Source: a virus (Duplodnaviria > Heunggongvirae > Uroviricota > Caudoviricetes). Taken from it: a stretch of DNA of 18,508 nucleotides. Numbering within the stretch: the stretch's first letter is position 1; the number at the start of each line of letters is the position of its first letter. Below are positions 1-18,508 of this stretch, piece after piece. Both the position numbers and the translations under genes were made by a program. The stretch covers positions 1-18,508 of IMG/VR virus record IMGVR_UViG_2660238511_000004. The stretch is one strand, 5' to 3'. The notes under the pieces were generated by a model. That model had not been told where the DNA came from. It saw only the letters and a program-made list of their open reading frames with translations, and ran no database searches.

Positions 1-64
1 CAGAAGTGATCACCACCCTGTCTACAGAGCCAGATGTGAAGGATGATGAGTAAAATTATCGCTA

Positions 65-502
65 TCATCGAAGGCATTGCGTCCTGATGTACTCCTGCAG
101 GTAGTTAACCTGCGCGGTTATCCTGTCGATTCCACTTCGGAGACGGTAATAATTGAGTTCAGCATCTGCTGTAAGTCTTGGGCTTTCTCCATCGCCCATG
201 CTGCTGGCTCCGGTCGTTGACTTTGCACAGGTGGCGGCGACTTGCAGGCGTTTACGACCAGCAGAAACATCAGCACGGAGACTTTCGATAGTCGCGTTAG
301 CATCAGCAAGCTCCTTTGTGTATCTGGCGTCAAGTTCTGCTACATCATGTTGCCGCTTCTGCATATCAGCGATGATGGATGTGGCTTTATCGCGCTGCTC
401 TTTGTAGGCGATTGCATTATCACGGTAATGATTAACAGCCCATGACAGGCAGACGATGATGCAAATAACCAGAGCGGAGATAATTGCGGTGACTCTGCTC
501 AT
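65..502 (-). CDS. Rz: Spanin inner-membrane subunit Rz (i-spanin)
   Basis: 145 aa product with an N-terminal TM segment, near-collinear with recalled lambda Rz ([31 protein letters not shown]...). Sits immediately downstream of R in the S-R-Rz order. Confidence 0.92.
118..303 (-). CDS. Rz1: Spanin outer-membrane lipoprotein subunit Rz1 (o-spanin), embedded in Rz in the +1 frame
   Basis: ORF 118..333 lies wholly inside Rz in another frame. Internal Met gives [20 protein letters not shown], a lipobox-type signal (LVVNAC), followed by a Pro-rich segment as in lambda Rz1. The start at 303 is inferred. Confidence 0.78.
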
Positions 503-975
503 ACATCAATCTCTCTGACCGTTCCGCCTGCTTCTTTAAATTTTGTAATCAGGCTGTCAGCCTTATGCTCGAACTGACCATAACCAGCGCCCGGCAGTGA
601 AGCCCAGATATTGCTGCAACGGTCAATTGCCTGACGAATATCACCGCGATCAATCATCGGTAAAGCGCCACGTTCTTTAATCTGTTGCAGTGCCACGGCG
701 TCCTGGCTTTTCGGAGAGAAGTCTTTCAGGCCAAGCTGCTTACGATAGGCATCCCACCAACGGGAAAGAAGCTGGTAACGTCCGGCTGCTGTTGATTCGA
801 GTTTTGGGTTTAGCGTGACAAGTTTGCGAGGGTGATCGGAGTAATCAGTGAATAGCTCTCCGCCAACAATGACGTCATAACCATGATTTCTGGTTTTCTG
901 ACGTCCGTTATCAGTCCCCTCTGACCACGCCAGCATATCGAGGAACGCCTTACGTTGATTATTGATTTCCACCAT
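499..975 (-). CDS. R: Endolysin R (lytic transglycosylase)
   Basis: 158 aa product essentially identical to recalled lambda R ([39 protein letters not shown]...). 4-bp overlap with Rz. Confidence 0.95.
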
Positions 976-1282
976 CTTCTACTCCGGCTTTTTTAGCAGC
1001 GAAGCGTTTGATAAGCGAACCAATCGAGTCAGTACCGATGTAGCCGATGAACACGCTCGTTATATAAGCGAGATTGCTACTTAGTCCGGCGAAGTCGAGA
1101 AGGTCACGAATGAACCAGGCGATAATGGCGCACATCGTTGCGTCGATTACTGTTTTTGTAAACGCACCGCCATTATATCTGCCGCGAAGGTACGCCATTG
1201 CAAACGCAAGGATTGCCCCGATGCCTTGTTCCTTTGCCGCGAGAATGGCGGCTAACAGGTCATGTTTTTCTGGCATCTTCAT
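959..1282 (-). CDS. S: Holin S (class I holin with MKM dual-start motif)
   Basis: 107 aa product near-identical to recalled lambda S107 ([34 protein letters not shown]...). Met1 and Met3 give the S107/S105 dual start. Upstream sdi-like hairpin CCCCTTATTGGGGG is present on the coding strand. Confidence 0.95.
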
Positions 1283-1524
1283 GTCTTACCCCCAATAAGG
1301 GGATTTGCTCTATTTAATTAGGAATAAGGTCGATTACTGATAGAACAAATCCAGGCTACTGTGTTTAGTAATCAGATTTGTTCGTGACCGATATGCACGG
1401 GCAAAGCGGCAGGAGGTTGTTAGCGCAACCTCATGCCACCCGCTTTCACGAAGGTCATGTGTAGAAGTCCGCAGCATAACTATCACTGATGAATCTAGGA
1501 TAGCCAGTGGCTACGGCTCAGTTA

Positions 1525-1600
1525 TGGTGCTGGTTAACGGACTTGAACCGCTACCCATTCGCTTACAAGGCGACTGCTCTACCATTGGAGCTAAACCAGC
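1525..1600 (-). tRNA. tRNA-Thr (anticodon UGU), phage-encoded
   Basis: Hand-folded cloverleaf on the minus strand: acceptor stem GCTGGTT/AACCAGC (7 bp), D arm GCTC/GAGC, anticodon loop CUUGUAA (U33, anticodon UGU, A37), T arm AGCGG-TTCAAGT-CCGTT, discriminator A, encoded CCA. One G-A mismatch at the base of the anticodon stem. Confidence 0.6.
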
Positions 1601-1605
1601 ATGTT

Positions 1606-1680
1606 TGGCGGGACAGCGTGGACTCGAACCACGATAAGAAGGTTAACAGCCTTCCGTAATGACCTTTATACGACTGACCC
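1606..1680 (-). tRNA. tRNA-Asn-like (anticodon GUU), possibly degenerate
   Basis: Minus-strand cloverleaf: anticodon stem GAAGG/CCTTC, loop CUGUUAA (anticodon GUU), T arm CGTGG-TTCGAGT-CCACG, encoded CCA. One mismatch in the acceptor stem (4-68 T-T) and one in the D stem, so function is uncertain. Confidence 0.5.
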
Positions 1681-1725
1681 AAATAAAAAAGCCACCGTTG
1701 CAACTTAAGAGTCACTAACGGCAGC
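1681..1725 (-). terminator. Candidate tR'-like intrinsic terminator or attenuator immediately downstream of Q
   Basis: Minus strand reads GCUGCCGUU-(17 nt loop)-AACGGUGGC followed by UUUUUUAUUU. The 9-bp stem includes two G-U pairs and the loop is long, so strength is uncertain. Confidence 0.3.
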
Positions 1726-1742
1726 TTACCTTCTAATTATGG

Positions 1743-2261
1743 CTAAATGGCTAATTGCATGTCAAGGCTTTTAACAGCAACATGCTTAACTTTCTCAACA
1801 CGTTTACGCATTTTGAAAGCATTTTGCATTGGCTGGTATAAAACAAATAATGACGCTTTCAGGATGTCGTCAATTTCGTTTCTACAGGTTGCCAGTGAAG
1901 GTTTTCTCCATCCCTCGCCACCACGTCCACACATCTTGCGTGGCTTTGCAGTCGCGTGATAGTAGGATGCAATTGCTCGCTTAGATGAACCATGAGCGTA
2001 GTAGCTGAGGAGGATGCCAAAGGCTTTCTTGTCAATGTACATGACGGAATCGACGACCTGAGAAATCAACATTCCATCATCATCATTGCACATTGGCCTT
2101 GTCATAACTCTTCCCGGCTCTACGCTCTCCATGAACTTCGCTATTACGCTGCTCATGCGCTTTTCCAGACGACCTGAATAAACCCATGCGCCCCACAGTT
2201 CAAGCCAGCCATTCAGCCACTCATGCTGTTCTTTGGTGAGGTTTAGTTCTCTTATGCCCAC
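1743..2261 (-). CDS. Late-gene antiterminator Q-like protein (not lambda Q type)
   Basis: 172 aa ORF in the Q position, between the nin genes and the tRNA/lysis cassette. Sequence does not resemble lambda Q; it recalls the Phage_antitermQ family ([12 protein letters not shown] motif near the N-terminus; C-x(10)-C pair). Assignment rests on position plus family recollection. Confidence 0.55.
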
Positions 2262-2923
2262 GCGCCTTCTCCCTGTACCTGAATCAATGTGAGATTTCCG
2301 CAGAACACTGCGCCGGTATCGATATACATCTGGTTGGAAAACTTGAGTGGTTTCACTGCTGGCGTATGACCAAAGATGAACGTGTCCGCGCCTTTGATTT
2401 CTTTCACGATCCCGTCTTGTGAGTTGCTGATTCGTTCGCGGTTCCAGATTACCTGCTGATGATCAACTGGCTTTCCAAACTCGTATTTATCACAAGGATA
2501 ATCGGCGTGGCAGATGACATATTTTTTACCTTTGCTCACCAGTTCGATGATTAACGGAAGTTCACCTGCTTTATGGGCAAGAGCTTTAGCCAGAATTTCT
2601 TTGTCGTAATCGAGATTAAAGAACCAGCCACCGCCATTAAGCAGCCAGTGATTGACGTTTCCACGCTCTGATAAGCCATCAATCATCATTTGCTCATGGT
2701 TTCCACGTACAGCTCTGAACCAGGGGAATGTGATTAATTCCAGGCATTCGACGTTCTCTGTACCGCGATCAACCAAATCGCCAACCGAGATAAGCAGGTC
2801 TTTTTTGGTGTCGAATCCTATCGTCTCCAGTTTTTTCATCAGGTTCGTGTAGCATCCGTGCAGATCGCCAACTACCCAAATATTTCGGTATTTGCTGCCA
2901 TCAATTCTTTCGTAATAGCGCAT
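2252..2923 (-). CDS. ninI: Serine/threonine protein phosphatase (lambda NinI / ORF221-like)
   Basis: Near-identical to recalled lambda phosphatase from [25 protein letters not shown], with GDLVDRG and GNHE metallophosphatase motifs. Start set at the internal Met (2923), which has GGAG about 9 nt upstream; the track ORF extends to 2998. Confidence 0.9.
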
Positions 2924-3107
2924 CTCTTTCACTCCATCCGCGATGAACCATGAGAACGTCGTTGACGATGGCGTGCATTTTCCCGTCTTTATCATCAACG
3001 TATTTTCTGACCGTACCGCGACTACATTTCAGTCTGCGTGCTACTTCTGTCTGGTTTCCGTATGCTTCAACGAGCATGTCTGGAATGGTTTTTACTGAGA
3101 ACGTCAT
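2901..3107 (-). CDS. ninH: NinH
   Basis: 68 aa product matching recalled lambda NinH ([37 protein letters not shown]...), a Fis-like HTH protein. Confidence 0.9.
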
Positions 3108-3715
3108 GCGGCCTCACTTCTGCTGTTTCGCAGGTCTTTGAGTTTCTGCTGATACTCCGCCTTGATGGCCCTGCACTCTTCGACAGTCCAGCGATGGCGG
3201 TTATGGTTTGATTCGATTTCGTCTACTGCTTCCTGCCCGATGCGGCTAATCAGTTCGACGCGATACGGAACGAGATTTCCGCTTTTGTGCTGGTTGCACA
3301 CCACGCATTGCTTGTGAATATTGCGTTCATCAAATCGGAGTTGAGGCGCCGCAGCAGTTGTCCGGTAATGCCCGGCATCCCACTGAGCAGACGTGAGCGT
3401 TCCGCACGAGATACATGGTAAGTCGCGGTCTCTTTCTCTGATGAAGGCGTTTACGGCTTGTTGGGCTTGTTTAATCCAGTAACTGCGGGGCTTTAAGGCG
3501 AGTTTTCGAATCTTAAGTTTATCTTTCTGTTTCTGCTCCTCTCGTCGTCGTTTCTTCTCTGCTGCCTTTTCCGCTTTTTCGCGTTCTTTGCTTCGTCGTT
3601 CGAGTGCTATCTTGGTTCCACACTCTGGAGAGCACCACCACTGATTGGCGAATGCAGGGTGAAACCATTCCCGACATTCATCGTTTTTACATCGTCTTCG
3701 CGCTGGTTTAGCCAT
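3104..3715 (-). CDS. ninG: NinG (Rap recombination endonuclease)
   Basis: 203 aa product matching recalled lambda NinG/Rap ([33 protein letters not shown]...). 4-bp overlap with ninH. Confidence 0.92.
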
Positions 3716-3878
3716 CGTCTTCTTCCTCGTGCATCGAGCTATTCGGATCGCTCATCAGTTCTGCGCAGCAGTGCTCACACACGTGAACTTCCAGCACATG
3801 CAGCTTCTGACCGCAGTTAGCACACGTTAAAGCTCGCTCGACGCTTTCTTGTTCGTAACTTCGATTTTGGTCAATCAC
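3708..3878 (-). CDS. ninF: NinF
   Basis: Hand-translated 56 aa ORF, absent from the track because under 60 aa: (V)[58 protein letters not shown] start with AAGG upstream; overlaps ninE stop and ninG start. Confidence 0.72.
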
Positions 3879-4057
3879 CTTGTTTTCCTCGCACGTTCTC
3901 TAAGCCACCGGATATCCCACAGGTGAGCCGTGTAATTGAAGGTTTTTACGTCAGATTCTTTTGGGATTGGCTTGCGTTTATTTCTGGAGCGTTTCGTTGG
4001 AAGGTATTTGCAGTTTTCGCAGATGATGTCGGTGATACTTCGTCGCTGTCGTCTCAT
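3875..4057 (-). CDS. ninE: NinE
   Basis: Internal Met of track ORF 3875..4147 gives the 60 aa product [60 protein letters not shown], matching recalled lambda NinE. Confidence 0.85.
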
Positions 4058-4581
4058 GCCGCCCTCCTGACGCCCTGCCCGATCGCCATCAATGCCGCTT
4101 TGGATACGGTAGTAAACATCCGTCGAGGACTGATGAACGGTCGCCAAATCAGCAGCATGGAGCCTTTGCTGTTTCCCTTCTTCTCCAACCCTGTCGATGG
4201 TTCGATAAAATTAATCCGTCCATCAGTGATAATGCGAACTTCGTCGACACTCTCCAGAGCCTTGCTGAACCATCCGACTGATATATCCTCTGGCACAAGC
4301 ATAACTACCGTCTGTCGCTGTTGTATGCACTGCTCAGCGGCTTTTTCCACCCACGGCCTGATATTGCTGTACGGTGGGTTATTCCAGATTGCACCGTGGC
4401 TTACCCACTCAGAATTGAGCGCGTCGTCGGCCTAAGTTAGCCAGTGAGCACACAGAGCATTTTTGTCGCTCGCTGCCGAATCCAGCCAGAATCCAAACTC
4501 AATATCCAGTGCATCAAAAAGCCAAAGCGGCGTTTGCCAGCAGTCCTTGTCGTGTGCTGGCGTATTTGATTTGATAGTCAT
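4054..4581 (-). pseudogene. Phage Dam-type DNA N6-adenine methyltransferase interrupted by an in-frame amber (TAG) codon at 4432-4434
   Basis: Track ORFs 4432..4641 (N-terminal part) and 4054..4350 (C-terminal part) are in the same frame, separated only by TAG. The joined product reads ...DKNALCAHWLT*ADDALNSEWVSHGAIWNNPPYSNIRPWVEKA... and contains the NPPY catalytic motif. Likely start is the ATG at 4581, forming an ATGA overlap with the ninB stop. Confidence 0.7.
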
Positions 4582-5018
4582 GCAGCCCGATCTCCCCATC
4601 TCGCTTTCCACTCCAGAGCCAGTCTCGCTTCGTCTGACCACTTAACGCCACGCTCTGTACCGAATGCCTGTATAAGCTCTAATAGCTCCGCAAATTCGCT
4701 TACACGCATCCTGCTGGTTGACTGGCCTATTACCACAAAGCCATTCCCGGCAAGGTTAGGAACAACGTCCTGCTGCTTTAATGCTGCTGTAAAAACGCAC
4801 TTCCAGCTTTCTGCATCCAGCCAGCGACCATGCCATTCAACCTGACGAGAGACGTCACCAAGGCAAGCCCAAAGCTTTCGATTCTGGTCTAAGCTGCGGT
4901 TGCGTTCCTGAATGGTTACTACGATTGGTTTGATTGGGTCTGGAAGAATTTGCTGGATAGCTTGAATGGCGTTCTGCTGATGAATTGGGCTTCTTAGTTC
5001 AAACGTTCGTTTCCTCAT
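4578..5018 (-). CDS. ninB: NinB (recombination protein, ORF146-like)
   Basis: 146 aa product closely matching recalled lambda NinB (…HQQNAIQAIQQILPDPIKPIVVTIQERNRSLDQNRKLWACLGDVSRQVEWHGRW…). GAAGGTGAGC lies ahead of the ATG. Confidence 0.93.
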   Translation of the reverse strand: MRKRTFELRSPIHQQNAIQAIQQILPDPIKPIVVTIQERNRSLDQNRKLWACLGDVSRQVEWHGRWLDAESWKCVFTAALKQQDVVPNLAGNGFVVIGQSTSRMRVSEFAELLELIQAFGTERGVKWSDEARLALEWKARWGDRAA

Positions 5019-5253
5019 GGCTCACCTTCTGCACGCATGGATTAATTAACGCCAAAATAGCTTCTGGTTTCTCAATAACATCGAACCGCTCACCACTTGC
5101 CATTCTTACAATCGTAAATCCGGCATCAAATAGGGTTTCGATGTTGTCAGAATTAACGTACAAGGGCTCATATGCACTTCTGGTGCTTTCTATCGCGCTT
5201 GTGCTTGGTGGCTGATAGATGCTGCATCGCATGGTTAATTTGATAAATGACAT
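4999..5253 (-). CDS. Hypothetical protein (84 aa)
   Basis: ORF with AAGGAG 8 nt upstream of the ATG; tightly packed (4-bp gap to the upstream gene, 20-bp overlap with ninB). No recognisable motifs. Confidence 0.5.
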   Translation of the reverse strand: MSFIKLTMRCSIYQPPSTSAIESTRSAYEPLYVNSDNIETLFDAGFTIVRMASGERFDVIEKPEAILALINPCVQKVSHEETNV

Positions 5254-5257
5254 ATAC

Positions 5258-5566
5258 TCACTCCTTCACTTTGATTCCAGCGGCGCGGATAGCCTCTACA
5301 TCGCTTTCGTATTGCGATTCTGCACCTGAGTCATAGCCAATGTGATAATCACCGGGAAGTGGGCCTTTCTTTGGCTTTTGCAGCTCAATCTCGATAGCTG
5401 CTCGCGATGCCTGCCATAAAGTCCACCACTCATTTAAGGAGTGACGAATATCCATGCTTGAAAATGCGAAGTACCTATCACCATTTCTTGCCTCGGTTAT
5501 CATCTCGAATGGTAATCTCAATTTTTTGGCAACGTATTCCTCAAACTGCTTTCTTGATTCGCCCAT
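5258..5566 (-). CDS. Hypothetical protein (102 aa)
   Basis: ORF with GGGGA upstream of the start; same orientation and packing as its neighbours. No recognisable catalytic motif. Confidence 0.5.
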   Translation of the reverse strand: MGESRKQFEEYVAKKLRLPFEMITEARNGDRYFAFSSMDIRHSLNEWWTLWQASRAAIEIELQKPKKGPLPGDYHIGYDSGAESQYESDVEAIRAAGIKVKE

Positions 5567-5577
5567 ATCAATCCCCG

Positions 5578-5778
5578 TTATGACAGGTTAATTTTCACCC
5601 AACCCTTCCCACGCACATTTGCAACAAGCCCTTTCTTTCTCAGGTATTGCATACGGCGATCGATGGTTTCGATATACATTCCATTGCTCCGCCATTTAAG
5701 CCAGATATCAAAAACAGGTGTTGGTCTTTCACTCAGCATTGAAAGAATGTTTTGATCTAATTTTTCGTACTTGCTCAC
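5578..5778 (-). CDS. Hypothetical small protein (66 aa), basic, possibly DNA-binding
   Basis: ORF overlapping the upstream gene by 4 bp (translational coupling). Basic C-terminal half (RRMQYLRKKGLVANVRGKGW) looks winged-helix-like. Confidence 0.45.
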   Translation of the reverse strand: MSKYEKLDQNILSMLSERPTPVFDIWLKWRSNGMYIETIDRRMQYLRKKGLVANVRGKGWVKINLS

Positions 5779-6101
5779 AAATACCCTCTCTCACTTAATC
5801 GCGCCCACGCTTCGTTAAACTCTTCTCTAGTTGCGCCGGATTTTCTTTCTTCGAACATCATGCATTCGCTGATGTCTCCCCATGACTTTGGTCGCTTTTC
5901 AGCGAACAGATCATCCCATTCGAATACCCAGCGGCCTGATTTTCGGTAGTGGTAAATGGTCAGCCATGTTGTGCTGTTCGCTGGATACCCATAGAGAACT
6001 TCGACTTTTTGATCACGGTCTTTATGCTTTTTCAGCAGGATAAAGCCAGCAACCAGCGAAGCTCCGGCAAGAATGATGATTGGAATTTGCCAGTCAGCCA
6101 C
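5775..6101 (-). CDS. Hypothetical membrane-anchored protein (108 aa; one N-terminal TM helix)
   Basis: GTG start preceded by GGGAGAGGGAAG. N-terminal hydrophobic segment IPIIILAGASLVAGFILL followed by KKHKDRD (positive-inside). Directly downstream of the helicase terminator. Confidence 0.5.
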   Translation of the reverse strand: MADWQIPIIILAGASLVAGFILLKKHKDRDQKVEVLYGYPANSTTWLTIYHYRKSGRWVFEWDDLFAEKRPKSWGDISECMMFEERKSGATREEFNEAWARLSERGYL

Positions 6102-6111
6102 ACTTCCCTCT

Positions 6112-6147
6112 CCCCCAAATAAAAAGGCCTGCGATTACCAGCAGGCC
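6112..6147 (-). terminator. Rho-independent terminator downstream of the helicase gene
   Basis: Minus strand: GGCCUGC-(8 nt loop)-GCAGGCC, a perfect 7-bp GC-rich stem, followed by UUUUUAUUUGGGGG. Confidence 0.6.
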
Positions 6148-6176
6148 TGTTATTAGCTCAGTTATGTAGATGGTCA

Positions 6177-7613
6177 TCAGAATCCTCCTTTCTTCTTGGA
6201 CTGCGGTTCCTCGCGTTCACGGCGGCGCATTTCAGCAGACTGTTGGTCTGTGTCATAAATAGCGCCATTTGCCTGAATGCAATACACCGTGCCGGTATTG
6301 CCATGACGATTGAGACGAAGGATTAGTTCGGTTTCACCAGGTGGAACACTGTCATCAAAAGCACCTTCACGATGGATCCCCACCCAATAATCGCAATCCT
6401 GTTCAATCTGCCCTGTATCTCGTGAGTCACTTGGTAATGGGCGTTTATTGGTTCGGCTTTCCAGTGCGCGGTTAAGCTGTGTCAGAAGCACAACAACGCA
6501 ATCAAGCTCTTTGGCAAGGTTCTTCAGTCCTTTGGTGATCATGCCGTAAGCAAGGTCGTTGCGATCGGCCTTCTCAGCGGTCATTAGTGTCAGGTAATCG
6601 ACCAGAATCATGCCAACACATCCTTTTTCTCGCTTGATTCGACGGCTTTCGCTGACGATTTGAGCCAGAGATAATCCCGGCGTGTCGTCGATGTAAAGCA
6701 TGTCGATTTCACTCAAGCGATTAGCTGTTTCGATCGCCCTGTTGAAGTCACCATCGTAATCACCCTGATAGCCGTCATCAGCGTCATTTGTCGCCGGAAG
6801 GTAAAAAATATTCGGGTTAACACCTGACTTCTGTCCTACCAGTTTTTCCAGTATCTGGTCACCGGGCATTTCAAGGCTGAACATCAGAGCGGGCTTTTTC
6901 TCATGCACTGCGCAGTTGATTGCCATCTGGCTGTATAGCGTCGTTTTCCCCATCTTAGGGCGAGCGCCAATGACAAACAGAGAGCCTTTCACCAGACCTT
7001 TCGGTGACAGCATCCTGTCCAGCGATGGGATCCCTGTGCTCATTCCTCGTTGTTCGCCTGACGGGTCAAATCGCTTCTCAAGGTCGCTAACCCAGTCTTC
7101 CATGACCTCACCAAATGAGCGAAGGCCGCGACGCGATCCGGTTTTTGCATGGTCTGTCAGTTGCGTGAAAATCGACTGAATAGCTTCGTACTTCTGTGTT
7201 GCAGTCATTCCGTTGCGGGAATAGAGCAATTCCGTCGCTTCAGTCATGCGGTTGATGGCGTAGCGTTCCATTGCGGTTTCGCGAACCTGCATTGCATAAG
7301 CAACGATGTTTGCTGCGCTTGGCGTGTTCTTTGCGATCTCAGCGATATAAGCAAAACCGCCAACAGACGCCGTTAACGATTTACGCTCCAGTTCATCGAA
7401 AAGCGTCAGGCCATCTACTGGCTTTTGCTCACGGTGCATTCTGGTTATTTCTTCGAAAATGATTTTGTGTGGTCGGCTGTAAAATGAATCAGGCTTCAGC
7501 ATCGCCAGAACTTTCTGGACGCGCTCACTGCTGTCATCATCCAGAAGCAATCCACCAATCACCGCCTGCTCTGCCTCGATGCTATGGGGCGGCGCATAAA
7601 AATTATCGGTCAT
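6177..7613 (-). CDS. Replicative DNA helicase, DnaB family (P22 gene 12-like)
   Basis: DnaB-type N-terminal motif (HSIEAEQAVIGGLLLD), Walker A (GARPKMGKTT) and the overall DnaB architecture. Start set at the ATG with GAGGGTGAA upstream (7613); the track ORF begins 15 nt earlier at GTG. Overlaps the end of the O-like gene. Confidence 0.9.
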   Translation of the reverse strand: MTDNFYAPPHSIEAEQAVIGGLLLDDDSSERVQKVLAMLKPDSFYSRPHKIIFEEITRMHREQKPVDGLTLFDELERKSLTASVGGFAYIAEIAKNTPSAANIVAYAMQVRETAMERYAINRMTEATELLYSRNGMTATQKYEAIQSIFTQLTDHAKTGSRRGLRSFGEVMEDWVSDLEKRFDPSGEQRGMSTGIPSLDRMLSPKGLVKGSLFVIGARPKMGKTTLYSQMAINCAVHEKKPALMFSLEMPGDQILEKLVGQKSGVNPNIFYLPATNDADDGYQGDYDGDFNRAIETANRLSEIDMLYIDDTPGLSLAQIVSESRRIKREKGCVGMILVDYLTLMTAEKADRNDLAYGMITKGLKNLAKELDCVVVLLTQLNRALESRTNKRPLPSDSRDTGQIEQDCDYWVGIHREGAFDDSVPPGETELILRLNRHGNTGTVYCIQANGAIYDTDQQSAEMRRREREEPQSKKKGGF

Positions 7614-8430
7614 CGTGTTCACCCTCACGAACTTTCAGGTAGGTATTATCGTTAAGCAGGAAATCAAATCCCTTTTTGTGCCAGACGGTTCCGCGTTGAT
7701 GGTTTGGGCGCTCTTCGAACATCCATCGGCAATTTTCGCCAACGTAGCTCAAATAATTTCTCCAGTCCTGCATCGTGAACCCATGCCCGTCAAGCTGGCG
7801 GGTTATCACTCCGGCTTTGCGCCAGAACGTTCGGATCTGGTTTTTACGCTTGTCATTCAGTGCGCGGATTCTTGGCGCTTCAGGAAGGATTTCGTGGTAA
7901 GCATCGACAACATCCTGACAGCTAACGGAAGGTTTTTTCTTGTCAGACTTTTTGTCTGCTGTGGCACTCTCTAATACGTCAGTATTAGAGATATTATTTA
8001 TATTATTGTTTATGGACAACCGTTGGACAGCCGTTGGACAATCTCCGCTGAGAGCCGCGCCATTACTGGTGTTTGCGTTGGACAAACGTTGGACAACCGT
8101 TGGACAATTTTTTGCCTGAAAATCGTCATATTTAACGATTGTAAACAGGCTAAATTTCTTCCCCATCGAGCAAATATTAAGCATCCCTTTCGACTCAAAA
8201 GTCCGTAATAAGCTCCGAACTTTGTTGTCGGGGATGAATGTTTCTCTGACCAGAGACGGGCGTCCAGTTATCATCTGACCGCGATCAACAGTTATCGGAC
8301 CGATATCCGTATTGACGACAGTAGATTCGTGATTAGCCTTGAGGATTAAGTGAAGCCAAAGATGTACTGCCTGAGAGTCCTTATAGAGCCTGCTGTCCAT
8401 AAACTGGCGGTGTATAGAGACATACCCCAT
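7603..8430 (-). CDS. Replication initiator protein (lambda O / P22 gp18 analogue) containing the origin
   Basis: Lies between cII and the helicase and contains the iteron array and AT-rich tract in its linker (protein repeats CPTVVQRLSN, CPTAVQRLS, then INNNINNISN). Start set at Met22 (8430), which has AGGAGG 8 nt upstream; the track ORF starts at 8493. Confidence 0.8.
   Translation of the reverse strand: MGYVSIHRQFMDSRLYKDSQAVHLWLHLILKANHESTVVNTDIGPITVDRGQMITGRPSLVRETFIPDNKVRSLLRTFESKGMLNICSMGKKFSLFTIVKYDDFQAKNCPTVVQRLSNANTSNGAALSGDCPTAVQRLSINNNINNISNTDVLESATADKKSDKKKPSVSCQDVVDAYHEILPEAPRIRALNDKRKNQIRTFWRKAGVITRQLDGHGFTMQDWRNYLSYVGENCRWMFEERPNHQRGTVWHKKGFDFLLNDNTYLKVREGEHDDR
7983..8106. repeat. 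Phage replication origin: five direct iterons (GTTGGACA core) plus an adjacent AT-rich tract, inside the O-like gene
   Basis: GTTGGACA at 8022-8029, 8033-8040, 8077-8084, 8088-8095 and 8099-8106, with a partial copy at 8013-8019. AT-rich tract ATTAGAGATATTATTTATATTATTGTTTATGG at about 7985-8016. This is the lambda-like ori layout. Confidence 0.75.
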
Positions 8431-8479
8431 ACTGGATGCCTCCTGATATTGTACAGGGTTATGCCTGTAATCAGCTAAC

Positions 8480-8641
8480 TTAACGACGCCCATGTTTCAC
8501 TCCTGCTTTGGCTAGTCTGTAAACACCAACAAGGCGCTCTGCGAACGCCCTGTTATTTGCTGCGGCTACCACTAATCCCTCAGGTGAATCAGGGTGTCGA
8601 ATCTCTTCTTTTTCCTGGTATTTCTTACGACGTTTTGTCAT
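8480..8641 (-). CDS. Small basic hypothetical ORF (53 aa) between cII and the O-like gene
   Basis: Hand-translated MTKRRKKYQEKEEIRHPDSPEGLVVAAANNRAFAERLVGVYRLAKAGVKHGRR, with GGGAG about 6 nt upstream of the ATG. No recognisable family; could be a leader-region artefact. Confidence 0.25.
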   Translation of the reverse strand: MTKRRKKYQEKEEIRHPDSPEGLVVAAANNRAFAERLVGVYRLAKAGVKHGRR

Positions 8642-8675
8642 AATTACTCCCGTGGATTGATCCAGTCTTTCTACA

Positions 8676-8954
8676 TTAGGCCTCGAAGAATTCGCCGTTC
8701 TTCGGGGCTTTTTCTTTTGTCAGCATTCTGGCTACTTTCTTAGCCAGTTCCGCCAACTCCTCGTCTTCAACACCCCATTCAAGAACAGCCAGAAGCATTC
8801 CCATTTTTGGGATGAAGCTGTCTTTCCATCGCGAAATTTGCGATTCATTAACCCCTAACGCGTCGGCAACCTTTCGCTGACCACGTACAGCAATTCGATT
8901 CAGGATGTTGCTTGTAATTGCATTCGCTTTCTTGCGAGTACTTGTAAGTTGCAT
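8676..8954 (-). CDS. cII: Transcriptional activator cII
   Basis: Internal Met of track ORF 8676..9014 gives 92 aa MQLTSTRKKANAITSNILNRIAVRGQRKVADALGVNESQISRWK...MLLAVLEWGV..., which aligns with recalled lambda cII (SQISRWKRDWIPKFSMLLAVLEWGV). AAGGA lies 11 nt upstream. Position between cro/nutR and O is as expected. Confidence 0.85.
   Translation of the reverse strand: MQLTSTRKKANAITSNILNRIAVRGQRKVADALGVNESQISRWKDSFIPKMGMLLAVLEWGVEDEELAELAKKVARMLTKEKAPKNGEFFEA
8681..8720 (+). terminator. Intrinsic terminator on the strand antisense to the cII 3' end (oop-like antisense RNA terminator)
   Basis: Plus strand: CCUCGAAGAA-(UUCGCCG)-UUCUUCGGGG, a 10-bp stem with one G-U pair, followed by CUUUUUCUUUUGU. 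It lies inside the last cII codons on the opposite strand, the position of the lambda oop terminator, though the sequence differs from lambda oop. Confidence 0.6.
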
Positions 8955-9033
8955 ATGTAAGTATTTCCTTAGATAACAATTGATTGAATGTATGCAAATA
9001 AATGCATACACCATAGGTGTGGTTTAATTTGAT

Positions 9034-9065
9034 GCCCTTTTTCAGGGCTGGGATGTGTAAGAGCG
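9034..9065 (-). promoter_or_regulatory. nutR: nutR (boxA CGCTCTTACACA, boxB GCCCTGAAAAAGGGC)
   Basis: Minus strand between cro and cII reads CGCTCTTACACATCCCAGCCCTGAAAAAGGGCATCAAATTAAACCACACC..., the lambda nutR boxA/boxB, followed by the tR1-like region. Confidence 0.85.
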
Positions 9066-9073
9066 GGAATGTC

Positions 9074-10426
<1,353 letters not shown>

Positions 10427-10475
10427 TCCCCACCTCAATCTCGATAACCAAAAACAAACTATTTTTCATTTAAAA

Positions 10476-10543
10476 ACAATGGAGTTTGTTTTTCACGCCC
10501 CTTTTTACAATATTTCTTGTTTACAACATACAATCTTTCTTGT
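10476..10543. promoter_or_regulatory. 434-type left operator region (three ACAA-N6-TTGT operators) overlapping pL
   Basis: ACAATGGAGTTTGT (10476-10489), ACAATATTTCTTGT (10507-10520), ACAATCTTTCTTGT (10530-10543). Same consensus as the OR sites. Confidence 0.8.
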
Positions 10544-10548
10544 AATTT
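10520..10548 (+). promoter_or_regulatory. Candidate pL promoter (TTTACA -17- TAATTT)
   Basis: -35 TTTACA at 10520-10525, 17-bp spacer, -10 TAATTT at 10543-10548, overlapping the two N-proximal operators and oriented toward nutL and N. Confidence 0.5.
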
Positions 10549-10588
10549 TAAGCCATCAGCAGGACGCACTGACCACCATGAAGGTGAG

Positions 10589-10619
10589 GCTCTTAAAAAT
10601 TAAGCCCTGAAGAAGGGCA
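10589..10619 (+). promoter_or_regulatory. nutL: nutL (boxA GCTCTTAAAAA, boxB GCCCTGAAGAAGGGC)
   Basis: Plus strand reads ...GGTGAGGCTCTTAAAAATTAAGCCCTGAAGAAGGGCAGC..., the lambda nutL boxA/boxB, followed by a lambda-like N leader. Confidence 0.85.
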
Positions 10620-10886
10620 GCATTCAAAGCAGAAGGCTTTGGGGTGTGGTGAAGCCAGCTAGTCACTGGCAAGTGCTTACCTACTGTTGAGCGGTGAAGC
10701 GCTCCCAACGCTAGCAATAGCGTGGACGAGATGGGGAGCCGCGGGCGATAAGGCCGCCATAACGCGCACGTTGTCGCATGGAAAAATCGCTGGGGTGCCG
10801 GTTATACCCCTCCGAATGAGACTCAACAAGCTGGAGCTAGACTACCAGCCACCACACCACCAAAGCTAACTGACAGGAGAATCCAG

Positions 10887-11219
10887 ATGGATGCACAAAC
10901 ACGCCGCCGCGAACGTCGCGCAGAGAAACAGGCTCAATGGAAAGCAGCAAATCCCCTGTTAGTTGGGGTAAGCGCAAAACCAGTTAACCGCCCTATTCTC
11001 TCGCTGAATCGCAAACCGAAATCACGAGTAGAAAGCGCACTGAATCCGATAGACCTTACGGTGCTGGCTGAATACCACGAACAGATTGAAAGCAACCTGC
11101 AGCGTATTGAGCGCAAGAATCAGCGCACATGGTACAGCAAGCCACGCTGTGAAATGGGTGTGACTTGCTCAGGCCGCCAGAAGCAACGCGGAAAATCAAT
11201 TCCAGCTTATTACGATTGA
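10887..11219 (+). CDS. N: Antitermination protein N (lambda type)
   Basis: 110 aa product MDAQTRRRERRAEKQAQWKAANPLLVGVSAKPVNRPILSLNRKPKSRVESALNPIDLTVLAEYH..., near-identical to recalled lambda N including the Arg-rich boxB-binding N-terminus. GGAGAATCCAG precedes the ATG. Confidence 0.95.
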   Translation: MDAQTRRRERRAEKQAQWKAANPLLVGVSAKPVNRPILSLNRKPKSRVESALNPIDLTVLAEYHEQIESNLQRIERKNQRTWYSKPRCEMGVTCSGRQKQRGKSIPAYYD

Positions 11220-11227
11220 GGTGAGCC

Positions 11228-11365
11228 ATGCTCAAGAAAGTCAAACGCCGACTTTACAAAGAAGGTAGATATTCATGCCAGTTGCCAAAATGCGACACAA
11301 CAAAATGGAGTGTCGATGATTGGTGTAACTGGATAGATAGATACGGAACTTGGTGGGATAAATAA
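11228..11365 (+). CDS. Possible small Cys-rich ORF (45 aa) downstream of N
   Basis: Hand-translated MLKKVKRRLYKEGRYSCQLPKCDTTKWSVDDWCNWIDRYGTWWDK. Weak RBS; occupies the region where lambda has tL1 and sieB. Speculative. Confidence 0.2.
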   Translation: MLKKVKRRLYKEGRYSCQLPKCDTTKWSVDDWCNWIDRYGTWWDK

Positions 11366-11419
11366 CAGGTAACTTAAGCGTATTTACTTTCGCAGCAAAC
11401 CACTTATTTGAGGTGAGAT

Positions 11420-11506
11420 ATGGAAGAAGAATTTGAAGAGTTCGAAGAGCATCCTCAGGATGTGATGGAACAATACCAGGACTACCCTTATGACTACGAC
11501 TATTGA
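11420..11506 (+). CDS. orf28-like small acidic ORF (28 aa)
   Basis: Hand-translated MEEEFEEFEEHPQDVMEQYQDYPYDYDY with GAGGTGAGAT upstream. It is 87 nt long and overlaps ral by 17 bp, which is the geometry recalled for lambda orf28/ral. Confidence 0.55.
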   Translation: MEEEFEEFEEHPQDVMEQYQDYPYDYDY

Positions 11507-11690
11507 TAAAAATCAATGGTGTGGACAATTCAAGCGATGCAATGGATGCAAGCTGCAATCGGAATGCATGGTTAAGCCTGAAGAAATGTTTCCTGTAATG
11601 GAAGATGGGAAATGTGTCGATAAATGGGCAATACGAACGACGGCAATGATTGCCAGAGAACTTGGTAAACAGAATAACAAGGCTGCCTGA
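11490..11690 (+). CDS. ral: Restriction alleviation protein Ral
   Basis: 66 aa product MTTTIDKNQWCGQFKRCNGCKLQSECMVKPEEMFPVMEDGKCVDKWAIRTTAMIARELGKQNNKAA, matching recalled lambda Ral. Confidence 0.9.
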   Translation: MTTTIDKNQWCGQFKRCNGCKLQSECMVKPEEMFPVMEDGKCVDKWAIRTTAMIARELGKQNNKAA

Positions 11691-11748
11691 TGGTGGCCTT
11701 TATTTTTGTCCGTAAATAATTTCATGCTTATTACAATCAAGGTGATAT

Positions 11749-12171
11749 ATGGAAGAACAAGCAAACAAGATTCTCGTAGAACTACTGCAAAAAGCCAGTA
11801 ATGGAATAGACGCGGCTGTTTCATTCAGCCAGGCACAGATTCCTGATGTTGTTCATCAGTTGCTAATATGGAGTTTTGTCCATAGCGCACTTTTCCAAGT
11901 GGCTGGATTGTTGCTTTTAATTGCAGCAATTAAACTTCCTAGTTTTGCAAGAACGGCAAGAAATAATGGCGAGAGATGGACGTCTTTCGATGGACGTCCA
12001 AATGATGGACATTTTATATCTTCGGTTTATTACGATATATGCACTGTATTTGTTCCTATATTTGGCTCAATTATGGGTGTTTTAATTATTGCCTTCAATT
12101 TCGAATGGTTGAAGATTTGGATTGCGCCTAAGTTATTCCTAATTGAATATGCGGCATCATTGGTTAAGTAA
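11749..12171 (+). CDS. Hypothetical integral membrane protein (140 aa, 2-3 predicted TM helices) in the pL operon
   Basis: AAGGTGA lies 5 nt upstream of the ATG. Hydrophobic segments LLIWSFVHSALFQVAGLLLLIAAI and VFVPIFGSIMGVLIIAFNF. Followed by a terminator. No recognisable family. Confidence 0.55.
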   Translation: MEEQANKILVELLQKASNGIDAAVSFSQAQIPDVVHQLLIWSFVHSALFQVAGLLLLIAAIKLPSFARTARNNGERWTSFDGRPNDGHFISSVYYDICTVFVPIFGSIMGVLIIAFNFEWLKIWIAPKLFLIEYAASLVK

Positions 12172-12320
12172 TTTCAGGCCGCATAGTCTGCCTTTATTTT
12201 TAGCATAAACAAGAGAATAAACACTGCACTGTGTATTCATTCCAACGAGTGAATACACGGAGCAATGTCGCTCGTAACTAAACAGGAGCCGACTTGTTCT
12301 GATTATTGGAAATCTTCTTT

Positions 12321-12347
12321 GCCCTCCAGTGTGAGGGCAATTTTTTT
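12321..12347 (+). terminator. Rho-independent terminator (tL2-like) ahead of the recombination module
   Basis: GCCCUC-(CAGUGU)-GAGGGC, a perfect 6-bp stem, followed by AAUUUUUUU. The next gene's RBS GGAGG and ATG follow immediately at 12360. Confidence 0.65.
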
Positions 12348-12359
12348 GACGGAGGATAT

Positions 12360-13328
12360 ATGAGTGAAGTAACAGATTTAGTTGTTATTGAAAAAGCAAA
12401 TGCAATGACTGTATTTCAGTCTGCCGACCAGATTGAAGAAATTCTCCAAAAGGTTGAACGTGAAGTTATGTCCTTTGTGCCTGATATCACAACGGCAAAG
12501 GGCAGAAAGGAGATCGCTTCTCTGGCGTATAAAGTTGCGCAGACGAAAACATATCTCGATGGTCTTGGCAAAGACCTTGTTGCTGAACTGAAGGAAATTC
12601 CAAAGCTAATTGATGCCAACCGCAAGACGGTGCGCGATCGCCTTGATGAACTGAAAGCCAAGGCGCGCCAGCCTCTTACTGATTATGAGGAGGAACAGGC
12701 ACGGATTAAAGCCGAAGAAGAAGCTAAGGCAGCAGCTGAAGCTCTCGCAAAGCAAATTGAGTCTGACCATGAAATAGCGATTTTGATGGATCGCGAGTTT
12801 GACCGCCAAAGAGAAGAGGCAAGACTCAAAGCGGAGCAGGAAAAGCGAGAGCATGAAGAACGCTTAAAAAGAGAAGCTGAAGAGAAAGCCAGAGCAGAAG
12901 CCGAAGCAAAGGCAAAAGCCGAAATTGAAGCAGCAGCAAGACGAGAAGCAGAGGCTAAGGCCGCAGCGGAACGTGCAGAGCGTGAACGCATTGAAGCCGA
13001 GCAACGAGCACAGCGCGAAGCAAAAGAGGCAGCAGAACGAGCTGAAAGAGAAAAGCAAGCGGCAATTGAAGCAGAACGCCGAAAAGCACAGGAGGAGGCT
13101 GAACGAATCCGGCGCGAGGCTGAAGCAAAAGAGCAAGCCAGAATAGCAGAAGAAAAAAGAATCAAGGACGAAGAAGAGCGCAGAGCAAAGGATAAAGCTC
13201 ACCGGAAAGAAGTAAATAACAAAATACTTGCTGACCTTATCAAGGTTGGCGCATCAGAAGATGTTGCTAAAAATATCATAACAGCCATCGTAAAAGGCGA
13301 AGTATTCGCAACAAAAATAACCTACTAA
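12360..13328 (+). CDS. Coiled-coil phage protein (322 aa) with a long Glu/Ala/Lys/Arg-rich central helix; possibly Gp157/DUF1351-like and recombination-associated
   Basis: Start set at the ATG with GGAGG upstream; the track's earlier start (12306) would put the terminator hairpin inside the ORF. The central 160 aa or so are degenerate EAKA/ERAE heptad-like repeats. Family assignment is from memory only. Confidence 0.65.
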   Translation: MSEVTDLVVIEKANAMTVFQSADQIEEILQKVEREVMSFVPDITTAKGRKEIASLAYKVAQTKTYLDGLGKDLVAELKEIPKLIDANRKTVRDRLDELKAKARQPLTDYEEEQARIKAEEEAKAAAEALAKQIESDHEIAILMDREFDRQREEARLKAEQEKREHEERLKREAEEKARAEAEAKAKAEIEAAARREAEAKAAAERAERERIEAEQRAQREAKEAAERAEREKQAAIEAERRKAQEEAERIRREAEAKEQARIAEEKRIKDEEERRAKDKAHRKEVNNKILADLIKVGASEDVAKNIITAIVKGEVFATKITY

Positions 13329-13352
13329 TAAAACCAACATAAGGAACCACCC

Positions 13353-13484
13353 ATGATTTACGCAATCGCGGGAGGCGCTCGCATGGGTGCCTTCCAACTA
13401 AATGAATCTTTACTTGAACGAATCACCCGTAAATTACGTGACGGATGGAAAAGAGTTGAGGTCTTATTATGCGCAATGAAATAG
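13353..13484 (+). CDS. cIII: cIII-like protease inhibitor (43 aa)
   Basis: Hand-translated MIYAIAGGARMGAFQLNESLLERITRKLRDGWKRVEVLLCAMK. The core ESLLERITRKLRDGWKR matches recalled lambda cIII. AAGGAA lies 6 nt upstream. Confidence 0.75.
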   Translation: MIYAIAGGARMGAFQLNESLLERITRKLRDGWKRVEVLLCAMK

Positions 13485-13621
13485 CCATCAATCACCAGAT
13501 GCTTCGTGCTGCACAGAACAAAGCAGTAATAGCCCGATTTATTGGTGATTCCAAAATGTGGCTTGAAGCAAATAAAGCGATGAAATCAGCTATCAACCTT
13601 CCGTGGTATCGCAGGAAATGA
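13469..13621 (+). CDS. Kil-like small protein (50 aa), tentative
   Basis: Hand-translated MRNEIAINHQMLRAAQNKAVIARFIGDSKMWLEANKAMKSAINLPWYRRK. Overlaps the cIII 3' end as kil does in lambda; the IARFIGDSKM segment recalls lambda Kil. Low certainty. Confidence 0.4.
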   Translation: MRNEIAINHQMLRAAQNKAVIARFIGDSKMWLEANKAMKSAINLPWYRRK

Positions 13622-13776
13622 GTTTTACAGATAACTGGTCAGACGAAGAATTCATTCGTCAGATGAAAGAATTAATCGGTAACGAAGGAGATATTCATGT
13701 CACTTGCAACCACAGTGAAGGAGAGCAAGTTACAGAGACGCATGTACACGCAGAAAGCTCTCTGGTATCGCCATAA
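13618..13776 (+). CDS. Small hypothetical ORF (52 aa), alternative 1 of two overlapping candidates
   Basis: ATGA overlap with the preceding ORF stop, with AGGA upstream. Product MSFTDNWSDEEFIRQMKELIGNEGDIHVTCNHSEGEQVTETHVHAESSLVSP. Overlaps the 13697..13867 candidate in another frame, so at most one is likely real. Confidence 0.25.
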   Translation: MSFTDNWSDEEFIRQMKELIGNEGDIHVTCNHSEGEQVTETHVHAESSLVSP

Positions 13777-13867
13777 TGGCGACCGCGAAGGAATGCGGGT
13801 ATGCCTTAATTTGTCTCGAGTCGAAGTATTAAATCAGCGTTATTTCCTTGGGCCGTGTCCATTCTGA
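13697..13867 (+). CDS. Small hypothetical ORF (56 aa), alternative 2 of two overlapping candidates
   Basis: GGAG 8 nt upstream. Product MSLATTVKESKLQRRMYTQKALWYRHNGDREGMRVCLNLSRVEVLNQRYFLGPCPF. Ends 8 nt before the Rad52-like gene. Confidence 0.25.
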   Translation: MSLATTVKESKLQRRMYTQKALWYRHNGDREGMRVCLNLSRVEVLNQRYFLGPCPF

Positions 13868-13875
13868 GGTGAATT

Positions 13876-14583
13876 ATGGATTTGAATAAATTCGATGAGC
13901 CATTCAGCCCTGAAGATATCGAATGGCGAATACAGCAAAGCGGTAAAACACGCGATGGCAAAGTGTGGGCTATGGTGCTGGCTTATGTCACGAACCGGGC
14001 AATCATGAAACGCCTGGACGATGTTTGCGGCAAAGCAGGATGGCGCAATGAATACCGCGATATTCCCAACAACGGAGGCGTTGAATGCGGCATATCAATC
14101 AGGATTGATTCCGAATGGGTAACCAAATGGGATGCTGCTGAAAACACGCAGGTAGAAGCCGTAAAAGGTGGTCGTTCCGGTGCAATGAAGCGCGCTGCCG
14201 TTCAGTGGGGAATCGGTCGGTATCTGTATAACCTTGAGGAAGGTTTCGCACAAACATCTCTCGATAAAAAGCAGGGATGGCACAGGGCAAAACTCAAGGA
14301 TGGAACAGGATTTTACTGGCTCCCTCCATCGCTGCCGGGATGGGCAATCCCAGCATCAGATAACAAACCATCACCAGAAAATACCAACCAGAAATCTCCA
14401 TCGGTTGACTGCGAGCAAATCCTGAAAGACTTCAGCGATTATGCGTCAACAGAAACTGACAAGAAAAAACTCATCGAGCGTTATCAGCGTGACTGGCAAT
14501 TAATGGCTGGCAACGAGGAGGCGCAGGCTAAATGCGTTCAGGTAATGAACATCAGAGTTAACGAGCTAAAACAGGCGGCATAA
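13876..14583 (+). CDS. Rad52/Sak-family single-strand annealing protein
   Basis: 235 aa product whose N-terminal 150 aa fit the recalled Rad52/Rad22 fold signature (…GGVECGISIR…WVTKWDAAENTQVEAVKGGRSGAMKRAAVQWGIGRYLYNL…). GAGGTG RBS. Sits immediately upstream of ssb, the typical SSAP-SSB pairing. Confidence 0.75.
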   Translation: MDLNKFDEPFSPEDIEWRIQQSGKTRDGKVWAMVLAYVTNRAIMKRLDDVCGKAGWRNEYRDIPNNGGVECGISIRIDSEWVTKWDAAENTQVEAVKGGRSGAMKRAAVQWGIGRYLYNLEEGFAQTSLDKKQGWHRAKLKDGTGFYWLPPSLPGWAIPASDNKPSPENTNQKSPSVDCEQILKDFSDYASTETDKKKLIERYQRDWQLMAGNEEAQAKCVQVMNIRVNELKQAA

Positions 14584-15057
14584 ATGGCAAGCAGAGGCGT
14601 AAATAAGGTGATCATTATTGGTCGCCTTGGGCATGATCCAGAAATCAGATATTCACCATCAGGAACGGCATTTGCAAACCTTACAGTTGCTACGTCAGAA
14701 CAATGGCGTGATAAGCAAACTGGAGAGCAAAAGGAGCAGACGGAGTGGCACCGCGTGGTAATGAGCGGGAAACTGGCAGAAATTGCCAGCGAATATCTGC
14801 GAAAAGGCTCTGAGGTTTATCTTGAAGGCAAATTGCGGACAAGAAAATGGCAGGATCAAAGCGGACAGGATAGGTTCACTACCGAAGTTATCGTAGGCGT
14901 TGGTGGAACCATGCAAATGCTTGGTGGCAAGCAAGGAGGCAATGAACAGTCTTCACCTCAGCGAAATAACGGCCAGCAACAAAGACAGCAATCTCAGCAG
15001 CATGGGAATCACAGCGAACCACCTATGAACTTCGACGATTCGGATATTCCGTTCTAG
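14584..15057 (+). CDS. ssb: Single-stranded DNA-binding protein (SSB)
   Basis: 157 aa product with an OB-fold N-terminus ([48 protein letters not shown]…), a Gly/Gln-rich linker and the acidic C-terminal tail DDSDIPF. Confidence 0.9.
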
Positions 15058-15066
15058 GAGCTGAAT

Positions 15067-15546
15067 ATGAAAATCTGCTCAAGATGCCATCAACAGAAGG
15101 AAGAAAGGGACTTTCAAATCAGAAGAGCATCCAGAGATGGATTAACTGCCGCTTGCCGGGCTTGCCTGGCTGAATACGACAAAGAACGCGCTGGATTGCC
15201 ACATCGAGTATCAGCAAGGAGAGAATATCAATCATCGGAACGCGGAAGAGAACGGTGTAACGCAGCCAAAAAGCGGTTCATTCAGAGCAACCCATGGAAA
15301 AGAAAAGCCCACATCATTGTGGGTAATTTTTTGCGCGACGGTAAGCTAATCCGACCACCACAATGTGAGTGCTGCGGATCAGAATGTAAACCACAGGCGC
15401 ACCACTGCGACTACAGCAAACCAACCGATGTGATGTGGCTCTGCAAGTCATGTCATGTCGAGTGGCACAAACATAACAAACCTATCTACCCAGACGAGGA
15501 ACCAGTAACTCTCCCCTTCCCTCGTCACGCTATTCACGCAATTTAA
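15067..15546 (+). CDS. HNH-like zinc-binding nuclease-family protein (159 aa)
   Basis: AGGAG 7 nt upstream. N-terminal CxxC...CxxC pair (CSRCH, CRAC) and a C-terminal HNH-like segment CECCGSE…AHHCDYSKP…WLCKSCHVEWH. Confidence 0.55.
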   Translation: MKICSRCHQQKEERDFQIRRASRDGLTAACRACLAEYDKERAGLPHRVSARREYQSSERGRERCNAAKKRFIQSNPWKRKAHIIVGNFLRDGKLIRPPQCECCGSECKPQAHHCDYSKPTDVMWLCKSCHVEWHKHNKPIYPDEEPVTLPFPRHAIHAI

Positions 15547-15559
15547 TCAGGAGAAAATC

Positions 15560-15856
15560 ATGCCAGCGCCTCAGTATGGTGCGGATGACCCGCGCCGCTG
15601 TTCCGGCAATTCCGTATCGGAGGTGCTGGATAAATTCAGAAAAAACTACGATCGAATAATGTCTCTACAACAGGAAACGAAAGAGGAAAAGGAATTTCGC
15701 CACTGTATATGGCTTGCAGAGAAAGAAGAACGAGAGCGAATTTACCAGACATCAATCCGACCATTCCGCAAAGCCACATATACCCACTTCCCTGAATATA
15801 TCGACCCGCGCCTGCGTAATTACCGCTCACGCTATGGCGCTATCAGTAATGACTGA
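15560..15856 (+). CDS. Hypothetical protein (98 aa)
   Basis: AGGAG 7 nt upstream of the ATG; tightly packed in the operon. No recognisable family. Confidence 0.5.
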   Translation: MPAPQYGADDPRRCSGNSVSEVLDKFRKNYDRIMSLQQETKEEKEFRHCIWLAEKEERERIYQTSIRPFRKATYTHFPEYIDPRLRNYRSRYGAISND

Positions 15857-15866
15857 GGAATTAACA

Positions 15867-16157
15867 ATGAAAACAATGAAGCTAAACATCGACCTCGGAA
15901 AATACGTTATTACCGGAACCAAACACGATCTGATTCTTAGCGAAAGAGGAATTATCAAAGAAGGCGAGAATGCAGGGAAAGAAACACTAAGCCGTATCGG
16001 TTATTACAGCAAGTTTGAGCATCTGGTTAAAGAGTTATGCAACCGTGAAATTCTGTTATCTCAGGCACGGACGCTACAGGATATTCAGCAGCATATCGAA
16101 GCTTTAGGTATGTCACTTAGCATGGCTATTGACCAGTTCGTGGAGAGTAAATCATGA
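15867..16157 (+). CDS. Hypothetical protein (96 aa)
   Basis: Start set at the internal ATG ([17 protein letters not shown]…) with GAGGAA upstream, which avoids overlapping the previous gene; the track ORF starts earlier at TTG (15714). Confidence 0.5.
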
Positions 16158-16321
16158 GAGGACTTGCATACAATCCCGGCATTCTTCCGGCAGAAATGAT
16201 TATTCGCCAACGCGTAAAGCCAATGCCATCGAGAGAGGAATTGCTTAAGAGAAATTCTTTTCCATCAGTAAATCAAAACAAATATCTGAATGCGATGTGG
16301 CGCAAAGGAGGCAAGCAGTGA
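16154..16321 (+). CDS. Small hypothetical ORF (55 aa)
   Basis: ATGA overlap with the upstream stop and GTGA overlap with the downstream start. Product [55 protein letters not shown]. Coordinates are track-anchored because of a one-base reading ambiguity here. Confidence 0.3.
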
Positions 16322-16617
16322 GTGTATATCTCATTGATAAACGTCGACGTGGGCAACAAATACCACCTGTAGGAATTCCGAATCACACATGGTTTTGCGT
16401 ACTTGATATCGATGGTATGGATGCGTTGGTTGACACTCGTCATTACTGCGATACCGCAACAGCTACTCCGGCGAAAGCAAAGAAAATGGCTGCTCTGATA
16501 GAAAACTGGACTCCACCTGATGGTTGGTGCAATGGGAATGATCGAGATTGGCATGAAAAAATGAAGGGCTATATCTGCGATTTCTTGCGTAAATGCAACG
16601 GATTCAGGGTGATGTGA
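16318..16617 (+). CDS. Hypothetical protein (about 99 aa)
   Basis: Start set at the GTG preceded by AAAGGAGG with a 6-nt spacer (the track starts at an upstream GTG, 16297). Product …[63 protein letters not shown]…. Confidence 0.45.
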
Positions 16618-16618
16618 C

Positions 16619-17299
16619 ATGAGCAAGATTGACTATCAGGCACTGCGTGAAGCGGCAGAGAAAGCAACGTGTGGTGTGTGGTCGCTCGAATATGGAGAGG
16701 GCCGATTTGATGGTGATGATGCACTAATTCATCGCGAGGCTGCTGGATATATTCCCATTTGCAGAATTGAAGGAGCGCATCCTGAAAGCGGTTTCGATGA
16801 AGATTTCCAAATGGAACAGCAGGCCAATGCTGAATTCATCGCCGCAGCCAATCCGGCTACCGTCTTGGCGCTGCTTGATGAACTGGAAGCCGCAGAGAAG
16901 CGTATCGCTGAATTGGAGTCACTGACTGTACCACAGTTACCGCAGCAAGCGGTGCCGGATGAAATGCCGGAGCCAGATACCGCGAGAATGTTCTTTACCG
17001 ATGCAGTTGTGGCAATAGCTAAGGTTCAAGGCTGGAACGCCTGCCGCGCTGCCATGCTTCATAGTGCCGAACCTGTAAGCCAGGCTTACAAGTTGAACGC
17101 GCTGGATGGCAACTCTCCGGTAACTCCGGATGGTTGGGTTATGGTGCCGAAGGAGTTAACGCCGGAAATGATGAGAGCCGTTCAGATTAGAAGTGAGCTT
17201 GGAGGGTATGCCACTTCCAATCTATCTGGTGCATACAATATGTTTTCTGAGTTCTGGAATGTTGCTGTCTCAGCTGCGCCTAAGGTGGATGATTTATGA
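16619..17299 (+). CDS. Ead/Ea22-like protein
   Basis: 226 aa product with the segment EFIAAANPATVLALLDELEAAEKRIAELE, recalled as characteristic of Ea22-like proteins of lambdoid prophages. Position in the distal pL operon is consistent. Confidence 0.55.
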   Translation: MSKIDYQALREAAEKATCGVWSLEYGEGRFDGDDALIHREAAGYIPICRIEGAHPESGFDEDFQMEQQANAEFIAAANPATVLALLDELEAAEKRIAELESLTVPQLPQQAVPDEMPEPDTARMFFTDAVVAIAKVQGWNACRAAMLHSAEPVSQAYKLNALDGNSPVTPDGWVMVPKELTPEMMRAVQIRSELGGYATSNLSGAYNMFSEFWNVAVSAAPKVDDL

Positions 17300-17598
17300 A
17301 TCTCTATCGCTGCCCATTCTGTGGTTCCACTGTGCTTAACATCGGATACTCATTCAGTATCAGAGGGAAAATGCGCTATGTGTCATGCAAATGTGGTGCC
17401 CAAGGACCAGAAAAACGAACTAGATCTGAAGCGATTTCTTCATGGAATAGTCGAATGAAAGTATGGGTTTATGATCCAGAAACCATATTAAACGCTGAAG
17501 AGCGCAGGAGAACGGAAGTCTATATTCATAACCTTAATGAAGATGGATTTACACCAGTGCTTGTAAAGGCTACTCCGCAGGAGGTTAACCATGGCTAA
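17296..17598 (+). CDS. Lar-family restriction alleviation protein (N-terminal zinc ribbon)
   Basis: ATGA overlap with the upstream gene. N-terminus MNLYRCPFCGSTVLNIGYSFSIRGKMRYVSCKCGAQGPE has the CPFCG…C-x-C pattern of the Lar family. Confidence 0.6.
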   Translation: MNLYRCPFCGSTVLNIGYSFSIRGKMRYVSCKCGAQGPEKRTRSEAISSWNSRMKVWVYDPETILNAEERRRTEVYIHNLNEDGFTPVLVKATPQEVNHG

Positions 17599-17630
17599 CC
17601 TGCAACTTGACGTCAAAGGTGAATAACAAT

Positions 17631-17686
17631 CCTCGCATTCGCGGGGATTTCTTTTATCTGAACTCGCTACGGCGAGTTTTATTTTA
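17631..17686 (+). terminator. Tandem intrinsic terminator-like hairpins downstream of the Lar-like gene
   Basis: First hairpin CCUCGC-(AUUC)-GCGGGG followed by AUUUCUUUUAUC (17631-17658). Second hairpin CUCGC-(UACG)-GCGAG followed by UUUUAUUUUA (17663-17686). Confidence 0.5.
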
Positions 17687-17997
17687 TGGAGATGATTATG
17701 ACCTGTTCAACATTCAACCCTCTAACGTTACAGAAATACCAGCCAGACCCTGAAGATTTATGCTCACTGTGTGGCGGAAATCATGGTAAAGCCGCCATGA
17801 TCGAATGTAAGGACAAAATCCACATTTGCCTTAATTGCGTTGATGTCCTCGTTGATATCAAAAATGAGAGAGAAGATAAAAAGCGTAGCGAGGCTGTTAG
17901 CGCCTTAGATTCATGGATGCGAGATGGGTATAGTGCCGCGCAAATTTATGACTTAGCAATATCAAAAGGCGAAATACCAGGAGTGCGCATCGAATAA
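17686..17997 (+). CDS. Hypothetical Cys-rich protein (zinc-ribbon-like), 103 aa
   Basis: Two CxxC pairs (CSLCGG and CLNC). The more likely start is the ATG at 17698, which has GGAG 7 nt upstream. Flanked by terminator hairpins on both sides. Confidence 0.5.
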   Translation: MEMIMTCSTFNPLTLQKYQPDPEDLCSLCGGNHGKAAMIECKDKIHICLNCVDVLVDIKNEREDKKRSEAVSALDSWMRDGYSAAQIYDLAISKGEIPGVRIE

Positions 17998-18039
17998 GAC
18001 GTAACCAATATTCGAATTGAAGAACTGAAAGAACACCAA

Positions 18040-18061
18040 GCCGCCTGATGGCGGTTTTTTA
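18040..18061 (+). terminator. Rho-independent terminator
   Basis: GCCGCC-(UGAU)-GGCGGU followed by UUUUUUAUU. Confidence 0.65.
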
Positions 18062-18105
18062 TTGCCTGATTTGCAGGTTCGATTCCCTATTCGGAGATAG
18101 CACTC

Positions 18106-18306
18106 ATGCAACACGAACTACAGCCTGATTCACTGGTTGATTTGAAATTCATCATGGCCGATACTGGCTTCGGTAAAACCTTCATTTATGACCGGATTAA
18201 GTCCGGCGACCTGCCTAAAGCCAAAGTTATCCACGGGCGAGCAAGATGGTTATATCGTGACCATTGTGAATTCAAAAATAAGCTCTTAAGCCGCGCCAAT
18301 GGGTAA
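18106..18306 (+). CDS. AlpA-family DNA-binding protein, probable excisionase
   Basis: 66 aa product with the AlpA/phage-regulator HTH signature (…DTGFGKTFIYDRIKSGDLPKAKVIHGRARWL…). GGAGA RBS. Sits at the distal end of the pL operon, where an int gene would follow beyond the window. Confidence 0.65.
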   Translation: MQHELQPDSLVDLKFIMADTGFGKTFIYDRIKSGDLPKAKVIHGRARWLYRDHCEFKNKLLSRANG

Positions 18307-18508
18307 AATAGCGGGTAAAATATTTCTCACATCTAAAAAACACCATTCCAATCAATCCCCTGCTGCTTCAAGTAGATGTCTGCAGGGAACTGGTTATTCT
18401 CATTTTTTATTTGTGACATTGTGGTTGTTGTGCGACAGACATTGCTATTTGAACCGCCCCGGGTTTCCTGGAGAGTGTTTTATCTGTGAACTCAGGCTGC
18501 CAGATCAT

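Follow-up and report, generated by a model that had tools for sequence, protein, structure and literature searches.

Downstream of a Q-type late antiterminator gene and upstream of the lysis gene S, the late-transcript strand of the virus analysed here carries two tRNA-shaped genes followed by a nested inverted repeat, and this raises the question whether the two genes are functional tRNAs, decoys or processing signals, and whether the repeat belongs with them. The window (the whole stretch of DNA that was analysed, 18,508 nucleotides) is 100% identical to the reverse strand of the Shigella phage Sf6, and the GenBank record of Sf6, in which both tRNAs, pR′, qut and tR′ are annotated, was mapped onto it (Table 1). 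We propose, with a probability of roughly 0.8, that the two tRNAs form a phage-21-type late-operon cassette serving late translation and the replacement of host tRNA-Thr, and that the hairpin formed by the repeat is a separate, cis-acting structure of the lysis leader. The initial annotation of this locus is thus partly supported as a reading, and the observation on which it was built is confirmed.

The late-strand map between Q and S

The late promoter pR′ in the Sf6 annotation is nearly identical to that of phage 21, and the U-tract of tR′, UUUUUUAUUU, adjoins G1 of tRNA-Asn, which comes first on the late strand and is followed by tRNA-Thr; the end of tR′ lies one base ahead of tRNA-Asn. At the 3′ end of tRNA-Thr the homology with lambda breaks. 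In the initial annotation, lambda was said to have nothing but the 6S/tR′ region in this interval, which is wrong, as lambda 44946-45186 matches the 241-nt stretch from tRNA-Thr to S with 95% identity; the annotation had also regarded both the tRNAs and the hairpin as inserted between Q and the lysis genes. This holds for the tRNAs, which, relative to lambda, are part of a swapped-in phage-21-type Q/pR′/tR′/tRNA module; the equivalent lambda slot has no tRNA, and no tRNA relics were found there. The hairpin, however, is not an insertion, because lambda has the same hairpin in its own leader, ahead of the lysis genes. The spacer with hairpin A is common to lambda and some tRNA-bearing relatives (SfI).

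Table 1. Features of the late strand from the Q-type gene to S, in window coordinates.
Feature	Position	Strand	Evidence
Q-type late antiterminator gene (Sf6 gene 59, phage 21 Q-like)	1743-2261	-	ORF list and mapped GenBank annotation
Late promoter pR′, TTGACA-18-CATAAT	1736-1765	-	Promoter scan, 11/12 matches
tR′ leader terminator	1682-1726	-	Annotation; fold -20.2 kcal/mol, z -4.07
tRNA-Asn(GUU), G73-CCA encoded, U4.U69 and U13.U22 mismatches	1606-1680	-	ARAGORN, Rfam
tRNA-Thr(UGU), A73-CCA encoded, G27.A43 mismatch, U28-A42	1525-1600	-	ARAGORN, Rfam
Spacer with hairpin A	1454-1524	-	Fold -22.4 kcal/mol, z -2.96
Conserved leader element, P0 enclosing the hairpin	1381-1452	-	Covariance model R1, 1383-1452, 91.1 bits
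P0 helix, UUCGUGA with UCACGAA	1452-1446 with 1387-1381	-	
Hairpin B (P1-P2-P3)	1397-1443	-	MFE fold, pair counts, loop inversions
P1, GCGGGU with GCCCGU	1443-1438 with 1402-1397	-	
P2, GGCA with UGCC	1437-1434 with 1411-1408	-	
P3, GAGGUUG with CAACCUC; loop CGCUAA	1432-1426 with 1419-1413; loop 1425-1420	-	
Hairpin C, seg1 GAACAAAUCU with seg2 GGAUUUGUUC	1343-1383 (seg1 1383-1374, seg2 1352-1343)	-	Folds
seg3 GAGCAAAUCC, then sdi-type stem-loop and Shine-Dalgarno region of S	1283-1310 (seg3 1310-1301)	-	
Holin/antiholin S, dual start MKM, Pfam Phage_holin_3_1	959-1282	-	

Identity and proposed roles of the tRNA pair

That the two genes are genuine late-strand tRNA genes between the Q-like gene and S was borne out by ARAGORN, which called tRNA-Thr(tgt) and tRNA-Asn(gtt), and by the Infernal/Rfam check of the region, in which RF00005 matched the first with 61.5 bits (E 2e-11) and the second with 55.3 bits (E 1e-9) against a gathering score of 29. 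The encoded CCA was likewise read in the sequence of both, and the stem mismatches noticed by the initial annotation are real, as the Rfam alignment places them at positions 27 and 43 of tRNA-Thr (G27.A43) and at U4.U69 and U13.U22 of tRNA-Asn. The anticodon loops CUUGUAA and CUGUUAA have 7 nt, U33 and a purine at 37, as is typical of bacterial-type tRNAs, and the T-arms GGUUCAAGUCC and GGUUCGAGUCC fit the T-loop GGUUCRANUCC. Synthetase identity resides in G1-C72, C2-G71, G35 and U36 for Thr and in G34, U35, U36 and G73 for Asn, and on reading the sequences all the ThrRS elements were found in tRNA-Thr and all the AsnRS elements in tRNA-Asn. The D-loop of tRNA-Thr has C at the near-universal A14. 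A third, degenerate tRNA was found in 1380-1520 neither with Rfam (E up to 10) nor with ARAGORN.

The tRNA pair is already known and adds no new biology: both genes stand in the GenBank record of Sf6, and its Asn and Thr tRNAs have been mentioned at the same position (PMC8022706). Moreover, over its 166 nt the tRNA cassette matches the phage 21 record AJ237660 with 100% identity, and ARAGORN calls the same two tRNAs in that record; the match to tRNA-Thr21 rests on this record and on the features described in PMC12445682.

From the anatomy of the locus, transcription from pR′ would reach the tRNAs once Q permits readthrough of tR′, and host tRNA-processing enzymes would then excise both from the late transcript. 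Both would serve late translation, which is unusually ACA-rich, and after destruction of the host tRNA-Thr(UGU), a single-copy tRNA, by an OLD-family Toprim nuclease, the phage tRNA-Thr would take its place.

The comparison of the anticodons with the codon usage of the late genes, which the initial annotation had proposed as a check, showed that ACA occurs 17.2 times per 1000 codons in the Sf6 late genes and 5.4 times in 42 K-12 genes (3.2-fold, p 4e-14) and makes up 30% and 10% of the Thr codons, respectively, while Asn codons number 48 per 1000 in the Sf6 late genes and 38 in K-12; the 42 genes served as the K-12 baseline, and a 9-gene set dominated by yeeJ was set aside. The host region examined contains a single thrU gene. 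These figures could suit tRNAs that provide codon supply only and have no role against defence nucleases, and a similar argument has been made for AAC in the capsid gene of phage L (PMC8022706), so that this explanation keeps some weight, but we hold it for less probable than not. The identical phage 21 tRNA-Thr protects from P2 Old, whereas host tRNA-Thr species protect little or not at all (PMC12445682); the Asn and Thr anticodons are two of the three main PARIS targets (PMC12409363); and in the homologues of Klebsiella phage Mulock the acceptor-stem pairs covary, whereas the mismatched anticodon arm is conserved, G27.A43 being retained, as is U4.U69. Codon supply and an anti-nuclease role can go together, since it is the high demand for ACA decoding that makes the loss of tRNA-ThrU costly.

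P2 Old kills by cleaving host tRNA-ThrU at paired CNG motifs, and resistance to it requires an altered CNG motif together with a shortened anticodon stem, which tRNA-Thr21 provides through C28U/G42A and a short stem (PMC12445682, Govande et al. 2025). The phage 21 tRNA-Thr guards against P2 Old by resisting cleavage and replacing the host tRNA, although the rescue is partial, with small colonies (PMC12445682). Sf6 tRNA-Thr, which has the UGU anticodon, reads GUCGC at 27-31 and GCGAA at 39-43, so that G27.A43 is unpaired and shortens the anticodon stem, 28-42 is U-A, and the host CUG/CAG at positions 28-30/40-42 has become UCG/CGA (C28U/G42A) with the CNG motif gone. What the initial annotation had noted as a stem mismatch (G27.A43, with U28-A42) is, judged from sequence, a match to the published Old-resistance features. 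By its identity with the phage 21 gene, for which replacement was shown against P2 Old in 2025, Sf6 tRNA-Thr would have the same replacement role.

The initial annotation had also considered that the genes could be tRNA-shaped decoys or processing signals and not decoding tRNAs. There are stem mismatches in each of them, the second tRNA of phage L has a replaced anticodon arm and receives no ARAGORN call, and competition for AriB has been noted as a further possible effect of viral tRNAs when overexpressed (PMC12409363). In the Old system, however, the identical phage 21 tRNA-Thr replaces the host tRNA and ACA decoding is restored, and there is no competitive inhibition, because host tRNA-ThrU is still depleted with the phage tRNA present (PMC12445682). 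With the synthetase identity elements complete in both sequences as well, the decoy explanation is very improbable.

The decoding pair may also bear on PARIS, whose AriB targets tRNA-Lys(UUU), Thr(UGU) and Asn(GUU) and cuts at U36AAUC/A41 (the stroke marks the cut), with U39, A41 and U16 being important (PMC12409363). The tRNA-Lys of T5 was required against PARIS in published assays (PMC12409363), and no tRNA-Lys was called by ARAGORN in the window. In Sf6 tRNA-Thr, positions 36-41 read UAAGCG and position 16 is A, by which the AriB site is lost; in tRNA-Asn, the same positions are UAACCU where the host has UAAUCC, by which the site is changed. From these differences at 39, 41 and 16 we infer that either tRNA may resist AriB, and tRNA-Asn may have an anti-nuclease role like that of tRNA-Thr. 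The companion of tRNA-Thr thus bears the anticodon of the other non-lysine PARIS target.

The exact tRNA-Thr occurs in 18 of 79 prophages with the same holin (about a fifth), and among 239 S-leader loci sampled, 32 carry Asn plus Thr and only 5 any other tRNA. Hence, a P22-like Shigella phage and prophages with the same holin carry the exact tRNA-Thr that counters P2 Old. Since it is accompanied by a tRNA-Asn of PARIS-target type, a two-tRNA countermeasure against OLD-family nucleases may therefore be common among lambdoid phages. The Mulock tRNA-Asn homologue has an anticodon stem of CAG/CUG, which is a CNG motif; therefore, Old resistance is not family-wide.

The stem-loop of the lysis-cassette leader

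The nested inverted repeat that the initial annotation placed at 1403-1446 is present, with outer arms AAAGCGG (1403-1409) and CCGCTTT (1440-1446) and inner arms GAGGTTG/CAACCTC, and the hairpin starts 79 nt downstream of tRNA-Thr. The proposed outer stem was nevertheless rejected, as it exists only in Sf6 and lambda-type copies and is not conserved in the P22-/HK620-type relatives, which keep P1 instead; the outer pairing is ambiguous in a single sequence because the Sf6 MFE fold with P0 takes yet another register. As RNA, the 61-nt hairpin stretch folds at -25.8 kcal/mol (z -2.98; 1 of 200 shuffles as good) and the 72-nt element with P0 at -32.8 kcal/mol (z -4.19; none of 200). On the late strand the hairpin is no intrinsic terminator, as the initial annotation had rightly held: it is followed by GCAUAUCGG with no U-run, and the scan of 1200-2300 returned nothing terminator-like on either strand.

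The conserved fold is P0-P1-P2-P3, and it was found across seven divergent phages and 108 variants, with 94.1% of the cells paired against 29-54% when the partners were slid; the shuffle control of these counts takes no account of sequence kinship. P1 covaries, with UA/CG/UG and GC/GU/AU pair types. Hairpin C is invariant in the BLAST-derived alignment A1. The same leader, about 170 nt long, stands ahead of dual-start holin genes of three unrelated families in lambda, P22, HK620 and many prophages. Rfam 15, searched over 1250-1800 on either strand with an E cutoff of 10, gave no hairpin family, the only matches being the two tRNAs and a chance ctRNA match (13.8 bits), and the literature, searched by topic and by literal sequence, yielded nothing relevant. 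By these findings the hairpin is conserved and seems not to have been described before, and it forms the first stem-loop of the lysis-cassette leader. Its putative role most likely lies in cis in the late mRNA, where it could act in the folding, processing or stability of the 5′ region of the lysis cassette. A dispersed repeat of REP/MITE type was ruled out by the covariance model R1, which matched once in the window and likewise only once in the whole genome of Sf6. A GTDB scan returned mostly chance matches and probable lambda contamination.

The strand signals within the fold diverge. In P1 and P0, 183 G.U wobble cells are valid on the late strand only and 0 on the opposite strand, whereas in P2/P3 the non-Watson-Crick cells are A.C on the late strand and G.U on the opposite (window +) strand, by 101 against 3. 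In 105 of 108 variants the opposite strand gives the more stable inner hairpin. The late-strand fold was missed by RNAalifold with default scoring (-2.18 kcal/mol), which gave -13.8 on the opposite strand, while RIBOSUM scoring recovered the fold about equally on both. The inner-helix signals would fit a hairpin that works on the opposite strand, as part of an antisense RNA or of a terminator region in the antisense direction, and in P22-/HK620-type relatives an adjoining hairpin has the score of an intrinsic terminator, on the + strand only. The Sf6 and lambda versions, however, lack this adjoining terminator, the promoter scan found no nearby promoter-like site on the + strand in Sf6, P22 or HK620, an Rfam match is absent on both strands, and the P1 and P0 wobble runs counter to it, so we judge an antisense function unlikely.

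A DNA palindrome without RNA function, flipping by recombination between its arms at a phage-module junction, was also considered. The loop of the inner stem has flipped repeatedly: loops occur in both orientations (CGTCAA 8/TTGACG 7; CTCGAA 4/TTCGAG 2; CGCTAA 73/TTAGCG 1), two whole-hairpin inversions were seen, a breakpoint common to many phages falls at window 1453, one base ahead of P0, and the variation of lambda-type copies is concentrated in one arm. Yet in HK620-type copies the stem persists in a quite different sequence, P1, outside the palindrome, covaries as well, a neutral palindrome would not be expected to give the observed strand bias of mismatches, and the element is co-inherited with the leader ahead of the three holin families, by which this explanation appears improbable too. 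Far less credible still is a small late-strand protein (frame ...LRESGWxEVALTTSC...): a 50-codon ORF spans 1334-1486(-) and several common polymorphisms fall at third codon positions, but natural variants carry TGG to TGA changes or 1-nt deletions in frame, P22-/HK620-type copies shift frame and stop early, and neither the start codon nor the Shine-Dalgarno sequence is conserved, and this ORF was rejected.

For the preferred cis-acting leader structure, a more specific form can be put forward with some reserve. The leader 10-mer GGAUUUGUUC is complementary to two copies of GAACAAAUCC, one upstream and one downstream, and the latter adjoins the stem-loop ahead of S, known as sdi in work on lambda S. 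Folding favours the seg1:seg2 pairing in three of four leaders, and the conservation of the seg2:seg3 pairing carries no statistical weight, as 8 of 10 positions would tolerate transitions in any case. It is conceivable, though we would not expect it, that lambda has an undescribed cis-regulatory lysis leader RNA (about 44997-45185) in which alternative pairing could set the holin/antiholin start choice or late-mRNA processing, and hence lysis timing, or else that the strand pattern reflects an unrecognised antisense transcript. The hairpin is strongly conserved, structured and apparently unstudied, and lies in the lambda S leader, a classic model of lysis timing; it matters less than the tRNAs.

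Comparison with known systems

The closest counterpart of the tRNA pair is that of phage 21, which it resembles in sequence, in the slot after a Q21-type pR′/tR′ and in G27.A43 with U28-A42. The tRNAs themselves show no differences, and Sf6 is a P22-like Shigella podovirus with a lambda-S-type lysis cassette downstream and not coliphage 21. With the T5 tRNAs that act against PARIS, Sf6 shares the Thr and Asn anticodons and the changes at the AriB site (39 not U, 41 changed); however, Sf6 is temperate and has two tRNAs without tRNA-Lys, whereas T5 is lytic and has 24. Klebsiella phage Mulock has Asn-Phe-Thr-Arg tRNAs, and 933W has ileZ-argN-argO genes between Q and the lysis/stx genes; the slot on the late strand, after the late terminator and before the holin, is common to these phages and Sf6, but both tRNA sets differ from that of Sf6.

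For the leader, the sdi stem-loop of lambda S decides between the S107 and S105 starts, and it lies in the same leader RNA, co-conserved with the hairpin and 110-150 nt downstream of it; the hairpin (1397-1443) is distinct from it and lies upstream. In non-coding chloroplast DNA, hairpin loops undergo small inversions; the present hairpin resembles these in that its loop occurs in either orientation while the stem arms stay unchanged, whereas here the inversions occur in a phage leader region with RNA-type covariation in the flanking helix.

Origin and late-strand layout

Over positions 1-18390 the window matches the reverse strand of Shigella phage Sf6 (AF547987 / NC_005344) at 100% identity, so that the late strand is the window minus strand; the tRNA and hairpin region lies at 36065-36342 of the Sf6 record. 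The final 118 bases (18391-18508) are not Sf6, as the match ends at the attP core, and the last ~75 bases match the terminus of a multi-copy IS3-family element. The window thus probably represents a prophage whose host is rich in IS elements. Its ninG (3104-3715 region) is free of IS911, which interrupts ninG in the reference Sf6 record.

A single base separates the end of the tR' U-tract from G1 of tRNA-Asn, and five bases separate tRNA-Asn from tRNA-Thr. With this layout, the tRNA cassette would be transcribed solely after Q-dependent read-through of tR', and host tRNA-processing enzymes would excise both tRNAs from the late transcript.

Features of the late strand (window minus strand), in window coordinates
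Feature	Position	Sequence	Remarks
Q21-like gene	1743-2261		upstream of tRNAs
Late promoter	1765-1736	TTGACA-18-CATAAT	near-consensus; promoter scan
qut region			upstream of tRNAs
tR' hairpin	1726-1682		fold -20.2 kcal/mol, z -4.07
tRNA-Asn(gtt)	1606-1680		ARAGORN; Rfam RF00005 55.3 bits (gathering score 29)
tRNA-Thr(tgt)	1525-1600		ARAGORN; Rfam RF00005 61.5 bits (gathering score 29)
P0	1452-1446 with 1387-1381	UUCGUGA with UCACGAA	outer helix closing element
P1	1443-1438 with 1402-1397	GCGGGU with GCCCGU	MFE; 5-nt bulge, 3' side
P2		GGCA with UGCC	MFE
P2/P3 junction		U.C mismatch	MFE
P3		GAGGUUG with CAACCUC	MFE
Hairpin B loop	1420-1425	CGCUAA	MFE
Hairpin C	1383-1374 with 1352-1343	GAACAAAUCU with GGAUUUGUUC	downstream of hairpin B
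Second 10-mer copy	1310-1301	GAGCAAAUCC	downstream of hairpin C
sdi-type stem-loop			before dual-start S

A conserved hairpin in the holin leader

The inverted repeat that the initial annotation placed at 1403-1446 exists, and the late-strand RNA of this hairpin (hairpin B, formed by P1-P3) folds at -25.8 kcal/mol (z -2.98), but its supposed outer stem, AAAGCGG/CCGCTTT, is unused in the MFE, which pairs P1 instead. With P0 included, the 72-nt element reaches -32.8 kcal/mol (z -4.19) and the outer register shifts again in this fold of the Sf6 sequence alone, so that the outer pairing could be settled by comparative data only. The hairpin had also been taken for an insertion between the Q-like gene and S, which is contradicted by the 241-nt interval from tRNA-Thr to S, equivalent to lambda 44946-45186 at 95% identity. 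The lambda homology starts directly past the tRNA-Thr CCA, and lambda carries no tRNA at the same slot. Since the homology shared by HK106, Sf101, P22, ES18, g341c, an Enterobacter phage and others (73-99% identity) begins at window 1453, one base upstream of P0, and runs toward S, the hairpin is the first element of a module travelling with the holin gene.

Homologous elements were collected from IMG/VR and GTDB by a pattern in hairpin C, the separate downstream stem-loop, and not in hairpin B, yielding 120 distinct variants, and the alignment A2 comprises 108 distinct cores. Under the P1-P3 structure, 94.1% of the A2 cells are standard pairs, and the proportion falls to 29-54% when the partners are slid. 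Shuffling of the partners, a control that ignores relatedness, gave 91.2 ± 0.2% standard pairs, with 0/500 shuffles reaching 94.1%, and a covariation score of 0.152 against 0.209 observed. The pair types in P1 are UA 57, CG 40 and UG 10 at one pair and GC 54, GU 45 and AU 9 at another, and those in P3 are CG 51 and UA 47. Because of that property of the control, the figures are supportive of P1-P3 but not conclusive. Searched with a covariance model of the same structure, the window yields a single match (1383-1452, 91.1 bits), the sole one in the Sf6 genome; the model also matches the copies of lambda, P22, ES18, g341c, HK620 and the Enterobacter phage. A dispersed repeat is rejected by this single site.

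The hairpin-C pattern also has exact 44-nt matches, equal in length to those of lambda-family loci, in ~3.5-kb contigs (L145, L185, L192, L196 and L178 among them) from assemblies of unrelated bacteria, including Cohnella, Flavobacterium, Pedobacter and Aeromicrobium; the likeliest source of these contigs is contamination of the assemblies by lambda control DNA.

Substitutions are distributed asymmetrically between the strands. The 183 intermediate cells of P1 all read G.U on the late strand and would be A.C on the other. In P2/P3 the late strand has A.C or C.A in 101 cells, namely G.U on the opposite one, versus 3 late-strand G.U. The opposite strand is the stabler for the inner hairpin in 105 of the 108 variants (mean -19.4 vs -13.7 kcal/mol), and default RNAalifold recovers a helix on that strand only, while RIBOSUM scoring gives the full fold on both. 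A late-strand leader structure tolerating A.C pairs may explain this asymmetry, and so may a second function on the opposite strand. Bearing on the latter, a hairpin followed by UUUUC lies directly 5' of the element and adjoins P0 in the leaders of the P22 type (L003 579-604, minus strand of that locus) and of the HK620 type (L006 532-558, likewise minus strand), and scores as an intrinsic terminator solely on the strand opposite the late transcript; Sf6 and lambda are without it, and the promoter scan found no promoter-like site for an opposite-strand transcript.

On unchanged stems, the 6-nt loop is found in either orientation (CGTCAA 8/TTGACG 7; CTCGAA 4/TTCGAG 2; CGCTAA 73/TTAGCG 1; relatives at L240, L245, L247 and L320 among others), and in two pairs of variants the entire inner hairpin is exactly inverted. 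DNA-level inversion of the palindrome has therefore happened repeatedly, and the orientation of the loop is evidently irrelevant to any role of the hairpin.

Further downstream, GGAUUUGUUC is complementary to both copies of GAACAAAUCC, upstream (1374-1383) and downstream (1301-1310), the latter reaching into the sdi stem, whose first two C would be occupied by pairing with GGAUUUGUUC. The P22 leader fold has the downstream pairing in the centroid and the upstream pairing in the MFE; the two pairings could alternate, which is a lead and not a result. The same leader precedes three holin families, Pfam Phage_holin_3_1, Phage_holin_3_3 (locus L257) and PHROG 1350 (loci L247, L258 and L271). Dual-start motifs (MKM, MKKM, MNKM, MFRM) are found in all three unrelated families, and the sdi-type stem covaries across their leaders. 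One leader before three dual-start holin families ties the module not to a coding sequence but to the late-mRNA control of holin expression, and mainly for this reason we prefer a cis-acting late-mRNA role for the hairpin. As an element of the lambda-family holin leader, the hairpin is real, conserved and single-copy; literature searches yielded no described function for it, and the chance that it is a genuine regulatory RNA is modest.

The tRNA cassette and host-tRNA nucleases

The two tRNA-shaped genes of the initial annotation are correct and already known. Both, together with pR', qut and tR', are annotated in the Sf6 GenBank record, where the tRNAs are labelled "similar to phage 21"; the pair has also been discussed in the literature, and functional characterisation of the Thr gene exists through the identical phage 21 copy. 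ARAGORN calls both, and the Rfam check asked for matches both well over the gathering score. Each encodes CCA after the expected discriminator (A73 in Thr, G73 in Asn), and the stem mismatches are present as described, namely G27.A43 at the top of the tRNA-Thr anticodon stem and, in tRNA-Asn, an acceptor-stem U4.U69 and a D-stem U13.U22. Compared with established tRNA-identity knowledge, the ThrRS and AsnRS identity elements are complete. Phage 21 record AJ237660 contains the 166-nt cassette at 100% identity, and ARAGORN calls the same two genes there; the cassette reaches at least 80% coverage in 59 phage records and at least 99% identity in 36, and is present at 32/239 loci with the same S leader and at 18 of the 79 loci chosen solely for an identical holin.

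In the same slot, Klebsiella phage Mulock (L425 401-720) carries a four-tRNA cassette of Asn, Phe, Thr and Arg. Its acceptor stems have compensatory changes at pairs 3-70 and 6-67 (Thr) and 6-67 and 7-66 (Asn), and the Thr anticodon arm including G27.A43 and the Asn U4.U69 are unchanged, so that these two mismatches are features under maintenance rather than decay. The tRNA-Thr D-loop (window 1581-1588) is CAAUGGUA, in which the position 14 site is C and position 16 is A; A14 is almost universal in tRNAs, and the Mulock homologue keeps the same D-loop. Phage L has a tRNA-Asn identical to that of Sf6, and its second gene (L424 436-507), annotated as tRNA-Leu(UAA), retains both the acceptor arm and the T arm of the Thr gene, with the anticodon arm replaced; ARAGORN makes no tRNA call there.

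The effector protein behind P2-lambda interference, P2 Old, is lethal because it cleaves host tRNA-Thr(UGU); it also cuts tRNA-Asn(GUU), at a lower rate. Phage tRNA-Thr(UGU) species are cleavage-resistant and rescue cells by substituting for the host tRNA (Govande et al., 2025; PMC12445682). Resistance requires an altered CNG motif and a shortened anticodon stem, and the phage 21 tRNA-Thr (tRNA-Thr21), with C28U/G42A and a short stem, was protective when assayed (PMC12445682). The Sf6 tRNA-Thr reads GUCGC at positions 27-31 and GCGAA at 39-43, versus ACUGA and UCAGU in host thrU, so that G27.A43 is unpaired, 28-42 is U-A and both CNG motifs are gone. The mismatch that had suggested decoys or processing signals is thus a published Old-resistance feature, and with phage tRNAs replacing the host tRNA that suggestion is unsupported. 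The Mulock tRNA-Asn anticodon stem is CAG/CUG, and therefore CNG loss is no constant trait of this Asn family.

The PARIS nuclease AriB attacks tRNA-Lys(UUU), Thr(UGU) and Asn(GUU) and cuts at U36AAUC|A41, changes at U39, A41 or U16 block or reduce the cleavage, and tRNA-Lys was indispensable in T5 experiments (Belukhina et al., PMC12409363). Positions 36-41 are UAAGCG in Sf6 Thr (with A16) versus host UAAUCA, and UAACCU in Sf6 Asn versus host UAAUCC. At the sequence level only, the cassette, which is without tRNA-Lys, corresponds to two of the three PARIS targets, with the AriB site missing in both.

Codon supply was compared with a baseline of 42 K-12 genes. ACA is used 17.2 times per 1000 codons in Sf6 late genes versus 5.4 (3.2-fold, p about 4e-14), or 30% versus 10% of Thr codons, and Asn codons number 48 versus 38 per 1000. 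Codon supply and counter-defence are compatible roles, because heavy ACA demand makes the loss of a single-copy host tRNA costly. The phage also encodes an Abc2-like RecBCD modifier and a Ral-like restriction-alleviation protein (window 15560-15856 (+)/11490-11690 (+)). In other phages, Old- and PARIS-type defences are set off by functions of this type, and the two genes are consistent with the carriage of nuclease-resistant tRNAs.

Follow-up and report, generated by a model that had tools for sequence, protein, structure and literature searches.

The interrupted dam gene and its product

The window, by which we mean the whole 18,508-nucleotide stretch of DNA that was analysed, carries on its minus strand the gene order ninB, dam pseudogene, ninE, ninF, ninG, and ninH, which is that of a lambdoid nin region (Table 1). 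When the minus strand was translated in a single frame from 4641 to 4054, exactly one internal stop was encountered, and the ORFs at 4432..4641 and 4054..4350 were both found to lie in the dam frame. Codons are numbered here from the homologue-supported ATG at 4581, which makes the internal stop codon 50, and the gene so delimited (4054-4581) coincides exactly with the CDS of 528 nt that is annotated for intact E. coli homologues. Reading of the sequence from codon 50 to the NPPY motif revealed no ATG, GTG, or TTG in frame. The GTG at codon 78 is the first restart available and comes after NPPY; therefore, an active enzyme cannot be made by restarting there.

Table 1. Features of the dam locus and its neighbors, in window coordinates
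Feature	Position	Strand	Remarks
dam-type N6-adenine methyltransferase pseudogene	4054..4581	-	175 codons including the internal TAG; ATG 4581..4579, TGA 4056..4054
Amber codon TAG (codon 50)	4434..4432	-	Gene nt 148 G-to-T (window 4434); ancestral GAG (Glu)
49-residue N-terminal fragment	4435..4581	-	Sole product expected of normal translation; contains beta-1, lacks the catalytic motif
NPPY catalytic motif IV (residues 68-71)	4380..4369	-	Intact, 3' of the TAG
Codon 100, ATA (Ile)	4282..4284	-	G300A at window 4282; ATG (Met) in 85/85 close homologues
First in-frame restart after the TAG: GTG, codon 78 (98 aa)	4054..4350	-	Starts 3' of NPPY
ninB (Sf6 gene 50), upstream of dam	4578..5018	-	PF05772, 181.8 bits; TGA overlaps the dam ATG as ATGA
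ninE (Sf6 gene 52), downstream of dam	3875..4057	-	PF05322, 145.9 bits; ATG overlaps the dam TGA as ATGA
AGGAGG Shine-Dalgarno of ninE	4068..4063	-	Read from the sequence
Antisense 170-aa shadow ORF, not a gene	3923..4435	+	No Pfam match; TAA stop 4433-4435

Two features of the interval bear on how it is read and annotated. Since ninE has an AGGAGG of its own, it need not rely on translation of dam. A polar effect of the dam stop on ninE was considered and set aside on the strength of this Shine-Dalgarno and against the background that nin transcripts of lambdoid phages are N-antiterminated. On the opposite strand, the TAA that ends the 170-aa ORF arises from the same base change as the amber codon, and this ORF is an annotation artefact. 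Automated gene callers mis-annotate the interval: the public gene calls of this contig list the 49-aa fragment and the antisense 170-aa ORF, the latter replacing the C-terminal half of dam.

The reading frames on the two sides of the stop were compared with the Pfam Dam profile, PF05869. The half before the stop matched profile positions 1-47 (E = 1e-13), and the half after it matched positions 50-167 (E = 2e-44). Because the halves are collinear on one profile and share a frame, they are not a chance juxtaposition. The joined product matched positions 1-167 of the 169 in the profile with a score of 217.5 bits (cutoff, 28.1) and the NCBIfam equivalog TIGR01712, "phage N-6-adenine-methyltransferase," with a score of 263 bits (cutoff, 97.05). 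The initial annotation had described one Dam-type gene split by a single in-frame TAG at 4432-4434, and both the one-frame translation and the collinear profile match show this description to be correct to the base. Its further statement that the joined product is full length, with NPPY intact after the stop, is borne out as well, and the possibility that the halves come from unrelated proteins was tested with the profile and did not hold. All 85 close homologues have an uninterrupted reading frame, which the window locus, with a TAG at codon 50, does not. The locus is a pseudogene derived from the phage N-6-adenine-methyltransferase family and not a functional member of it.

The catalytic motif that lies beyond the stop is strongly conserved. 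NPPY is invariant in a 61-sequence family alignment, and in a set of 101 family sequences N68 is invariant while P69, P70, and Y71 are each found in 100 of the 101. An AlphaFold model of an intact homologue that is 98% identical (P0001; 61-sequence alignment) gave a pLDDT of 90.1 and a pTM of 0.87. In this model, beta-1 comprises residues 31-36 and beta-2 comprises residues 46-48, with Glu50 immediately after it, and a strand at residues 64-68 leads into NPPY. A Foldseek search of the PDB with the model returned CAPAM as the best match (6IRY; E = 7e-5; TMq, 0.58), and the next matches were E. coli Dam, METTL4, and CamA, which are N6-adenosine or N6-adenine methyltransferases. The model and these structural matches place the intact protein in the AdoMet-dependent class I methyltransferase fold. 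The class I fold and an (N/D)PP(Y/F) motif after the fourth strand are features shared with the host Dam (E. coli Dam, PDB 4RTL) and other N6-adenine methyltransferases. In contrast to host Dam, the phage family is far smaller (175 residues), and a sequence search of the PDB detected no meaningful match between it and any solved chain. The best structural matches of the phage Dam model are the catalytic domains of cap-specific adenosine methyltransferases, with a TM of about 0.6.

Relation of the window to Shigella phage Sf6

Positions 1-18390 of the window are 100.0% identical to Shigella phage Sf6 (AF547987/NC_005344), and the window is the whole of draft contig AZPF01000059.1 of assembly GCA_000566005.1, which carries the Sf6 prophage. 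Both AF547987 and NC_005344 pass from gene 50 (ninB) to gene 52 (ninE) with no CDS listed in the interval, and the number 51 is skipped. The Sf6 sequence that would be "gene 51" (about 31912-32439 of the record) occupies the same place as the window gene, between ninB and ninE, and is identical to it in sequence, with the TAG and M100I included. Of 175 phage records matched by a 61-mer around the TAG, only the two of Sf6 contain it exactly, and in these two it falls under "no annotated feature." Dover et al. (PMC5630979) cite Casjens et al. 2004 on a nin gene that a premature nonsense codon has inactivated. Because of the numbering gap, and because the window contains no other interrupted nin ORF, we identify the gene referred to by Casjens et al. 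with this dam gene. The defect was thus already known, and the feature is an ordinary nonsense pseudogene of a dispensable accessory gene.

The window nevertheless differs from the Sf6 record at several sites. The IS911 in ninG and its 3-bp GTT duplication are absent from the window, which has a clean empty site at the position of insertion (3615-3617) and an intact ninG of 203 codons (3104-3715). The window ninG is the pre-insertion or precisely excised state of Sf6. The gene for the cI-type repressor (Sf6 gene 39) is also intact in the window (210 codons; 9393-10025, plus strand), whereas that of the Sf6 record has a 1-bp deletion (at about 9782 of the window) and is frameshifted after about residue 130. 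The Sf6 records have no CDS for gene 39, an observation that would fit the sequenced stock being a repressor mutant. Two SNPs, at window positions 7427 and 8448, lie in the genes for the helicase (gene 44) and the replication initiator (gene 43), and a further single-base difference is found at 18388, near the attP end. Identity with Sf6 stops at 18390, beside the attP core, and from about 18427 to the contig end there is an IS3-family element with about 93% identity to E. coli copies of the IS1203-like type. An insertion sequence at the contig end, beside the attachment region, suggests an integrated or truncated prophage. The window is an independent Sf6-type sequence, most likely an integrated or a remnant prophage.

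Origin and distribution of the amber codon

Codons 50 and 100 were compared across 85 close homologues, made up of 5 intact E. coli genes and 80 IMG/VR loci and representing 58 distinct alleles. All are 528 nt long and uninterrupted, and in all 85 codon 50 is GAG and codon 100 is ATG. The 5 E. coli genes are annotated "phage N-6-adenine-methyltransferase," are located between NinB and NinE, and align with the window gene without gaps. An alignment of this kind had been proposed in the initial annotation as a way to identify the ancestral codon, and it returns GAG (Glu) in every close homologue. Compared with the nearest intact alleles, the window gene has two changed bases only: G148T, which converts Glu50 to amber, and G300A, which gives Met100Ile. 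Judged from this comparison, the lesion is a single G-to-T transversion.

Conservation at the two positions was also determined in a set of 101 full-length sequences of the family (58-99% identity). Glu occupies position 50 in 93 of them (about 92%), Leu in 3, and Gln in 1. Position 100 is variable in the same set, with Thr in 36, Met in 33, and Ile in 15, and substitution of isoleucine there is probably harmless. The initial annotation had noted no second lesion. This remains true of disabling changes, since the stop is the only one, but not of private changes in general, since Met100Ile is a second one at a position that varies within the family. Both private changes alter the protein, and there are zero silent private changes. 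Two non-silent changes are the pattern expected of a gene freed from constraint and are too few for statistics.

The same allele was sought elsewhere. A look-up of one truncated product, the 49-aa fragment, in a collection very rich in E. coli and Shigella assemblies showed the TAG to be present in three more public assemblies (L089, L090, and L091). In the first of these, L089 (SRR30970149), the TAG lies in the Sf6 context between identical flanks, and codon 100 is still ATG. This indicates that the stop came first and that M100I came later. The window itself has the TAG and an intact cI and lacks IS911, which indicates that the stop is also older than the IS911 insertion and the cI frameshift found in the Sf6 stock that was sequenced. 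In L090, the prophage context is a different one, and the TAG allele is one base from an intact allele. In L091, the allele with the TAG shows 10 further differences from the window, of which those at nt 142 and nt 178 are closest to the stop. Either the identical mutation must have arisen independently, or a conversion tract of less than about 36 nt was involved. In total, at least two allelic backgrounds carry G148T, which is present in three prophage contexts, namely Sf6, a DLP12-like remnant, and another lambdoid prophage. We regard its recurrence, in an unquantified reading, as an effect of very deep sampling that reflects either repeated mutation or short-patch exchange. Little credence is given to codon 50 being a mutational hotspot or to a leaky amber, supplying a trickle of phage Dam, being favored over a full-strength or dead gene. 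G148T turns CTAAcTGAG into the short perfect palindrome CTAAcTTAG. A quasi-palindrome hotspot was assessed by eye and rejected; the arms are only 4 bp around a 1-nt center and are too weak to support the argument.

Six of the 10 places returned by the product look-up were rejected as TAG carriers, as these are contigs that end at nt 147-149 of intact GAG alleles. Public records include N-terminal "partial" fragments at all lengths from 36 aa up to 55 aa, and these are contig-end artefacts. Searches with an exact 26-mer and a degenerate 23-mer did not find the TAG allele in IMG/VR, GTDB species representatives, or JGI metagenomes. Likewise, it was not found in 5,426 complete E. coli genomes searched with the 61-mer and two 33-mer seeds; 867 of these genomes match the 61-mer, at best at 60 of 61 positions. 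No product identical to the 98-aa C-terminal ORF of the window, with Ile100, is on record.

Other E. coli prophages contain decayed copies of dam. In these, the same gene, in the same nin-region setting as in the window, has been inactivated independently by other lesions. The copy in L105 has a W47amber mutation, and those in L104, L106, and L107 have an additional A, causing a frameshift, in the A5 run at nt 117-121. The copy in L098 has a 2-nt deletion at nt 148-149 and a further 1-nt deletion. In L099-L103, 5' deletions extending up to nt 201 or 211 have joined what remains of the gene, its distal part, to int/xis or cro regions. The variety of these lesions indicates that inactivation of dam is common and is not tied to codon 50.

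Consequences of the interruption and ancestral function

We conclude, with a probability of about 90%, that the locus is a nonsense pseudogene derived from the dam gene in the nin region of Shigella phage Sf6. In its ancestral form, the gene encoded a 175-residue orphan N6-adenine DNA methyltransferase. The G-to-T change at nt 148 made Glu50 an amber codon, with the result that translation from the ninB-overlapping ATG ends after 49 residues, before NPPY. Since the fragment ends before NPPY and the next start is 3' of it, no active enzyme would be expected, and enzyme activity appears to have been lost at this locus. A recent nonsense pseudogene was one of two possibilities raised in the initial annotation, and it is the simplest reading. 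The loss was probably tolerated because the gene is accessory, because the host supplies Dam, and because the whole nin region is dispensable for Sf6 growth. Shigella has its own Dam. PMC5630979 describes the whole nin region as deletable from Sf6 with a gain in laboratory fitness. Given that gain, loss of dam alone would be cheap, and we infer that it was neutral.

The other possibility raised initially was that the gene is expressed only in amber-suppressor hosts. This belongs to a wider alternative in which the amber codon is read through, by a suppressor tRNA or by near-cognate readthrough, to supply small amounts of active Dam. In favor of this alternative, the frame has a single stop and is otherwise intact, NPPY included, and the TAG allele is present in several prophages. 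However, we consider this alternative very unlikely. ARAGORN identified only tRNA-Thr (UGU) and tRNA-Asn (GUU) in the window and no suppressor tRNA. A stop at codon 50 is found in 0 of the 85 close homologues and 0 of the 101 family members, and the TAG allele, not found in complete E. coli genomes, IMG/VR, GTDB representatives, or JGI metagenomes, is limited to a few draft or SRA assemblies. Since the stop is absent from the relatives, it is not a conserved recoding signal.

The nature of the interrupted codon also argues against readthrough. Glu50, which is about 92% conserved, ends beta-2, and Gln is found at this position in only 1 of the 101 homologues. In class I methyltransferases, the acidic residue that ends beta-2 is the canonical ligand of the AdoMet ribose, and the common amber suppressors insert Gln, Tyr, Ser, or Leu. 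A suppressed product with one of these at residue 50 might be impaired in function. In addition, the gene for the late antiterminator Q (Sf6 gene 59; 1743-2261, minus strand) naturally terminates in TAG, and Q would therefore be lengthened if suppression were efficient. The private missense change M100I arose after the stop, and the same gene has been destroyed outright in other prophages. Taken together, expression restricted to amber-suppressor hosts is unsupported: the window has no suppressor tRNA, relatives lack the TAG, and Glu50 is conserved. With a single disabling lesion and a gene that is otherwise intact save for M100I, the sequence taken alone does leave room for low-level natural readthrough of the UAG.

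Still less probable is an origin of the TAG in faulty sequencing or assembly, or in an amber mutation introduced into the Sf6 stock in the laboratory. Old Sanger genomes do sometimes contain false single-base stops, and laboratory work on P22-like phages commonly makes use of amber mutants. However, the Sf6 record shares this base with the window, which represents a distinct isolate or state as judged by IS911, cI, and the SNPs. The base is also found in SRA-derived assemblies, two unrelated prophage contexts included. Confirmation of the TAG had been called for initially, and its presence in the Sf6 genome, in this contig, and in other public assemblies shows that it is real. Finally, the two halves might be made separately and assemble into an active enzyme, and both do retain a strong family signal, but a split gene is hardly credible when the first in-frame start after the stop is the GTG at codon 78, 3' of NPPY, when the break falls inside the Rossmann core between beta-2 and the next strand of the model, and when no relative among the 85 close homologues and 101 family members is organized in this way.

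If the locus is a nonsense pseudogene, Sf6 and its prophage relatives would depend on the host Dam for GATC methylation. The initial annotation had suggested that the interruption bears on whether the prophage still protects its DNA against restriction. That bearing is weak, as Shigella is assumed to have its own Dam and as the gene has been lost in many prophages. The relevance of the lesion is limited to the methylation and restriction sensitivity of Sf6 DNA and to the use of Sf6 as a reference annotation. Two side results may be useful to curators, namely the sequence in which the decay events of the Sf6 lineage took place and the repeated loss of the methylase from lambdoid prophages.

The function of the ancestral enzyme can be approached through its intact relatives. 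The repaired product shares 99.4% identity with the protein annotated as Dam in phage VT2-Sakai (AP000422, 16989-17513), and we take that protein to be M.EcoVT2Dam. M.EcoVT2Dam of prophage VT2-Sa is described as "known to target GATC" (PMC6602927). This relationship suggests that the ancestral enzyme was specific for GATC. The VT2-Sakai Dam gene and the "phage N-6-adenine-methyltransferase" genes of Stx and lambdoid prophages (for example, WP_000153280) resemble the window gene in their length of 528 nt, their ninB-dam-ninE order, and their ATGA overlaps. They are uninterrupted, and their codons 50 and 100 are GAG and ATG, whereas those of the window gene are TAG and ATA. The virion DNA of P22 and lambda is under-methylated (PMC8022706). 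A Dam encoded by the phage presumably supplements GATC methylation whenever replication proceeds too fast for the host enzyme.

In several E. coli and Shigella proteins (P0054, P0055, P0057, P0061, and P0066), unrelated N-termini are fused to the methylase at exactly Val60/Ser61 (nt about 178). We take two of the fused N-termini to resemble lambda P and Ren and the start of P0057 to resemble the N-terminus of an HTH repressor. These fusions mark a recurrent deletion or mosaic junction inside the dam gene.

GATC is scarce in the window as a whole, with 41 sites compared with the 72 expected from base composition and the 91 expected from a Markov model. Its observed-to-expected ratio of 0.45 is tied with those of CTAG and GGCC as the lowest among 4-bp palindromes.

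What the first reader, a model, noticed from the sequence alone, without database searches (positions are those of the whole stretch)
4999..6101. Four-gene cluster of small uncharacterised proteins between the helicase terminator and ninB
Between the replication genes and ninB, where lambda carries ren, there are four co-oriented, tightly packed genes: a 108 aa N-terminally membrane-anchored protein, a 66 aa basic protein, and 102 aa and 84 aa proteins. They start immediately after a strong intrinsic terminator, and each has its own RBS. None matches a family I can name. This position is a known variable cargo site in lambdoid phages, and a membrane anchor plus a small putative DNA-binding protein plus two partners is consistent with an exclusion, abortive-infection or toxin-antitoxin-like module.
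Basis: inference. Interest (0 to 1): 0.6.

Follow-up and report, generated by a model that had tools for sequence, protein, structure and literature searches.

The report
Four unrelated small phage accessory genes
These are the already-annotated genes 46 to 49 of Shigella phage Sf6: four real but dispensable small early genes that are reshuffled one by one among related phages, so they are a stack of separate cargo genes of unknown function rather than one four-part defence module.

Summary
The four ORFs are real, but they lie on the minus strand. The window is 100% identical to Shigella phage Sf6, except that it lacks the IS911 copy. The ORFs are Sf6 genes 46-49, annotated in 2004. A published Sf6 mutant lacking most of gene 46 and all of 47-49 is viable and lyses faster.

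The tR2 terminator, the Shine-Dalgarno sites, the gp46 membrane helix and the basic gp47 are all confirmed. The module idea is not supported:
- Among 113 distinct tR2-to-ninB intervals in related prophages, all four genes co-occur in 3. In 5,426 complete E. coli genomes, all four are contiguous in one.
- Distant relatives of gp46 and gp47 never have the other three genes nearby, and some sit in virulent phages or conjugative plasmids.
- No internal promoter-like site was found, and there were no PADLOC hits.
- gp46 occurs without gp47 in 26 intervals, which argues against a toxin/antitoxin pair.

Family assignments are weak to moderate:
- gp49 belongs to a phage branch of the FlbD/SwrD family.
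- gp48 relatives carry PF26207, and the family is itself a shuffled two-module protein.
- gp47 is only weakly winged-helix-like.
- gp46 has a confidently modelled domain with no PDB match.

Best reading: independent delayed-early nin-region cassettes. Interest is low.

The parts
6177..7628 (-). Upstream flank: DnaB-like replicative helicase (Sf6 gene 44)
   Evidence: 483-aa ORF. Annotated in Sf6 as a DnaB-like replicative helicase.
6125..6148 (-). Intrinsic terminator tR2. Its T-run (6124..6115) leads straight into the gp46 Shine-Dalgarno sequence.
   Evidence: 8-bp stem with 6 G-C pairs plus TTTTATTT tail. Annotated as tR2, within boundary sequence bsq6, in Sf6.
6094..6177 (-). Gene 45: a 27-aa hydrophobic NinA-like peptide ORF that overlaps the terminator and the gp46 start
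   Evidence: Sf6 annotation. phrog_5907, E 1.8e-19. Kyte-Doolittle 19-residue mean 2.04. Present in nearly all related loci whatever the neighbouring genes.
5775..6101 (-). Gene 46: 108 aa. N-terminal transmembrane helix (residues 5-27) plus a highly conserved ~75-aa alpha/beta domain (YGYP..TWLTIYH.R...W.FEWDDLF..GRPKSW).
5578..5778 (-). Gene 47: 66 aa, basic (pI 10.2). Possibly a winged-helix protein. Its start overlaps the gp46 stop (GTGA).
   Evidence: ORF. phrog_7185. Only sub-threshold hits, all to the recognition-helix and wing region of HTH_Crp_2, Rrf2/IscR, Csa3-HTH and GntR. Relatives occur in virulent and temperate siphophages and in 537 large conjugative plasmids.
5258..5566 (-). 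Gene 48: 102 aa, helical. Its family carries PF26207, and PGAP names some relatives 'phiTE_015 family protein'. The gene is an intragenic mosaic.
4999..5253 (-). Gene 49: 84 aa, acidic. Belongs to a phage branch of the FlbD/SwrD family. Its 3' end overlaps the ninB start by 20 nt.
   Evidence: Pfam FlbD PF06289: 23.8 bits against a gathering score of 24.7. Homologues score 25.5 (HK022), 26.3 (Tbat2_3), 33.2 (ZF40) and 19.4 (RAH1). phrog_8458. PGAP and IMG call it an FlbD/YlzI family protein.
4578..5018 (-). Downstream flank: ninB/orf recombination mediator (Sf6 gene 50)
   Evidence: Pfam NinB, E 6e-54.

Best explanation
The region is the promoter-proximal end of the nin region of phage Sf6. 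It holds four independent, individually translated, non-essential accessory genes (Sf6 genes 46-49), stacked in a recombination hotspot between the tR2 terminator and ninB.

Shown:
- They have no recognisable promoter of their own and lie directly behind tR2.
- Each has its own Shine-Dalgarno site. The gp47 start overlaps the gp46 stop.
- They assort as separate cassettes. Neighbouring genes in this slot share short conserved junctions, described below.
- Gene 48 is itself rebuilt from interchangeable N- and C-modules.

Junctions. Genes that follow gp48 start with VSMS and overlap its conserved ..AAGIKVKE end. Genes that precede ninB end with ..EETNV. tR2 and gene 45 form the left boundary.

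Inferred:
- They can only be transcribed from PR once the N-like antiterminator (gp37) reads through tR2. That places them in the delayed-early stage of lytic growth or induction.
- gp47 is translationally coupled to gp46.
- Each protein acts alone during lytic growth, on host physiology or host defences.

Proposed roles, all inferred:
- gp46: a cytoplasmic, phage-specific alpha/beta domain held at the inner membrane by an N-out/C-in anchor. Relatives in other phages lack the anchor.
- gp47: a small basic protein, probably a winged-helix DNA binder.
- gp48: a small helical two-module protein.
- gp49: an SwrD/FlbD-fold protein that probably forms rings.

None of these activities has been tested.
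For: Identity and annotation. The window is 100% identical to Sf6 over the region and over the whole window apart from IS911. Genes 46-49 are annotated there.

Dispensability. Sf6 isolate 3-7 carries a deletion of 30436-34441 (genes 46-56). It is viable and lyses faster (PMC5630979).

Operon position. tR2 lies at 6148..6125, and no sigma70-like site was found in 4400-6700 (0 found against 3.2 expected). The T-run abuts the gp46 Shine-Dalgarno sequence.

Independence.
- Phage records: 420 match some part of the region, and only the two Sf6 records match 80% or more.
- E. coli genomes: 490 of 5,426 match part, and 1 matches 80% or more.
- Among 113 distinct intervals there are about 68 with gp46, 42 with gp47, 26 with gp46 but no gp47, 14 with gp49, and 3 with all four.
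- The same block sits behind a lambda P + ren replication module in E. coli E2 and behind a DnaB-type helicase elsewhere.
- Divergent gp46 and gp47 relatives lack the other genes nearby.

Lytic-phase role.
- gp46-domain relatives occur in jumbo phage Goslar, the 112-kb phage KookSpook, Shuimuvirus IME207, and large metagenomic phage contigs directly after DNA polymerase A.
- gp47 relatives occur in early regions of siphophages.

Generic nin features. Tight packing with ATGA-type overlaps is generic to nin regions (PMC8022706).

Cassette junctions and the gene 48 mosaic.
Against: - No function has been demonstrated for any of the four genes, so 'acts in lytic growth on the host' is inference from position and distribution.
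- The promoter scan only recognises sigma70 consensus sites, so a weak or non-canonical promoter active in lysogens cannot be excluded.
- In the lambdoid context gp47 was found only next to gp46 (48 of 48 loci), with a 4-nt overlap. This leaves room for a gp46-gp47 functional pair.
- Those copies are 95-99% identical, so the co-occurrence counts are confounded by recent common descent in both directions.
- The published deletion mutants also removed IS911 and other nin genes, so they say nothing specific about genes 46-49 beyond dispensability.
Confidence: 0.7

Rival explanations
1. One reading: the four genes form one exclusion, abortive-infection or toxin-antitoxin-like module. It would combine a membrane effector, a DNA-binding regulator and two partners, and would protect the lysogen.
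For: - gp46 has a membrane anchor.
- gp47 is small, basic and weakly wHTH-like.
- The slot is variable.
- The four genes are tightly packed.
Against: - All four co-occur in 3 of 113 intervals, 1 of 5,426 E. coli genomes, and only Sf6 among phage records.
- Distant homologues never keep the partners nearby.
- No PADLOC, toxin or antitoxin families match.
- No promoter was found, and the genes lie behind tR2 in a lytic operon.
- Family members occur in obligately virulent phages.
- gp46 stands alone or with an unrelated 78-aa gene in 26 intervals.
- Tight packing is generic to nin regions.
Confidence: 0.04
2. gp46 and gp47 are a functional two-gene unit. For example, a membrane-anchored protein might sequester or control the small DNA-binding protein. 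gp48 and gp49 would then be unrelated neighbours.
For: - The 4-nt stop/start overlap (GTGA) suggests translational coupling.
- In lambdoid prophages every gp47 locus has gp46 immediately upstream (48 of 48).
- The exact sequences of both are each found on at least 1000 contigs.
Against: - gp46 occurs without gp47 in 26 complete intervals: alone, or followed by an unrelated 78-aa gene.
- gp47 relatives at 37-70% identity in other phages and plasmids have no gp46 nearby. gp46 relatives at 42-69% identity have no gp47 nearby.
- The lambdoid copies are 95-99% identical, so their linkage can be simple co-inheritance of one DNA block. That block often also carries the 5' half of gene 48.
Confidence: 0.15
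3. gp46, and possibly the other genes, is a replication accessory factor rather than a host-directed or defence-related protein. It might, for example, tether or modulate the phage replisome at the membrane.
For: gp46-family genes sit next to replication genes in several unrelated phage types:
- after the DnaB-like helicase in Sf6
- one gene after lambda-P in a lambdoid prophage (L237)
- directly after DNA polymerase A in large phage contigs (L241-243; in L244, HNH genes lie between)
- between primase/helicase and helicase in IME207

gp49 relatives also follow O/P or DnaB genes.
Against: - Early operons put many unrelated small genes next to replication genes.
- Other gp46 relatives sit elsewhere: after PhuZ in Goslar and near integrase in Pantoea prophages.
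- Deleting most of gene 46 together with 47-49 does not impair growth.
- The same gp46 allele follows both lambda-P-type and DnaB-type replication modules, so it is not matched to one replisome.
Confidence: 0.1

Closest known systems
nin-region accessory genes of lambdoid phages (lambda ren/ninA-ninI; P22 ninA-ninZ)
   Same: - Same operon position, between the replication genes and Q, behind tR2.
- Same tight packing with overlapping stop and start codons.
- Non-essential for lytic growth.
- Drawn from a large shuffled gene pool.
   Different: Genes 46-49 are not homologous to any named nin gene. Pfam finds NinB, NinE and NinG in the flanking genes but nothing of that kind in 46-49.
Lambda Ren (protection from Rex exclusion)
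   Same: A small dispensable gene at the end of the replication block, just before the nin genes.
   Different: - There is no sequence similarity.
- In E. coli E2, ren is present upstream of tR2 and the gp46-47-48 block downstream of it. The cluster is therefore an addition, not a replacement.
FlbD/SwrD (YlzI) family, Pfam PF06289
   Same: gp49 and its phage homologues match the FlbD profile over nearly its whole length. Three of the five tested exceed the gathering score. SwrD forms hexameric rings with a RemA/LytTR/ComK-like fold (PMC13232269).
   Different: - gp49 itself scores 23.8 against 24.7.
- It carries an extra ~20-residue N-terminal segment.
- It is encoded in a phage early operon, not a flagellar operon.
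- According to that paper, Escherichia has no SwrD.
- No flagellar role is plausible for a phage gene in an early operon of an enteric host that lacks SwrD.
- Ring formation by gp49 has not been tested.
PF26207 family (some members are named 'phiTE_015 family protein' by PGAP); 933W L0091; phrog_343
   Same: gp48 is 97% identical to a protein carrying PF26207. It matches phrog_343 at E 5e-28.
   Different: - The family has no known function.
- Neither PF26207 nor a phiTE_015 model is in the local Pfam and NCBIfam copies, so membership could not be re-scored here.
- The link between the PGAP name and PF26207 is my inference.
Type II toxin-antitoxin pairs and prophage exclusion genes (RexAB, SieA/SieB, HK97 gp15)
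   Same: A small membrane protein lies next to a small, possibly DNA-binding protein, with overlapping reading frames.
   Different: - No homology to these systems was found.
- There is no promoter of their own.
- The partnership is not conserved.
- The membrane protein occurs alone, and relatives occur in virulent phages.

Membership tests
nin-region accessory gene set of lambdoid phages | Located in the PR early-right operon between the replication genes and Q, downstream of tR2 | tested here: met
   Gene order is helicase, tR2, 46-49, ninB, ninE, ninF, ninG, ninH, ninI, Q. The terminator was confirmed.
nin-region accessory gene set of lambdoid phages | Dispensable for lytic growth | tested here: met
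   Taken from the literature, not from an experiment here. Sf6 isolate 3-7 (deletion 30436-34441, genes 46-56) is viable and lyses faster (PMC5630979).
nin-region accessory gene set of lambdoid phages | Tightly packed genes with overlapping stop and start codons, shuffled between phages | tested here: met
   GTGA overlap between genes 46 and 47, gaps of 11 and 4 nt, and a 20-nt overlap with ninB. About 30 gene orders among 113 intervals. This is described as generic in PMC8022706.
Known anti-phage defence systems (PADLOC-DB v2) | At least one protein matches a defence-system HMM | tested here: not met
   Only two chance-level hits, with E-values of 0.026 and 0.028.
Type II toxin-antitoxin module | A recognisable toxin or antitoxin domain | tested here: not met
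   No toxin or antitoxin family in Pfam or NCBIfam at E of 1 or below.
Type II toxin-antitoxin module | An obligate two-gene partnership conserved across homologues | tested here: not met
   gp46 occurs without gp47 in 26 complete intervals. Divergent homologues of each lack the other nearby.
Type II toxin-antitoxin module or lysogen-expressed exclusion gene | Own promoter that allows expression in the lysogen | tested here: inconclusive
   No sigma70-consensus site in 4400-6700 (0 found against 3.2 expected). A consensus scan cannot exclude weak or atypical promoters, and no transcript data are available.
Lambda Ren | Sequence homology to Ren | tested here: not met
   No Pfam or NCBIfam hit. 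A bona fide ren gene coexists upstream of the same block in E. coli E2.
FlbD/SwrD family (PF06289), for gp49 | Score at or above the Pfam gathering threshold (24.7 bits) | tested here: inconclusive
   gp49 scores 23.8 bits (E 3.4e-5), just below the threshold. Homologues at 38-92% identity score 25.5, 26.3 and 33.2, which pass, and 19.4, which fails.
FlbD/SwrD family (PF06289), for gp49 | Encoded in a flagellar operon and acting on motor output | tested here: not met
   gp49 is encoded in a phage early operon. SwrD is reported absent from Escherichia (PMC13232269).
FlbD/SwrD family (PF06289), for gp49 | Hexameric ring assembly | not testable with these tools
No SwrD chain was found in the local PDB copy.
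Winged-helix DNA-binding proteins, for gp47 | Significant match to a wHTH family profile or structure | tested here: inconclusive
   Only sub-threshold hits, and they consistently fall on residues ~17-63: HTH_Crp_2 at E 0.067, Rrf2 at 0.078-0.27, IscR at 0.016-0.3, Csa3-HTH at 0.15. A family profile did not improve on this.
PF26207 / 'phiTE_015 family', for gp48 | Match to the family HMM | not testable with these tools
   PF26207 is precomputed for 97%-identical P0059 and for all 120 listed relatives. The model is absent from the local Pfam and NCBIfam libraries, which returned no hits.

The most novel reading that the evidence does not exclude
gp46 may define an unrecognised, phage-restricted protein domain (YGYP..TWLTIYH.R...W.FEWDDLF..GRPKSW).

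- Its confident model has no PDB counterpart.
- Only 38 cluster representatives (50% identity) exist among 1.84 billion, and nearly all are small stand-alone proteins of about 75-135 aa.
- It recurs next to replication genes in lambdoid, large DNA-polymerase-A-encoding, Shuimuvirus and jumbo phages, sometimes membrane-anchored and sometimes not.

It could be a new host-takeover, counter-defence or replisome-modulating factor.

A second possibility is that gp49 is a phage SwrD-like ring protein aimed at a MotA-type stator or channel complex, or at nucleic acid, in a host that has no SwrD of its own.
Probability: 0.12. Interest if true: 0.5.

Novelty: already known. Interest (0 to 1): 0.18.

Why it matters
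The finding matters little as it stands. The genes have been annotated in a reference phage genome since 2004, and their dispensability was published in 2016. The supposed four-part system dissolves into independently shuffled cassettes.

The useful outcomes are negative or practical:
- Co-orientation and tight packing in a nin region should not be read as evidence of a functional module.
- The RefSeq label 'flagellar protein' on gp49 is a family-name carry-over, not a function.
- The gp46 domain, the phage FlbD/SwrD branch and the two-module gp48 family are well-defined ORFan families. They would be reasonable entries for phage accessory-gene screens.

Tried and rejected
Family scans (all four proteins)
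- Pfam, NCBIfam, PHROGs and PADLOC gave only unknown-function PHROGs plus the borderline FlbD hit for gp49.

PDB searches by sequence
- All four proteins against PDB gave nothing credible.
- Family profiles for gp47 and gp49 against PDB also gave nothing.

Structure models and fold searches
- gp46 against BFVD returned only its own homologues.
- The afdb50 library was not available.

Profile and name checks
- The gp46 profile against 1.84 billion representatives was meant to find informative domain fusions. It found none. The two long hits (3,904 and 380 aa) have 14 and 6 matched stretches each. I did not examine them and assume they are repeats or noise.
- I tried to confirm the name 'phiTE_015 family' and PF26207 for gp48, but the models are not in the local libraries and no paper mentions the name.

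Literature
- Searches for any functional work on Sf6 genes 46-49, phage FlbD, or accessory-gene screens found only the Sf6 deletion study and the SwrD structure preprint.

Readings considered and rejected
- gp46 as toxin with gp47 as antitoxin: rejected because gp46 occurs alone.
- The cluster replacing ren: rejected because ren coexists with it.

Other
- An Rfam scan found no RNA family in the region.
Full report
**1. What is there**

The four ORFs are real but lie on the minus strand:

| Gene | Coordinates | Length | Start codon |
|---|---|---|---|
| gp46 | 6101..5775 | 108 aa | GTG |
| gp47 | 5778..5578 | 66 aa | GTG |
| gp48 | 5566..5258 | 102 aa | ATG |
| gp49 | 5253..4999 | 84 aa | ATG |

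They lie between a DnaB-like helicase (7628..6177) and ninB (5018..4578; Pfam NinB, E 6e-54).

A megablast search shows the region is 100% identical to Shigella phage Sf6 (AF547987 / NC_005344). The whole window matches Sf6 at 100% in two pieces. The missing 1.25 kb is the IS911 copy.

The ORFs are therefore Sf6 genes 46-49. The Sf6 authors' GenBank record already annotates them, with these notes:
- Gene 47 is similar to pHCM1 0024c.
- Gene 48 is similar to 933W L0091.
- Gene 49 is similar to HK022 gene 60.

A 27-aa gene 45 (NinA-like; 6177..6094) overlaps the terminator. The authors marked this spot as mosaic boundary sequence bsq6.

The other parts of the observation also hold:
- The terminator is confirmed at 6148..6125.
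- Each gene has a Shine-Dalgarno sequence, read directly.
- The gp46 stop overlaps the gp47 start (GTGA).
- gp46 has a hydrophobic segment at residues 5-23, and gp47 has a pI of 10.2.

**2. Is it a module?**

I fetched 226 related loci from IMG/VR using each protein as an anchor. I then mapped all four proteins, gene 45 and ninB onto those loci and the annotated reference loci.

Among 113 distinct, complete tR2-to-ninB intervals there are about 30 gene orders. The common ones are:

| Gene order | Distinct intervals |
|---|---|
| gp46, gp47, gp48, with or without one other small gene | about 40 |
| gp46 plus an unrelated 78-aa gene | 19 |
| gp46 alone | 7 |
| a 68-aa two-TM protein, gp48, gp49 | 11 |
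| the same 68-aa protein plus gp48 | 10 |
| all four genes | 3 |

Wider searches agree:
- Of 50,697 phage records, 420 match part of the region. Only the two Sf6 records cover 80% or more.
- Of 5,426 complete E. coli genomes, 490 match part. Only one (strain GF43) has all four contiguous.
- The gp46-47-48 block sits behind a lambda P + ren module in E. coli E2 and behind DnaB-type helicases elsewhere. It is therefore neither a ren replacement nor tied to one replication module.

These lambdoid copies are 95-99% identical, so linkage by descent confounds the counts. For that reason I also looked at divergent homologues.

gp46 relatives (42-69% identity) occur in:
- a lambdoid prophage, one gene after lambda-P
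- Pantoea prophages, near the integrase
- large phage contigs, directly after DNA polymerase A
- Shuimuvirus IME207, between primase/helicase and helicase
- the 112-kb phage KookSpook
- jumbo phage Goslar

gp47 relatives (33-70% identity) occur in:
- early regions of virulent and temperate siphophages
- 537 large conjugative Klebsiella and Citrobacter plasmids

In none of these loci is any of the other three genes present within 1.5-3 kb. The four genes are therefore not a conserved system.

**3. How the stack is built**

Neighbouring cassettes share short conserved junctions:
- Genes downstream of gp48 begin VSMS.. and overlap the conserved gp48 end ..AAGIKVKE.
- Genes preceding ninB end ..EETNV, in the overlap with the ninB start.
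- tR2 and gene 45 (bsq6) form the left boundary, present in nearly every locus.

Gene 48 is itself mosaic. Its 54 distinct family proteins are built from 8 N-module types and 9 C-module types in 20 combinations. The modules join at W(Q)ASRAAIEI and are framed by conserved termini.

**4. Expression and dispensability**

No sigma70-like promoter was found between 4400 and 6700 (0 found against 3.2 expected). The terminator's T-run abuts the gp46 ribosome-binding site.

I infer that the genes are delayed-early. They would be transcribed from PR only when the N-like antiterminator overrides tR2.

Dover et al. 2016 (PMC5630979) isolated Sf6 mutants with nin deletions. Isolate 3-7 lacks 30436-34441, which removes genes 46-56. 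These mutants are viable and lyse faster. Genes 46-49 are therefore dispensable for lytic growth in the laboratory.

Tight packing with ATGA-type overlaps is described as a general property of nin regions (PMC8022706).

**5. What the proteins are**

*gp46*
- phrog_5903; no Pfam, NCBIfam or PADLOC match.
- In the family alignment the N-terminal hydrophobic segment is variable, and is replaced by a basic amphipathic segment in Goslar, KookSpook and IME207.
- The remaining ~75-aa domain is strikingly conserved, with 17 invariant columns.
- AlphaFold2 gives a helix at residues 5-27, then four strands and a C-terminal helix. Mean pLDDT is 85, about 94 over residues 31-60 and 82-97 over the rest of the domain.
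- A profile search of 1.84 billion representatives finds 38 proteins. All but two are small (73-133 aa) single-match proteins.
- A basic cluster (KKHKDRDQK) follows the helix, so I infer an N-out/C-in topology with a cytoplasmic domain.

*gp47*
- phrog_7185.
- Only sub-threshold hits, but they consistently fall on the recognition-helix and wing part of the Crp, Rrf2/IscR, Csa3 and GntR wHTH families.
- A family profile did not strengthen this. 'Winged helix' remains a plausible guess.

*gp48*
- phrog_343. Relatives carry PF26207, and PGAP calls some of them 'phiTE_015 family protein'. Neither model is in the local libraries.

*gp49*
- Pfam FlbD at 23.8 bits against a gathering score of 24.7.
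- Homologues in HK022, Tbat2_3 and ZF40 pass at 25.5, 26.3 and 33.2 bits.
- FlbD/SwrD was recently shown to form hexameric rings with a RemA/LytTR/ComK-like fold. A MotA interaction was predicted but could not be validated, and the family is reported absent from Escherichia (PMC13232269).
- gp49 relatives in other temperate phages also sit after the replication genes.
- The RefSeq product name 'flagellar protein' is a family label, not a function.

**6. Verdict**

- The 'four-part exclusion, abortive-infection or toxin-antitoxin module' part is not supported.

The best explanation is a stack of independent, non-essential, delayed-early nin-region cassettes, each acting alone during lytic growth (confidence about 0.7).

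A gp46-gp47 pair remains possible (about 0.15). The evidence for it is the overlap and the nested distribution. The evidence against it is gp46 occurring alone and the absence of the partnership among divergent homologues.

A replication-accessory role for gp46 is a weak lead that rests on gene neighbourhood.

The genes and their dispensability are already in the literature, and nothing here is a new kind of system. The only mildly novel residue is the gp46 domain and the phage FlbD/SwrD branch as well-defined ORFan families.

Noticed in passing
window 3104-3715 (minus strand); window versus Sf6 record 32876-34124: The window is Sf6 without the IS911 insertion. ninG is an intact 203-aa ORF (Pfam NinG, E 1.5e-91), whereas the reference Sf6 genome has it split by IS911. 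The window matches Sf6 at 100% in two pieces, and the missing ~1.25 kb is IS911.
   Followed up: partly
window 4054-4350 and 4432-4641 (minus strand): A phage Dam-type N6-adenine methyltransferase (PF05869) is split into two ORF fragments covering profile positions 1-47 and 77-167. This corresponds to the unannotated 'gene 51' pseudogene between ninB and ninE. Related prophages carry an intact methyltransferase at this position.
   Followed up: partly
window 5258-5566, and gp48-family genes in L006-L231: Gene 48 is an intragenic mosaic. Eight N-terminal and nine C-terminal module types are combined in 20 ways around a conserved W(Q)ASRAAIEI hinge, with conserved termini (MDESRKQFE.. and ..AIRAAGIKVKE).
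   Followed up: partly
related tR2-ninB intervals, e.g. L204 (77-283), L004 (923-1114), L143 (562-744): The same slot in related prophages often carries other very small predicted membrane proteins. Examples are a 68-aa two-TM protein, a 63-aa two-TM protein and a 60-aa hydrophobic protein, besides the hydrophobic 27-aa gene 45 and TM-anchored gp46. The slot seems enriched for small membrane proteins. No function was sought.
   Followed up: no
gene junctions at window ~5253-5262 and ~4999-5018, and equivalents in L004, L009, L015, L031, L036: Unrelated cassettes share short junction strings. Genes following gene 48 start VSMS/VSMT and overlap its stop. Different genes preceding ninB all end ..EETNV, in the overlap with the ninB start. 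These look like recombination linkers for cassette exchange.
   Followed up: partly
L241-L245 (metagenomic large phage contigs), L235 (IME207), L237: gp46-family genes lie next to or near replication genes in unrelated phage types: DNA polymerase A, primase/helicase and lambda-P.
   Followed up: partly
window 1528-1600 and 1609-1680 (minus strand): Two tRNA genes (Rfam tRNA, 61.5 and 55.3 bits) lie downstream of the Q region. They probably correspond to the Asn and Thr tRNAs reported for Sf6.
   Followed up: no
window 18391-18508: The last ~118 bases of the window were not part of the 100% match to Sf6 (the query match starts at base 119 of the reverse-complemented window). This may be a junction with different sequence. 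It was not examined.
   Followed up: no
L251 (Klebsiella phage vB_Kpn_RAH1, 2001-2225): A gp49 homologue that weakly matches the Pfam FlbD profile (19.4 bits, below the 24.7 cut-off) is annotated there as 'exclusion protein ren'. This is probably a position-based mis-annotation.
   Followed up: partly

What the first reader, a model, noticed from the sequence alone, without database searches (positions are those of the whole stretch)
11749..12171. Unknown integral membrane protein following ral in the pL operon
A 140 aa protein with 2-3 predicted TM helices and a strong RBS sits after ral and is followed by a terminator. Lambda carries soluble early-left functions in this area, and the lambda sieB region between N and ral appears to be absent here (only about 200 bp separate N and orf28). 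A small membrane protein in the early-left operon could be a superinfection-exclusion, Abi, or host-cell-targeting factor.
Basis: inference. Interest (0 to 1): 0.5.

Follow-up and report, generated by a model that had tools for sequence, protein, structure and literature searches.

The report
Uncharacterised periplasm-facing early phage membrane protein
The ORF is real: it is gene 34 of Shigella phage Sf6, an early inner-membrane protein from a very large phage family with no known function, whose conserved parts are predicted to face the periplasm.

Summary
The window is phage Sf6, integrated or IS-flanked and without IS911. ORF 11749-12171 is Sf6 gene 34 (140 aa), annotated "gene 34 protein" with no function since deposition.

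The ORF follows ral in the N/pL operon, has an SD, and has two clear TM helices plus a hydrophobic Trp/Tyr/Lys-rich C-terminal segment. The hairpin directly after it is weak; the real terminator (tL2A) lies 150 bp downstream.

New here:
- **Family.** At least 4,665 clusters (50% identity), with no Pfam, NCBIfam or PADLOC model (PHROG 3054, unknown). It occurs in lambdoid prophages and in virulent N4-like, phi92-like, Vibrio and Pseudomonas phages, always among early or DNA-metabolism genes.
- **Selection.** Residues 1-42 and 118-140 are under strong purifying selection (pN/pS 0.05-0.10). The TM hairpin and loop are relaxed (0.37-0.53) and vary in length.
- **Topology.** 49 homologue clusters carry a canonical Sec signal peptide before the conserved N-domain, and charge bias agrees. 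This predicts N-out/C-out with a cytoplasmic loop.
- **Origin.** Relative to lambda, the gene is a 494-bp cassette bounded by a 12-nt direct repeat.

It is not related to SieA, SieB, Imm or holins. Function remains untested. An envelope-directed lytic-cycle role, such as superinfection exclusion or host takeover, is the best guess.

The parts
10887..11219 (+). N antiterminator (Sf6 gene 37). It is the first gene of the pL operon and supplies the antitermination needed to read through to gene 34.
   Evidence: Pfam N36 E=1.6e-26; Sf6 annotation. In lambdoid prophages an N homologue lies 1-3 genes upstream of the family member in nearly all loci.
11490..11690 (+). ral (restriction alleviation), the gene immediately upstream.
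   Evidence: Pfam Ral E=3.8e-47; PHROG 1055.
11679..11707 (+). Terminator-like hairpin with a T-tract at the 3' end of ral. It contains copy 1 of the 12-nt direct repeat GCCTTTATTTTT (11696-11707).
   Evidence: 9-bp stem, -13.3 kcal/mol, z=-2.4. The same hairpin follows ral in lambda. Repeat D2.
11708..12201 (+). The 494-bp gene-34 cassette. This segment is present in Sf6 but absent from lambda between the ral hairpin and the conserved ral-ea10 intergenic block. It ends with copy 2 of the direct repeat.
   Evidence: Alignment to lambda; perfect 12-nt direct repeat with spacing 494.
11739..11745 (+). Shine-Dalgarno-like AAGGTGA.
   Evidence: Read directly from the sequence.
11749..12171 (+). 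Gene 34 CDS (140 aa plus stop).
   Evidence: PHROG 3054, full length, E=1.8e-52.
11749..11859 (+). aa 1-37: conserved acidic N-terminal helical domain, predicted periplasmic. The invariant I31-P32-x-V34 lies here; the motif continues as L38...W41 at the start of TM1.
   Evidence: Conservation. Family net charge -3.9. Signal peptide directly in front of this domain in 49 homologue clusters. pN/pS 0.05-0.10.
11860..11931 (+). aa 38-61: TM1. Only its N-terminal, outer-leaflet end is conserved (L38, W41, N/S/Q stripe).
   Evidence: KD 1.8-2.2; alignments.
11932..12033 (+). aa 62-95: variable loop, predicted cytoplasmic. K/R residues cluster right after TM1. The Sf6 allele carries the ancient motif GERWT...ISSVYYD.
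   Evidence: Charge statistics. Motif shared with distant members, including an Ignavibacteria-MAG locus. Contains a 10-nt tandem repeat.
12034..12102 (+). aa 96-118: TM2.
   Evidence: KD 1.9-2.5.
12103..12168 (+). aa 119-140: the most conserved segment (E/D-W-L-K-I-W-x-A-P-K-x-Y-L-I-E-Y-A-A-x-L-x-K). It is predicted to be a periplasmic-face interfacial or re-entrant helix pair.
   Evidence: Invariant L121, A126, P127, K128, L131, E133. AF2 helices 119-125 and 127-139. <H> 0.38 and low hydrophobic moment. pN/pS 0.06-0.10.
12175..12201 (+). Weak 5-bp hairpin with a T-tract after gene 34, a degenerate copy of the ral 3' hairpin. It contains direct-repeat copy 2 (12190-12201).
   Evidence: -6.8 kcal/mol, z=-0.8.
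12221..12268 (+). Inverted repeat (22-nt arms, 14-bp perfect core) in the conserved 'bsq4' boundary block shared with lambda.
   Evidence: -24.9 kcal/mol, z=-6.9. I1. Nearly identical to lambda. bsq4 annotation.
12319..12347 (+). tL2A-type intrinsic terminator, the first convincing terminator downstream of gene 34.
   Evidence: 8-bp GC-rich stem plus T7, -18.2 kcal/mol, z=-2.6. Sf6 annotation 'tL2A'. Conserved in lambda.

Best explanation
SHOWN. Gene 34 is a genuine, selectively maintained accessory gene of the N-dependent early-left (pL) operon. Relative to lambda it is a 494-bp cassette between ral and the conserved tL2 block. It belongs to a very large phage-specific family, found in temperate and virulent phages of diderm bacteria, that always sits among early or DNA-metabolism genes.

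WELL SUPPORTED INFERENCE. The protein is a helical-hairpin inner-membrane protein with N-out/C-out topology. The acidic N-terminal helical domain, the outer-leaflet ends of both TM helices and the invariant C-terminal W/Y/K-rich segment form one conserved module on the periplasmic face of the inner membrane. The cytoplasmic half of the hairpin and the loop act mainly as a loosely constrained anchor.

INFERRED MECHANISM (weakest step). The protein is made early in lytic growth. Its periplasmic module binds a conserved envelope component of the host, or self-assembles at the outer leaflet, and changes the periplasmic face of the inner membrane. The most likely outcome is that the infected cell is closed to secondary DNA entry or envelope attack, that is, superinfection exclusion or envelope protection during lytic growth, functionally like T4 Imm/Sp. 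A prophage-expressed Abi toxin is less likely.
For: Identity and reality; purifying selection.

Early, N-dependent position: N and ral lie upstream on the same strand, a terminator-like hairpin sits between ral and gene 34, and no promoter was detected. In 95 prophage or phage loci the gene lies 1-3 genes after N.

Cassette nature.

Family size and lack of annotation: 4,665 clusters at E<=1e-3 and 2,122 at E<=1e-10, all stand-alone proteins of 115-185 aa. No Pfam, NCBIfam or PADLOC model; PHROG 3054 'unknown'. All source names are 'hypothetical' or 'phage transmembrane protein'.

Presence in virulent phages and early-region context. Phage-database hits come only from phages of Gram-negative hosts.

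Topology: 49 of 92 Bjorn-like homologue clusters have an n-h-c signal peptide with an AxA site directly before the conserved N-domain. Across 151 diverse members the N-tail has net charge -3.9 with no K/R near TM1, while the loop is +1.8 with K/R clustered right after TM1.

Functional module at the termini: invariant IPxV..L..W and L....APK..L.E motifs across Entero-, Vibrio-, Pseudomonas- and Rheinheimera-phage members. pN/pS is 0.05-0.10 at the termini against 0.37-0.53 in the centre.

No conserved partner gene, and allele type is not linked to neighbours. This fits a host or self target rather than a phage-encoded partner.
Against: No experiment exists and there is no homologue of known function, so the exclusion/protection role is an analogy only.

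The periplasmic module is conserved across phages with completely different DNA-delivery machines (podo-, myo- and siphoviruses). That argues against a phage-specific injection block of the SieA type and fits a host-takeover target equally well.

Topology is predicted, not measured. The signal-peptide evidence comes from a Pseudomonas-phage-like subfamily about 30% identical to gp34. The C-terminal segment could be a marginal third TM, which would put the C-terminus in the cytoplasm.

The promoter scan is insensitive: it also missed the annotated pL. Expression from the prophage therefore cannot be excluded.

The AF2 model has only moderate confidence (pLDDT 78.6), and fold searches return only generic helical hairpins.
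Confidence: 0.33

Rival explanations
1. Host-takeover or anti-defence factor. The periplasm-facing module binds and inactivates, or activates, a conserved host inner-membrane or periplasmic protein. Candidates include an envelope-stress sensor, a divisome or elongasome component, a protease complex, or a membrane-embedded defence sensor or effector. The benefit goes to the phage's own lytic cycle, not to excluding other phages.
For: The topology and conservation evidence is the same as for the best explanation. The module is conserved across unrelated phage morphotypes and host genera, which suits a conserved host target. The pL region between N and cIII is a known hotspot for counter-defence genes such as ral and P22 gene 17. 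Precedent for early phage membrane peptides binding the TM/periplasmic part of a host sensor: YIP-YfiN in PB1-like phages (PMC8085984).
Against: No candidate target was identified. There is no similarity to any described anti-defence protein. No match in PADLOC, though that library holds defence rather than anti-defence proteins. Nothing computed here separates this explanation from the best one.
Confidence: 0.3
2. Lysis-timing or membrane-integrity factor. It would be an early-made antiholin-like or membrane-stabilising protein that prevents premature holin triggering or seals the membrane after genome entry.
For: It is a small inner-membrane helical hairpin made early. T4 RI (established knowledge) is an early periplasm-facing antiholin. 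The family is restricted to phages of diderm hosts.
Against: It is never located in a lysis cassette. In Sf6 the holin, endolysin and Rz genes lie about 10.5 kb away on the other strand (window 65-1282). There is no Pfam or PHROG holin/antiholin match. Holins of the carrier phages are unrelated to each other, whereas the periplasmic module is near-invariant. Allele type is not linked to neighbouring genes.
Confidence: 0.1
3. Prophage-expressed abortive-infection or exclusion toxin, a functional analogue of SieB or RexB occupying the 'sieB slot' of the pL region.
For: The position between N and cIII is where lambda and P22 carry sieB. It is a small membrane protein. The promoter scan is too insensitive to exclude a promoter.
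Against: There is no sequence or profile similarity to lambda SieB, P22 SieB or SieA (hhalign probability 0.15-0.23%) and no PADLOC hit. sieB is transcribed antisense to pL from its own promoter, whereas gene 34 is co-oriented behind a terminator-like hairpin. The family is a stable component of strictly virulent phage genera, where a lysogen-protecting Abi makes little sense.
Confidence: 0.07
4. Cytoplasm-facing membrane anchor (N-in/C-in) that tethers replication or recombination proteins to the membrane or sequesters a cytoplasmic host factor.
For: Neighbouring genes in several phages are an exonuclease, an annealase, an ATPase, Erf and SSB.
Against: The signal peptide in front of the N-domain in 49 homologue clusters contradicts a cytoplasmic location. 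So does the positive-inside charge pattern. No partner gene is conserved.
Confidence: 0.05

Closest known systems
Phage P22 SieA (superinfection exclusion, inner membrane)
   Same: Both are small (about 160 aa against 140 aa) phage-encoded integral inner-membrane proteins of P22-like phages without a signal peptide. SieA blocks DNA injection at the inner membrane and periplasm (PMC10883804). That is the kind of activity proposed here.
   Different: No sequence or profile similarity (hhalign probability 0.15%). SieA has three predicted TM helices, lies next to the ejection-protein genes in the late region, and has its own promoter for expression in the lysogen. It acts only on P22-like phages through gp16/gp20. 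Gene 34 is a two-TM hairpin in the pL operon, and its family extends to unrelated virulent phages.
Phage T4 Imm and Sp (early superinfection immunity and spackle)
   Same: From established knowledge, these are small envelope proteins made early in a lytic infection that protect the already infected cell from secondary DNA injection and from lysis from without. Their genes are embedded among early DNA-metabolism genes, as this family is in virulent phages.
   Different: No Pfam match to Imm_superinfect or any other family. Imm/Sp are confined to T4-like phages, whereas this family spans many phage types. Function here is untested.
Lambda/P22 SieB (PF14163)
   Same: Membrane protein encoded between N and cIII of lambdoid phages, so it occupies the same genomic slot.
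   Different: No homology. sieB is on the opposite strand with its own promoter and is expressed in lysogens. SieB has a large cytoplasmic C-terminal domain and acts as an Abi factor (established knowledge).
YIP peptides of PB1-like Pseudomonas phages (bind the diguanylate cyclase YfiN)
   Same: Early-region phage ORFan membrane peptides that act by binding the TM/periplasmic portion of a host inner-membrane sensor (PMC8085984). This is the precedent for the host-takeover rival.
   Different: YIPs are 3.6-kDa single-helix peptides restricted to Pbunavirus. They are unrelated in sequence and architecture.
PHROG 3054 (and the older POG0622/VOG0622 labels seen in annotations)
   Same: gp34 matches PHROG 3054 over its full length (E=1.8e-52). 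The Vibrio and phi92-like homologues carry POG/VOG0622 tags.
   Different: These are clusters with no functional annotation. The topology, selection pattern and breadth described here are not part of those entries.

Membership tests
PHROG 3054 (unknown function) | Full-length match to the family HMM | tested here: met
   E=1.8e-52, residues 1-140 against profile 1-137/137.
SieB (PF14163) | Sequence or profile similarity to SieB | tested here: not met
   No Pfam hit at E<=1. hhalign against lambda SieB gives probability 0.23% and against P22 SieB 0.19%.
SieB (PF14163) | Transcribed antisense to pL from its own promoter and expressed in the lysogen | tested here: not met
   P22 and lambda sieB lie on the strand opposite to N and ral, and P22 has an annotated sieB promoter. 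Gene 34 is co-oriented with N and ral. No promoter was detected, but the scan is insensitive.
SieA (P22-type) | Sequence or profile similarity; three-TM architecture | tested here: not met
   hhalign probability 0.15%. gp34 has two clear TM helices, against three predicted for SieA.
SieA (P22-type) | Blocks DNA injection by P22-like phages when expressed alone | not testable with these tools
   Needs plating and DNA-entry assays.
T4 Imm (PF14373) | Match to the Pfam model | tested here: not met
   The only Pfam hit at E<=1 is DUF1031, at E=0.061 and below cut-off.
Holin / antiholin | Located in the lysis cassette next to endolysin and spanin genes | tested here: not met
   Sf6 lysis genes are at window 65-1282 on the minus strand. 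Family members in 95 loci sit after N, not in lysis cassettes.
Holin / antiholin | Match to a holin Pfam or PHROG family | tested here: not met
Known anti-phage defence proteins (PADLOC-DB) | Match to any defence-system HMM | tested here: not met
   0 families at E<=1.
Moron (autonomous inserted transcription unit) | Discrete insertion between genes that are adjacent in related phages | tested here: met
   A 494-bp segment absent from lambda and bounded by the 12-nt direct repeat GCCTTTATTTTT.
Moron (autonomous inserted transcription unit) | Own promoter allowing expression from the repressed prophage | tested here: inconclusive
   No sigma-70-like site upstream on the plus strand, and the 58-bp spacer is filled by a hairpin and the SD. 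However, the same scan fails to find the annotated pL.
Moron (autonomous inserted transcription unit) | Own efficient terminator | tested here: not met
   Only a 5-bp hairpin, -6.8 kcal/mol, z=-0.8.

The most novel reading that the evidence does not exclude
Gene 34 may represent a pan-phage family of early proteins: at least 4,600 sequence clusters, no Pfam entry, and members ranging from lambdoid prophages to N4-like, phi92-like, marine Vibrio and Pseudomonas phages. In this reading the near-invariant periplasm-facing module targets one universally conserved component at the outer face of the inner membrane of diderm bacteria. That would be a previously unrecognised, broadly shared step of envelope takeover or exclusion in phage infection, mechanistically unrelated to Imm, SieA, SieB or Rex.
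Probability: 0.3. Interest if true: 0.65.

Novelty: new member of a known kind. Interest (0 to 1): 0.42.

Why it matters
Small early membrane proteins are among the least understood phage genes. The few that are characterised (Imm, Sp, SieA, YIP) each revealed a distinct way of manipulating the cell envelope.

This family is unusually broad. It is found in 181 records of a 50,697-record phage collection, in at least 266 of 5,426 complete E. coli genomes, and in more than 4,600 clusters in metagenomic protein space. Yet it has no domain entry and no published function.

The analysis turns 'hypothetical protein' into a sharply testable object. It gives a predicted N-out/C-out hairpin, a defined periplasmic functional module with named invariant residues (IPxV..L..W and APK..L.E), and a dispensable-looking anchor. 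Homologues exist in tractable phages (Sf6, CUS-3, HK633, BASEL Bas60).

If its target is a conserved envelope component, it could explain a general step of infection. It could also provide a new tool or antibacterial target site.

Tried and rejected
- **Homology to characterised families.** Pfam, NCBIfam, PADLOC and PHROGs gave nothing beyond PHROG 3054 'unknown' and a sub-threshold DUF1031 hit.
- **Solved structures.** A profile search of PDB sequences gave one chance hit at E=9.2.
- **Direct tests against exclusion proteins.** hhalign against lambda SieB, P22 SieB and P22 SieA found no relation.
- **Conserved partner gene.** Neighbours were clustered in 33 and then 95 loci. Only N and cI recur, and allele type is not linked to the downstream gene.
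- **Diversifying selection in the variable centre.** pN/pS of 0.37-0.53 indicates relaxed constraint, not overall positive selection.
- **Termini conserved only by recent recombination or a DNA element.** Rejected: synonymous sites are near saturation while amino acids are conserved. Recent intragenic recombination does occur among E. coli alleles.
- **RNA element in the region.** Only a sub-threshold STnc230 match (E=0.4).
- **Literature.** Seven searches (Sf6 gene 34/gp34, accession numbers, PHROG id, early-left operon, superinfection exclusion and similar) and six papers were consulted. None mentions a function.
- **Context look-ups.** Two encoding-contig look-ups landed on contigs too short to be informative.

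Full report
**What the window is.** The 18.5-kb window is the reverse complement of Shigella phage Sf6 (NC_005344/AF547987) at 100% identity over positions 1-18390. There are two differences. IS911, which interrupts ninG in the reference, is absent, so ninG is intact at 3104-3715. The last 118 nt lie beyond the attP core and match a multicopy, IS-like sequence present in most E. coli genomes. The target ORF, 11749-12171 on the plus strand, is Sf6 gene 34 (NP_958210). It is annotated only as 'gene 34 protein'.

**Checking the observation.** The ORF encodes 140 aa. It is preceded by AAGGTGA three bases before the ATG. Upstream on the same strand lie N (Pfam N36, E=1.6e-26), gene 36 (DUF5484), a 28-aa orf28 homologue and ral (Pfam Ral, E=3.8e-47).

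- Hydropathy gives two clear TM helices, at aa ~38-61 and ~96-118. The hydrophobic C-terminal segment (119-140) is rich in Trp, Tyr and Lys. It stays below TM threshold and carries invariant charged residues.
- The hairpin immediately after the stop codon is weak: 5 bp, -6.8 kcal/mol, z = -0.8.
- The first convincing terminator is tL2A at 12319-12347. It follows a strong inverted repeat at 12221-12268.
- ral is itself followed by a better hairpin with a T-tract at 11679-11707.

**Origin of the gene.** Aligning the region after gene 34 with lambda is informative. In lambda the ral 3' hairpin ('...GGCCTTTATTTTT') runs straight into a ~150-bp block that contains the inverted repeat and tL2A. That block is ~97% identical in Sf6. 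In Sf6 a 494-bp segment carrying gene 34 is interposed, and it ends with a second perfect copy of GCCTTTATTTTT. Gene 34 is therefore a discrete mosaic cassette. It resembles a moron in being an insertion. It lacks a detectable promoter, but the scan is insensitive and also missed the annotated pL. It has only a degenerate 3' hairpin.

**The family.** No Pfam, NCBIfam or PADLOC model matches; PHROG 3054 ('unknown function') matches over the full length.

- A profile search of 1.84 billion representative proteins finds 4,665 clusters at E<=1e-3 and 2,122 at E<=1e-10. The 150 best listed are all stand-alone proteins of 115-185 aa aligned end to end.
- All source names are 'hypothetical', 'phage transmembrane protein' or 'Gene 34 protein'.
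- In the annotated phage collection, 181 records carry a homologue. All infect Gram-negative hosts.
- Temperate carriers include lambdoid and P22-like phages (CUS-3, HK633, SPN9CC and others).
- Strictly virulent carriers include N4-like Ithacavirus, phi92-like Justusliebigvirus (including BASEL Bas60), 47-60-kb Vibrio phages, Pseudomonas phages Bjorn and Lyrsu01, and Rheinheimera phages.
- In every phage inspected, the gene lies in the early or DNA-metabolism region. In FSL SP-058 it lies downstream of the RNA-polymerase genes and before the dUTPase gene. In muut it precedes an ATPase and an endonuclease. In the Vibrio phages it precedes an exonuclease and a gp2.5-like annealase.
- In 95 lambdoid loci it sits one to three genes after N. 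No other neighbour is conserved, and allele type is not linked to the downstream gene.
- Species-representative genomes add Burkholderiales, Thalassotalea and a few MAGs of other diderm phyla.
- The conserved 5' end is detectable by blastn in 266 of 5,426 complete E. coli genomes.

**A striking conservation pattern.** Residues 1-42 and 118-140 are nearly invariant among enterobacterial homologues. They retain invariant positions (I31, P32, V34, L38, W41; L121, A126, P127, K128, L131, E133) even in Vibrio-, Pseudomonas- and Rheinheimera-phage members at 27-41% identity. The region from mid-TM1 through the loop to TM2 varies in sequence and length, giving alleles of 120-161 aa.

This is protein-level selection, not merely recombination. 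Between alleles the termini keep ~86% amino-acid identity while third-codon positions are only ~52-57% identical, falling as low as 32%. Within three allele classes, pN/pS is 0.05-0.10 in the termini and 0.37-0.53 in the centre. The centre is therefore relaxed rather than positively selected overall.

Among E. coli alleles the 5' 123 nt are 90-96% identical although the centres cannot be aligned. This shows recent intragenic recombination near codon 42. The Sf6 allele belongs to a long-loop class with the motif G-E/K-x-W-T...[I/L/V]-[T/S]-S-x-x-Y-D. The same motif recurs in very distant members, so that loop form is old.

**Topology.** Two independent lines agree.

1. Charge bias was measured over 151 diverse representatives. 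The N-tail averages 2.1 K/R and 5.9 D/E (net -3.9), with no basic residue near TM1. The loop averages 5.2 K/R (net +1.8), clustered immediately after TM1. By the positive-inside rule this predicts N-out with a cytoplasmic loop.
2. The Pseudomonas phage Bjorn homologue starts at an ATG with a good SD. It carries an extra N-terminal n-h-c segment ending in ASA|AD. A search with it found 92 clusters. Of these, 49 have a 27-58-residue extension with basic n-region, strongly hydrophobic core and an AxA site (AQA|AE, ASA|AE, ASA|AD and similar) directly before the conserved N-domain.

A Sec signal peptide in front of the domain places that domain in the periplasm. With two TM helices, the invariant C-terminal segment is then also on the periplasmic side. 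It probably lies in or re-enters the outer leaflet, because it is hydrophobic, rich in Trp, Tyr and Lys, and contains invariant K128 and E133, which argue against a normal third TM. A marginal third TM cannot be excluded.

The functional part of the protein is therefore a periplasm-facing module. The cytoplasmic half of the hairpin behaves as an anchor.

**What it is not.**

- hhalign against lambda SieB, P22 SieB and P22 SieA gives probabilities of 0.15-0.23%.
- sieB is antisense to pL with its own promoter, and sieA sits beside the ejection genes with its own promoter.
- There are no holin, Imm or Rex matches, and the gene is never in a lysis cassette.
- Literature searches found no statement about the gene. 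The Sf6 experimental-evolution deletions lie in the nin region, not here.

**Most likely mechanism.** The gene, the family, the cassette structure, the selection pattern and the early-region context are shown. The periplasmic orientation of the conserved module is a well-supported inference. The protein's action is inferred.

The module is near-invariant across phages with unrelated virions and across host genera, and no partner gene co-varies with it. The target is therefore most likely a conserved host envelope component, or the protein itself as an oligomer at the outer leaflet.

The gene is early, N-dependent and retained in virulent phages, so the role is in lytic growth. My best single guess (about one third) is exclusion or protection of the already infected cell. 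This would work like T4 Imm/Sp, and more loosely like P22 SieA, which blocks injection at the inner membrane (PMC10883804).

An almost equally likely rival (about 0.3) is host takeover or anti-defence through binding a host inner-membrane or periplasmic protein. The YIP-YfiN interaction is a precedent (PMC8085984). Lysis timing (~0.1), a SieB/Rex-like prophage Abi (~0.07) and a cytoplasm-facing replication anchor (~0.05) are disfavoured by location, orientation, distribution and topology respectively.

**Verdict.** The gene is a long-annotated hypothetical ORF, not a new discovery. It has no known relative of defined function. It belongs to an unexpectedly large family with no Pfam model. It now has a concrete, testable structural model. 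Interest is moderate (0.42). It would rise if the conserved periplasmic module proves to hit a universal envelope target.

Noticed in passing
window ~3620 (inside ORF 3104-3715, minus strand): The window is Sf6 without the IS911 copy that interrupts ninG in the reference genome (record 32876-34124), so ninG is intact here. This is either the pre-insertion state or a precise loss.
   Followed up: partly
window 18391-18508: Identity to Sf6 stops at the attP core (record 18099-18114). The last 118 nt match a multicopy sequence found in 4,677 of 5,426 E. coli genomes, at up to 50 places per genome and also on plasmids. This looks like the end of an insertion sequence abutting the attachment site, so the source is probably an integrated or IS-flanked Sf6-like element.
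   Followed up: partly
window 12190-12350: This ~150-bp non-coding block is ~97% identical to the lambda ral-ea10 intergenic region. It contains a 22-nt-arm inverted repeat (12221-12268; -24.9 kcal/mol, z=-6.9, no T-tract) followed by tL2A. Its first 40-55 nt occur in more than 1,300 complete E. coli genomes. It may be an RNA processing or stability element or a recombination 'boundary sequence' (bsq4).
   Followed up: partly
window 9950-10426 (+), Sf6 gene 38: An ORF between the cI-type repressor and OL/pL, the position of rexAB in lambda. The longer reading frame has a signal-peptide-like stretch ([20 protein letters not shown]). PHROG 2651, unknown function. It is a better candidate than gene 34 for a prophage-expressed envelope or exclusion function.
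   Followed up: no
window 11975-11998: A perfect 10-nt repeat GATGGACGTC occurs twice, 14 nt apart, inside the loop-coding part of gene 34 (codons for ...RWTSFDGRP...). It is a possible slippage or indel hotspot in the length-variable loop.
   Followed up: no
window 12360-13328 (+), Sf6 gene 33: The downstream 322-aa protein is labelled 'cell envelope biogenesis protein TolA' by PGAP in E. coli prophages. It scores only 9 bits against the TolA model (cut-off 59). The label looks like an artefact of its long Glu/Ala/Lys-rich helical region. It matches PHROGs 1376, 21365 and 17211, all of unknown function.
   Followed up: partly
window 10476-10545: The consensus promoter scan found no plus-strand promoter anywhere in 10400-13500, not even the annotated pL among the 434-type operators. 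Negative promoter calls in this window therefore carry little weight.
   Followed up: yes
L008 (phage HK633) 2191-2866: In HK633 the gene-34 homologue (121-aa allele, tblastn 2501-2863) is not annotated as one gene. It is covered by two other annotated ORFs (HK633_045 and HK633_044), which is probably a mis-annotation in that record.
   Followed up: no
window 11668-11748 (minus strand): A weak sub-threshold Rfam match to the enterobacterial sRNA STnc230 (27 bits against a gathering score of 50, E=0.4). It lies antisense to the ral 3' end and the spacer, and is most likely chance.
   Followed up: no
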